From assembly GCA_002269645.1 (NCBI GenBank), contig NIVC01000434.1:62001-126000 (forward strand): a stretch of DNA of 64,000 nt, written 5' to 3'. The notes below the pieces were generated by a model, which worked only from the letters and a program-made list of their open reading frames with translations, had not been told where the DNA came from and ran no database searches. Shown piece by piece: positions 1 to 64,000 of this stretch. The first letter of the stretch is position 1. Each line of letters opens with the position of its first letter. Made by a program: the position numbers and the translations under genes. This DNA comes from Macrostomum lignano (Eukaryota).

Positions 1-99
1 TTGATTGCATAAATGTGTCTAAATTTGGCTTGGCTTCCTTTCTATTAAACAGGCCCTTCCTGTTCCGTGTAAATCGTATAAGTATTCGGAGGGCAGCAG

Positions 100-450
100 A
101 CACCCTGGCGCAACGCCTACGGTGATATCGTCCTGCAACAAGTGGTGAGGCAATTCTACCCAGTCCGCTGATTCCTGAGCACATACTGTACGCAGGCACG
201 CACTCATACACACGCTCACACAGGGTGTACAGCAGCCCTTTGAGTTTCTGATTGTCAGGCATGTACAAGTCAGGGTGTGAATCGCAGGACAACTCCATTG
301 GTCAAATTTCGTGCACACAAGCCGTAAATAAATGTGGCCACACACGGGATCGAACCAGGTGTCTGTGAGCGAGCGTCGGACCAAGGACAACTGTATATAG
401 CTATATACAGTGGTCCTTGCGTCGGACGCGTTTACCGACTGCTGGTCCCC
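100..450 (-). mobile_element. tRNA-derived SINE-like element in the 3' flank of the ankyrin gene, interrupted by a 38-bp insertion
   Basis: With the insertion (382-419) and one TSD copy removed, the minus strand reads GGGGACCAGCAGTCGGTAAACGCGTCCGACG...GGTTCGATCCC. This gives an A-box-like segment and a B box (346-356). The body at ~209-267 is similar to 9151-9210 and 36674-36736. The 3' boundary is approximate. Confidence 0.5.
382..419. mobile_element. 38-bp palindromic DNA-transposon remnant (CAAGGAC termini) with 8-bp TSD
   Basis: CAAGGACAACTGTATATAG|CTATATACAGTGGTCCTTG is a 19+19 inverted repeat with one mismatch. It is flanked by identical CGTCGGAC at 374-381 and 420-427. Confidence 0.85.
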
Positions 451-479
451 TCTTTTCCTGGTTCTGAGATTTCGGTAAC

Positions 480-2387
480 TCACCGATGAACTGGCGGCAG
501 GATGCTTCTTTTCATTGCTATAAATCTCTTGAACTCTTCAACGAAAACTTCAGAACCAGTTAGGCCTGACAAGTCGTTTAGGTCGCTTGAGTGCAACAAT
601 TGCGACTCAGACAGGAAGGCGAGAACCTCAATCTGGCCCCTGTAGCACGCAAAAGCGAAGCACTTCAACTCGTCGAGGAGCATCCTGTTCCAATGTTGAC
701 GCGTCCTACGGCGTGGATTTCTGCACGATCGAAGATAGTTCAGAACTCGAATGCACCCGTTTTGAGCAGCAAGCCACAGTGGTGACATGCCCACAGGGTC
801 CAGGACATCAACGTTAACTCCGGCATCCAGCAGTTTGATTGCGGCTTCTTCCTGACGCATGTCGATAGCTAACACAAGCCAGCTGGTACCGGATGCGCTG
901 ACGCGGTTCAGATCCGATCCGGCTTCAATCAGGGCGCCAATCACGCCAATATTTCCGGACCGCACCGCTATGCCTAGTGGAGTCAGATGGCCTTCGCCGA
1001 CTATGTTGAAATTCGCGCCGGCTTTGAGCAGCTGCAACGCTACCGCCAAGTGACCCTCGCGCGAGGCGATCCACAATGGGCTGCAACCGAAGCAATTGCA
1101 GTCGTCAGTTCGGGCTCCAGCCTTCAGAAGCAACTCGACTACGCGAGTGTGACCACCCTCGGAGGCGAAATAGAGTGCCGAGCAGCCCTCGAACCCAGAC
1201 TGATTCACATTCGCTCCAGACTTTAGCAGCTCACGAACACACTCAGCGTGACCTTCGAGTGAAGCGGATGTCAGTGGACTGTTGCCAATCGTGCTGAGCA
1301 CTTCCACTTTAGCTCTGTACTTCAGCAGCAGACGCGTGACCTTCAGATGTCCATTAGACACTGCAGCGTGTAATGGCGAACTGCCCATGTTATCGCAGCG
1401 ATCAACAGTGGCACCAGCCCTGAGTAGACGCAACACGGTGCTGACGTGTCCGTGATCTGCCGCCGTCCATAGAGGGGAAGCATCGGTGCAGTCTGCAAGT
1501 TCAATGTCCGCCCCAGCTCGAATGAGCTCGTCAACGACCTTGACGTGACCATTCTGGGCGGCGATCCACAGTGACGTGCTGCCGTCATTCATTGGAAGAT
1601 TCAGCAGAGCGACGCTGCACATTTCCGTTGAAAGCAGAAGCCGGACAAAGGACGCGTAACCGTTCTGGGCCGCAATATACAGAGGCGTGTAGCCATCTTC
1701 AGCTTGCTGGCTGATGTCAGCGCCAGCATTGATTAGCAGCGTCGCCACCTTCACGTGACCGTACTGCGCGGCAATGTGCATCGGCGACCAGCCCCTGTTC
1801 TCCGGTAGGTCGCAGTCCGCACCAGCGGCCAGCAACGCGGCTACTGTTGCCGTTCGACGGTTCTGAACCGCCACGTAGAGCGGCGTGGCGCCGAACTCTT
1901 GGCGCGGATTCAGCAGAGCTCCGGCGGAGATCAGCCGCTTGACAACGCGGACGTGACCGCGCCAAGCGGCTGCGCACAGCGGCGTCCAGCCGTTGCGCTG
2001 TCGCTTGTTCAGTCGGGCACCAGTTCGAATCAGGCGGTCCACTTCTGATGGCGAGGTAAAATATGCTGCAGTCTATAAAAGCTATTCACATTCAGTCTCT
2101 GCACTTTGCATCTTTTGCACTAGAGGCTTTAGCACCAGGGGCTTTAGCACCAGGGGCTTTAGCACCAGGGGCTTTAGCACCAGGGGCTTTAGCACCAGGG
2201 GCTTTAGCACCAGGGGCTTTAGCACCAGGGGCGCCAGCAATGGACCTAACCAAAACTGCCCCACAAGCAAGTGTCTCCAGCAACAAGCCGACTCACCCTG
2301 CAGGTCGCCTCTGTCAGCTGCCAGCCACAGAGCTGACCGGCCATCCGGCAGAACTTTTCGATCCGAGCTTCGATTCGTCTCATGCAT
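480..2387 (-). CDS. Ankyrin-repeat protein, 2 exons: join(2387..2297, 2044..480), 551 aa, ~14 ankyrin repeats
   Basis: The 520-aa ORF has 13 clear TPLxxAAxxGHxxVVxxLLxAGA-type repeats. An upstream ATG exon (2387-2297) ends at CAGG|GTGAGT in phase 1 and joins the acceptor CATCAG|AA at 2044. The join restores a canonical repeat, DGRSALWLAADRGDLQ-E-VDRLIRTGARLN. Confidence 0.9.
2123..2232. repeat. 15-bp tandem repeat (GGCTTTAGCACCAGG, ~7 copies) inside the ankyrin gene intron
   Basis: Directly visible; lies within intron 2045-2296. Confidence 0.95.
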
Positions 2388-2819
2388 AAATAGCGTGTGG
2401 CATTAGCTCACTTAAGCATGCAAAATTACATGATTTGCAGTGCTTTTTACGAGCGTAAATTAAAAACACTGGCCCTAGCATATCATTACAAGTTAGAGAG
2501 CTAAATTTTTTCTTTCTTCAGAGCGTCAGCGTGTACACTTCAAATATGCACATTAAGAGCAGTGTACACGCCTAATGTTCAGCATGATTGCTTGCGTACT
2601 TTTCTTGTCAGTGAATAGTACGCAACTTCATGCCCAAACCACCCTACTTATTTTAGTAGAGTAGAGTGGTGAGTTGGTAAGTAAGTGTACTCTTAAGAAT
2701 CTGTTATTTGCGTTATTAAACAGCTATAGAAATAAAAAAACAATTAGAAAATCTATATAAGATGCGTGCCGACACGATTATAAGGTAAGGTAATAAATAG
2801 AATATGAGATTTGACGCGA

Positions 2820-3560
2820 TGAGATTCAGACAGACTGAGATTAGACAGAATAAGGATAGAAAAGATGAGATTAGACAAGATATGATCAGACAGGATGATT
2901 TCAGACAGGATGACACTAGACAGGATGGGAATAGTAAGGATGAGAATAGACAGGATGAGACTAGACAGAATGAGAATAGACAGGATGAGACTAGACAGAA
3001 TGAGAATAGACAGAATGAGACTAGACAGGATGAGACTAGACAGAATGAGAATAGACAGGATGAGACTAGACAGAATGAGAATAGACAGGATGAGACTAGA
3101 CAGAATGAGAATAGACAGGATGAGACTAGACAGAATGAGAATAGACAGGATGAGACTAGACAGGATGAGACTAGACAGAATGAGACTAGACAGAATGAGA
3201 CTAGACAGAATGAAATTAGACAGGATGAGACTAGACAGAATGAGAATAGACAGGATGAGACTAGACAGAATGAGACTAGACAGAATGAGAATAGACAGGA
3301 TGAGACTAGACAGAATGAGACTAGACAGAATGAAATTAGACAGGATGAGACTAGACAGGATGAGACTAGACAGGATGAGACTAGACAGAATGAGACTAGA
3401 CAGAATGAAATTAGACAGGATGAGACTAGACAGAATGAGAATAGACAGGATGAGACTAGACAGAATGAGACTAGACAGAATGAAATTAGACAGGTAGAGA
3501 TTAACAGGATGGGATATGATTAGGCAGGATGAGATTAGACAGAATGAGATTAGATGGCAG
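2820..3560. repeat. 15-bp minisatellite (GACAG[A/G]ATGAGA[C/A]TA)
   Basis: Directly visible; the core at 2940-3500 is highly regular. Confidence 0.95.
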
Positions 3561-4014
3561 TGAGTATTGTTTAGTTATGATGCGTTTAATTTAAAGGAAC
3601 TGGCACAAAAGTAAAATGATACAAGTTGCAGTACAACATAATCTATCTTCTATCGACATAATCCTGAATTCAATAATGCACACACTTGCAGTGCTTGCCA
3701 AAAATATTCAACAGATTCATACCTCGAAGGCCATAGAAACAAGAACGATATGAAACTGGAATTCACACTTATGGCATACTTTCAACAGAATAGTTCAGTC
3801 TAACAAAAAAGTTCAGAGTAAAACTTACTGCCAATGTCATTTTACATGCATGAAAAATTGGACTGCACTGGATTTAACTGGACTGCAGGCCTTGGGGGTG
3901 GCTTTCATTAAAAATTTATATTCTTCATCCCCTAGGCAGGGCAGGGGAATTGAGCTGAGAAGGCTATAGATAGAAATAGATAGATTTCTATCTATTAGGT
4001 TAGGTTAGATATAT

Positions 4015-4093
4015 TAGGTTAGATAGATAGACAAATAGATAGATGGTTAGATAGATAGATAAATAGATAGATGGTTAGATAGATAGATAGATG

Positions 4094-4140
<47 letters not shown>

Positions 4141-4143
4141 GGT

Positions 4144-4209
<66 letters not shown>

Positions 4210-4235
4210 TAGATAGATAGATAGATAGATAGATG

Positions 4236-4274
<39 letters not shown>

Positions 4275-4285
4275 GGATAGATAGA
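4015..4285. repeat. (GATA)n microsatellite
   Basis: Directly visible. Confidence 0.98.
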
Positions 4286-6254
4286 GATTCTACTCTATCT
4301 AGATATTCACAGAAAGGTGAAACATCCGGTCGTTGAGATGCGCGGGGGCACTCCAAGGACAGCCAGTTGCGATCTCCAGCGCCTGGTAAAAAGCTGTAGG
4401 ATTGGGATGTGTTTTTCTGGGGGTGGCGGACGCCAGGCCCCCGGTGGGATAAGTGATCACGTGAGCTGCATTTCCGTTGTCACGTGGTCCAGGCGAGCGG
4501 TTAGCGCAGGAAAGGGGAAAGGGGCGGGCCGGAGGAGGAAGAGGAGGAGGAGGGGAGGAGGTGAGAATTGAGAAATCTGGTTTTTGGCCCGCATGGTGGG
4601 AGGGAGAGATTAAGAGAGGGAAGGAGGCCTGAAATTTGAAACGCCAGCCCCACCAACGCGATGCAAATATGTCCCGATGAGATCAGTGAGCTTGTACATG
4701 CACGAGTCGCTCCCATGGCAGTCAGAGAGGATTTCAAAGGTCTATATTCAGCTTATATGACTAGCTATAGCGCAGAAATGATAACCATCTATGGATAATT
4801 CGCACTCGACATTTTGTTAGAGAGAGGAGGCGTTCTGCTCTGGTGCAGTGGATTGTTCGGCATCATTGAAGATTGTACGAGTACAGAGTCTCTTCAGCAT
4901 TGATTTACTTTTGTCAGTGCAATAGCAAAGAATCCCCATTCGCTGCAACAGCAGCCACTAGAGAGATGACGCACGGCTTTTGAGTGCAGCTACGACCCAG
5001 ACACGAGTGCACAAAGCGCATGATATTTTTATACTGAACAGCAATGTGTCAAGGAAAACTTCAGGAAAATTGTCATTATTTCAGTCTATTTGAATTCGCG
5101 CGGCCATTATTTCAGGCTAGCGGGAGGGGTCAGCCTAACTGAAGGAAAAGGGTTGATTTGACCATAGACTATAACAAATATTAACCGTTTAAGATTGTTA
5201 TTGCTCTATCACTGTGTGCGTAAGATACAATGGAGGGTTGTCTGGAAGTGAGAATTCCCGAGTGGCTATCGCCGCTCGTGTCTATGGCCATTACCATGTT
5301 TTCTCACTTCCAGCTAACTTCATTGGTAAATTTATCCACCAGGATCCGAGTGAGGAGGAATGGGGGTGTGGGGGCTAAGCCCCCACTTACAACAACAGAC
5401 TATTTTATTTTACGCTCAGACTCGTTCTTTATTCTAAAATGATATCCCGGTAAATTGCTTTATTGTCAATTTTAAACAATGACCGGTCATTACTTGAATG
5501 TTATTGCCTTAACGTAAATTTCAATTGACAATTTAGAACTGATATCATTTTAGAAAGTGCTTTAACGTCTATGGTAAAAACCAAGTGGGTTGGTCACTTG
5601 TTGGCTATACCATTCGGCAATACCATAGCACTGTCATCCCGCCAATCTATTGACTCCTGAGAACGCGTCGAGCTAAATGGATTTTCGCCATAGACAAAAT
5701 CGATCAAGAAAAGTCCAATTTCTCTAGTTGAGCATACTGCATACAAAAATTAAGTTTAATCTGTCTTGGTTGTAAACAATTTTAGTCGAATAAAAAATCC
5801 CAATTGAAAATTGTCAATCACTATGATTGAAAGTGCAATAATTGATCTCAGATTATTGTCAGACCATGTCAACTTCCCTTATATTACGTGCCTGTCATAT
5901 ACAGCAGCTTTACTAAGGGGCTTATTAAGACTCAAGCCCTTCCATATAAGGATACGTGGGCAGGTAAACCACCCGCAGTCCCTATAGTAGACTCTCGGTC
6001 GGGGATTAACTCCAGCAACTTGACACGAATGTTTTGATTATCGTTAGCAGCAGCTTCTACAGGCGTAGCATTCGCATGGGGTCCGCTTACGAACAGTTTG
6101 TTGACATTTACGGAGGTAGGAGACAGACGGGACTGTCTTTTTAGCTGGAGATAAAATGCAGCTGCTTGTGCGCTGCCAGCACTATGGAAATGCGAACTGC
6201 AGCCATGCAGAAACAGCACTAGCGCCCCTGCCTCCCACTGACTCCCACAGTGGC

Positions 6255-6600
<346 letters not shown>

Positions 6601-6751
6601 ATTTATTTATCTAACTGTCGAGAAAATAATAAGAGTAAACACACTACATTTAAATTAGATGTTCAATTGAATAAGATAAGGAGCCAGTAAGTGGGCACAC
6701 GGCCCAAACCGATATATTTATGACATTAACTTTAGGGGTGCAAGATAAGAC

Positions 6752-6785
6752 CAAGGACGACTTAAGTAGACTTAAGTCGTCCTTG
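6752..6785. mobile_element. 34-bp palindromic DNA-transposon remnant (CAAGGAC termini) with 8-bp TSD
   Basis: CAAGGACGACTTAAGTA|GACTTAAGTCGTCCTTG is 17+17, with 16 bp perfectly complementary. It is flanked by identical GATAAGAC at 6744-6751 and 6786-6793. Confidence 0.88.
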
Positions 6786-6970
6786 GATAAGACAAGGGGG
6801 GTGGAGGCGCGACTGAGGAAAGAGGCGAGAACGGAGAGCCAATCAGAACGCAGCAAGGGAGAGAGAGATAAGAATAACAAGATTGAGCTAGACACAGAGA
6901 GAGAGAGAGAAAACAGAGTAAACAGAGACAAGTGAAGGTGAACTAAGAAATGACTAGGAAAGTCGCGACA

Positions 6971-7012
6971 CTATCTATCTAATCTATCTTATCTATCTAT
7001 CTATCTATCTAC

Positions 7013-7073
<61 letters not shown>

Positions 7074-7075
7074 GA
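6971..7075. repeat. (TATC)n microsatellite
   Basis: Directly visible. Confidence 0.95.
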
Positions 7076-7954
7076 TATATACTCCTGCCTATAATATCCT
7101 ACGCCAACTGTAATTACTTCCATAAATAAAAAATAAACTTTCCAGCGAAGCGTTTCCATATCCTCGCTAGAGAAAACAAAGAATAACTAAAAAAGCCTTT
7201 ATTGCCACCATGCCACTCTGATCGACACAGGACCAGAAACAGCTAAAATAGCCCAGCCACGGTGGAATTACGAGCGAGTAACTGAGCGATAATAACAACA
7301 GCGAGGCAGCTGAGCCCAATTTTAGCGGATTCAAAAGCGCCCACTTCGGCTACCAATATTCAAAGGCATGCATGTGCTGCACTCGTCAAAGTTAGCTCCT
7401 ACACAAATAGGCTTCTGGTGTCTATTCTTAGCTACAGGAGTTGCAGCGCACAAGAGACGCAGACAGACTGGCAGCCGAAAATTTATTTTCCACTTTCTTC
7501 TCCTCTACGCCGTTTTGCTCTTTTAGCAAGAGGCGGCGGCCACACCCCCCGGGGATCTCGATGAGAGAGAGGGGAGGAACAGGGGAAAGGAGAAAAGTGG
7601 AATTAAGCAAGGATTGGAAGGCTGGGAAGGAACGGATCCAGTAGAGTGCTGGAGCATAGCTGTAGAGCACACGCTTAAGAAGTTCTGAGTCTTCCTTTGC
7701 TTGATGAGGCTCGGTCGAGATGCGGCTATTTTTAGACACATCCTTTCTGTGACCCGACTGAAATAAGACTAAGCTACTGAGCTGGTTGATCAGAAAGCTC
7801 AGAAAGGAAAGAACCGTTAGAAGAAAATGCACCTAATGAACTCGCCTCTGTGTGTACTTTTGTGCAATTTAGAAGCTTTGTAGTCCCCCGCTCTTGTAAA
7901 GTGAATTCTTTAGATTGACCCGTTGTTGAAGTACATGTACTGCAAGTTCAATTT

Positions 7955-8838
7955 TATCTACGGTGCTGAAGCTAACTGATCTGCAGGCATTTGTAATTCC
8001 TCTCTTATCTCATCTACGGTGCTGAAGCTAATTGGTCTGCAGGCATTGTAATTCCTCTCTTATCTCATCTACGGTGCTGAAGCTAATTGGTCTGCAGCCA
8101 TTGTAAATCCACTCTTCTCTTATCTACGGTGCTGAAGCTAATTGGTCTGCAGCCATTGTAATTCCACTCTTCTCTCATCTACGGTGCTGAAGCTAATTGG
8201 TCTGCAGGCATTGTAATTCCTCTCTTATCTCATCTACGGTGCTGAAGCTAATTGGTCTGCAGCCATTGTAATTCCACTCTTCTCTTATCTACGGTGCTGA
8301 AGCTAATTGGTCTGCAGCCATTGTAATTCCACTCTTCTCTCATCTACGGTGCTGAAGCTAATTGGTCTGCAGCCATTGTAATTCTACTCTTATCTCATCT
8401 ACGGTGCTGAAGCTAATTGGTCTGCAGCCATTGTAATTCCACTCTTCTCTCATCTACGGTGCTGAAGCTAATTGATCTGCAGCCATTGTAATTCCTCTCT
8501 TATCTCATCTACGGTGCTGAAGCTAATTGATCTGCAGCCATTGTAATTCCACTCTTCTCTCATCTACGGTGCTGAAGCTAATTGGTCTGCAGCCATTGTA
8601 ATTCCACTCTTCTCTCATCTACGGTGCTGAAGCTAATTGGTCTGCAGCCATTGTAATTCCTCTCTTATCTCATCTACGGTGCTGAAGCTAATTGGTCTGC
8701 AGCCATTGCAATTCCACTCTTCTCTTATCTACGGTGCTGAAGCTAATTGGTCTGCAGCCATTGTAATTCCACTCTTCTCTTATCTACGGTGCTGAAGCTA
8801 ATTGGTCTGCAGCCATTGTAATGCCCCTCTTCTCTTAT
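7955..8838. repeat. 55-bp tandem satellite, ~16 copies
   Basis: Unit CATCTACGGTGCTGAAGCTAATTGGTCTGCAGCCATTGTAATTCCACTCTTCTCT; the 55-bp period was measured at 8011/8066/8121/8176. Confidence 0.95.
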
Positions 8839-9403
8839 CAATAATTATTATCGGCATATAGAAATCAGTAAAAAGCGTTTACGTTCAGAATTTCAAAATG
8901 GCTAAAATTTAGTCGCTTACAAAAAGTAGAATTTATTCAATTTTATTAATTTTATTTGGCATATCTTTATTAATTTTTCAATCGAGGCAAAAATCGCATA
9001 ATCAAAGAAAACACATTTCAAGCGAGAAAAAAATCAATCAGGCACATTATCGCAAAGAAACCACGATGAAGATAAAAAAATTTAAAAGTATCAATTCTTG
9101 AAATAATGCTAGATAAGAAAATTCAAACTCTATGGTCGAAACTCAAACAGTGTACATGCCTGATGATTAGAAAGTCAGGAGAACCGATGTACACCCTGTG
9201 TGAGCATGTGCAGAATTGCTATCAGCGTTGCTTGTGGGACGACCCCGCCGAAGGGGCATTGCTTTAGGGTGCCCCGCAGGCCATCAGCGAATATTTATGT
9301 TTCAAAAGCTCCAATGATCAAACTGATTACATACCCAGTACAGGTTTGGACAATAGACTAAAATATGGTTCATGGACTAAGCCTGAAGTTTCCAATCTAG
9401 AAT

Positions 9404-9938
9404 CAAGGACAACTCAAGTAGAAGGACGGGACACTACGTTTCTTAGAAAAAGTTAAGGAGGCTGGTTTTCGCCGAAAAATACACTACGGATATAGGAACT
9501 TTCACTTTTTTTCATATTAAAATTGCTATTGCTTTCGATAGGAGGCAGAACCAGTGTTCATCTTATTTATTATATGCATAGCTAGTATCTAAGATATAGC
9601 TACATAATTAAATATTTATTTTATATGAAAAGTATAAAACTAAAATGAACAAGCAGTGAATTGGGCACATAATTATAGCCAACTGTTTTTTTAATGATAT
9701 ATTGCTAATAAATAGATGCATTCGATTAAAAAGATATTGTAAAATTCAAGTTAGTCACTAGTTAGCTTTAAACTATAATTGCTGCATGATATAGCTAGTA
9801 ACTAAAATATTTAGTAACTAAAATCCTTTTTAAAGTGAAAAGTTCCTATCTCGCTAGTGCATTTTTTCGTGAAAATCAGCCTTTAATAAATTTTCCAAGA
9901 AACGAAATGTCCCGTCCTTCTTCTTCTAGTGGACCTTG
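9404..9938. mobile_element. MITE, ~535 bp, with ~105-bp imperfect TIRs and CAAGG termini
   Basis: 9404-9508 is an imperfect reverse complement of 9832-9938 (e.g. GAAGGACGGGACA...ATAGGAACTTT vs AAGTTCCTAT...TGTCCCGTCCTTC). The termini are CAAGGACAACT...AGTGGACCTTG. The 8-bp flanks match at only 5/8 (TCTAGAAT / GCAACAAT). The interior is AT-rich and non-coding. Confidence 0.75.
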
Positions 9939-10226
9939 GCAACAATATGTGTAACAGAGATGATAAAATAGATTTAGAAAACCAACGATTCGAGTTGTGC
10001 CATGCATTTCTATGATTTTTAGATACAGCAAATCTAACTTCTAAGTTAAACTTCTAAGCTAGGGCTGGCCATAGACTATTGCTGCCCCATGTTTACACAC
10101 TGCTCACCGTCATTTCAAAGACTTGGCTGTACATCATAATGTAGATTGGATAGCTACCAAGGTGCGGTCCAATAAATCAAAAAAACAGTCAACGAATGAA
10201 TTCAAAATCAGTAGCAAAATTGAAGA

Positions 10227-10795
10227 TCAAAGCTTAGACGAGCGCACCGAACTCGACGCAGCCACGTGCGGCGCCAGCTCCAGTTTGGCGACTGACCTTA
10301 GATGAACTTCGTCCGGTCCATCGGCCAGCCGCAGCACCCGAGACCAGGTGTACAGCACAGACAGAGGCAGGTCAAGCGACAGTCCGGCCCCGCCGTGAAT
10401 TTGAATAGACCTATCAATTATCTCCGTGGCAACTCGCGGGGTCATTACTTTAATTAGCGCAATCTCTTTCATGGCCTTTTTATTGCCAACGGTGTCCATC
10501 AGGTGGGCAGTTTTCAGCACTAGAAGGCGGGCAGCCTCCAGCTGGGCCCGGCTCCAAGCGATGCTCTGCTGAACACTGCCTTGAGCAGCTAGCGGCTTGC
10601 CGAACGCTACCCGGGACACTGCTCTCTGGCAAGCCAGCTCGATTGCTCTCTCGCAATGGCCGATCAGCCGCATGCAGTGATGCACCCGGCCGGGACCAAG
10701 CCGGCCCTGGGCGATTTCGAATCCGCGACCTTCGCCTAGAAGAACATTCTCGGCTGGTACAATGACATTGTCGAAACGGACTTCCGCGTGGCCAG
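10227..10795 (-). CDS. ACAD10: ACAD10 exon 9 (C-terminal ACAD domain and stop)
   Basis: Acceptor TTGCAG|CT; [10 protein letters not shown]...[10 protein letters not shown]...SSKL*. Confidence 0.95.
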
Positions 10796-13700
10796 CTGCA
10801 ATGGGCACAAGAAAATTGGGGTGGAGTGAAGTATAATTGGGGTGGAGTGAAGAATAATTGGGGTGGAGTGAAGGATAATTGGGGTGGAGTGAAGGATAAT
10901 TGGGGTGGAGTGAAGAATAATTGGGGTGGAGTGAAGGATAATTGGGGTGGAGTGAAGGATAATTGGGGTGGAGTGACGGATAATTGGGGTGGAGTGAAGG
11001 ATAATTGGGGTGGAGTGAAGGATAATTGGGGTGGAGTGACGGATAATTGGGGTGGAGTGACGGATAATTGGGGTGGAGTGAAGGATAATTGGGGTGGAGT
11101 GACGGATAATTGGGGTGGAGTGAAGGATAATTGGGGTGGAGTGAAGGATAATTGGGGTGGAGTGACGGATAATTGGGGTGAAGTGAAGGATAATTGGGGT
11201 GGAGTGAAGGATAATTGAAGTGGAGTGACGGGCGATTTGGGGTGGAGTGACGGGAGCATGTAATTGATGGATAGAATGCAGGTAGAAGGGCGGATAGAAT
11301 ACAAGTAGAAGGTCGGATAGAATACAGGTAGAAGGGCGGATAGAATACAGGTAGAAGGGCGGATAGAATACAAGTAGAAAGGCGGATAGAATACAAGTAG
11401 AAGGGCGGATAGAATACAGGTAGAGGGCGGATAGAATACAGGTAGAAGGGCGGATAGAATACAAGTAGAAGGGTGGATAGAATACAAGTAGAAAGGCGGA
11501 TAGAATACAAGTAGAAGGGCGGATAGAATACAGGTAGAGGGCGGATAGAATACAAGTAGAGGGGCGGATAGAATACAGGTAGAGGGGCGAATAGGCTACA
11601 GGTAGAGGGGCGGATAGAATACAGGTAGAGGGCGGATAGAATACAAGTAGAGGGGTGGATAGAATACAAGTAGAAAGGCGGATAGAATACAAGTAGAAGG
11701 GCGGATAGAATACAGGTAGAGGGCGGATAGAATACAGGTAGAAGGGCGGATAGAATACAAGTAGAAGGGTGGATAGAATACAAGTAGAAAGGCGGATAGA
11801 ATACAAGTAGAAGGGCGGATAGAATACAGGTAGAGGGCGGATAGAATACAAGTAGAGGGGCGGATAGAATACAGGTAGAGGGGCGAATAGGCTACAGGTA
11901 GAGGGGCGGATAGAATACAGGTAGAGGGCGGATAGAATACAAGTAGAGGGGTGGATAGAATACAGGTAGAAGGGCGGATAGAATACAAGTAGAAGGGTGG
12001 ATAGAATACAAGTAGAAAGGCGGATAGAATACAAGTAGAAGGGCGGATAGAATACAGGTAGAGGGCGGATAGAATACAAGTAGAGGGGCGGATAGAATAC
12101 AGGTAGAGGGGCGAATAGGCTACAGGTAGAGGGGCGGATAGAATACAGGTAGAGGGCGGATAGAATACAAGTAGAGGGGTGGATAGAATACAGGTAGAAG
12201 GGCGGATAAAATACAGGTAGAGGGCGGATAGAATGCAGGTAGAGGGCGGATAGAATGCAGGTAGAGGGTGGATAGAATGCAGGTAGAGGGCGGATAGAAT
12301 ACAGGTAGAAGGGCGGATAGAATGCAGGTAGATGGTGGATAGAATACATTACATTACTCATAGGACTAGGTGGAACTGTGCACAGCGGGTACGGCAGCAC
12401 TCAACACAATTATATTCAGGCTGCGATAAAACATATAAAACCTAGCAGATTGAAGCCGGAAATACAAAGGTAGGGGTGCAGCCTACCGACGCCACCCTGA
12501 ACCGCCCTACCGAGATAAGACACCGCGTGACCAGTTATTTGTACAAGCATTACTATTATTAATACACAAGTACTAACCAGTCTATAACACAGGTCAGTTA
12601 AGGGCTAAGCGGAAGTGGCACGCTAGATAACAGAAATTTTATTTGAATAAAACATCTCCCCCTGTGTCCAGAATTATAGAACTCAAAAAGACTGAAAGAC
12701 GGGGAGAGGGAGACTGTAAGAGTAGGAGGATTAAGAAAGCTGGTGCCCCCCGTTAGGCCCGACCTTGCGAGAGAGAAAGAGAGAAAGGAGAAAGACAAGA
12801 ACGTCATTCCCAAATCCGAGGAGTAGTTTCTGACTGGTCTGGACAAGGTTCCCACCCCCAAGTCGATTCAAAGGCCGAAAAAGGATAGGATCATTTGCAT
12901 CTCTTATGCAGGAGTTGGGGTTGACGCTGTTGTGCACTGCCAGGGGGGCAAGAGAGGGAGAGAGAGAGAGTTAACGCTGCGTGTACACTCGCCGTAAACG
13001 TACAATAGGCCCGCTACGTCAGTGAAAGATTTTTATTGATCTATCTCTCTCCTTCTCTTTCTTACTGCACTTCCCTGCACTACTGACAAGCCAGCACTGC
13101 CCCGCCGACTGTTCAGATTAGAACCTACACAACCCACCATTTGCTCTCTCCCCCTCTCTCTCTGCCCTCTCCCCTGTCTGCAGCTCGCTTTTCTATTCGC
13201 TTAGCGGCAGCGACAGCAGCAGTCTCTACTGTCGCACTCGTGGGCGCCTGCGTTCTTCTCTCCGTTTCCTTCTATCCTTTTTTTTCTCTCCTGTCGTCTC
13301 TTTTATCGGCTTGATGTACCATTTGCCTCCTTCCCCCCTCCTCTCCTCTCCCCCCTCTCTCTACACTTTTCTGAAAGCGACGGCCGAACACTGACTATGT
13401 AGTATACCAAAGGGCGTGTGCACATGGACGAGTTAATTTGCATATATATATACGCATCTTTTCCACCGATTCGTCTCACAATCTATCGGTAAAATACTTT
13501 CTATAGAAAATCTCTACACACATAGAGATAGAACAGCCTTGAACCAATTAGTTCTAGACGCAAACTGCGTCCAGCTTCGGTTGCTAAGGGATACATCAGT
13601 CAGAACTAGTGCGGTGCAGAATGTCGCAAACAGGCTGCTTAGTTCGATCTAAACGAGCTTCAACTAAGAGCAATAATTCCACGGCATCGACTGTCAGCAG

Positions 13701-16700
13701 CGGTACAGGCGCTGCCGGCGGCGCTGCCTGCCTGTTTGGCGCCTGTTTTGGCGCCGGCGCCGGGGCAGGTAGCGGCGCGGCAGGTCGAGCGAATCCAGTA
13801 AACGCCGACGCGATTGAGAAGCTAACAGAGAGACTGGCTTATCACATCCAGCTGGGCAATACTCGGTCGGTGGAGCGGATACTCCGCAAACTGCGAGCGG
13901 TGCCTCCATCCAAGGTGGTTGTCTCGGTCAAGAGGCGACACCTCAGCCCGAATTTCCTAGCCTGGACCAACAGAAGCCAGGATCCATTTCTACACTTTCA
14001 CCAAGAGTGCTCGCCAGTGGTCTGGGCAGTGGACAATCAGCAGTGGCAGATGCTGCCAATTCTAGCCAAATACGGTCACGATCCTAACAGGCCTTTGCAG
14101 TGCAAACGGTGGAACTTCTCGCCGGCGTCCAGCAATCGCTCAGCGATGGTGCCCTACAAGAAGTTCTGGACAAAGGGCCGCTACACCTACCAGTCAGCTT
14201 TGGACTACTACTTCGGATCGATCTACGAATTTCTGGGCGAGGAGATGCAAAGAATGAGCTCGTCGGCTGTAGGCTACTCGTCGCCGTCAACGTTTTATTA
14301 TTTCTTTCAGCAGTTGCCCCAGCTGCTACTGAGAGGCATCGACGTGCACAGAATCGATTCTATCATATTGTTCAATTCGCTAGGCTATTCGCTAAACTGG
14401 TACCTCACCAAGTACACCAACGAGAACAACACGGTGCCGGACATTCCCGAACAGAACGACTCGTGCGCCGAGATCTTCACAGTCAGAAGTTTAATCAAAG
14501 CCGGCTTTTCCGAGTTCGAATGCCTCGAGTTTCTGTCCTCGTCGCACAACTGGTTCGGCATCCTGATCTGTCTGCTGTGCCACCCCAGACTTGACCAGTA
14601 CGGGTCGAACATCCAGCTACCGCCAATCATCCAGGAGGCCGCCCTGCTACTTATCAACTTCTTATCGTTGAGCAGCTCGCATCCAACAAGCGAAGAGATC
14701 AGCGAGAGCCTGGAGAACCTCTCCCTCAGGAAGCTGTACGCTAAGCGCTACTCCCAGCGACGCCAAGAGTTCAAAGACAATCTGGAGACGTTGCAACGGG
14801 CCTGCTCGGATTTCAACAAGCGACCAATGTCGCTGAGACTGCAGGCGCGCAACGCCGTTCGACGTAACATCGGCGGCGTGGATTTTGGAGCAAAGCTGCG
14901 CAGACTGGCGCAGACCTTCCCGGCGGAGGTGGTCGCCTTCCTATCCTACGTGGACATGGACTCTCTGCACCTGCTGCACCCGCCTCGGGTGCTGCTCAAA
15001 CTGGCCAAACGAGAGAATCCATTCTCAACCGAGGACGCTGCGGAAGCTTCGAGCAGCGATGGCGAGTCTGCCGGCTCCACCAGTCATGAAGGCGAGGTCA
15101 GCGTTGTTTAGAACTATGTAATTTTCAGTACGGAATTCGTAACTCTTATACAAAAAGTTTGAGTCCTTGTGTCCAAGATTTCATTCTTCGCTTTCTGTGA
15201 ACCGATGCTTTTTCCCTCCTACTAGCTAAACAACAAATAGTAATCATAATTATAATATTTAACCGATATGATTTTTCTATTTGCTGCTGTCCAACTCTAT
15301 AAACTAACTGTGTCTTCGTGTGTCTGTTTAGTCCTTGTGCACTCTTCAGCTTTCCTTCTGTTTACCTGTATGTATAGAAATTCTGTGCAGTTTTACACAT
15401 CGTTACACAAGTAATTAACCTTCTTAAATATTATTATTGTAAATTTTATACCTGTTGCCAGTTAAATCTCTGCTAACCTTGCATGGTTACTAATAGATAG
15501 AAGTTCCAACACGGTTTTTAACGATAATAATAGTCATAAAAACAGTAACCATGCAGTCAAAAGCCAAATTTGCTATTTAAAAAACTAACTGTGGCAATTA
15601 ACTATTAGCTAAATAATTTGTGCAACTGCGAGCCCGATTGTTAAAACACTGTTAACTAATCAGTCCGTTTGTGTCATTCAAAATAATTCCAATCTTGTTT
15701 CAATTGATTACAATTTATAGCGATAATGACTCACTAATAAAAAAGTTCTGTAATTTTTTTGATTCAGTTCAGAGTCCCCTGTCAAAGTTTATATGGTCGC
15801 TTGGTGTAAATACGGCAACTGGAAAACATGTGCTTCATTTTTCAAAGCATACACTGCAAAAAATTACTATGAGCATATATAGTAAGCAATGCATAGTATT
15901 TGTTCAAGTTTATGTATACCAGCCTAGATGCATTCATATGCCTAAGATATTTAAACGGAAACTGAAAAATCCGACTTGACATCACCGCACTGGCTGTTTT
16001 ACTTTTAGGCAATTTTTTTACCTGAAAAATATACTCAAGTCAAAACAGAGGATTCTATATTAAGCAATGATAAACTCTGTTCAATTCATTGATTTGTAAT
16101 AATATTAAAAATAATTGATTACACCTGGCCCAATTGGACCAGAGGTGCAACCGACAGCTCAGCCGCAGCTATTGCGCGGCGCATCTGAAGGCTGCGTACG
16201 GCTGTTCAGTCCAAGGACTGGGAGGTCGCCACACAGCCTCAATCACCCCAGCTAATTCTGGTACCCATTTTACAGCAAAGTGAACTGAAGCAATACAGAG
16301 TTGTGTCTTGCTCAAGGGCATAAATTGTTCCGAGTGGGATCGGGAATCGAACCCCCGACCTTTAAGTCGTGAGTCCGACGCTCTAACCTCTAGGCTACAA
16401 CCTCCCATGGATTTGTCGAATGGACTCTGCTGAGAAGACAAGGTTGTTTAATTTGGCGCCATCTCAAGCATTGATTGTGGCGCCATCTCAAGCATTGATT
16501 GTGACGCCATCTCAAGCATTGATTGTGGCGCCATCTCAAGCATTGATTGTGGCGCCATCTCAAGCATTGATTGTGGCACCATCTCAAGCATTGATTGTGG
16601 CGCCATCTCAAGCATTGATTGTGGCGCCATCTCAAGCACACAAATCCAGTTTAATTATCATCAATCAGCCCGAAAATTTTCAAGAAGGATTTGAAAAAAT

Positions 16701-19700
16701 GGCAATAATTTAGTCAGGTGCATCAGAACATCAAAATGTCCATTTCTAGACATCCTTGACTATCTACCATGTCTGTCAGTCTTACATTTTTTCGAGGGTA
16801 CGAGTAATTATTCTCCTCCCACTTCTAATTTTCTCAATTAACTATGCTTCAGCTTTTACTGCTGAAGTTTTCTACCTTAATTTATTATAAAGCCAAGAGG
16901 CGAAGTAGCTGAAAAGCCTAATTTAGGCTAAAAAATCATCATAAAGTATATTTATAGCAATGATCTGGGTGCGCAATTACGAGTAGTGTAGCTGAGTTAA
17001 ATTTTCAGTTCCAATAGTTCCATCAGCTTAAAACTCAATCACCTCAAAACTCCATCAGCTCAAAACTACATCAGCTCAAAACTCCATCAGCTCAAAACTC
17101 CATCAGCTCAAAACTACATCTGCTAAAAACTACATCTGCTAAAAACTACATCTGCTAAAAACTACATCTGCTAAAAACTACACCTGCTCAAAACTACATC
17201 AGCTCTAAACTACATCAGCTCAAGACTCCATCAGCTCAAAACTACATCTGCTAAAAACTACATCTGCTAAAAACTACACCTGCTCAAAACTACATCAGCT
17301 CAAGACTCCATCAGCTCAAGACTCCATCAGTTCAAAACTACATCAGCTCAAGACTCCATCAGCTCAAGACTCCATCAGTTCAAAACTACATCTGCTCAAG
17401 ACTCCATCAGCTCAAGACTCCATCAGTTCAAAACTACATCTGCAAAAAGACTCCATCAGCTCAAGACTCCATCAGTTCAAAACTACATCAGCTCAAAACT
17501 CCATCAGCTCAAAACTCCATCAGCTCAAAACTACATCTGCTAAAAACTACATCTGCTAAAAACTACATCTGCTAAAAACTACACCTGCTCAAAACTACAT
17601 CAGCTCAAGACTCCATCAGCTCAAGACTCCATCAGTTCAAAACTACATCAGCTCAAGACTCCATCAGCTCAAGACTCCATCAGTTCAAAACTACATCTGC
17701 TCAAGACTCCATCAGCTCAAGACTCCATCAGTTCAAAACTACATCTGCTCAAGACTCCATCAGCTTAAGATTCCATTAGCTCAAAACTACATCTGCTCAA
17801 AACTACACCAGCTTAAGATTCCATTAGCTCAAAACTACATCTGCTTAAAACTACACCAGCTTAAGATTCCATTAGCTCAAAACTACATCTGCTCAAAACT
17901 ACACCAGCTTAAGATTCCATTAGCTCAAAACTACATCTGCTTAAAACTACACCAGCTTAAGATTCCATTAGATCAAAACTACATCTGCTTAAAACTACAC
18001 CAGCTTAAGAATCCATTAGCTCAAAACTACATCTGCTTAAAACTACACCAGCTTAAGATTCCATTAGCTCAAAACTACATCTGCTCAAAACTACACCAGC
18101 TTAAGATTCCATTAGCTCAAAACTACATCTGCTTAAAACTACACCAGCTTAAGATTCCATTAGCTCAAAACTACATCTGCTTAAAACTACACCAGCTTAA
18201 GATTCCATTAGCTCAAAACTACATCTGCTCAAAACTACACCAGCTTAAGATTCCATTAGCTCAAAACTACATCTGCTCAAAACTACACCAGCTTAAGATT
18301 CCATTAGCTCAAAACTACATCTGCTTAAAACTACACCAGCTTAAGATTCCATTAGCTCAAAACTACATCTGCTTAAAACTACACCAGCTTAAGATTCCAT
18401 TAGCTCAAAACTACATCTGCTTAAAACTACACCAGCTTAAGATTCCATTAGCTCAAAACTACATCTGCTTAAAACTACACCAGCTTAAGATTCCATTAGC
18501 TCAAAACTACATCTGCTCAAAACTACACCAGCTTAAGATTCCATTAGCTCAAAACTACATCTGCTTAAAACTACACCAGCTTAAGATTCCATTAGCTCAA
18601 AACTACATCTGCTTAAAACTACACCAGCTTAAGATTCCATTAGCTCAAAACTACATCTGCTTAAAACTACACCAGCTTAAGATTCCATTAGCTCAAAACT
18701 ACATCTGCTTAAAACTACACCAGCTTAAGATTCCATTAGCTCAAAACTACATCTGCTCAAAACTACACCAGCTTAAGATTCCATTAGCTCAAAACTACAT
18801 CTGCTTAAAACTACACCAGCTTAAGATTCCATTAGCTCAAAACTACATCTGCTTAAAACTACACCAGCTTAAGATTCCATTAGCTCAAAACTACATCTGC
18901 TTAAAACTACACCAGCTTAAGATTCCATTAGCTCAAAACTACATCTGCTCAAAACTACACCAGCTTAAGATTCCATTAGCTCAAAACTACATCTGCTTAA
19001 AACTACACCAGCTTAAGATTCCATTAGCTCAAAACTACATCTGCTTAAAACTACACCAGCTTAAGATTCCATTAGCTCAAAACTACATCTGCTCAAAACT
19101 ACACCAGCTTAACATTCCATTAGCTCAAAACTACATCTGCTTAAAACTACACCAGCTTAAGATTCCATTAGCTCAAAACTACATCTGCTTAAAACTACAC
19201 CAGCTTAAGATTCCATTAGCTCAAAACTACATCTGCTTAAAACTACACCAGCTTAAGATTCCATTAGCTCAAAACTACATCTGCTCAAAACTACACCAGC
19301 TTAAGATTCCATTAGCTCAAAACTACATCTGCTTAAAACTACACCAGCTTAAGATTCCATTAGCTCAAAACTACATCTGCTTAAAACTACACCAGCTTAA
19401 GATTCCATTAGCTCAAAACTACATCTGCTTAAAACTACACCAGCTTAAGATTCCATTAGCTCAAAACTACATCTGCTCAAAACTACACCAGCTTAAGATT
19501 CCATTAGCTCAAAACTACATCTGCTTAAAACTACACCAGCTTAAGATTCCATTAGCTCAAAACTACATCTTCTCAAAACTACACCGGCTTAAGATTCCAT
19601 TAGCTCAAAACTACATCAGCTTAAGATTGCATTAGCTCAAAACTTTATCATTTCAGAATTCCATCATCTTAAAACTTCACCAACTCAAAACTCAATCAAC

Positions 19701-22700
19701 TGAGAAGTATGAAAACTTGTTTTTAATACGAATGAGCAAAGTAAAAAGTTCAGCCTACAGAACAGAATACAATACACAGAAGACAACTGCCTTCTCTCTC
19801 TAGTCAATCAACTATATTGAAAAAACTTGTTACATTTCCCGCAAAAATTGTTGTAACTTGTACTTTTAGAAAATCTATGTAACAAAATATATATGCACAA
19901 AAGTTCGTCCAATATTTGTCTGTACTTTTAACCTTTCTAGCCGGCTAATTAATGAGCAAACTCACATTAACTCACATGATGACTAATTAGCTTGCGGGGG
20001 AAACAGAAAGGGAATGGAGGCGGGTCGGGGTGGTTGTGTAACATTTTAAATACGCAGTAACCACGCAAACGATTAATTACCACTTTATGATGCCTAATTG
20101 TTTCAAGGACAGAGCAAGGTCAAAAACAAATATGAGCGTATTATGGTAAAAACCTTAAACTTACAACGAAACCCAATAAAATTCTGCAATTTAATCAACT
20201 GAAGAAAAAATGACTAACATATTATTGCATATTTAACTTCATTGTTTACCATAGGGTTTGATCGGTTTTTAGAAATTGTTTATTCACTATAGATTTAGAG
20301 AAAGAGAATCAATTAGCGTTAGTCAAAGTAGTGTCAGTCAAAAAATGTCAGTCAAAAAGTGTCAGTCAAAAAATGTCAATCAAAAAGTGTCAGTCAAAGT
20401 AGTGTCAGTCAAAAAGTGTCAGTCAAAAAGTGTCAGTCAAATAGTGTCAGTCAAATAGTGTCAGTCAAAAAAGTTCAGTCAAAGTAATGTCAGTCAAAAA
20501 GTGTCAGTCAAAAAGTGTCAGTCAAAAAGCATTAGTCAAAGTAGTGTCAGTCAAGGTAGTGTCAGTCAAAGTAGTGTCAGTCAAAGTAGTGTCAGTCAAA
20601 GTAGTATCAGTCAAATAGTGTCAGTCAAAAAGTGTCAGTCAAAAAGTGTCAGTCAAATAGTGTCAGTCAAAAAGTGTCAGTCAAAAAGTGTCAGTCAAAA
20701 AGTGTCAGTCAAAAAGTGTCAGTCAAGTAGTGTCAGTCAAAAAGTGTCAGTCAAAAAGTGTCAGTCAAATTAGTGTCAGTCAAATAGTGTCAGTCAAAAA
20801 GTGTCAGTCAAAGTAATGTCAGTCAAAAAGTGTCAGTCAAAGTCATGTCAGTCAAAAAGTGTCAGTCAAATAGTGTCAGTCAAACGTGGACCCCGAGCTC
20901 ACACTGCCATGGTATCAATGTGTACAGCTGTGAGCTACTGTAGAGAGCTGACAGCTAGCAAACTGAACATTAATAAAAATTACTTTAAACTGAACTCACC
21001 TGGAGCGTCAACAAAGCCGAACACGTGCAGAGGACGAACCACGGTGACCCCGGGCGAGTCCATCGGCACAAGCAGCATCGTCTGCTGTTTGTGAGCGGCT
21101 GCTGAAGTATCAGTTTTGCCCATAAATATGGCCACTTTGCAATTGGGATGCAGGGCTCCGGAGATCCACCATTTGTGGCCGTTCACTACATAGTGAGAGC
21201 CGTCTGGCGAGCGGCAGATCGAAGCTTCGATGTTGGTGGCGTCCGAAGAGGCGACGGCCGGTTCCGTCATGGCGAAGCAGGAGCGAATGCTGCCTGCTAG
21301 GAGGGGATCGAGCCAGCGGCGCTTCTGCTCCTCTGTGCCGTAGCGGACCAGCACCTGGTTGGGGTGTTGGATTGGGGATTTCGGGTAACTGGGGTGTTGG
21401 ATTGGGGATTTCGGGTAACTGGGGTGTTGGATTGGGGATTTCTGGTAACTGGGGTGTTGGATTGGGGATTTCTGGTAACTGGGGTGTTGGGTTGGGGATT
21501 TCGGGTAACTGGGGTGTTGGATTGGGGATTTCGGGTAACTGGGGTGTTGGATTGGGGATTTCGGGTAACTGGGGTGTTGGATTGGGGATTTCGGGTAACT
21601 GGGGTGTTGGATTGGGGATTTCGGGTAACTGGGGTGTTGGATTGGGGATTTCGGGTAACTGGGGTGTTGGATTGGGGATTTCGGGTAACTGGGGTGTTGG
21701 ATTGGGGATTTCGGGTCACTGGGGTGTTGGATTGGGGATTTCGGGTAAACTGGGGTGTTGGGTTGGGGATTTCGGGTAACTGGGGTGTTGGATTGGGGAT
21801 TTCGGGTAAACTGGGGTGTTGGGTTGGGGATTTCGGGTAACTGGGATGTTAGATTGGGGATTTCGGGTAAACTGATGGGATGTTAGATTGGGGATTTCGG
21901 GTAAACTGATAGGGTGTTATATTGGGGATTTCGGGTAAACTGATAGGGTGTTATATTGGGGATTTCGGGTAAACTGATGGGATGTTAGATTGGGGATTTC
22001 GGGTAACTGACAGGGTGTTATATTGGGGATTTCGGGTAAACTGATAGATGTTAGATAGGGGATTTCGGGTAACTGGGATGTTAGCTCGTAAGATTGGGGA
22101 TTTCGGGTAACTGGATGGGTGTTAGATTGTGAATACATACTGCAGCAGGTGTTACAGAAGCGACAAACCTCCATATTCCCAGTGTCCGGAGCGGAACAGT
22201 TGAACACCTCAGAGGCATATACGGACCAGCCCATCTCTTCGCACAGGAAGGCGTACTCCAAGTTAGTGAGGCCGGGCGAGTACAGCCGGTTCGGATCCGA
22301 CTCTACAGGCAGGAACAGATTCCAGAGGCCCTGATTTTTAGCCTCAGATTTCAGCCGCTCAATACTGGGGTGCACCGTCCACTTGGACTGGGACTCGTAG
22401 TGCGAGTTCAGCTCGGATTCTAGTGGCAAAATCCTGTCGCGAACAAATGCCCGAATTTTAGCGTGCAGTTGACGAACTTCGGGTCGGAGATCCGACAGGC
22501 TGACAGGCATGCCGGATGTCGCCGAGGCCGACGATGAGAAACTGTGACTGGGCTGGCTGGGCAGGCCGGAGCGCTGGGCCACCGTCCAGCCGAGGCGAGC
22601 CACATCGCGAGCGAATGAGCCCACAATCTTGGCCTTCGCCGAGCTGCTCTGGCCGTCGAGGGCGCGCCTGTTGAGGGGGGCATGTGGTTAGGCGAAATTA

Positions 22701-25700
22701 AGGAGGTCTGCCAATCCCCCTAGCAACTGAGGATCCAAGAGGGTCTGCCAATCCCCCTAGCAACTAAGGATCCGAGAGGGTCTGCCAATTCCCCTAGCAA
22801 CTGAGGATCCGAGAGGGTCTGCCAATTCCCCTAGCAACTGAGGATCCGAGAGGGTCTGCACAACCCCCTAGCAACTGAGGATCCGGGAGGGTCTGCCAAT
22901 TCCCCTAGCAACTGAGGATCCGAGAGGGTCTGCACAACCCCCTAGCAACTGAGGATCCGGGAGGGTCTGCAAATCCCCCTAGCAACTGAGGATCCGGGAG
23001 GGTCTGCATATCCCCCTAGCAACTGAGGATCCGGGAGGGTCTGCATATCCCCTAGCAACTGAGGATCCGGGAGGGTTCTGCATATCCCCTAGCAACTCAC
23101 TTGTAAACGCCCTGCAAAATAGCGGCAAAGCGGAACATCACGAAGGCGTGATAGAAGTCAATGTCGGGCACCCCGCCGCTCAGGCCCAAACGCTTGCAGT
23201 AGTCTTCAATGAGCTCCGCCTCAGTGGGCACCCCGTCTGGCAGAGGCTGCAGTGACGGCACCAAGAATTTATCGCTCCATTCCGGGTCGAGACGGTGAGC
23301 GAGAAGGCACGTGGCCAGGTCCGTTCGCGGGTGGCCGAGAGTGGACAACTCCCAGTCTAGGATGCCGATCACCTGGAGTTGTTTTTTGTTCCAGATTGCT
23401 ACTGTTCCAGAGTGCCACTGTTCTAGAGTGCTACGGTTCCAGAGTGCTCCTGTTCCAGAGTGCTCCTGTTCCAGAGTGCTACTGTTCCAGAGTGCTACTG
23501 TTCCAGAGTGCTCCTGTTCCAGAGTGCTACTGTTCCAGAGTGCTACTGTTCCAGAGTGCTACTGTTCCAGAGTGCTACTGTTCCAGAGTGCTACTGTTCC
23601 AGAGTGCCTTCTATTTAGGGGGGATGCCGGTTATCTTTGTGAAGGCTTTATTTTGTTATCCGTTGGTTACTTTTAGAAAAGAGATTCTTAGCAAACATCT
23701 TTTTCCGTGCCAATTTTACACGAATAAGGGATTTGTAAAACTGAAGACGAATTGGTTCTTAAGAAAATTTGTTTTTTTAATTGTAGTGATCCGCTAGTTG
23801 GTGTTAGGCGTCGCACTTTGTCAGCAGTCGCCCTTGCCTTCGCCCTCGCCCTGGGTTGCTGTCTGCCGCTGGTCAGCTTCCCGCCTCCCTCCTTTTGTCT
23901 GTCTGTTGCTGCTCCCTTCCCTCGTTTTGCCCGTTTTGCCCCTTCGTTTCTCAGCCCTCAGCTTCTCTCCTGTAAGCTGTCGCTGTTTCGTCAGTCTCGT
24001 TTTCCCCTGTCATGTGAGCCAGTCACATGACAGGTCTCTCGTTCTTGGAGTCCTAAAGTGCTGTAAACACTGCAATCGCTGGTCCTGTTTACTGAGTGAG
24101 TCACGTGCTTTCGGTCCCCTCCCTTCTCTAAGGAGAGGAGTGATTCATGTTGCTAAAAATAGCAACTGAGTCACAGCCGCGTGTACTTCTGCCCGGAGAC
24201 CCCAAGTGACGTCAGTTCTAAAAATAGAACGAGTCACGAGGTCTTGAGCGCATTGGGACTGTGCCCGGAGGCCATGAGTGACGTCAGTTCTAAAAATAGA
24301 ACCAGTCACAAGATCTTGTGCAATGGGACAGAGGTGAATCCCACGCTATAAATAGGACCCCTCTCCCCCTTGTTTCCGTCAAGGAGTTTTCAGTTATCAG
24401 TATTTGTAGCCGAGTTCCTGAGATTCTGACTATTCGTCTTCGGAATCTTCTTCTTGTCTAGTTTTCCGGACTTCGTTCAGTTGCCCATTTAAGCTATCAC
24501 CAATTGGCCTGACTAAAACTTAGACGCCCAAGCCTAAGGGAGGCTAACACTGCCTTCCCAGCCACCCCTGAGCCCGGCGGGGATCTGCTGACCAGGACGC
24601 CTTGTTCATTAATCTGCAAATCTGCACGCTGTGCTGAGTTCGTTGACTTGTTTATTTCGTTCCGACGGGAAGCTCACCTCACCGAAGGCCGAGACCTGAA
24701 GGAACTGGTGGCAGCACTACCTACGCTACTGAGAGAGTTAAGAAGGCTTTCGAGTGAGAAGACGGAGAGCCCAAAATCACTGAGCGGGACAGCGAGACAA
24801 CCCCGAGACAACCAAAAGTACAACATAATGGATTTGCATGAATAATTTTTGCTCCTTGCTTATTGGGTGCCCCGAGCGGCACTAGACTGCGAGTCAATTA
24901 GCTTAATTGTTATTTTGCTCAAAAACACCCCATAGTAGGTCACACTAAAAATGTCTCACAAAAAATTGAGTTTAGTTTATTATAAAAAACACACACACAC
25001 GCATTAAATTCAGACAATAATGGGAGATTAGGAAAAATCTGCATTACACAGGTGCAACAGCACTCATTGCTCACAAACACAAATGGAATTGGTAGATGAG
25101 TTAGCATTGCACTCGAAGCAATGTCGCAAAGCAAGCACTAAAGAATATAAAAGATTGTTAGTTGCCATTCGACAAATGCAGCTCAAGGTTAAAAAGCAAC
25201 AACGATTCAGTTGATTAATTTTTTCACAAAAAACTGCTTCAAGCCAGCAACGAGAGCAAGCAATCTAGCTCAGTCGTGAGAATAGGTATGATGGAGAATA
25301 GGATGCTGCCTTCAACCACTGCATACCTATGACAAGGAATGGCAGCTCATATCTAAATATACCCCTGTACCGCATTTAAGCCCTTGTTTATTGAATATTT
25401 CTAAGCCCCAGCAGCCAAATTTGATTTTGCTGATGATAAATAAAAATCACTGAGAATTTTGTGGGATTAAAATCAATTGGCGTGAGTCGAAAATTAGGGC
25501 TTCGATGCAAGAAAAAGGGGGGGCGGAGAGAGAGGGGTGGAGAGGGAGGGGAGAATTGGACGGATAGAAGCGGAGAGAGGGGCGGAGAGAGGGAGCGGGA
25601 TGGAGAGGCGTAAAGAAAAGGCAGAGGCAGAGAGAGGGGCAAAGAGAGGGGCGAAGAGAAAGGGCGGAGAGAAGGGGTAGAGAGGGGCGGAGAGAAAGGG

Positions 25701-28291
25701 TAGAGAGGGGCGGAGAGAGAGGGGCGGAGAGAAAGGGTAGAGAGGGACGGGGAGAAAGGGTAGAGGGGCGGAGAGAGAGGGGCGGAGAGAGAGGGGCGGA
25801 GAGAGAGGGACGGAGAGAGAGGGGGGCGAAGAGGGAGGGGCGGAGAGAAAGGGGCGGAGAGAAAAGGGCGGAGAGAAAGGGACGGAGAGAGAGGGGCGGA
25901 GAGAGAGGGGCGGAGAGAGAGGGACGGAGAGAGAGGGGGGCGAAGAGGGAGGGGCGGAGAGAAAGGGGCGGAGAGAAAGGGGCGGAGAGAAAGGGACGGA
26001 GAGAGAGGGGCGGAGAGAGAGGGGCGGAGAGAGAGGGGCGGAGAGAGAGGGGCGGAGAGAGAGGGACGGAGAGAGAGGGGCGAAGAGGGAGGGGCGGAGA
26101 GAAAGGGGCGGAGAGAAAGGGACGGAGAGAAAGGGTAGAGAGGGGCGGAGAGAGGGACGGAGAGAAAGGGTAGAGAGGGGCGGAGAGAAAGGGTAGAGAG
26201 GGGCGGAGAGAGAGGGGCGGAGAGAAAATGCAGAGAGGGGCGCAATCCGAACGGAAAGGTCGGCAGAAAACCAAAGCAGAAAACAGAATTAAACCAAGGC
26301 CGTTGTGCCAGATTTAGACATCGAAATAGAATAATTGGGAGACTGCTAAGAAAAAACAGGTGTTGGCAAATGGTTGCTTTGCACAAAAAGGTTAAAAATA
26401 TTTCCACCAAACAGGTGACTCAAAGCGCGAAATCTGTCCCTACAGCATAGTCATCGATCATTCGCTAAATAAGCGAATTTTGTTAGACAAGAAATTTGCG
26501 TAGAAGCATATGGCGCATCCAACATTAATGACGATACGCAATTCTGCATCACGTGACTTTGATTTGCGAGCGCCGAACGACATTATAGAGGGATTAATGA
26601 AAGGCATTTGAAGGTTAGAGAAATGGACGAATATAAAGCAAAAGCAAAATAAAATTTGCTTCTAGGAAAACTAGTTTTTAGGAAACAGCCATTCTAGGAA
26701 ACAGCATTATTCCAGGAAACAGCCATTCTTCTAGGAAACAGCATTATTCTAGGAAACAGCCATTCTTCTAGGAAACAGCATTATTCTAGGAAACAGGTGA
26801 GCGAGCGCGTGACTGCCCTGCCTCCCCGCTGGCTGCGGGGTCGACTCAACAAACAAGAAAATAATATTCAAATCACAAAAAGGCCCACCTGCAGCTTATC
26901 CCGATCGAATACCAAATTATCTAATCGGAAATCCCCGTGCACAACTCCACTGGGCTCGGGGCCTTCGGGCAGATGCGCCATCAACCATTTGTGCAGATCC
27001 GTCATCTCCGGTATCGGCTGGGCGTCGCCACCGACGCTGGCCTCGTATTGGCCGCGCCACCGCTCGATATTGCGCGCCAGATAGCGCTCGCGCTTGCCGT
27101 AGTCCGACAGATTAGCCGAATCTGGATCTACGCTGTGGATTAGAGCCAGGACCCGGATCATTTCAGAGTACACCTGCGGATGGGTGATTTCTTGGAATAT
27201 AGGGGGCGATTCAAATACAATTCAACGATAGCGATTCTAAGAAAAAAGCATCCGTTTTAAAAGAAAAGTCCGACTCCTAGGAAAGTAATATCGATTCTAA
27301 GAAGGTAAGATTGATTCTAAGAAAGTAAGATCGATTCTAAAAAGGACTGATTCTAAAAAAGCGACCGATTCTAAAATTAGTAAATAAATCGATTTTAAGA
27401 AAATAAGACCGATTCTAAAAATAAGATCGATTTTGAGAGAATAAAGCCGATTTCAAAGAAATAAAGTTCATTCTTAGAAAACAACACCGATTCTAGGAAA
27501 TTTAGATATGATCTCAGAAAATCCAGTTGACTCTATGAAACTGAAACGTCAACTCAAAGAAAACGGGGTGCATTATTTTTTGAAACGACGTCGCTTCTTA
27601 GAAGATTACTTATGTGTATGTCAATCTACGATTTTGATCTACGATCAAGATTAAGATTTCTTAAGTGTCGTTCTTAGAATTCTAAGAATCGCTCAATGAC
27701 GATATAAAATAGGCCTTCAAAAGTCGAACCTGTCTCCTCTGCTCCGGCTTCAGGTCCGGCAGTCTCACATCGGTGAACACCTGGCCACTCAGGTATTCCA
27801 TCACGTAGAACGGCGTGCCCAACACGCTGGAATCTTCGCACAGATCGAACAGCTCGGGCAGCGGGACGCCCCGCTGTCGCAGAGCCGACATCACCCTAAA
27901 CTCGCGTTCGATTGCGTGAGCCGACGGTAGCAGCTTGCCCGGCGGCTTCTTGCGCAGCACGAGTTCTCGCTGGCCCAGCCGAATGTAGTAGGTGGGGTTT
28001 GACTGGCCGTGGCTGAAGCCTCGGACTGTCAGCTCGGCAGTGGACTCGCTGGGGAACAGTTTGGCCAGGTAGGAGCGGAGTCGGTCCGCATCCAGGCGCA
28101 GCCGCTCCGACACCTCAACCGTGCCCGGGGGGTGCGGATCCTGCGGCGAGGATGCGGCCGTCTGTTGAAGTGAAACGCCGATTACAGATTTCAGATCGCG
28201 AATGGCCTGCTGGGAGCTCGTCACCTGCGGGACAGGAGTAGAGTAGATGTGACAGACTGATAGACAGACACAGACAGTCAGACAGATAGGC

Positions 28292-28343
<52 letters not shown>

Positions 28344-28377
28344 TGATAGACAGACACAGACAGTCAGACAGATAGGC

Positions 28378-28454
<77 letters not shown>

Positions 28455-28905
28455 CACAGTCAGTCAGACACACAGTCAGACACACAGACAGACACACAGG
28501 CAGACAGACAGACAGACAGACAGACAGTCAGACAGATAGACACAGTCAGTCAGACACACAGACAGACACACAGACAGACAGACACACAGTCAGTCAGACA
28601 CACAGTCAGACACACAGACAGACACAGACAGACACAGACACACAGGCAGACAGACAGACAGACAGACACACACAGTCAGTCAGACACACAGTCAGACACA
28701 CAGACAGACACAGACACACAGGCAGACAGACAGACAGACAGACAGACAGACACACAGTCAGTCAGACACACAGTCAGACACACAGACAGACAGACAGACA
28801 CAGACACACAGGCAGACAGACAGACAGACAGACAGACACACAGTCAGTCAGACACACAGTCAGACACACAGACAGACACAGACAGACAGACACAGACACA
28901 CAGGC

Positions 28906-28937
<32 letters not shown>

Positions 28938-31900
28938 CGACACACAGACTATAAAGCTTCATAAAAAGCAATTCAAGCCCTCCAATGTGCAGTTGATAGT
29001 CGGAATGGCCAATATATATTTGGAAAATATTAAGACGAGGGCCGGAATTCTCCTGAATAAAAATTCAAACTGAATTTATTATTTAAACTTAATGGGCAAT
29101 AGAAGTTATTGGCTTGAATTTTATGTTTGAGGACAGAAATTTTGATAAAATACTCAATTTGTTTTATAGGAGATAGAGCTTCTATGACCTCTAAATCTTG
29201 GTATACATTAAAAACAAACCACCATACCCACCTCCTCAATACTTACCCCAAAAAGCCACACCACAAAACCCACTCAACAAATCCCACACCACAGAACCCA
29301 TCCCACAAAGCTATAGAATGAAATTTATTCTCACCTTAATAGTTTTAATACCCAGCGCTTTTGCGGCCTTCAAGTTCTGGCCAATATCGTCCAAGAAGAC
29401 CACACTGCTGGCTGGCAAGCCAAGCCGCTCTAGCAAGATTTTGTAGATTCTCTCGTCCGGTTTTCGGCAGCCAACTTTGCAGGATTCAACAATCTGCGAA
29501 AAATCGAAGGCAGGATTACTGCTTAAATTACTGATTGGAAATCAAAACTTAGCAATGTCTGTTAATAAGTGAAAATATTAAATATTAAAATAACTCACTG
29601 ATAAAGACGTTAGAGGAAATTTGTAAGAAAGATAAGAGATACATGAGACAGAGAGAGAGCCGAGAGAAACATGCTGGAGGAATAAGACAGAGGGGTGAGA
29701 GAATCGTCTGCAAGGGGTAAAAAAGAAACGTGCAAGAGAGAAAAGAGAAACGTGCAAGAAGGATGAGAGAAACGTGCAAGAGAGAAAAGAGAAACGTGCA
29801 AGAAGGATGAGAGAAACGTGCAAGAAGGATGAGAGAAACGTGCAAGAGGGAAAAGAGAAACGTGCAAGAGGGAAAAGAGAACGCGTGAGAGGGAAAAGAG
29901 AAACGTGCAAGAGGGAAAAGAGAACGTGCAAGAGGGAAAAGAGAACGTGTGAGAGGGAAAAGAGAACGTGCAAGAGAGAAAAGAGAAACGTGCAAGAGGG
30001 AAAAGAGAACGTGTGAGAGGGAAAAGAGAAACGTGCAATAAGGAAAAGAGAACGTGTGAGAGGGAAAAGAGAACGTGTGAGAGGGAAAAGAGAACGTGTG
30101 AGAGGGAAAAGAGAACATGTGAGAGGGAAAAGAGAACATGTGAGAGGGAAAAGAGAAACGTGCAATAAGGAAAAGAGAACGTGCAAGAGGGAAAAGAGAA
30201 ACGTGCAAGAGGGAAAAGAGAAACGTGCAAGAGGGAAAAGAGAAACGTGCAAGAGGGAAAAGAGAAACGTGCAAAAAGGATGAGAGAAACGGAGGGAAAA
30301 GAGATACGTGCAAAAAGGATGAGAGAAACGTGCAAGAGGGAAAAGAGAACGTGTCAGAGGGAAAAGAGAAACGTGCAAGAAGGATGAGAGAAACGTGCAA
30401 GAGGGAAAAGAGAAACGTGCAAGAGGGAAAAGAGAAACGTGCAAGAGGGAAAAGAGAAACGTGCAAGAAGGATGAGAGAAACGTGCAAGAGGGAAAAGAG
30501 AAACGTGCAAGAGGGAAAAGAGAAACGTTCAAGAGGGAAAAGAGAAACGTGCAAGAGGGAAAAGAGAAACGTGCAAGAGGGAAAAGAGAAACGTGCAAGA
30601 GGGAAAAGAGAAACGTGCAAGAGGGAAAAGAGAAACGTGCAAAAAGGATGAGAGAAACGGAGGGAAAAGAGATACGTGCAAAAAGGATGAGAGAAACGTG
30701 CAAGAGGGAAAAGAGAAACGTGCAAGAGGGAAAAGAGAAACGTTCAAGAGGGAAAAGAGAAACGTGCAAGAGGGAAAAGAGAAACGTGCAAGAGGGAAAA
30801 GAGAAACGTGCAAGAGGGAAAAGAGAAACGTGCAAGAAGGATGAGAGAAACGTGCAAGAGGGAAAAGAGAAACGTGCAAGAGGGAAAAGAGAAACGTTCA
30901 AGAGGGAAAAGAGAAACGTGCAAGAGGGAAAAGAGAAACGTGCAAGAGGGAAAAGAGAAACGTGCAAGAGGGAAAAGAGAAACGTGCAAAAAGGATGAGA
31001 GAAACGGGGGGAAAAGAGATACGTGCAAAAAGGATGAGAGAAACGTGCAAGAGGGAAAAGAGAACGTGTCAGAGGGAAAAGAGAAACGTGCAAGAAGGAT
31101 GAGATAAACGTGCAAGAGGGGAGAAGGGAAACGTGCAAGAGGGAAAAGAGAAACGTGCAAGAGGGAAAAGAGAAACGTGCAAGAGGGAAAAGAGAAACGT
31201 GCAAGAGGGAAAAGAGAAACGTGCAAGAGGGAAAAGAGAAACGTGCAAGAATGATGAGAGAAAAGTGCTAAAGGGACTTTGAGACATGGTTGAAATACAG
31301 AAGCTGATTCAAATTTCCAACCAAAAGCGACGTACAACCATACTTGTGAATGAAGTGACAGAGCGATCGAGTGAATGTCAATAGTCCAATTCAAACAAAT
31401 GCGAATCGGATGCACTATTGGCTATTTGCCGGAATTTTCCAGGCACAAATAGAGTCGGGCTATGATTATACCAGCTATCTACGATAGCTTTCAAGAGAGA
31501 TAGAATGTTAAAAAATGGTACAGACAGACAGACTGGGAGCTGAACGAACACTGAGTGAGCGCGGGGGGATTACTGGGGAACGAAAACTGCACCATTTAAG
31601 TCCCGCGCTCATACAAGCCATTAAGCTGGGAGTTGCTATTCATATATGGGATTAGCTGGTCTTGCTCACTCGGTCAGTAATCGGAGGCTGCTTAGGTTGA
31701 AATTTTTTATCACTATCATTTATCTATCCGTAATGTATCTTTGACTATCAGTGTCTCTGCTTGCTGTGTGAGATCAAGGGCGATCTGGGTGTGTCTTTTT
31801 CTCACTCCGCCTGTCTTCTATCTCAGTGTTCTATCCATGAATGTGTCTATCCCTCTCTCCGCCTGTCTTCTATCTCACTGTTCTATCCCTGAATGTGTCT

Positions 31901-34900
31901 ATCCCTCTCTCCGCCTGTCTTCTATCTCACTGTTCTATCCCTGATTGTGTCTATCCCTCTCTCCGCCTGTCTTCTATCTCACTGTTCTATCCCTGAATGT
32001 GTCTATCCCTCTCTCCGCCTGTCTTCTATCTCACTGTTCTATCCCTGATTGTGTCTATCCCTCTCTCCGCCTGTCTTCTATCTCACTGTTCTATCCCTGA
32101 TTGTGTCTATCCCTCTCTCCGCCCGTCTTCTATCTCACTGTTCTATCCCTGATTGTGTCTATCCCTCTCACTCCCCGCCGGTCTTCTATCTCACTGTTCT
32201 ATCCCTGATTGTGTCCATCCCTCTCTCCGCCTGTCTTCTATCTCACTGTTCTATCCCTGATTGTGTCCATCCCTCTCTCCGCCTGTCTTCTATCTCACTG
32301 TTCTATCCGTGAATGTGTCTATCCCTCTCTCCGCCTGTCTTCTATCTCACTGTTCTATCCCTGATTGTGTCTATCCCTCTCACTCCCCGCCGGTCTTCTA
32401 TCTCACTGTTCTATCCCTGATTGTGTCTATCCCTCTCTCCGCCGGTCTTCTATCTCACTGTTCTATCCCTGATTGTGTCTATCCCTCTCACTCCCGCCGG
32501 TCTTCTATCTCACTGTTCTATCCGTGAATGTGGCTATCCCTCTCTCCGCCTGTCTTCTATCTCACTGTTCTATCCGTGAATGTGTCTATCCCTCTCTCCG
32601 CCTGTCTTCTATCTCACTGTTCTATCCCTGATTGTGTCTATCCCTCTCACTCCCCGCCGGTCTTCTATCTCACTGTTCTATCCCTGATTGTGTCTATCCC
32701 TCTCTCCGCCGGTCTTCTATCTCACTGTTCTATCCCTGATTGTGTCTATCCCTCTCACTCCCCGCCGGTCTTCTATCTCACTGTTCTATCCGTGAATGTG
32801 GCTATCCCTCTCTCCGCCTGTCTTCTATCTCACTGTTCTATCCGTGAATGTGTCTATCCCTCTCTCCGCCTGTCTTCTATCTCACTGTTCTATCCCTGAT
32901 TGTGTCCATCCCTCTCTCCGCCTGTCTTCTATCTCACTGTTCTATCCGTGAATGTGTCTATCCCTCTCTCCGCCTGTCTTCTATCTCACTGTTCTATCCG
33001 TGAATGTGTCTATCCCTCTCTCCGCCTGTCTTCTATCTCACTGTTCTATCCGTGAATGTGTCCATCCCTCTCTCCGCCTGTCTTCTATCTCACTGTTCTA
33101 TCCCTGATTGTGTCTATCCCTCTCTCCGCCCGTCTTCTATCTCACTGTTCTATCCCTGATTGTGTCTATCCCTCTCACTCCCCGCCGGTCTTCTATCTCA
33201 CTGTTCTATCCCTGATTGTGTCTATCCCTCTCTCCGCCTGTCTTCTATCTCACTGTTCTATCCGTGATTGTGTCTATCCCTCTCCCCGCCTGTCTTCTAT
33301 CTCACTGTTCTATCCCTGATTGTGTCCATCCCTCTCTCCGCCTGTCTTCTATCTCACTGTTCTATCCGTGATTGTGTCTATCCCTCTCCCCGCCTGTCTT
33401 CTATCTCACTGTTCTATCCCTGATTGTGTCTATCCCTCTCTCCGCCGGTCTTCTATCTCACTGTTCTATCCCTGATTGTGTCTATCCCTCTCACTCCCCG
33501 CCGGTCTTCTATCTCACTGTTCTATCCGTGAATGTGGCTATCCCTCTCTCCGCCTGTCTTCTATCTCACTGTTCTATCCGTGAATGTGTCTATCCCTCTC
33601 TCCGCCTGTCTTCTATCTCACTGTTCTATCCCTGATTGTGTCCATCCCTCTCTCCGCCTGTCTTCTATCTCACTGTTCTATCCGTGAATGTGTCTATCCC
33701 TCTCTCCGCCTGTCTTCTATCTCACTGTTCTATCCGTGAATGTGTCTATCCCTCTCTCCGCCTGTCTTCTATCTCACTGTTCTATCCGTGAATGTGTCCA
33801 TCCCTCTCTCCGCCTGTCTTCTATCTCACTGTTCTATCCCTGATTGTGTCTATCCCTCTCTCCGCCCGTCTTCTATCTCACTGTTCTATCCCTGATTGTG
33901 TCTATCCCTCTCACTCCCCGCCGGTCTTCTATCTCACTGTTCTATCCCTGATTGTGTCTATCCCTCTCTCCGCCTTTCTTCTATCTCACTGTTCTATCCG
34001 TGATTGTGTCTATCCCTCTCCCCGCCTGTCTTCTATCTCACTGTTCTATCCCTGATTGTGTCCATCCCTCTCTCCGCCTGTCTTCTATCTCACTGTTCTA
34101 TCCGTGATTGTGTCTATCCCTCTCCCCGCCTGTCTTCTATCTCACTGTTCTATCCCTGATTGTGTCCATCCCTCTCTCCGCCTGTCTTCTATCTCACTGT
34201 TCTATCCCTGATTTTCTTTACCATTCTGTACGTCAACAGTGGTGCCTATTTTTTCCTAACTAATTGTCGCCTTTATCTTTAGCAGCTCTGACACGCAAAA
34301 AACTACGCAATAGGCTCGGCCAATTCAACTTTATTTATAGCCTGCGCGTGCCAGCCGGCAGTTTAATTGGCGCAAAAGCCGAGCCAGACTATTTAGTACA
34401 ATTATATCCGCCTACCAAAATTGTTGCCCAAATTATTTTAATTACCCTGTTAGTCATGCTTTAGGAGACGGGGACAGCTGGTGATGACGGCCAGGCGGGT
34501 GCTTGTGATAAGAGGGCAAGGCGGGTGCTGGTGACAAGAGGGCAAGGCGGGTGCTGGTGATAAGAGGCCAAGGCGGGTGCTGGTGATAAGAGGGCAAGGT
34601 GGGTGCTAGTGATAAGAGGCCAAGGCGGGTGCTGGTGATAAGAGGGCAAGGTGGGTGCTAGTGATAAGAGGCCAAGGCGGGTGCTGGTGATAAGAGGGCA
34701 AGGTGGGTGCTAGTGATAAGAGGCCAAGGCGGGTGCTAGTGATAAGAGGCCAAGGCAGTGCTTGTGATAAGAGGGCAAGGTGGGTGCTAGTGATAAGAGG
34801 CCAAGGCGGGTGCTGGTGATAAGAGGGCAAGGTGGGTGCTAGTGATAAGAGGCCAAGGCGGGTGCTGGTGACAAGAGGCCAAGGCAGTGCTTGTGATAAG

Positions 34901-37900
34901 AGGGCAAGGTGGGTGCTAGTGATAAGAGGCCAAGGCGGGTGCTGGTGATAAGAGGGCAAGGTGGGTGCTAGTGATAAGAGGCCAAGGCGGGTGCTGGTGA
35001 CAAGAGGGCAAGGTGGGTGCTAGTGATAAGAGGGAAAGGTGGGTGCTGGCGACAAGAGGGTAAGGCAGGTGCTTGTGATAGGAATGGAAATATTTATCTA
35101 CCTGGATTTCTGTGTTACACGCAATTCAGTCTGGGCTAAATGAGAAGTGCTAAATAAAACATGCAATTATGCCCTACAGAAGTCAAAGTCGATGCCCAAG
35201 GTAAAGATAATAAGGGTCCAACGCGAGCGGAGATAAGAGAACAAATTGCAGGACGATTTATGGATAATTAATAACTATAACTAATCACGGAGGCCAGAAG
35301 CTGGACGTCAGCAAGAAAAAGCACTGATTAAAACCACGTGACGCTATAAATGAAGGTCATTGGAAGGTCGCTTTCGACTTTTCTCTCTGTCCTCTGTACC
35401 TGCTCTTCATCAGGTCAAGTAGTACTGCTAAATTTGCAGGTGATTTTCAAGATTCAAATCAGAAAAATTTCAAATTACGCTAAGCCCAAATTACAAACAA
35501 AAAATTACACAAATCCCAAATTACAAAAATTCCAAATTCCACAAATCTCAAACTGCACAAATTCCAAATTACACAAACCCCAAATTACACAAATCGCAAA
35601 AACACAAATGCCTAATCCCAAAAATCACAAATTACACAAACCTTAAATTACACAAATTCCAAATTGCATAAATCCCAAATTACACAAACGCTAAATCACA
35701 AAAATCTCAAGTTACACAAACGCTAAATCACAAAAATCCCAAATTACACAAACCACAAACTACACTAACCCCAAATTACACAAACCTTAAATTACACAAT
35801 TTTCAAATTACACTAATCATGAAATGATACAAAGCTTAATTTACAAAACTATAAATCACGAACTTAATTTTCACCGTCATTTAATTTTGCAAGTATTTTC
35901 ATAATTACTTTTTAAATCAGTTTCAAACAAAATGCCCTATGAAACTGAAGCAAGATTTGGCAGTGACGTATTCCTTCTTTTCCTGATCTCCCTAACCAGT
36001 CCATATTTCTTTGCATTTGAAGGATTTCCCATTCAATCAGTAGATTTTATTCAGATTTCATTTCCGTAACAAAGCTTTTTTCAGGGGTGAAATGCTATAA
36101 TTAGAAATTATAATTCGGCCATAATTATAAAAAAAATTTCCACCTGGCGTTCGTATACTTGAACGCTGCTAGGAAGTCACGCCATACGGAGTCGAATTTC
36201 TTAATAATAGCTGACCCTAATTGTCATGCAGAACTGAGCTAGCTAGTTCCATCGCGTAGGTACAACATGAACTTTGGAGAATAGGAAAAAGGGATTGAAA
36301 CCTTATTGGCAGGAGTAGCAAAACTCACAGAAAAGTAGCAAAGGATTTCATAAAGCTACCTGACTGTGATTCTATTATTATTAGACAACTAACGCCAGTC
36401 TTCATCTGACGCATACTAACTTAACCAAATATAACAATTGAAAACTGTTAATAAAGCAATTAAATCTACCAATCTTATCTGTAATTAAAATATCAGTTAA
36501 TCAACAAATTCAATTATGTAAACTGATCAACCAATTAACTAAAAAATAGTTCATTAATCAACCAATCAATTTTCTAGTTACAGTCAGGGGCTGTGTTTAC
36601 CCTGGATCACTTTAAGCGGAATTGTCACACAGCCGGCGAGAGGCATTACTGCCCATTCCACCGACTCCCTTGAGCAGGCACACACTCACAGGAGTGTACA
36701 GAGGCCCTAAATTTATTGATCGTTAGATATGTACACTTCACTGTGCCTTGGGGCTTAGCCCTTAAGTGCGTTAATTGCACGAGCAGAGCCAAGCCGAGAT
36801 TCCAATTTAGCCCCAAATTAATGCCCCCCTCCTCACCACATCGAACAGCCTGGCATCCAGCGGCATCAACGACGCGCCCTCCCGATTCATCCAATTGTTA
36901 GTCAGCAGGGCGGTTCGAAAGCCGCTGCTACGGCAGGCCCGCACAGCGTCCAGCATCTCCGGCAGAGGCTCGGCCAGGTCCATGGCCTCCAGCATGCCGG
37001 CGGCGTCGATTGGCCGACCGGCGCGGTTGGCGATTTCCCGGGAGAAAGCGACAGAAAATTCTTCTAGTGGCAATTGGCCGGTTTCCAATCTGTGCCAGGC
37101 GCCGCTGTCCCCGCCGCTGAGGATCGTCTGGCGGTCCAGTGCCGGGTGGGTGGACAGGTTGGTGGACAGGTAGATGGATAGGTAGATAACAGATGGTCAG
37201 GTAAGCAACCGGGTGGATGGACTAGCAGATGGACTAGTATATAAATTTAAGGGTTTTCATTGGGTTCCTTGAAACTTCACAATAGCAATCCGGCCCGCTC
37301 AAGGTTTTTGTCTCTTCTCTTCCCTTTCCTCCCCTATTCTCTCCTCTCCCTCATTTTTCCCTCTCCATTTTCTCTCACCTGGCCCGCAGCCATAAGCTGG
37401 ATTCTTTATCTGGCCCTGTGAGGTAAAAAAGTTTGCCGACCCCTGCATTAGGTGGACAAGGCATGCGTGGGTGGTTGGACATGATATCACTTGACAAGCA
37501 TGGACAGGTCAGGCTCATGACATGACAAGTCAGATGAAAGATATACAGGTAGATGGGTAATAGATTTTGCAGACATGCAATCAATCAAATAACCAATCAA
37601 TCAGTCAATTAATTAATCAATTAGTCATTCAATCAGTCAATCAATCAATCTGGTAGTGCTACACGCTTGGCGATGAGTAGGCTCAAGCCAGTCAATCAAT
37701 CAATTAGTGAGTCAGCTACTAAATCAACCAAATCAACCAAAGAACCAATCAATCAATCAGTCAATCAATCGAGCAATCAATCAGTCAATCAATCACCAAT
37801 CAATCAAGCAAGCAATCAAGCAATCAATCACCAATCAATCAATCAAGGAAGCAAGCAAGCAACCAGCCAATCAACTAGTCAATCAAAAAGTCAACTAATC

Positions 37901-38460
37901 AATTAATCAATCAATCAAGCAATCAATCACCAATCAATCAAGCAATCAATCACCAATCAATCAATCAAGGAAGCAAGCAATCAACCAGTCAATCAATCAA
38001 GCAATCAACCACCAATTTATCAATCACCAATCAATTAATCAGTCAATAAAATACTCAATCAACCAGTCAATCAATCAATCAATCAAGCAATCAACCACCA
38101 ATCAATCAATAACCAATCAATTAATCAGTCAATCAATTACTCAATCATCCAAAGAACCAATCAATCAGTCAATAAATCAATCAATCCCTTAGCCCTCACC
38201 CGCAGTAGCTCGCCCTCAGCCAATCGATTTCGGCTTTCGAATTCGCGGAACACCACGGCCGGTCCCGGGATGAGGACGCCGCCCATGTCGAATACGACGG
38301 CTTTGTAGGCGCCGTTACCGCCGGCCCCGGCGCCGCCGCTGCTGGCCAAGCAGCGCGCCAGATTGGCGCCACTGCCAACACCGCCGTGCATCAGCAGAGG
38401 CGCCGCAGCGACTCGCTTCAACAACAGTGCCGCCGATTTTGGCGACGAATATCGAAGCAT
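10227..38460 (-). CDS. ACAD10: Acyl-CoA dehydrogenase family member 10, 9 exons: join(38460..38200, 37127..36837, 29493..29335, 28224..27730, 27173..26889, 23372..23101, 22667..22169, 21354..21000, 10795..10227); 3186 nt, 1061 aa
   Basis: All eight introns are GT-AG with compatible phases (0,0,0,0,0,2,0,1). Domain order is an Arg/Ala-rich presequence, HAD domain ([23 protein letters not shown]), APH-kinase domain ([20 protein letters not shown]) and ACAD domain ([43 protein letters not shown]). The HAD domain distinguishes ACAD10 from ACAD11. Confidence 0.96.
10812..11260. repeat. 21-bp minisatellite (AATTGGGGTGGAGTGAAGGAT)
   Basis: Directly visible; begins ~15 nt from the ACAD10 exon 9 acceptor. 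Confidence 0.95.
11265..12350. repeat. 22-23-bp minisatellite (GGGCGGATAGAATACAGGTAGAA)
   Basis: Directly visible. Confidence 0.95.
13621..15111 (+). CDS. Intronless ankyrin-like/SOCS-box protein (ASB-like, 496 aa), nested antisense in ACAD10 intron 8
   Basis: Long GC-rich non-repetitive ORF with the first ATG at 13621. It has an ankyrin-like segment ([26 protein letters not shown]) and a C-terminal SOCS-box-like motif ([16 protein letters not shown]...[10 protein letters not shown]). Confidence 0.8.
   Translation: MSQTGCLVRSKRASTKSNNSTASTVSSGTGAAGGAACLFGACFGAGAGAGSGAAGRANPVNADAIEKLTERLAYHIQLGNTRSVERILRKLRAVPPSKVVVSVKRRHLSPNFLAWTNRSQDPFLHFHQECSPVVWAVDNQQWQMLPILAKYGHDPNRPLQCKRWNFSPASSNRSAMVPYKKFWTKGRYTYQSALDYYFGSIYEFLGEEMQRMSSSAVGYSSPSTFYYFFQQLPQLLLRGIDVHRIDSIILFNSLGYSLNWYLTKYTNENNTVPDIPEQNDSCAEIFTVRSLIKAGFSEFECLEFLSSSHNWFGILICLLCHPRLDQYGSNIQLPPIIQEAALLLINFLSLSSSHPTSEEISESLENLSLRKLYAKRYSQRRQEFKDNLETLQRACSDFNKRPMSLRLQARNAVRRNIGGVDFGAKLRRLAQTFPAEVVAFLSYVDMDSLHLLHPPRVLLKLAKRENPFSTEDAAEASSSDGESAGSTSHEGEVSVV
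16140..16406 (-). mobile_element. tRNA-derived SINE with CORE(MIR)-like central domain
   Basis: The minus strand has an A box (TAGCCTAGAGG) and a B box (GGTTCGATTCC). These are followed by CCCTTGAGCAAGACACAACTC...CTTCAGTTCACTTTGCTGTAAAATGGG, which resembles the MIR/CORE motif CCTTGGGCAAGTCAC...CTCAGTTT...CTGTAAAATGGG. Confidence 0.8.
16453..16637. repeat. 24-bp tandem repeat (GTGGCGCCATCTCAAGCATTGATT)
   Basis: Directly visible, ~7.5 copies. Confidence 0.95.
17040..19690. repeat. 16-bp monomer array grading into a 48-bp (3x16) higher-order repeat
   Basis: Irregularly ordered CAGCTCAAAACTACAT-type monomers occupy 17040-17760; a fixed 48-bp trimer runs from ~17760 to ~19620. Confidence 0.95.
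20325..20882. repeat. ~14-bp minisatellite (GTGTCAGTCAAAAA)
   Basis: Directly visible. Confidence 0.93.
21000..21354 (-). CDS. ACAD10: ACAD10 exon 8
   Basis: AACCAG|GTG...G|GTGAGT; [11 protein letters not shown]...[16 protein letters not shown]...DAP. Confidence 0.95.
21357..22125. repeat. 30-bp minisatellite filling most of ACAD10 intron 7
   Basis: Unit GGGGTGTTGGATTGGGGATTTCGGGTAACT. Confidence 0.95.
22169..22667 (-). CDS. ACAD10: ACAD10 exon 7
   Basis: CAACAG|G CGC...GAG|GTTTGT; [12 protein letters not shown]...GLWNLFLP...[12 protein letters not shown]. Confidence 0.95.
22700..23097. repeat. 37-bp minisatellite filling ACAD10 intron 6
   Basis: Unit CCCTAGCAACTGAGGATCCGAGAGGGTCTGCCAATCC; abuts the donor site. 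Confidence 0.95.
23101..23372 (-). CDS. ACAD10: ACAD10 exon 6
   Basis: CTCCAG|GTG...AA|GTGAGT; [15 protein letters not shown]...AAILQGVYK. Confidence 0.95.
23396..23606. repeat. 16-bp tandem repeat (TGCTACTGTTCCAGAG)
   Basis: Directly visible. Confidence 0.93.
23609..23781 (+). repeat. Dispersed ~175-bp repeat, similar to 42739-42921
   Basis: Shared blocks include ATTTAGGGGG.ATG....GTTATCTTTGTGAA, TTTAGAAAA, GAGATTC, GCAAACATCTTT, CAATTTTAC.CGAATAAG, TAAAACTGAAGA and GAATTGGTT. Confidence 0.8.
23782..24944 (+). mobile_element. LTR-like regulatory fragment (possible solo LTR) in ACAD10 intron 5
   Basis: Starts with TGT and contains a duplicated ~40-bp block with TGACGTCA (24206-24245, 24276-24315), TGAGTCA motifs and a TATA-like CTATAAATAGG at ~24347. 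No TSD could be confirmed, so the ends are uncertain. Confidence 0.4.
25520..26235. repeat. GA-rich minisatellite (~12-bp GAGAGAGGGGCG-type units)
   Basis: Directly visible. Confidence 0.92.
26889..27173 (-). CDS. ACAD10: ACAD10 exon 5
   Basis: CCGCAG|GTG...CAG|GTGGGC; contains the kinase motif [13 protein letters not shown]. Confidence 0.95.
27730..28224 (-). CDS. ACAD10: ACAD10 exon 4
   Basis: CCGCAG|GTG...CAG|GTTCGA; [11 protein letters not shown]...[22 protein letters not shown]. Confidence 0.95.
28250..28945. repeat. (AGAC)n-based microsatellite
   Basis: Directly visible. Confidence 0.95.
29335..29493 (-). CDS. ACAD10: ACAD10 exon 3
   Basis: TCGCAG|ATT...AAG|GTGAGA; [17 protein letters not shown]...[21 protein letters not shown] (HAD motifs). 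Not shown in the ORF track. Confidence 0.95.
29715..31265. repeat. 22-bp minisatellite (GAGAAACGTGCAAGAGGGAAAA)
   Basis: Directly visible. Confidence 0.95.
31800..34212. repeat. 52-bp tandem satellite, ~46 copies
   Basis: Unit TGTCTATCCCTCTCTCCGCCTGTCTTCTATCTCACTGTTCTATCCCTGATTG. Confidence 0.96.
34490..35080. repeat. 26-bp minisatellite (GGGTGCTGGTGATAAGAGGCCAAGGC)
   Basis: Directly visible. Confidence 0.95.
35470..35830. repeat. Degenerate ~19-20-bp repeat (AAATTACACAAATCCC-like)
   Basis: Directly visible, degenerate. Confidence 0.8.
36837..37127 (-). CDS. ACAD10: ACAD10 exon 2
   Basis: CGCCAG|ACG...GTG|GTGAGG; [19 protein letters not shown]...TALLTNNW...LFDV. Confidence 0.95.
37380..37445 (-). 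mobile_element. hAT-Charlie-type MITE terminus (fragment)
   Basis: Minus strand CAGGGGTCGGCAAACTTTTTTACCTCACAGGGCCAGATA...GCGGGCC resembles the left end of Charlie-family MITEs such as MER58 (recalled consensus). The opposite end was not found. Confidence 0.55.
37575..38190. repeat. Degenerate (CAAT)n microsatellite in ACAD10 intron 1
   Basis: Directly visible. Confidence 0.92.
38200..38460 (-). CDS. ACAD10: ACAD10 exon 1 (presequence and HAD motif I)
   Basis: ATG at 38460; [17 protein letters not shown]...[16 protein letters not shown]...GELLR|GTGAGG. Confidence 0.93.
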
Positions 38461-39365
38461 TTTCTTGTTTAAATGTTTATCGCTGTTTTACGGTATGTTT
38501 CTAAGATTTTTAATTTTTTGCAATGCTTCACAGCTCCTACCAGAAATAAATTTAGTTTCAGATTCAGAATTCAGAAATAGATTTCTTTCAGAATTTCGCT
38601 TAATTTATAGTGTAAATTTCGTTCATTTGTGAAGCGCTTGATGCATAAATTTCCAACTATAGAACTGCTATTGTTGTTCCGAAATCTCAAAACCAGAGGC
38701 CTGTGTAGCCTTTAAACATCTAACACCAAGGATCTCACATTTGAGAGCGGTTTTCCTAAGGTTTGACGTTCTAAACTAAATCCACAATTCCGTGACAAAC
38801 AATCAGCTTTGGCGGATCAGGATTATCTAATTTTTACAATCGACGGCATGTTGAATTAATCGATTGGATTCTAACGCTAAGAATTCGGATTTATTTATGG
38901 TAGACTTTGAAAAACAAATCCATTACACCCTACCGCTATCGCCGAAATAAGTAGGCTAGTCAGGACAATTCGATTTCTTAAAATCTCACCCAGTGGGACC
39001 ATAAAAATTTGGCCGCTGATAAGATTTACATGATAAAACATCCACTGAAACCTAGTTAATAACTGAGTAATAATAAGAAGCACTAAAGATAATGCGCGCC
39101 TTTGAACTTATTTTCTATTTATTGTATGTCACGAAAGTCCATTGACTATTGTAATTCACAAAATTCAGTTACGCAGGCGAAACAGTTAAAATGAAAACAA
39201 CGCTGCTAATAATTCGAACTGAATTGAATTAGCTCGTAAAATAAAACAAAACAATGACGCTTGCAATTAAAACAAAACGTGAGTATATATGTATTTATCC
39301 AGTTCTAACACTATTACAGTTAAATTCAATACTTTACAAGCAATTTTCATCGGTTGCAAAAAATT

Positions 39366-39646
39366 TTAAAAGTCCTGCTCGCTCCTGGCCTGCACTTCTT
39401 TCCAATAGTTGCCTCTATGCCGCAGAAATTGCGCAATCACAATCACGTGACCAATGCCTACCACTAGGACGAACAGATAGATTCTAAATTTCCTTCGAGC
39501 GTGCAGCCAAGCCGGCTTGTACACCGACTCGTAGTCAATGGAAGCTGGCACCGATTCCGTATTGGGGTATTTCTTAGCCAGAACTAGGATTCGCTTCTGC
39601 CATTCCGTTGGTTTCATTGCAATGCCTGTGCCGGTGTTGCTTGCAC
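39366..39646 (-). CDS. FAM162: FAM162 (UPF0389/DUF1075)-like protein, last or main coding exon
   Basis: KPTEWQKRILVLAKKYPNTESVPASIDYE...ARRKFRIYLFVLVVGIGHVIVI matches the family pattern (PTxWQKKIL...IPxxV, basic stretch, one TM helix). Acceptor GGCTCAG|GT at 39647/39646; in-frame ATG at 39617. The 5' exon is unresolved. Confidence 0.75.
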
Positions 39647-39724
39647 CTGAGCCCGGGGATACAAGTGGAGGGTTTGAGAAGTATAGCTTTTTTATAAATG
39701 AAGAGGGTAGTGGTACCCAGTGAA

Positions 39725-41298
39725 AGGAATGGAGAGGGTGTAGTAGGACTCCATCAAAGGAATGGGGAGGGTGTAGCAGGACTCCATCAAAGGAATGGGG
39801 AGGGTGTAGTGGGACTCCATCAAAGGAATGGGGAGGGTGTAGTGGGACTCCATCAAAGGAATGGAGAAGGTGTAGTGGAACTCCATCAAAGGAATGGGGA
39901 GGGTGTAGCAGGACTCCATCAAAGGAATGGGGAGGGTGGTAGCAGGACTCCATCAAAGGAGTGGGGAGGGTGTAGCAGGACTCCATCAAAGGAATGGGGA
40001 GGGTGGTAGCAGGACTCCATCAAAGGAGTGGGGAGGGTGTAGCAGGACTCCATCAAAGGAATGGGGAGGGAATAGTTAGTAGGACTCCATCAAAGGAATG
40101 GGGAGGGAATAGTAGGACTCCATCAAAGGAATGGGGAGGGAATAGCAGGACTCCATCAAAGGAATGGGGAGGGAATATTAGGACTCCATCAAAGGAATGG
40201 GGAGGGAATAGTTAGTAGGACTCCATCAAAGGAATGGGGAGGGTGTAGTAGGACTCCATCAAAGGAATGGGGAGGGAATAGTAGGACTCCATCAAAGGAA
40301 TGGGGAGGGAATAGCAGGACTCCATCAAAGGAATGGGGAGGGAATAGTAGGACTCCATCAAAGGAATGGGGAGGGAATAGTTAGTAGGACTCCATCAAAG
40401 GAATGGGGAGGGTGTAGTAGGACTCCATCAAAGGAATGGGGAGGGTGGTAGCAGGACTCCATCAAAGGAATGGGGAGGGTGTAGCAAGACTCAATCAAAG
40501 GAATGGGGAGGGTGTAGCAAGACTCAATCAAAGGAATGGGGAGGGTGTAGTGGGACTCCATCAAAGGAATGGGCAGGGTGTAGCAGGACTCCATCAAAGG
40601 AATGGGGTGTAGCAGGACTCAATCAAAGGAATAGAGAGGGTGTAGTGGGGCTCCATCAAAGGAATGGGGAGGGTGTAGCAAGACTCAATCAAAGGAATGG
40701 GGAGGGTGTAGCAGACTCTATCAAAGGAATGGGGAGGGTGTAGCAGGACTCCATCAAAGGAATGGGGAGGGTGTAGTGGGACTCCATCAAAGGAATGGGG
40801 AGGGTGTAGTGGGACTCCATCAAAGGAATGGGGTGTAGCAGGACTCAATCAAAGGAATAGAGAGGGTGTAGTGGATCTCCATCAAAGGAATGGGGAGGGT
40901 GTAGTGGGGCTCCATCAAAGGAATGGGGAGGGTGTAGCAGGACTCTATCAAAGGAATGGGGAGGGTGTAGCAGGACTCCATCAAAGGAATGGGGTGTAGC
41001 AGGACTCAATCAAAGAATAGAGAGGGTGTAGTGGGGCTCCATCAAAGGAATGGGGTGTAGCAGGACTCAATCAAAGAATAGAGAGGGTGTAGTGGGGCTC
41101 CATCAAAGGAATGGGGAGGGTGTAGTGGGACTCCATCAAAGGAATGGGGTGTAGCAGGACTCAATCAAAGAATAGAGAGGGTGTAGTGGGGCTCCATCAA
41201 AGGAATGGGGAGGGTGTAGTGGGACTCCATCAAAGGAATGGGGTGTAGCAGGACTCAATCAAAGGAAAAGAGAGGGTGTATCAGGACTCCATCAAAAG
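39725..41298. repeat. ~33-bp minisatellite (GGACTCCATCAAAGGAATGGGGAGGGTGTAGCA)
   Basis: Directly visible. Confidence 0.95.
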
Positions 41299-41597
41299 AG
41301 GTCAATTATATAAGTAAATTGGTTTTACTTACTTTTAAATGACTGGCAAAGATGAGCGATGCTCAAATTGGACCAAGGTAAAAGTTTGTATCGATGACAA
41401 AGCACAGAGAAAGACTTGAAAGCAAAACCATTCAATGCTGACATTGTCTGCATAATACTAGAAAGTCTAGATTTAATTTGGGCATGCATTCAAAATAATA
41501 AAATATGCTTATACAACATATTTGCTATATTTATAAAAGATAAAGTAAAAACAAAATATGTTAGACAATATATAAGCCATAAACTTAACTTGACCTA

Positions 41598-42525
41598 TAA
41601 ACCAAGGATTATTGCACTTGATAAACCAAGGATTACTGCACTTGATAAACCAAGGATTACTGCGCTTGATAAACCAAGGATTATTGCACTTAATAAACCA
41701 AGAATTACTGCACTTGATAAGCTAAGGATTACTGCACTTGATAAGCCAAGGATTACTGCACTTGATAAACCAAGGATTACTGCACTTGATAAACCAAGGA
41801 TTACTGCACTTGATAAACCAAGGATTACTGCACTTGATAAACCAAGGATTACTGCACTTGATAAACCAAGGATTACTGCACTTGATAAACCAAGGATTAC
41901 TGCACTTGATAAACCAAGGATTACTGCACTTGATAAACCAAGGATTACTGCACTTGATAAACCAAGGATTACTGCACTTGATAAACCAAGGATTACTGCG
42001 CTTGATAAACCAAGGATTATTGCACTTGATAAACCAAGAATTACTGCACTTGATAAGCTAAGGATTACTGCACTTGATAAGCCAAGGATTACTGCACTTG
42101 ATAAACCAAGGATTACTGCACTTGATAAACCAAGGATTACTGCACTTGATAAACCAAGGATTACTGCACTTGATAAACCAAGGATTACTGCACTTGATAA
42201 ACCAAGGATTACTGCACTTGATAAACCAAGGATTACTGCACTTGATAAACCAAGGATTACTGCACTTGATAAACCAAGGATTACTGCGCTTGATAAACCA
42301 AGGATTACTGCACTTGATAAACCAAGGATTACTGCACTTGATAAGCCAAGGATTACTGCACTTGATAAACGAAGGATTACTGCACTTGATAAACCAAGGA
42401 TTACTGCACTTGATAAACCAAGGATTACTGCACTTGATAAACCAAGGATTACTGCACTTGATAAACCAAGGATTACTGCACTTGATAAACCAAGGATTAC
42501 TGCACTTGATAAGCTACGGATTATG
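41598..42525. repeat. 24-bp minisatellite (ATAAACCAAGGATTACTGCACTTG), ~38 copies
   Basis: Directly visible. Confidence 0.96.
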
Positions 42526-42738
42526 CTACTAGCCTAGAAATGGACTAATGCACTACTGAGACATCGATTTTTCACTTGATGAGTAAAGGAATTTTGCACT
42601 AGATGAGGAAATGATTATTGCACTAGGTACTTGCTGTCTGGTAGATTTTTGCTATTTGGGGGATGCTTGCTATCTGGAAGATGCTTGCTATCTAGGGGAT
42701 GCTTGCTATCTGAGGGTGCTTGCTGTCTTGGGGATGTT

Positions 42739-42921
42739 TTCAATTTAGGGGGAATGTCTGTTATCTTTGTGAAAACTATATCTTGTTGTCTTTCTGTTAA
42801 TTTTAGAAAAAAGGAAAGAGATTCATTGCAAACATCTTTGTCTGTGACAATTTTACTCGAATAAGATGATTTATAAAACTGAAGAAGGAATTGGTTTTTA
42901 ACTTAAACAAAAACTTTTTAA
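42739..42921 (+). repeat. Dispersed ~180-bp repeat, similar to 23609-23781
   Basis: Same shared blocks as 23609-23781; preceded by a short TGCTTGCTATCT-type tandem array (42650-42738). Confidence 0.8.
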
Positions 42922-43104
42922 TAGTTAGTAGGATAGAGGTAAACATAAAATGGAGTACAATCGTGTAAAATTAGGATTTGAGGCAAGCATTTGATATTGT
43001 TGGCTGGGTGCCGCGCAGAATGTCTGTCTGACTCTAAAACATGTATTGGAAAACTCTGGCCTCTGCCTTTGACTTTCCCTACGTCCCTTGGATCCTTTGA
43101 AACT

Positions 43105-43497
43105 TATATCTTCTCTTCTGTTTCCTCTCTTCTCTCTCGTCCCTCGTCTTTTCTCTCTTTTCTCTCTCCTCTCGTATCTTCCTTCTCCCCTGTATTCTTT
43201 TCTCTATCCTCTCTTCTCTCTCGTCTCTCCTTTCTCCTCTTTTATCTCTTCTCATTTCTCTCTGCTCTCTACTCTCTCTTCTCTCTCCCCTCTTCTTATT
43301 CCTCACTCTCCCCTCTCTCAACACTTCCCTCTTCTCTCAACTCTCTCCTTTACTCTCTCCTCTCCACTCTTTACTCTCTCTCTCCTCTTATCTCGTCTCT
43401 TCTCTCCTCTCTCCCCTCTTCTCTCGTCTCTCTCTTTGCTATCTCATCTCCTTTCTCTTCTTTATCTTTTCTCTCTTGTCTCTTCTCATTTCTCTCT

Positions 43498-43560
<63 letters not shown>

Positions 43561-43985
43561 TCTCCTCTCCCATCTCTCATCTGTTCACTTTCGTCTCTGC
43601 TCTCTCATCCCCCTCTTTTATTTGTCATCTTTAGTGTCATCTTATTTGTTCTCTCACCTCTCTCCTCTGTACTCTTTTCTTTCCCCTTTTTTGACTCCTC
43701 GCATTCCTTTCTCCTTTCTTCTCTTCTCTTCTCTTCCTTCTTCTATACTACCTCCCTCTCTTGTCTCCTCTCTTCTCTCTCCACTCTCCTCTCTCCTCCT
43801 TTATCTCTTATCTCTCATTTCTTATCTCTCCTTACACCTCTCTTATCTCTACAATCTTATCTCTTCTCTCTTTCCTTTACTCTCTCATCTCTCCTTTCAT
43901 CTCTTTCCTCTCGCCTGTCTCCTGTCTCCTCTCATCTGCAGCTTTCTGCTCTCTCATCTCTACTTTCTTCTCTCTCCTCTTAACT
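43105..43985. repeat. CT-rich low-complexity tract with (CT)n core
   Basis: Directly visible. Confidence 0.95.
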
Positions 43986-45013
43986 CAATTTTACTTGAGT
44001 TACTCTCATCGTTGTTCTCATGCTTTGATCATGTCATCTTTCTTGCCAATTTGCAGTCCTGAAAGGAATTTGTGTATCTTCAGCTTCACTACAGTCTGCA
44101 TCAGTCTAACAACCAAGGAAATACGCATTTCTTAGGAGGCCATTTAAATTTAAAAGTACCTTTAAGAGAAACTTAAAATTTTCATGGTGTGACTAATTTA
44201 GTAGGGTTGAATTGCATTGCATCGCCTTCTCATAAATCTTTCGCTTTTACAAACCATGCTGGATTACCTGATTTGCCATCCACTGTTAAACTGCTGCAGA
44301 GTTTGCCTATACAGAGGACAGTGGTTAGAATTTCTCACTAAAGTTATGGATGGATAAACGTAGCCTCTCCATGGGGGAGCAGAGGAGGCCATAAACAAAG
44401 TGAGTGAGTGGCACAAAACAATAGAAAAAGCAGACAAACTTCACATGCTTACAGTTTCTGTTCTGATTGAGTTACAGAGTTACAGAGTTCCTCCTGAGTT
44501 ACAGGAGGATTTTTCATTTTGAGTTTGAGACTTTATATTTAGAGAGTTAATAAGTTAAAGAAGAATTGTGTCAAGTTTCAAGTCAATGGCAGGCAGGTGG
44601 AGGTTGGGGTGGCTGTCTTGCTGACAAAAAGCAGACTAACTTGAAAAAGGGCACAGCACCATTTGGGATTGACTTTGAGCCTCGATTGTGTCAAAATAGT
44701 TGAAGATTGGTTGTGTTGAATTTGAACAGGATTGGTAGAAGTGGAGTGGCACTATGGAGGATTTAATGAAAAAATTGTGCATTTTGAGCAGTTTTTTGCA
44801 CTTTTAGGTAGGAAGACTCAAATTTAGGAAATGTAAAGGTAGCCTAAGACATTCTCCATAGTGAGTTTAGGATGGGTGCAAAATTTGGTGTAATTTGGTT
44901 GAGTGGTTTGGGAGTCAGCGATAAAAATTGTACACACACAGATAGACAGTTTTGATTTTTATATGTAGAGATATATATATTATCATATACATATAAAATA
45001 GTAAAATGTATAT

Positions 45014-45214
45014 TGTGGCGAGTTGAGCCACGTAAAGTTTATTTGGAAGTAGCAGGGTGGAGGCGCGCGAGACAAAAGTCTAAAGTTATATAGGCCAGCG
45101 GTGTACACTGGGCAGCCAATCAACGCACAGCGACCGTGCACCTAGCGCCGGCCTCCCCGGCCGGGGTTGGGGTGGCTGCTGGAGCGCGTACGCGCGTGTG
45201 GCGTGACCGCCACA
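45014..45214 (-). repeat. 3' LTR of gypsy element
   Basis: TG...CA termini. On the minus strand a TATATAA box and AATAAA are present, and the LTR is preceded by the PPT CTGGGGGGAGCCA (45227-45215). Confidence 0.96.
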
Positions 45215-45234
45215 TGGCTCCCCCCAGCGCTGGC

Positions 45235-48200
45235 CTAGGACCGAAACCGCGTCGGGCGGCACCGGCGAGGCGGAAGCTGGCGGCGACCAGACGCTGGAGG
45301 CCGGGTCGCTTGCACCGGTGGGAGGCGCGTTGGTGGGAGCCCCGGTGGCGCTTGCGGGTGCGCAGCTGCGACCGGAGGGTCTCCACCACGTGGCAGTTGT
45401 GGCCGGCCGTCCAGGCGGGGGCGGCCTCGTGGCCGCAGAGCCGGAGCCGGAATCGCCTCGCCGGGATTGAGCGCCGCAGGCTTGAGTCTGTCCACTGCCA
45501 CGTGATCCTGCCGCGTGCCCAGGTCGAGGCGGAAGGTCTTGTCTCCGCGCCCAAGGACCTTGAAGGGCCCGAAGTACGGCCGCTGCAGAGATGGCCGGTG
45601 GCCGTCGCGGCGGATGAAGACGTGCGTGCAGGACTCCAGGGCAGCAGGCACGGAGGCAGCGACGCGGCCATGACTGCACCGCGCTGCGTAGCCGGGCCAG
45701 GAACTGGTCGTAAGAGGCCTCGGGTGGCGCGGCCTGCAGGCATTCTCCCGGTACCGTCAGCGGGGCGCCGTAGACCAGCTCGGCCGAGGAGGCGCCGATG
45801 TCCTCCTTGGGAGCCGTGCGGATGCCCAGCAACGCCCAGGGCAGCTCGTCGGTCCAAGTCGGTCCGGTCAGGCGCGCCATCAGGGATGCCTTGAGCTGGC
45901 GGTGGAAGCGTTCCACCAGGCCGTTAGCCTGTGGGTGAAAAGCGGTGGTGTGGTGCAGCTGCATGCCCAGCAGCCGCGACACGTTGGCCCATAGCCCGGA
46001 GGTGAACTGGGAGCCGCGGTCGGACGTGACGTCACTGGGCACGCCGAAGCGGGCGATCCAACCGGCGATGAAAGCGGACGCGCAGGAGGCAGCGGAAGTG
46101 TCGGCCAAGGGGAAAGCCTCCGGCCAGCGGGTGAACCTGTCGACGACGGTCAGCAGGTGCGTGAAACCGCGGGACTGCGGCAGCGGTCCGACAAGGTCGA
46201 CGTGGACGTGCGCGAAACGGCTGCTGGGCACCGGAATGCTGGCGGGCGGGGCGGTCACGTGGCGCTGCACCTTGGCCGTCTGGCAGGCGATGCAGCTGCG
46301 AGCCCATTGGCCGACGTCCCTGTTGATTCCCGGCCACACGAACTTCTCGGACACTAGGCGCCGCGTACTGCGTACGGACGGGTGCGCCAGTCCGTGGACC
46401 GCGTCGAAAACGGCGCGGCGGAAGTCGGTGGGCACCAGCGGGCGCGGGCGGCCGGTCACGGTGTCGCAGATGACCTCCAGGCCGGGACGCAACGTCACGC
46501 GCTCGAGCCGCAGGCCGGTGCCGGCGAGCGCGGGATCGTCCGCTCGCTGCGCGCGCGCCAGGGCCGCGTAGTCGATGCCGGGGAGCAGCGGCTGCACAGA
46601 GGCGACGGTGCAGCGGGAGAGGGCGTCGGCCACCGGATTGTCCTTGCCCGCCACGTGCCGGATGTCGGTGGTGAACTCCGACACGTATGCGAGGTGCCGC
46701 TGCTGGCGCGCTGACCAGGGATCCGACAACTTGGCCATGGCCGCGACCAGGGGTTTGTGGTCGGTGTAGGCGGTGAAGATGCGGCCTTCCAAAAAGTAGC
46801 GGAAATGTCGTGTGGCCAGATAGAGAGCGAGTAACTCCCGGTCGAAAGCGCTGTACTTTTGTTCAGCCGGCCGCAGTTGGCGGCTGAAGAAAGCGAGTGG
46901 CCGCCAGGTCTCGCCGACACGCTGCTCCAGAACCGCCCCGATGGCGGTGTCCGAGGCGTCGACCGTCAGCGCCGTTGGGGCGTCGGGCTCCGGGTGCGCA
47001 AGCATGGCAGCGTCAGCCAGGGCCTGCTTCGTGCTGTTGAAGGCGTCCGTCAGCTCCGGTGTCCACTGAACGATCTTGTCCTTGCTGGCCAGGGCGCCAT
47101 AGATGGGGCGCAGCAACTGGGCGGCCCGCGGCACGAACCGGTGATAGAAGTTCACCATGCCGGCGAACTCTTGCAGGCCCTTGACGGTCGCGGGCGGAGC
47201 GAATCGGGCGATGGCTTCCACCTTGTCTGGCAGCGGCACAGCGCCCCGGCTGTTGATGCGGTGGCCCAGAAAGTCGATTTCGCTGCGGCCAAACTGGCAC
47301 TTGGCTGGATTGATGAGGAGGCCGTTGTTTGCCAGGCGCTGGAACAGCGTGCGCAGGTGCTCCAGATGCTGCTGAGGGCCGCTGCTCGCCACTAGGAAGT
47401 CGTCGATATAGGCGAACACGAAGTCCAAACCCTGGCAGACCGTGTCAATCAGCCGTTGGAAGGCCTGGGCGGCGTTTTTGAGTCCAAATGGCATCCGGAG
47501 AAACTCGAACAGGCCGAATGGCGTGATGACGGCCGTCTTGGCGATGTCGGCCTCGGCAACCGGGATCTGGTGGTAGCCCCGCACCAGGTCGATCTTGGAG
47601 AAAATGTTGCACCCGGACAGCCGCGCAGAAAAGTCCTGAATGTGCGGCACCGGGTAGCGGTCGGGCACCGTGGCGTCGTTGAGCCGCCGGAAATCGCCGC
47701 AGGGCCGCCAACCCCCGGAGGCCTTTGGCACCATGTGCAGCGGCGACGACCAGGGGCTGCAGGACCGCCGCACGATGCCCAGCTGCTCCAGGTTGCGGAA
47801 TTCCTCCTTGGCCACCGCCAGCTTGTCAGGCGGCAGGCGGCGCGTCCGGGCGTGGACAGGGGGGCCCGTCGTAGGAACATGATGTTGGACCCCGTGGAGC
47901 GGCCGGGCTTTCTGGAAACTCGGCTCCGTCAGCGACGGGAATTCTGCGAGCAGCTGGCTGTACGGGTCCCCAGCGATGGCGGCGGCGAGCTGAGGTGCCG
48001 GGCCGGACCCGAGCAGCAGGTGGGCGCTGGACAGCGAGCTAGTGTCGAGCAGACGGCGGTTCGGCATGTCCACCAGTAGGCCGTGGTGCCGCAGGAAGTC
48101 CGCGCCGATCAACGGCCGTGACACCTCGGCCAGGATGAACGGCCAGGTGCAGGCCTTGACGCCGAGGTCGAGCGTCAGTGTCCGGCTGCCGAACGTGCGG

Positions 48201-48421
48201 ATCGGGCTGCCGTTGGCCGCGAAAAGCGGCGGGCCGGGTGTGTGCGAGCGGGCGTCTGCCCCCGAGACAGGAAAAATGCTCACCTCAGCGCCGGTGTCGA
48301 CCAAGAAGCGCCGGCCCGTGGCTACGTCGGGGATGAGCAGGAGGTTGTTGCTGCCGGCCGTCGAAGCGTTTACTGACGGCCGGCCGGCCCGTTTCCCGAG
48401 AACTGGCAGGGCGGCTCGCAA
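45235..48421 (-). CDS. pol: Gypsy Pol (protease-RT-RNase H-integrase); frameshift lesion near 45675 puts the GPY/F C-terminus out of frame
   Basis: Motifs: LVDTGAEVS (PR), YIDD (RT), DASD/TDHKPL (RH), HGLAH...CIAC and D,D-35-E (IN). The tail [11 protein letters not shown]...VDRLKPA is in a different frame (45651-45235) and stops just before the PPT. Confidence 0.93.
48353..48397 (-). promoter_or_regulatory. -1 programmed ribosomal frameshift signal (gag-pol)
   Basis: Slippery G GGA AAC in the gag frame (48397-48391), a 6-nt spacer, then a perfect 10-bp stem GCCGGCCGTC/GACGGCCGGC with a 12-nt loop containing the gag TAA. Confidence 0.85.
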
Positions 48422-49062
48422 CGCCGGGCCTTGGCGCCGAACTTCCGGTGGAAGAAACAGATGAGGCCGTCGGCCTCCCTCGGCTGGTGCTGCTGCGGCT
48501 TGGCGCGAGCTGGGCGGGCGGTGGCAGCAACTACCGGCGGGTGCTCTGGCGGCAGGGTGGCGGTGGCCACGGGCTGTGCCCGGCTCGCCCAGAGTTCATC
48601 CGCGAGTCGCGCAACTGCGCGCGGGTCAGCGAAATCCGCGGAGACGAGTGCCATGCGAATGTCGGCCGGCATCTGCTGGCGGAAAAGCTCCTCGAAGAGC
48701 ATGCAGGGCCGGTGGTTGCCGAGCAGGGCCAGCATCTCGTCCATGAGCTCGGACGGGCGGCGGTCACCGAGGCCGGCCAGGTTGAGCAGCCGGCTGGCAC
48801 GCTGTTGCTGCGTCAGGCCGAATGTGCCGAGGAGGCGGGCCTTGAGAGCATCGTACTTGTTCTCAGCCGGCGGTGTCTCAAGCACGTCCAGCAGGCGCTC
48901 GGCTGACTGCTGGTCCAGCGCGGCTACGAGGTGAAAGTACTTGGTAGCGTCTTGCGTGATGTTGCGGAGGACGAATTGCGCCTCTGCCTGGATGAACCAG
49001 GCGCGAGGCTGGCTGGCCCAGAACGTGGGCAGCTTGAGGGCTACCGCAGACTCAGTTGACAT
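48370..49062 (-). CDS. gag: Gypsy Gag (230 aa)
   Basis: LKLPTFW...[10 protein letters not shown]...[12 protein letters not shown]-terminus and C-terminal CFFHRKFG...RCEPPC Cys/His knuckle; begins just after the PBS. Confidence 0.93.
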
Positions 49063-49095
49063 ACTGAGGAGTTATTCTCAAACAGGCGGTTGAGA

Positions 49096-49108
49096 GTCGG
49101 GCTCACCA
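49096..49108 (-). promoter_or_regulatory. Primer-binding site, probably tRNA-Trp
   Basis: TGGTGAGCCCGAC lies 1 nt inside the 5' LTR; it has one mismatch to TGGTGACCCCGAC, the complement of the vertebrate tRNA-Trp 3' end. Confidence 0.7.
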
Positions 49109-49109
49109 A

Positions 49110-49310
49110 TGTGGCAAGTTGAGCCACGTAAAGTTTATTTGGAAGTAGCAGGGTGGAGGCGCGCGAGACAAAAGTCTAAAGTTATATAGGCCAGCGGTGT
49201 ACACTGGGCAGCCAATCAACACACAGCGACCGTGCACCTAGCGCCGGCCTCCCCGGCCGGGGTTGGGGTGGCTGCTGGAGCGCGTATGCGCGTGTGGCGT
49301 GAACGCCACA
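49110..49310 (-). repeat. 5' LTR of gypsy element
   Basis: 201 bp, 197/201 identical to 45014-45214. Confidence 0.96.
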
Positions 49311-51612
49311 ATATTGTATATTCTTAGTAATCTGTGCCCCTTGTTAAAAGTTTTTTAGATCTCCATCTAGCACCAATAAGCAAATAAAGACACCAAAATG
49401 CTATTACCAAAAAGTAAGCAAAAAATCTAGCAATCTAACAATATCATATTATATATAAAGATAAACTCTATAGATTTAAAACCAAAAAAATTGTCAAAAA
49501 CATATTATTGATAAGAATTTGCAGTTGTATTTTTATATTCCTAGACAAAATCTTATCTTTCCTTGACTTTATTCTATAAATATAATTTCTTATTTATGCA
49601 AACTTTCAGTTTCATATTAGTAAGATAAGTTACTTTATCTTTCTTTTTACATAATTGTTTTTGGCAATTAATAGGCCTAAGGAGTTAAAATAAGGAAAGA
49701 AAATGGTATCAATAACTTCTGAATCTATATAACTAAAATAGGAAGTTAAACCTTTGCTTTTCTTATTTTTCCTAAAAAATCAATTTTGTTTATTGAACTG
49801 GCCTAAATTTTAATATTTCTACTGAAACTTAAATTTTCTTTATATAAAAAGGAAGATAAAGTAACTTAGGAATATTGTATTATAAAGAAAGCCTACTATG
49901 AGTATGAGTGTGAGTAGATGAGCCTACCCTAACCTTGATGTGATTTAATATAATATATACCCACATTGGTTTATGAATAGGACTTATAACATTAGAATTT
50001 TAGCAGAGGTTACTGTTACCCCAAGGCAAGAATTTACATATCTAATGTCATGTTTAGACAGTCATCTCAATACTAGGCGCTAGGTAAGACTGTACTGTAG
50101 TGCAGGCAGGCTAATAATATTATACAGTATATTCAGTTGGTTACTGCATAATCGCAAAATACCACTTACTAAATATCGCTATTAAACTGATCAATAGGCC
50201 CTAATAAGTAGCCATGAAGCGTTTAAAAATAACATAAATAAACTTTGTATTAGTTGCCTTGAGAGACGCCAGACGCGCCTGACGACTTTACTTGTATTTT
50301 TCACTTTCAGTAATTTCTGTGCTCTTGGGTCTTTCGAAGAAAATATGCATTTTAAAATCCTTTTGATCGATATCTACTTAAAGAAAGCATGAAAAAAGTG
50401 TTCAACTCTTTTTTTAATAAAAACATGAAGCTCCAAAAGTTTTTTGGCTAGTTTTCTACGTTTTGATAATATAATTAGAAAAATTATGATTTAAAAGCGC
50501 TCAAACAAGTGACTGATTTGAACTCTCTCTTAAAACCATCTCCCGAAACATACGATCTGATCTCTGATCTCTCTCAGTCTTAAGTAGGCCTAGTGACCAG
50601 ACCAGCTCACCATGTCAGAGAAGCAATCTATTAACTCGATCATCGTCCGGTTTTGCTGGTAATGAAGGCCCTAGCCTTATAACCAATCTTATAAGTGAGT
50701 GTAACTATTAGTGTAGTTAGGCCTAAGATTTAGCTAGGCTAATACGATTGATTGATATCAATGAATCACAATCAATCAATATCAAGATAGGCCTACGATA
50801 AGTTGCTTCCTTCTATGACAAACACTTCACCTTTGTAAAAATTAAAAGATGTGACTGTGGCCCTATGCCTACAGCAGTAGGCTGCGGCCACATCACATGT
50901 TATGTATCTACACATAGTCGCCCTCAGCCTCCTTTCACATTTTAGGCTTGGGAGTCGGGACCAGACAATGGCAGAGTTACAACCTACAAAGATAGGGCCT
51001 AGTCGTCAAACTACCAATCTAGTGCCCCCCTTCGGGGCGGCCAATAAGAAAGGGGCAAAATTTATTTATTTAAATCCTGGTAGCAAGCAATTAGGCCTAG
51101 CCACCTAGTAGGCCTGGTGTCACTGGTAACAATAAGCATGGTGTCTTAAAGTATGAGTAGAGTAGGCCTAGGCCTACACTTAAAAAACTTTAGAACCATT
51201 TATAAAATTGCTAATCCACATTGCAGAATCTGTTTCTAAGAATCTACCAATAATCTCCCAATCAAGTTTGCAATAATCCCCAGTCAGGCTTGCAGTGATC
51301 CCAGTCAGGTTTGGAATGGTTCTAGTCAGGTTTGCAATTAATGATCCCAGTCAGGTTTGCAATGATATCCCAGTCAAGTTTGAAATGATCCCCAGTCAGG
51401 TTTTCAATAATCCTAATAATCAGGTTTGCAATGATCCTAGGCCTAGTCATATTTGCAATCATCTCCTAATTAGGTTTGAAATGATCCTTAGGCCTAGTCA
51501 TGTTTCCAATGATGATCCCAGTCAGGTTTGCAATGATCTCTCAGTCAAGTTTAAAATGATCCCAGACAAGTTTGCAATGATCCCCCAGTTAGGTTTGCAA
51601 TGATTCCCTAGT

Positions 51613-53068
51613 CCATAGTCAGGAAGGTGGCAGAGTGTGCGCCGGAATAAATTTTAGAGGGACAATCTGTGCACTGTCTGTGCGCCATCTGTGCGCCGTC
51701 TGTGTGCCATTATTAAAAAATTGAATAATTACAACTGCACGCCGAAAAAAAATTTGTGCATGCCCATGCCCAAAAATCCGCTGGTGTTGCGACAATAAAT
51801 GACCTTTTTTACGTTGTGACAATAAAAGACCTTTTTTAAATTGCGTAGGAGACCCTTATTATTAGATAATTTTGTTGCTTTTAAAGCTTTTTCGGCAATA
51901 CTATTTACAGCGCAAAGTTTATACACGCAAAGATTTGTTTAAATACTCTTTTACAAGCTGGAAAAAACCGGAAAGCTTGAAATTTGTGCCTAAAAATGGA
52001 CTTTTTTCATCTTTTTTCTACTTTAGAATAACTCTTACGTGTGATTCTATAAAGTGCATGCCAGGTGTGCATGCATACTTTTTTCTCAGGAGTGATGCAC
52101 GCTAACTATGCACACCTAATTTTGGCAGGGAGCACGAGAAATGCCCGCAGACGAATTGCCCGCCGAGATTTGCCCGCAGGAGATTTGCCCGTGGAGCTTT
52201 GCCTGCCGAGCTTTTCCCGCGGAGATTTGCCCGCAGTGCATTTTGCCCGTGAGCGAATTGCCCGTGGAGATTTGCCCGCCGAGAATTGCCCGCCGAGATT
52301 TGCCCGCAGTGCAATTTGCCCGCGAGTGAATTGCCCGCGAGCGAATTGCCCGCCGAGTTTTTTCCCGCCGAGGTTTGCCCGCGATCCTTTTTTGCAGCGC
52401 ATTTGGCAGCTAGATTCTGTCTATACATTGCTACCCCCAAAATATGCATTTGATATGCAGTTACTATCAAAACGTTTTGATCGTGTAAATCTCTTTATTG
52501 AGATTAACACGTACTAAGCATGGGAAGGCAATGCAGACAAAATCTGCCGCGTCGCCAAATGCGCTGCAGGAAAAAATCATTGAATCATTGCGGGCAAACC
52601 TCGGCGGGAAAAAACTCGGCGGGCAATTCGCTCGCGGGCAATTCACTCGCGGGCAAATTGCACTGCGGGCAAATCTCGGCGGGCAATTCTCGGCGGGCAA
52701 ATCTCCACGGGCAATTCGCTCACGGGCAAAATGCACTGCGGGCAAATCTCCGCGGGAAAAGCTCGGCGGGCAAAGCTCCACGGGCAAATCTCCTGCGGGC
52801 AAATCTCGGCGGGCAATTCGTCTGCGGGCAATTCTCATGGACCCATTTTGGCATGCAAGGCCAATGCACGCCCGAATTTTCGGGCATATACTACATGATC
52901 CAGAGTGTGGGTGCGCCAATGTGCGCTGAGACCCTTTGTGTGCGCCGCGCTTGTGCGCCAATATGCGCTGAGACCCTTTGTGTGCGCCACGCTTGTGTGC
53001 CAATGTGCGCCAAGACCCTTTGTGTGCGCAGGAATTTTCTTCCTTAGAGGCCACCTTCCTGACTATGG
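51613..53068. mobile_element. Non-autonomous DNA transposon, 1456 bp, 19-bp perfect TIRs, 8-bp TSD
   Basis: TIR CCATAGTCAGGAAGGTGGC (51613-51631) / GCCACCTTCCTGACTATGG (53050-53068); TSD TCCCTAGT at 51605-51612 and 53069-53076. Subterminal TGTGCGCC repeats occur near both ends. No transposase ORF. Confidence 0.9.
52133..52839. repeat. Fold-back structure: two ~280-bp inverted arms built of TTGCCCG-containing subrepeats, ~145-bp spacer
   Basis: 52133-52407 is a near reverse complement of 52553-52839. Confidence 0.9.
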
Positions 53069-54596
53069 TCCCTAGTCAAGTTTGCAATGATCTTAGTCAA
53101 GTTTGCAATGATCCCTTAGTCAAGTTTGCAATGATCCCCTAGTTCGGTTTGTAATGATTCCCCAGTCAGGTTTGTAATGATCCCCCAGCCAGGTTTGCAA
53201 TGATCTCCCAGTCAGGTTTGCAATGATCCCTTAGCCAGGTTTGAAATGATCCTAGTCAAGTTTGCAGTGATCTGTAGCCGTATTTCCAATGATCCTAGTC
53301 AGGTTTGCAATGATCCCAGTCGGATTTGCAATGATCCCCCAGCAAGGTTTAAAATGATGCCAGTCATGTTTCTAATGATCCTAGTCAGGTTTGCAATGAT
53401 CCCTTAGTCAGGTTTAAAATGATCCCAGTCAGGTTTGCAATTATCCCCCCCCTGGTCAGGTTTCCAATTATCCCCTAGTCAAGTTTGCAATAATCCCCAA
53501 TAAGGTTTGAAATGATCTCCAGTCATGTTTTCAATGATCCTAGTCAGGTTTGCAATTATCCCCCAATCAGGTTTGAAATGATCCTAGTCAAGTTTGCAAT
53601 ATGATCCCTAGTCATGTTTCCAATTTTCCTAGTTATGTTTGCAATGATCCCAGTCGGGTTTGCAATGATCCCCCATCAAGGTTGAGTATATATCTTACTC
53701 ACTTCATAAGTATATAAGTGGCTAGCCACTTCAGTCTTGAGGGATAAAGTGACCATCTCTATACCCGCACCCCTCGTAGATCTAATCTGCCACTGAGGTG
53801 GTTGGTTGGTCAGAGAATTAGCATGTTGCACTTATAGACACAAATACATTAAATAGCTTAGCACATTTAGGGGGTGAAAACATTCTAGCACTTAGATTAT
53901 ATGGTTTTATGATTTAAGCATCAAGTCCCAACAGGTGGAGCAAGGAGAAATCCATTACATAATATCACATGGCCACATCTTGGTTGTCTCTACTGGTTAT
54001 AGAAGTGAAGTGATAATAATGCCCATAGGCCTTAGCAATTTTCTAAGCAAGTAAGCAAAATAAGTAAGCAAAGTATAGTATGCCAACTAAGAGTTATATA
54101 GGCCCACTATTCCATATAGCATAACAAAAGATATATTAGTATTTGAGTATAAATATAGTTATAGGCATATTAATATTACATTATGTAATGTTTATTCAAT
54201 TATTTAAGTTTATTTTATGTATATACAAGAATATTATACCAATAAATGTAAGGCTATTCAATATTATATATTTGATACTAGTTGACCTCCTAGTCCTCAT
54301 TGCAACAGAGTAGTATATTCTTACCAATAATCTATCTACTCCTACTAAAATGAGGAATAGAAAATGCCTATCACTGATCTGTCTGTTTGATTTGCTTATC
54401 TGTTGCTGCAATTAACAGGCCTACTGTTAGGCTCACATTTTTACAGTAAAAAGTGTATGGTGGGTCAAGTGTCAACGTTGGTCATTTTTTGAGTTTAGGC
54501 TATTAAGACCTATTTATATATTTGTTACTAAGTATACCTGGTACATCAACTTAAATTTATATTGGAATAATTTCAGATTGTCAATGTCAGCTTAAT

Positions 54597-56758
54597 ATGT
54601 CGCATCTAGTTTCATTTCCTCGCCTACTACTTACTAGCACTTGTAGTAGTAGTAGTAGTATATCACGATTAAGTAAGCTACCATTAAATTATTGCCGTCG
54701 CAATTTATTTAGTCGTAAAAAGGTGCGCGCTGATCAGCACACGCCAATTCTATTTGGCGAAGTCAACGAACGCGGCGGCTATGCCGCGCCCTTTAAAGAG
54801 AGTCTGTCAATGCGCGATTGGTTGAGAATCTATAAGCGAGCTTGGCTAGAGCTGCCAGAGTCCTATGCTGAACTTCGCAATTATCACTTGTACGATCGAG
54901 TCTCATTCAAGTCTGTAGACGTTCGCCATGGCGATTATTATTATATTGGCTATTTGTCGCGCGACGGCGGCCACCACAAATGGATTGTCACGGCCGACTC
55001 TCACTATGGCGAAGGCTATTCTACTGGGGAATTTATCCCGTCTAGTTGGCTGACTGATGTCAAAAATAAAGCTGGAGACTGTGGCATCGATCAGGATCAA
55101 CCAATTGTCAGGTGTACCGGACTGTTTCGCGGCGTCCTTGACACCCGTGTGCCGCAGACTGGCCAGCTAGTCAGAGCCGGTTACGTCAACTTGCGCTCGC
55201 CCTACGCTCTCATGATTAAAGGTCGAGCTAGGGGTATCAATCTGCAGCCTTTGAATTGCATTGTGATCCGGTATCGAGGCGATGGGCGGAGGCGAGTACT
55301 TGCATTGTTCTTCTTGTTTTGAATCGATAAATCGCTGATTTTCAAGGAACCGGTATCTAGCTTAGAAAAAACAGGGTGCATTGCATTGCATGGCAAAATT
55401 TCTGCTTCTAAGTCCTCTTTGCAACAGAGTGGCAAACTTTTATAAACTGCATTGAACTGCTGCTCCTACTAAAAAGAGGTACATTAATATTGTTCACAAT
55501 AGTAGACAGACATTGATCCGTCTGTTTGTACTGCGGTTTGTTTCGTATAAACTACCAATGTGCAGCTTACAGGCCTACTGTCTGTCTTACATTTAATAAT
55601 TATTCTGAGAAGCTTGTTACCAGCGAATGCTTAAAAAGCGTCATATAAAGCGTCAGCTACAGAAAGAGCGCCAGCTACAGAGGGGCACCAGATACACAGG
55701 CGAGAGCAAAATAGGGGCGCCAGTTACAGAGAGTACACAAGCTACAGAGAGGGCACCAACTGCAGAAGCGGAAGCTAAGAGGGGGCGCCAACTACAAAAC
55801 AGGCGCCAGCTACAGAGAGGGCGCCAGATACAAGAGGCGGAACAGGGGGCGCCAGCTACAGAGAGGGCACCAGCTACAGAGGGGGTGCCAGCTACAGAGA
55901 GGGCACCAGCTACAGAGGGGGTGCCAGCTACAGAGGGGCGCCAGCTATAGAGAGGGCGCCAGATACAAGAGGCGAAACAGGGGGCACCAGCTACAGAGAG
56001 GGCACCAGCTACAGAGGTGGTGCCAGCTACAGAGGGGCGCCAGCTACAGAGAGGGCGCCAGATACAAGAGGCGGAACAGTGGGCGCCAGCTACAGAGATG
56101 GCGCTAGCTACAGAGAGAGCACCAGCTACAGAGAGGGCGCCAGCTACAGAGAGGGCGCCAGATACAAGAGGCAGAACAGTGGGCGCCAGCTACAGTGTTG
56201 CCGCCAGATGCTACGCTACAGAGAGGTTGTTTTGCACGTCTTGAATGGGATTTCCGAAGCGCAGGCTGGGTTTGCTGCAATGATTGAAATAATGGTGAAA
56301 TTATGCAGGTGACACTCCATTTGATTTCCATATTAAATGCTATGGACTGGCTGATCTGAATTTCAGAAAAAACATGGTTACTAATCGTTAACCCTTACCT
56401 CACCCACTACAGGTACCGACTCAATCTCCATCGTAGTCCGCTAGGCAAGTTAGACTACACCCTATTTGACATCTACTCGTTCCCTCTGTACACTAGAGGC
56501 GGACCCTACTGGACAGTTGCCAAGATACCCGTGTCTAAACTGATTCGCACCTACAAAGGCCGGGTTCAAGATCGACCAATTCTCGATGACCTAAGCGCCT
56601 ATTCCCACCTGAGCATCACTTTATGCGATGGAATACCGGGGCCGTTCTCGCTTGAACTGGACTACGTGGCCGCATTCTATGATGCTACATTAAACGAGAA
56701 ATTTGCCTACGAAATCTATCCTGTGTCTTCTTTGATGAAGAAAAATATTTCTTGGTAG
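54597..56758 (+). CDS. NDUFAF1: Complex I assembly factor NDUFAF1/CIA30, 2 exons: join(54597..55291, 56413..56758), 346 aa, GC-AG intron
   Basis: Motifs WIVTADSHYGEGYS, GLFRG, RAGYVNLRS, RYRGDGR|RYRLNL, LYTRGGPYW, KIPVSK, GRVQD, DGIPGPFSLELDYV and EKFAYE match CIA30. The frame is restored only by AG|GCGAGT (55292) joined to CTACAG|G (56412). Confidence 0.92.
55660..56225. repeat. 18-bp-based minisatellite (GCACCAGCTACAGAGAGG) inside the NDUFAF1 intron
   Basis: Directly visible. Confidence 0.9.
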
Positions 56759-56859
56759 CTTTGTTCTGTTTTAGTGCGACTTGACTGCGTAATCGAATGT
56801 TTTAATACTGTGGGCTTACCATAATCACGGGTCGTGATCTTAAATCTCAGATCCCAGAT

Positions 56860-57200
56860 CGTGATACCTGGCCTATCCCATATTATGATCCACGATCCCA
56901 TATAATGATCCATATCCCCAATATCATGATTCACGACCACTTATCTATCAAGATTCCTTATCCCATATTATGATCCCCGATCCCATATAATGATCCTTAT
57001 CCCCAATATCATGATCATCTATCCCTTATCATGATCCCCTTTCCCAGATCATGATCCCCTATCCCATATCATGATCCACGATCCCATATAATGATCCCCG
57101 ATCCCATATAATGATCCCCTATCTCATATCATGATCCACGATCCCATATAATAATATCCTATCCCATATCACGATCCTTCATCCTATATAATAATCCTAT
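56860..57200. repeat. ~20-bp minisatellite (GATCCCCTATCCCATATCAT)
   Basis: Directly visible. Confidence 0.9.
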
Positions 57201-57439
57201 ACCATGTTTTAAAACGGTATCCCTAAATTGGCTCAAATGTTGCTTCGTAACAATGTTGCATATTTTATTGCGTGTAGTTTCTGTTAGTGAGCATTTTCTG
57301 CTTCAGAGTATCTGATTATGTTAATAAACTGCTTCAAATGACAATTTACCCGAGTTGTAGATTCTGATTTATGTTTGAATAATTTTTTATGAATAGTGTA
57401 AAAAAACTACTTAACTTGTCGCTTCTTTGAGAGTCTATC

Positions 57440-57670
57440 TCTAATCTATCCTGAGAATCGTCTCTAATCCACCTTGAGAATCGTCTCTAATCCACCTTGA
57501 GAATCGTCTCTAAGCTACCCTGAGAATCGTCTCCAAGCTACCCTGAGAATCGTCTCTAAGCTACCCTGAGAATCGTCTCTAATCCACCATGAGAATCGTC
57601 TCTAATCCACCTTGAGAATCGTCTCTAAGCTACCATGAGAATCGTCTCTAATCCACCTTGAGAATCATCT
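57440..57670. repeat. 23-bp minisatellite (GAGAATCGTCTCTAATCCACCTT)
   Basis: Directly visible. Confidence 0.92.
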
Positions 57671-57933
57671 CCAATTTAACCTTTAGGTTTTAAGGCCTAA
57701 AATGTATAGTGAACATTTAAGAGTCGCCTCTGATCTATTAAATGTGCTTTAATCCATTTTATTTTAAGACTTAAGAAATACTAAACTAAGAATAACTTCT
57801 TGGTCTTTAGTTGTAACGTAAATTTTTTTACTTATTTTGTTCATGGTCATTCAATTAATAACAAAAAAACCCTTCGGATCGGAGGAAATCAGATATTGCA
57901 AACCCATAATAAGCATCCAGTCAATTAATCGTT

Positions 57934-58551
57934 ATGCCAGCCGATCTTGTACAAGAGCAAAGTCTGCATCATCCTCACAATCAGCAGCAGCGCTACTCGG
58001 CCAGCGACAGTACCACGCCTAACAATGAGTTTGTCTACTATCCAATTGGCTCCATAATCGATCTAGTAACATCTTGCGATCGTCGAATACCCCGAGCGGA
58101 AGTGCTGTTCCACGACCCGCTCTATAACATTGTGATAGTGAAATATCCAGCTTCTAGTGGCCGGGCAGGCCTACACGATATCACCTTTGTCCGACTGAAT
58201 CACGCTAAACGCGTTGAATTGATATCTTATCCGGAACAATTCTCTGCTAATTCCAGTGCTACTGTTAGTAGTAGTAATGCTACAATTGAACAGCAATCAT
58301 CTGGATCGAATAGTTCGCGTAAAACTAATGCCACATTTGCTGCTGTTGCCGCCGCTCCCGCGTCAGTTTCTGCAACAGCGAATTCTACAGTCGATGTCAA
58401 TCACCATGACGATTCGAACGAGATTTTCAATGCTGCCTTCTCCGCAGCCGATATTGATCTTGACAAAGTTCGCGCCAGACTGAACCGCAGCCTACAACTA
58501 ATTGATCGCGGAAGCGCTTTAATTGAAACTGAATCTAATTCGAACGAATAG
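57934..58551 (+). CDS. LSM12: LSM12-like protein (205 aa, intronless; LSm domain present, anticodon-binding domain apparently absent)
   Basis: [63 protein letters not shown] aligns by eye with human LSM12 [26 protein letters not shown]...[38 protein letters not shown] resembles the LNVSKLASK linker. Confidence 0.7.
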   Translation: [205 protein letters not shown]

Positions 58552-61500
58552 ATTTTACATTAATTAATTATTTGACCCGCTTGTAATGCTACACAATTTC
58601 CAGTAGGAAAACCAAGCCATTTTTTCGCCCATCGAGCTACCAAGTGGGGTGGGGGGAATTAAAATCAAAATAAAAAAATTAAAGGTGCCGACGGCGTCGG
58701 GGTGATTAATGAATGCTTGAGAGACCAGCTGAAGATGTCCAGCAGTTGAGGCTTGCCCACTGTGGAGGCTTGATCAGCGAAACTCGACAAATTTGCATCA
58801 GAGTGTCCATAGTCACCTGGTGCCGCCTGTTGAAGTTCCAGAAGCTCCGCCTAGGTGAAAGCCAGTAACCAACCAAATCAGAGCTGATGCAGACAAATTC
58901 GGTCGGCGTGCTGATGAAATTTGGAGTCTTGGCAACAAGGCTGCACTGAGGCGCAGTGCTGATTGGCGCACAGGGGTGTACTGAAAACACTAGAGCTTAT
59001 TAAAAAAGTCAGACCTTCTGGCAGAATCGTCGAATATCTCGACAGTCCGGATGCTAACAAATTGATTCTTGTTTGAGAAGGTACGCAACAAAAATTTAGC
59101 CTGTGTGCCTGCTTTGCTCCGTTCAGGCGCGGCAAAAAATGTCAGGGGGGGGGGTGTCCCTCTATCTTGGTAGTTCTACTGTTAATAAGGCATTGGCGTC
59201 TAAGCCAAATAAAAATTGAGCAAAAATGCAAAAAATTAGCAATAAAAACACAACAAACACGCTCTACTTTACCAACAAACTTAATTTTTAAGACTTCTTA
59301 TTTTACGGTTTGTACATGCAAATTGCTTGACTGACGATATGTTGAGTAGTTGTTATAGTGAGAGCTGATTTTTCGTTTCTAAAAGTATATATTGTTTGCT
59401 CATAAATGTTCTGGTATTAATAGGAGTAAAAAAAACAAATTAAACAGACTTCATTGCAGCGTTGTGTGTGCTAGTAGTGCCTTGCCAATAACCATAGTAT
59501 ACTTCTGTTTGTTGTTCAATATCTGTTTTGCTGTTATTAATAATTTGCTTTGTACTTCTGTTCTGTAATGTTGCCAAAATTGCAGATTAAATTATCATTA
59601 ATGCGAGTACTATATCTCTTTGTGTTTTGCTATGAATGTTCTTCTACTAAATGATCTTTATTTGTTTGAACTCCATTTTAATTTCAAGTCAATCTCCCCT
59701 CAGAATCCAAGTAAATTTCTCTTGATATTGAATTTCCCTTACAAGTTGATGTTCCTTTTGAGTCCATGTTTAATTCTTCAAATCCTTTAAGTCGCATCAA
59801 TAATCTTAGGCAAGCTAATTAAAAAACGGTTTCTTATGGTTCGTGCATTTACAACATCGCCTGTTTTCTGGGTTATAATCATTCTTGTTTATGAATTTAG
59901 TGTGAAAGAGTTTAATCTATCGAGTTAATAACGCCCTTATTTCAGAATACTAAAACCTATTTTATCGCAAAATGCACGTTTTATAATTTATCAGTTGTTT
60001 TGTTTTATAATCTAGCACAATATGTGGCTGCAGTAGTGTGTCTTGTTAGGTTGTACGCAAATTCACAGTCAATCATATTTGCACTCTTATGCACTCCATC
60101 TAAGTGTGTTTTTTGTTTCCGAGTTTACAGAAACACGCGCTGCTTAAGTACAGGTTTTTTTTCCATAAAGTTTCGAAAATCTATGAGTTCCCTGCAAACT
60201 GCTTGAAGTTTGTGATTCAGTCTTCATCTGTTGAACCATAATTTTATTCAACCTCTTTAGTGATATTGAATGGAGGTAAGTTTTCCATTAATTGTTTTTA
60301 TGATTGTGGGACATCTCATTTTGTTTGGCTTATTTTGCCATTAACTCTCTATCACCCTCCCCCCCCCCGAACCTCCCTCCTCACTTGCCCTCTTACCAAC
60401 TGTCTGCTCCCCTTCTCTGTTATCCTCTTTTTATCTCGCCGTCGACATCTTCCCTCACTTTCTCCTCGATTCTTGTCATCTAAAAGGCGTTTCCCTCCCT
60501 GCCCCTACTGAATTCAGCTGGAACTCAATAAATTATTCTCTTATAATTGCACATGCAGTCACTGTTATCAGCTGCTTTGTTTAGATTCTTTAATTGGAAT
60601 GTCGATGCTTGCGCTTGTTTCATTTCGAAAATAATAATATATTACGTAATAATTGCGAGTAATCGGTGTTTTTGAGTTAGATGTGCTTTACAAGTGTTCA
60701 CATTTGCCCCCTTACTTATATAGCCTTGTGAGGCAACACCTGCCCAGACAAAGTTTTTATTCGTACGAGTATATTTAAATTTTGCTTATCCATTTAACTG
60801 ATTGATTCGATCCTATGTAATTGTCTATAAAAATTTCGCCAGCTTCAAAATTCACAAATCAATCAGTCACATGTTATCCTCCTATATTGGCCGGCTTCCC
60901 TAATCGAACGTCAATTTGATCTGTTATTTTGTTTCCATTTGAATTGGCGCGAATAAGAATGCTTTCAAAGATGCGTGAACAAATGAATTCTTTTAAGAGG
61001 TTTAGTTAGTTTTTTTGAAGGTTTGATTTTCTAAACGAAATAAACTAGCAAATATGGAGTTTCTACTTTCAGCTCATTGTGAGTCATCTCACGGCGTTGA
61101 CGAAGTATTTTGAAGTCGTGCAGTTCCACTATATATATATAGTCGTATATACGCCTCGTACTATATAGCATATAATAATATTCCATCTATGGATTCTGCC
61201 TAGTAATGGCTTTAAACATACGGCCGCTCACGCCCGTTTTGCTACAAAATGAATATATGCGATGGGTTAACAAAGACGAGGTTTTTTTCAGTTCATTTTT
61301 ATCTGTGTTTAGTGTGCCTCTGTGCCGGCCTGCCTGCCCTCAAGCTCATTTTGCTCAGTCAGACTCATTTCAGAACTCTGTCTAGTCTTGCCTGACCCCG
61401 CCACAGGGGCAGGGCACCAATTCGCTGACAAAAAACCGTAGATTGTTCTCTGGGCCAGGGACTTCTAGATTTAAATGCATCTGGAATAGAAGAACTGTCT

Positions 61501-61624
61501 TTAAAGTCTCACTTTTTAAATGGAATTTGTTTTTTGTTAATATTACGCACGCTAACCTCTTAGATTTTCTTAGTATACAAAATTTTAAATAAACTACGTC
61601 TTACATGTGTAGCTTCTGGCCTCA

Positions 61625-63395
61625 GCCTTGACACTTCAGCAATTCCCTCTGTAAGCTTTGACATCTCAACATTTCCCCCTGTAAGCCTTGACATCTCAGC
61701 AATTCCCCCTGTAAGCCTTGACATCTCAGCAATTCCCCCTGTAAGCTTTGACATCTCAACAATTCCCCCTGTAAGCCTTGACATCTCAGCAATTCCCCCT
61801 GTAAGCCCTGACATCTCAACAATTCACCCTGTAAGCCTTGACATCTCAGCATTACCCCCATGAGGCTTTACATCTCAACAATTACCCCGTGAGCCTTGAC
61901 ATCTCAGCAATTCCCCCTGTTAGCCTTGACATCTCAGCAATTCCCCCTGTAAGCCCTGACATCTCAACAATTCACCCTGTAAGCCTTGACATCTCAGCAA
62001 TTCCCCCTGTAAGCCCTGACATCTCAACAATTCACCCTGTAAGCCTTGACATCTCAGCATTACCCCCATGAGGCTTTACATCTCAACAATTACCCCGTGA
62101 GCCTTGACATCTCAGCAATTCCCCCTGTAAGCCTTGACATCTCAGCAATTCCCCCTGTAAGCCTTGACATCTCAACATTTCCCCCTGTAAGCCTTGACAT
62201 CTCAGCAATTCCCCCTGTAAGCCTTGACATCTCAGCAATTCCCCCTGTAAGCTTTGACATCTCAACAATTCCCCCTGTAAGCCTTGACATCTCAGCAATT
62301 CCCCCTGTAAGCCCTGACATCTCAACAATTCACCCTGTAAGCCTTGACATCTCAGCAATTCCCCCTGTAAGCCTTGACATCTCAGCAATTCCCCCTGTAA
62401 GCCCTGACATCTCAACAATTCACCCTGTAAGCCTTGACATCTCGGCATTACCCCCATGAGGCTTTACATCTCAACAATTACCCCGTGAGCCTTGACATCT
62501 CAGCAATTCCCCCTGTAAGCCTTGACATCTCAGCAATTCCCCCTGTAAGCCTTGACATCTCAGCAATTCCCCCTGTAAGCTTTGACATCTCAACAATTCC
62601 CCCTGTAAGCCTTGACATCTCAGCAATTCCCCCTGTAAGCCCTGACATCTCAACAATTCACCCTGTAAGCCTTGACATCTCAGCAATTCCCCCTGTAAGC
62701 CTTGACATCTCAGCAATTCCCCCTGTAAGCCCTGACATCTCAACAATTCACCCTGTAAGCCTTGACATCTCGGCATTACCCCCATGAGGCTTTACATCTC
62801 AACAATTACCCCGTGAGCCTTGACATCTCAGCAATTCCCCCTGTAAGCCTTGACATCTCAGCAATTCCCCCTGTAAGCCTTGACATCTCAGCAATTCCCC
62901 CTGTGAGCCTTGACACTTCAGCAATTCCCCCTGTAAGCCCTGACATCTCAGCAATCCCCCCTGTAAGCCTTGACATCTCGGCAATTCCCCCTGTAAGCCT
63001 TGACCTCTCAGCAATTACCCCTGTGAGCCTTGACATCTCCGCTTTGAGCCTTGACATCTCCGCTTTGAGCCTTGACATCTCAGCAATTCCCCCTGTAAGC
63101 CTTGACATCTCAACATTTCCCCCTGTAAGCCTTGACATCTCAGCAATTCCCCCTGTAAGCCTTGACATCTCAACATTTCCCCCTGTAAGCCTTGACATCT
63201 AAGCAATTCCCCCTGTAAGCCTTGACACTTCAGCAATTCCCCCTGTAAGCCCTGACATCTCAGCAATTCCCCCTGTGAGCCCGGACACTTCAGCAATTCC
63301 CCCTGTAAGCCCTGACATCTCAGCAATTCCCCCTTTGAGCCCGGACACTTCAGCAATTCCCCCTGTACTCGTAAGCTTGGACATCTCAGCAATTC
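61625..63395. repeat. 30-bp minisatellite (GACATCTCAGCAATTCCCCCTGTAAGCCTT)
   Basis: Directly visible; a variant cassette recurs four times. Confidence 0.96.
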
Positions 63396-63815
63396 CGATC
63401 CGGAAAATACTGCCCTATGGTCTTCATCTGTCTGTGATACAAAACTTATTTGAGTGTTTTTGGAGTCTAGTCTCTACTCCAGATTTTATTTATAGGACTC
63501 CCTTGGCCAGGTGAAATGTAGATACAGGGTGAGAGACTTATAAGGCTCAACCAGATGCAGCAGCACATCTTCGGGGTTAAAAAATGGTAAAGACATTCTT
63601 TTCTCTCTCTCTCTCTCCTAGCTTTTTCTTAGATGCCCTGCGCGGTCCGAGTTTGCCCCCGCGTCACCCCTCCTGGCCGACCACCTCATTTTTGGGCGGC
63701 AATAAATTCCTTTGCCCAGCTGCTGCCTGCGGCTGCTTCTACTGTAGACCCAATTCCTCTGCTCTGTGACCAAAAAGTATTCTATAGACCATATCGCATA
63801 CGAGCTGCAGAGAAG

Positions 63816-63886
63816 ATGAACGGACAGCCCAGTAGGCAATTGCCAGATCCGGAGGAACTGCTAGGCCGCAGGTTTGTTGAAAGCAG
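63816..63886 (+). CDS. Putative first coding exon of a gene continuing beyond the window (MNGQPSRQLPDPEELLGRRFVES...)
   Basis: ATG at 63816 in a GC-balanced unique segment, ending at a strong donor AAGCAG|GTGAGT (63886/63887). Possible upstream acceptor TTCTATAG at ~63787. Product unidentified. Confidence 0.4.
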
Positions 63887-64000
63887 GTGAGTTTGCTATG
63901 AGTTACATGTAGATAATTTACAGGATTAAGATATGATATGAACAATGTGGTAGCCACTTGGTTAATGGTATAATCTTCGGTTCATTGTAGTCACAGAAAA

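What the first reader, a model, noticed from the sequence alone, without database searches (positions are those of the whole stretch)
6744..6793. Exactly 17+17-bp CAAGGAC palindrome with 8-bp TSD: second, independent footprint
Seen: GATAAGAC-[CAAGGACGACTTAAGTA|GACTTAAGTCGTCCTTG]-GATAAGAC. It shares the terminal consensus CAAGGACNACT with the 382-419 element but has a different internal sequence and a different target. Total length is 34 bp = 2x17, the overhang length established for P-element transposase cleavage. Inference: two footprints from different subfamilies within 6.4 kb suggest a frequently excising P-like family that leaves micro-hairpins across this genome. An alternative is a family of ultra-short mobilisable MITEs, far below the usual MITE size.
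Basis: partly seen in the sequence, partly recalled or inferred. Interest (0 to 1): 0.8.

Follow-up and report, generated by a model that had tools for sequence, protein, structure and literature searches.

The report
Leftover stub of an excised transposon
The 34-bp palindrome is what remains of a 740-bp non-coding DNA transposon that is still intact at the same spot in a duplicate copy of this flatworm locus, so it is an ordinary transposon scar, though its shape hints at how the unknown transposase cuts.

Summary
In detail: GATAAGAC | 34-bp palindrome | GATAAGAC sits at 6744-6793. A sister (CGTCGGAC | 38 bp | CGTCGGAC) sits at 374-427. No such structure appeared in 60 shuffles.

The window is Macrostomum lignano, contig NIVC01000434.1. 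The assembly holds three copies of this locus. In a second copy (L004), the same site with the same 8-bp duplication carries a 740-bp foldback element with 262-nt inverted repeats starting CAAGGACGACTTAAGTAGAAGGACGGG.

The palindrome therefore equals the element's first 18-19 nt plus its last 15-16 nt, joined with at most 1 nt of overlap. It is a remnant formed in place, not a self-mobile micro-MITE. It is also not a clean 17+17 join, which would read GTA|TAC; the sequence reads GTA|GAC.

My best reading (about 0.5) is transposase cutting about 17-19 nt inside each end, followed by end joining. That fits P-type staggered cleavage, or use of the GAAGGAC repeat at nt 18-24 as an inner end. Hairpin-driven deletion and abortive gap repair remain possible.

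The superfamily (P or hAT) could not be assigned because no transposase was found. Similar stubs with 7-8-bp duplications occur in other metazoan contigs. Interest is modest.

The parts
6744..6751 (.). Left copy of the 8-bp target-site duplication, GATAAGAC
   Evidence: The same 8-mer flanks the full 740-bp element in L004 at 3457-3464.
6752..6770 (.). Stub of the left terminal inverted repeat, CAAGGACGACTTAAGTAG(A). 18 nt are certain; nt 6770 (A) could come from either end.
   Evidence: Identical to nt 1-19 of the L004 element.
6770..6785 (.). Stub of the right terminal inverted repeat, (A)CTTAAGTCGTCCTTG, 15-16 nt
   Evidence: Identical to the last 16 nt of the L004 element.
6786..6793 (.). 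Right copy of the 8-bp target-site duplication, GATAAGAC
   Evidence: L004 4205-4212.
374..427 (.). Sister remnant of a second subfamily: CGTCGGAC | CAAGGACAACTGTATATAG|CTATATACAGTGGTCCTTG | CGTCGGAC. It lies about 60 bp downstream of the stop of the ankyrin-repeat ORF at 480-2042(-).
   Evidence: Its parent element was not available.
9404..9938 (.). Older 535-bp non-coding element of the same family. Left end: CAAGGACAACTCAAGTAGAAGGACGGGAC. Right end (reverse complement): CAAGGTCCACTAGAAGAAGAAGGACGGGAC. The inverted repeats are about 100 bp and diverged. The flanks TCTAGAAT / GCAACAAT match at 5 of 8 positions.
   Evidence: 84% identity to the L004 element over 160 nt. Present in all three locus copies with different internal rearrangements.

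Best explanation
Shown: the 34-bp palindrome is the remnant, formed in place, of a 740-bp foldback-type non-autonomous DNA transposon. That element has 262-nt terminal inverted repeats, a 218-nt loop, termini CAAGGAC..., and an 8-bp target-site duplication GATAAGAC. It inserted before the locus copies of Macrostomum lignano diverged. In the window's copy the inner 706 bp were lost. What remains is 18-19 nt of the left end and 15-16 nt of the right end, joined with 0-1 nt of overlap, with both duplication copies untouched.

Inferred (about 0.5): the loss was a transposase-mediated excision in which the DNA was cut about 17-19 nt inside each end, and the two donor ends were then sealed by non-homologous end joining. 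There are two ways to cut there. One is a P-element-like long staggered cleavage, which leaves the outer repeat as 3' overhangs on the donor. The other is use of the sub-terminal GAAGGAC motif at nt 18-24, a near copy of the terminal CAAGGAC at nt 1-7, as an inner pseudo-end.

The stub itself is inert: it has no coding capacity and has lost the sub-terminal motifs. It can still form a 16-bp hairpin.
For: - **Same site, two states.** L004 (NIVC01003893.1) has aagataagac|CAAGGACGACTTAAGTAGAAGGACGGG...CCCGTCCTTCTACTTAAGTCGTCCTTG|gataagacaa at 3465-4204. The window has the 34-mer between the same flanks. The flanks are 96.7% and 98.7% identical.
- **Element architecture.** 262-nt arms, 95% complementary, -292 kcal/mol, z = -66.
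- **Junction.** 19 nt match the left end and 16 nt match the right end.
- **An available repeat was not used.** The 8-nt self-complementary ACTTAAGT at nt 9-16 of both arms would give a 24-bp remnant by slippage. The junction instead has at most 1 nt of overlap, which is the signature of end joining of two ends made just inside nt 16-19.
- **Sub-terminal motifs.** NAAGGNN motifs lie at nt 1, 18 and 53 of both arms.
- **The sister stub** is 19+19, and both subfamilies break right after '...TAG'.
- **No intermediate sizes.** No TSD-flanked palindromes of intermediate size (up to 200 bp) occur in 130 kb of this genome.
- **Stubs in other animals.** In metagenome contigs, 13 of 121 CAAGGACNACT...AGTNGTCCTTG hits, representing 9 separate loci, carry exact 7-8-bp duplications. 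Some lie next to CUB, syntaxin or amidase genes. One family has five independent loci of 39-45 bp with identical arms and different centres.
- **Published background.** P transposase makes a 17-nt staggered cut (PMC7776569). End-joining footprints consist of the overhang sequence between the duplications, and hAT elements put hairpins on the flanks (PMC3878927). P-superfamily Galileo has foldback-like long repeats and 7-bp duplications (PMC3573991).
Against: - No transposase of any cut-and-paste superfamily other than a mariner fragment was found, so neither the enzyme nor its cleavage geometry is known.
- The left stub (18-19 nt) and the sister (19+19) exceed the 17 nt of Drosophila P.
- CAAGG and an 8-bp duplication fit hAT (YARNG rule, from memory), whose excision should leave no element sequence.
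- A 262-bp near-perfect inverted repeat is unstable in itself. The neighbouring family member at 9404 differs among the three locus copies by large, clearly non-transposase rearrangements.
- There are only two stubs in this genome sample.
- The metagenome search was limited to 22-52 bp by design, so it cannot show an upper size limit.
- No empty site was recovered: L005 loses homology at window 6971.
Confidence: 0.5

Rival explanations
1. Transposase-independent deletion driven by the long inverted repeat. The 262-bp arms extrude as a hairpin or cruciform. Structure-specific nucleases or stalled replication remove the extruded part, and the short un-extruded outer arms are rejoined, which naturally gives a near-symmetric stub.
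For: The stem is extremely stable. Symmetry follows directly from the geometry. The 9404 family member shows several structural rearrangements among the locus copies. Galileo '2-TIR' and deletion derivatives are common in nature (PMC3573991).
Against: Slippage should use the 8-nt direct repeat ACTTAAGT present in both arms and give a 24-bp remnant, but the junction has at most 1 nt of overlap. Nothing in the stem marks nt 16-19: the first arm mismatch is at nt 42. The two subfamilies here give 15-19 nt per side, while the metagenome stubs span 26-47 bp in total, a wider range that the 22-52-bp search window partly imposes. No stubs of 50-200 bp occur in 130 kb.
Confidence: 0.25
2. Abortive gap repair. 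The element excised completely, and repair synthesis from a sister or homeologous copy copied only the first 16-19 nt from each end before the nascent strands were released and joined.
For: This is a known route from full-length to internally deleted P and Ac/Ds elements (established knowledge; also discussed in PMC3878927 and PMC4423477). It keeps both duplication copies and uses little overlap at the joint.
Against: It predicts widely scattered and usually asymmetric breakpoints. Here two independent events stop within 15-19 nt on all four sides. Nascent strands from the two ends have the same sequence, not complementary ones, so early annealing is not favoured.
Confidence: 0.13
3. The 34-mer is a self-mobilisable ultra-short MITE that inserted here on its own.
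For: It has perfect duplications and intact outermost termini. Similar short units occur at many unrelated sites in other animals.
Against: The full 740-bp element occupies the same site with the same duplication in L004. No second copy of this 34-mer exists in 130 kb. In the multi-locus metagenome family, copies differ at their centres, as independent joints would. The stub lacks the sub-terminal motifs at nt 18 and 53.
Confidence: 0.03
4. Sequencing or assembly artefact: the polymerase or the assembler skipped the hairpin in this contig.
For: The Mlig_3_7 assembly is highly redundant and repeat-rich (PMC5730564), and long hairpins are error-prone templates.
Against: Two such stubs from different subfamilies lie in one contig. 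The same kind of stub occurs in unrelated metagenome assemblies, sometimes at the same locus in independent samples (L047/L064, L060/L110, L071/L034). The junction is clean.
Confidence: 0.04

Closest known systems
Excision footprints of the Drosophila P element (17-nt staggered cleavage, repaired by end joining)
   Same: Both target-site duplication copies are kept (8 bp). Between them lie about 15-19 nt of each terminal repeat, joined with little or no overlap. The total length of 34 bp equals 2x17.
   Different: The left stub is 18-19 nt and the sister is 19+19, both longer than 17. There is no sequence similarity to P termini. No THAP9/P-type transposase was found. This is a natural, fixed allele in a flatworm rather than a laboratory excision.
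Galileo (P superfamily) foldback-like elements and their '2-TIR' deletion derivatives in Drosophila (PMC3573991)
   Same: The parent is a non-coding element made almost entirely of long inverted repeats. Related stubs in other animals have 7-bp duplications, as Galileo does. Copies vary strongly in structure.
   Different: Galileo 2-TIR copies keep hundreds of bp of repeat. Here only about 17 nt per side survive. Relatedness of the transposases is untested.
hAT-superfamily MITEs
   Same: 8-bp duplication; terminus CAAGG fits the hAT YARNG rule (from memory); the elements are non-autonomous.
   Different: hAT excision forms hairpins on the flanking DNA and leaves no element sequence (PMC3878927). 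The target pattern NTNNNNAN is only half met: A at position 7 in both sites, T at position 2 in neither. Relatives make 7-bp duplications.
'Nearly precise excision' of Tn10 in E. coli (from memory: a transposase-independent deletion that leaves a ~50-bp remnant between intact duplications)
   Same: A long inverted-repeat element collapses to a short palindromic remnant flanked by intact duplications.
   Different: That event occurs by slippage between 24-bp direct repeats. Here the available 8-nt repeat was not used and the junction overlap is at most 1 nt.

Membership tests
Non-autonomous terminal-inverted-repeat DNA transposon (foldback-type MITE), parent of the stub | Terminal inverted repeats | tested here: met
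   L004 3464-3725 / 3944-4205: 262 nt, 95% complementary.
Non-autonomous terminal-inverted-repeat DNA transposon (foldback-type MITE), parent of the stub | Target-site duplication of fixed length | tested here: met
   GATAAGAC on both sides in L004 and in the window. The sister has CGTCGGAC.
Non-autonomous terminal-inverted-repeat DNA transposon (foldback-type MITE), parent of the stub | No transposase gene; several related copies in the genome | tested here: met
   The element is 740 bp, almost all stem. Related copies lie at window 9404 (present in all 3 locus copies) and 382.
Excision or deletion remnant formed in place | Full element at the same site, with the same duplication, in an allelic or paralogous copy | tested here: met
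   L004 versus window.
Excision or deletion remnant formed in place | An empty site (single GATAAGAC) in a further copy or strain | not testable with these tools
   L005 loses homology at the (CTAT)n tract at window 6971. No other assembly was reachable.
P superfamily (P, Galileo, 1360; THAP9-type transposase) | Autonomous copy encoding a THAP + RNase-H-like + GTP-binding-insertion transposase with the same termini | tested here: inconclusive
   No such domain was found in ORFs of the window, L005 or L007. Only 130 kb of a 760-Mb genome were searched.
P superfamily (P, Galileo, 1360; THAP9-type transposase) | 7-8-bp target-site duplication | tested here: met
   8 bp here. Metazoan relatives with the same 10-nt termini have 7 bp at eight loci and 8 bp at one. 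The feature is not specific, because hAT also makes 8 bp.
P superfamily (P, Galileo, 1360; THAP9-type transposase) | Long staggered cleavage (17 nt in Drosophila P) that leaves repeat stubs at the donor site | tested here: inconclusive
   Stubs of 18-19 + 15-16 nt and 19+19 nt. This is the right scale but not 17, and it is only indirect evidence of cleavage.
P superfamily (P, Galileo, 1360; THAP9-type transposase) | Palindromic GC-rich target motif (ATRGTCCGGACWAT; PMC2577343) | tested here: inconclusive
   CGTCGGAC matches the core at 5 of 8 positions and GATAAGAC at 4 of 8; both end in GAC. By my hand tally of the TSDs listed, GAC abuts the element at 4 of 24 half-sites across all stubs. The sample is too small and the comparison was made after the fact.
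hAT superfamily | 8-bp duplication with the pattern NTNNNNAN | tested here: inconclusive
   The length is met. A at position 7 occurs in 2 of 2 sites and T at position 2 in 0 of 2. Across the 24 half-sites of all stubs, A at the position next but one to the element occurs in 8 (my hand tally of the TSDs listed).
hAT superfamily | Excision through hairpins on the flanking DNA, so footprints carry no element sequence | tested here: not met
   34 nt of terminal repeat remain. This counts against a direct hAT footprint but does not exclude a hAT MITE deleted by another route.
Self-mobile micro-MITE | Identical short copies at unrelated sites, with no longer parent at the same site | tested here: not met
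   The parent is present in L004. There is no second copy in 130 kb.

The most novel reading that the evidence does not exclude
A family of DNA transposons spread across lophotrochozoan animals, P-like or of an undescribed type, shares the termini CAAGGACNACT. Its transposase cuts roughly 17-25 nt inside the element ends. Every excision repaired by end joining then leaves a micro-palindrome flanked by the target duplication. These stubs, frequent near genes and in UTR-like sequence, would be a natural fossil record of cleavage geometry and excision rate. They would also be the first evidence of P-type long staggered cleavage outside insects and vertebrates.
Probability: 0.3. Interest if true: 0.6.

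Novelty: new member of a known kind. Interest (0 to 1): 0.38.

Why it matters
On its own this is a dead transposon scar in an intergenic stretch. Its value is as a natural before-and-after pair. The duplicated genome of M. lignano preserves the full element and its stub at the same site, so the donor joint can be read to the nucleotide.

If a census confirms a sharp stub length, the cleavage geometry of an uncharacterised transposase could be read from genome sequence alone. The redundant M. lignano assembly would then allow excision events to be counted.

The stubs are also stable 16-bp hairpins, often placed just downstream of coding regions. This applies to the sister at 382 and to several of the metagenome examples. 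They may therefore matter for transcript structure, and for assembly and alignment artefacts.

Tried and rejected
- **Homology search with the ankyrin ORF.** Only generic hits at 42% identity or less, and no self-hit. The search did not help.
- **Homology search with the gypsy pol.** It gave a single further M. lignano locus (L007), which holds no family copies.
- **Look-ups of two window ORFs.** Neither is on record.
- **Homeologs of the sister site.** The ankyrin ORF has no plausible start codon and is not annotated, so the homeologs of the sister at 382 could not be fetched.
- **Rfam and tRNA scans.** Nothing found.
- **Literature search for the terminal sequences.** It returned only primers.
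- **Viral-contig scan.** Three chance matches: two lie in what looks like coding sequence (not checked), and one is an 88-bp palindrome at a contig end.
- **52-bp palindrome in metagenomes.** A family on about 45 contigs has inverse-complementary flanks and no duplication, so it is a larger palindromic repeat and unrelated.
- **Third state in L005.** Homology to the window ends at 6971. The replaced region holds mariner and integrase fragments.
- **Nested insertion.** I considered that the 740-bp element is an inner element inserted into a pre-existing 34-bp palindrome. I rejected this because the sequences bordering the inner part are inverted, not direct, so there is no inner duplication.
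- **Slippage between the ACTTAAGT repeats.** Rejected because it predicts a 24-bp remnant.
- **de Bruijn-graph 'turn-around' artefact for the metagenome stubs.** I reasoned this is implausible at usual k-mer sizes. It was not computed.

Full report
**1. Observation**

The sequence reads as described: GATAAGAC (6744-6751), CAAGGACGACTTAAGTAGACTTAAGTCGTCCTTG (6752-6785), GATAAGAC (6786-6793). The repeat finder reports perfect 17-nt arms at 6751-6767 / 6770-6786, separated by 2 nt. From the CAAGG ends, that is 16 perfect pairs around a centre AG.

The sister element at 382-419 is 19+19 with one mismatch and is flanked by CGTCGGAC on both sides. Both start CAAGGACNACT. A generic scan for an exact 8-bp direct repeat flanking a 20-120-bp palindrome returns only these two in 64 kb, and none in 60 block-shuffled copies. 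Both fold as strong DNA hairpins.

**2. Where the window comes from**

- The window has no tRNA or Rfam hits.
- Tandem Repeats Finder returned 79 rows for it.
- It carries an ankyrin-repeat ORF, a Ty3/gypsy pol with a DUF7041 gag, and exons of APH/ACAD-type, CIA30 and LSM12-like genes.
- A 496-aa SOCS-box gene (window 13621-15111) has its best named relatives in flatworms. It is itself on record as P0121.
- P0121 is encoded on three contigs of GCA_002269645.1, the Mlig_3_7 assembly of Macrostomum lignano (PMC5730564, PMC10733133).
- From the coordinates of L006, the window is NIVC01000434.1:62001-126000.
- That assembly is known to hold 180 Mb of duplicated blocks at 95% identity or more, because of the karyotype of the sequenced line (PMC5730564, read). 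This is why one locus appears three times.

**3. The decisive comparison**

In L004 (NIVC01003893.1), the flanks of the finding are 96.7% identical upstream and 98.7% identical downstream. At the same position, between the same GATAAGAC copies, L004 carries a 740-bp element (3465-4204). Its arms are 262 nt and 95% complementary, around a 218-nt loop. It folds at -292 kcal/mol, z = -66.

Both arms begin CAAGGACGACTTAAGTAGAAGGACGGGAAACCTCGTTTCTT. The window's 34-mer equals nt 1-19 of the left end and the last 16 nt of the right end, with one shared A. The palindrome is therefore a remnant of this element formed in place. The inner 706 bp are gone and both duplication copies are intact.

The reverse direction (stub first, element later at the same site with the same duplication) would need a targeted replacement and is far less parsimonious. 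The third copy, L005, loses homology at the (CTAT)n tract at window 6971 and carries mariner and integrase fragments instead. No empty site was recovered.

**4. Relatives in the window**

A 535-bp element at 9404-9938 has the left end CAAGGACAACTCAAGTAGAAGGACGGGAC. That is 16 of 18 identical to the stub's arm, including the 'AG' that forms the stub's centre. Its inverted repeats are about 100 bp and diverged. It is present in all three locus copies but with different internal content, which shows that these foldback elements also rearrange in ways unrelated to transposition.

No DNA transposase other than a mariner fragment was found in ORFs of the window, L005 or L007.

**5. How the stub formed**

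- **The junction looks like end joining.** A clean 17+17 join would read ...AAGTA|TACTT.... The sequence reads ...AAGTA|GACTT..., which is 18-19 + 15-16 nt. The junction overlap is at most 1 nt, even though both arms carry the self-complementary 8-mer ACTTAAGT at nt 9-16. Because that 8-mer is its own reverse complement, it acts as a direct repeat, and slippage across the stem should use it to give a 24-bp remnant. The joint therefore looks like end joining of two ends created just inside nt 16-19.
- **The sister points the same way.** It keeps 19+19 nt. If a 1-nt indel is allowed between the subfamilies, both break right after '...TAG'.
- **There are sub-terminal motifs.** Both arms carry NAAGGNN motifs at nt 1, 18 and 53. 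GAAGGAC at nt 18-24 is a near copy of the terminal CAAGGAC.
- **Two transposase-dependent routes fit.** One is a P-type long staggered cut (17 nt in Drosophila; PMC7776569), with the overhangs retained by end joining (footprint = overhang sequence between the duplications; PMC3878927). The other is cleavage at the inner pseudo-end.
- **Other superfamilies do not fit as direct footprints.** hAT and MULE excision put hairpins on the flanks and leave no element sequence (PMC3878927; PMC5499845, abstract as listed). In rice, excisions of mariner, Harbinger, Mutator and CACTA elements were scored as both duplication copies left with deletions and/or filler DNA (PMC4423477).

I put about 0.5 on transposase-mediated cutting inside the ends, 0.25 on hairpin-driven deletion, about 0.13 on abortive gap repair, and a few percent each on a self-mobile micro-MITE and on an assembly artefact.

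**6. Beyond this genome**

- About 45 contigs belong to a larger 68-bp palindrome without duplications, which is unrelated.
- 13 hits, representing 9 separate loci, carry exact 7-bp duplications, or 8-bp in one case. By my estimate, chance would give about 0.005.
- Most host contigs have low ORF density. Some carry CUB, syntaxin/SNARE or amidase genes, with the stub a few hundred to about 1,300 bp beyond the end of the coding region.
- One family (CAAGGACTACTAGATTACTTA...) occurs at five independent loci as 39-, 40-, 43-, 43- and 45-bp units. These have identical arms and different centres, as independent joints would. Three of these loci recur in independent samples.
- Generic scans up to 200 bp find no TSD-flanked palindromes with other termini in these contigs or in 130 kb of M. 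lignano.

The search window (22-52 bp) limits what can be said about an upper size bound. The 7-8-bp duplications and the foldback architecture recall the P superfamily, for example Galileo (PMC3573991). That is a resemblance, not a test.

**7. Verdict**

'Exactly 17+17' and 'P-like' are not established. This is a new example of a known kind of object. It is of modest interest, with one testable twist: the stub length may report the cleavage geometry of an uncharacterised transposase.

Noticed in passing
window 9404-9938; L004 6528-6858; L005 6338-6984: The older family member at this site differs among the three locus copies. The window has a 160-nt left arm, an AT-rich insert of about 270 bp and a 105-nt right arm. 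L004 and L005 have a 272-nt left arm and a short, different right end. L005 also has an extra inverted arm fragment about 100 bp downstream.
   Followed up: partly
window 45086-49062 (-): An intact 1111-aa Ty3/gypsy pol ORF (RT, RNase H, integrase) and a DUF7041 gag-like ORF lie in a 67% GC island within a genome of about 45% GC. The closest named relative is a M. lignano protein at 81% identity (P0141).
   Followed up: partly
window, whole: The window is very rich in tandem repeats (79 TRF rows). Examples are a 48-bp unit x54 at 17021-19624, a 52-bp unit x46 at 31790-34213, and (CTAT)n at 6254-6613 immediately upstream of the finding. Many of the long 'ORFs' are artefacts of these repeats.
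   Followed up: no
L005 1-4512: In the third locus copy, the region homologous to the window upstream of 6971 is replaced by other sequence. It carries a mariner-type transposase fragment (3322-3891, -) and an integrase-core fragment (1224-2411, +). The break lies at a (CTAT)n microsatellite.
   Followed up: partly
L013, L018, L020, L024 and about 40 other metagenome loci: A 68-bp perfect palindrome, TTTATACC-CAAGGACAACTCCTGTCATGATCAAGCTTGATCATGACAGGAGTTGTCCTTG-GGTATAAA, recurs on about 45 contigs from a few sample series (Ga0105053-55, Ga0209390, Ga0209491, Ga0335398). It mostly lies within about 30-250 bp of a contig end, with a few copies far from any end, as if it breaks assemblies. It has no target duplication.
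   Followed up: no
L002 1-88 (IMGVR_UViG_3300049009_000705): An 88-bp perfect palindrome at the very start of a viral contig contains CAAGGACAACTTAAGTTGTCCTTG and TTAGGG-like motifs. It is probably a hairpin end or an assembly fold-back, and it matched the pattern by chance.
   Followed up: no
window 374-427 relative to ORF 480-2042 (-); L043 1751-1786; L083 2145-2176; L012 839-864: The stubs lie downstream of coding regions, in UTR-like positions: about 60 bp for the window's ankyrin ORF, and about 150, 630 and 1,300 bp for the CUB-domain, syntaxin and amidase ORFs.
   Followed up: no
L004 3465-3594 and 4075-4204: Both arms of the full element carry NAAGGNN motifs at nt 1 (CAAGGAC), 18 (GAAGGAC) and 53 (GAAGGCA). 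These are candidate transposase-binding repeats. The stub breakpoint coincides with the second motif.
   Followed up: partly
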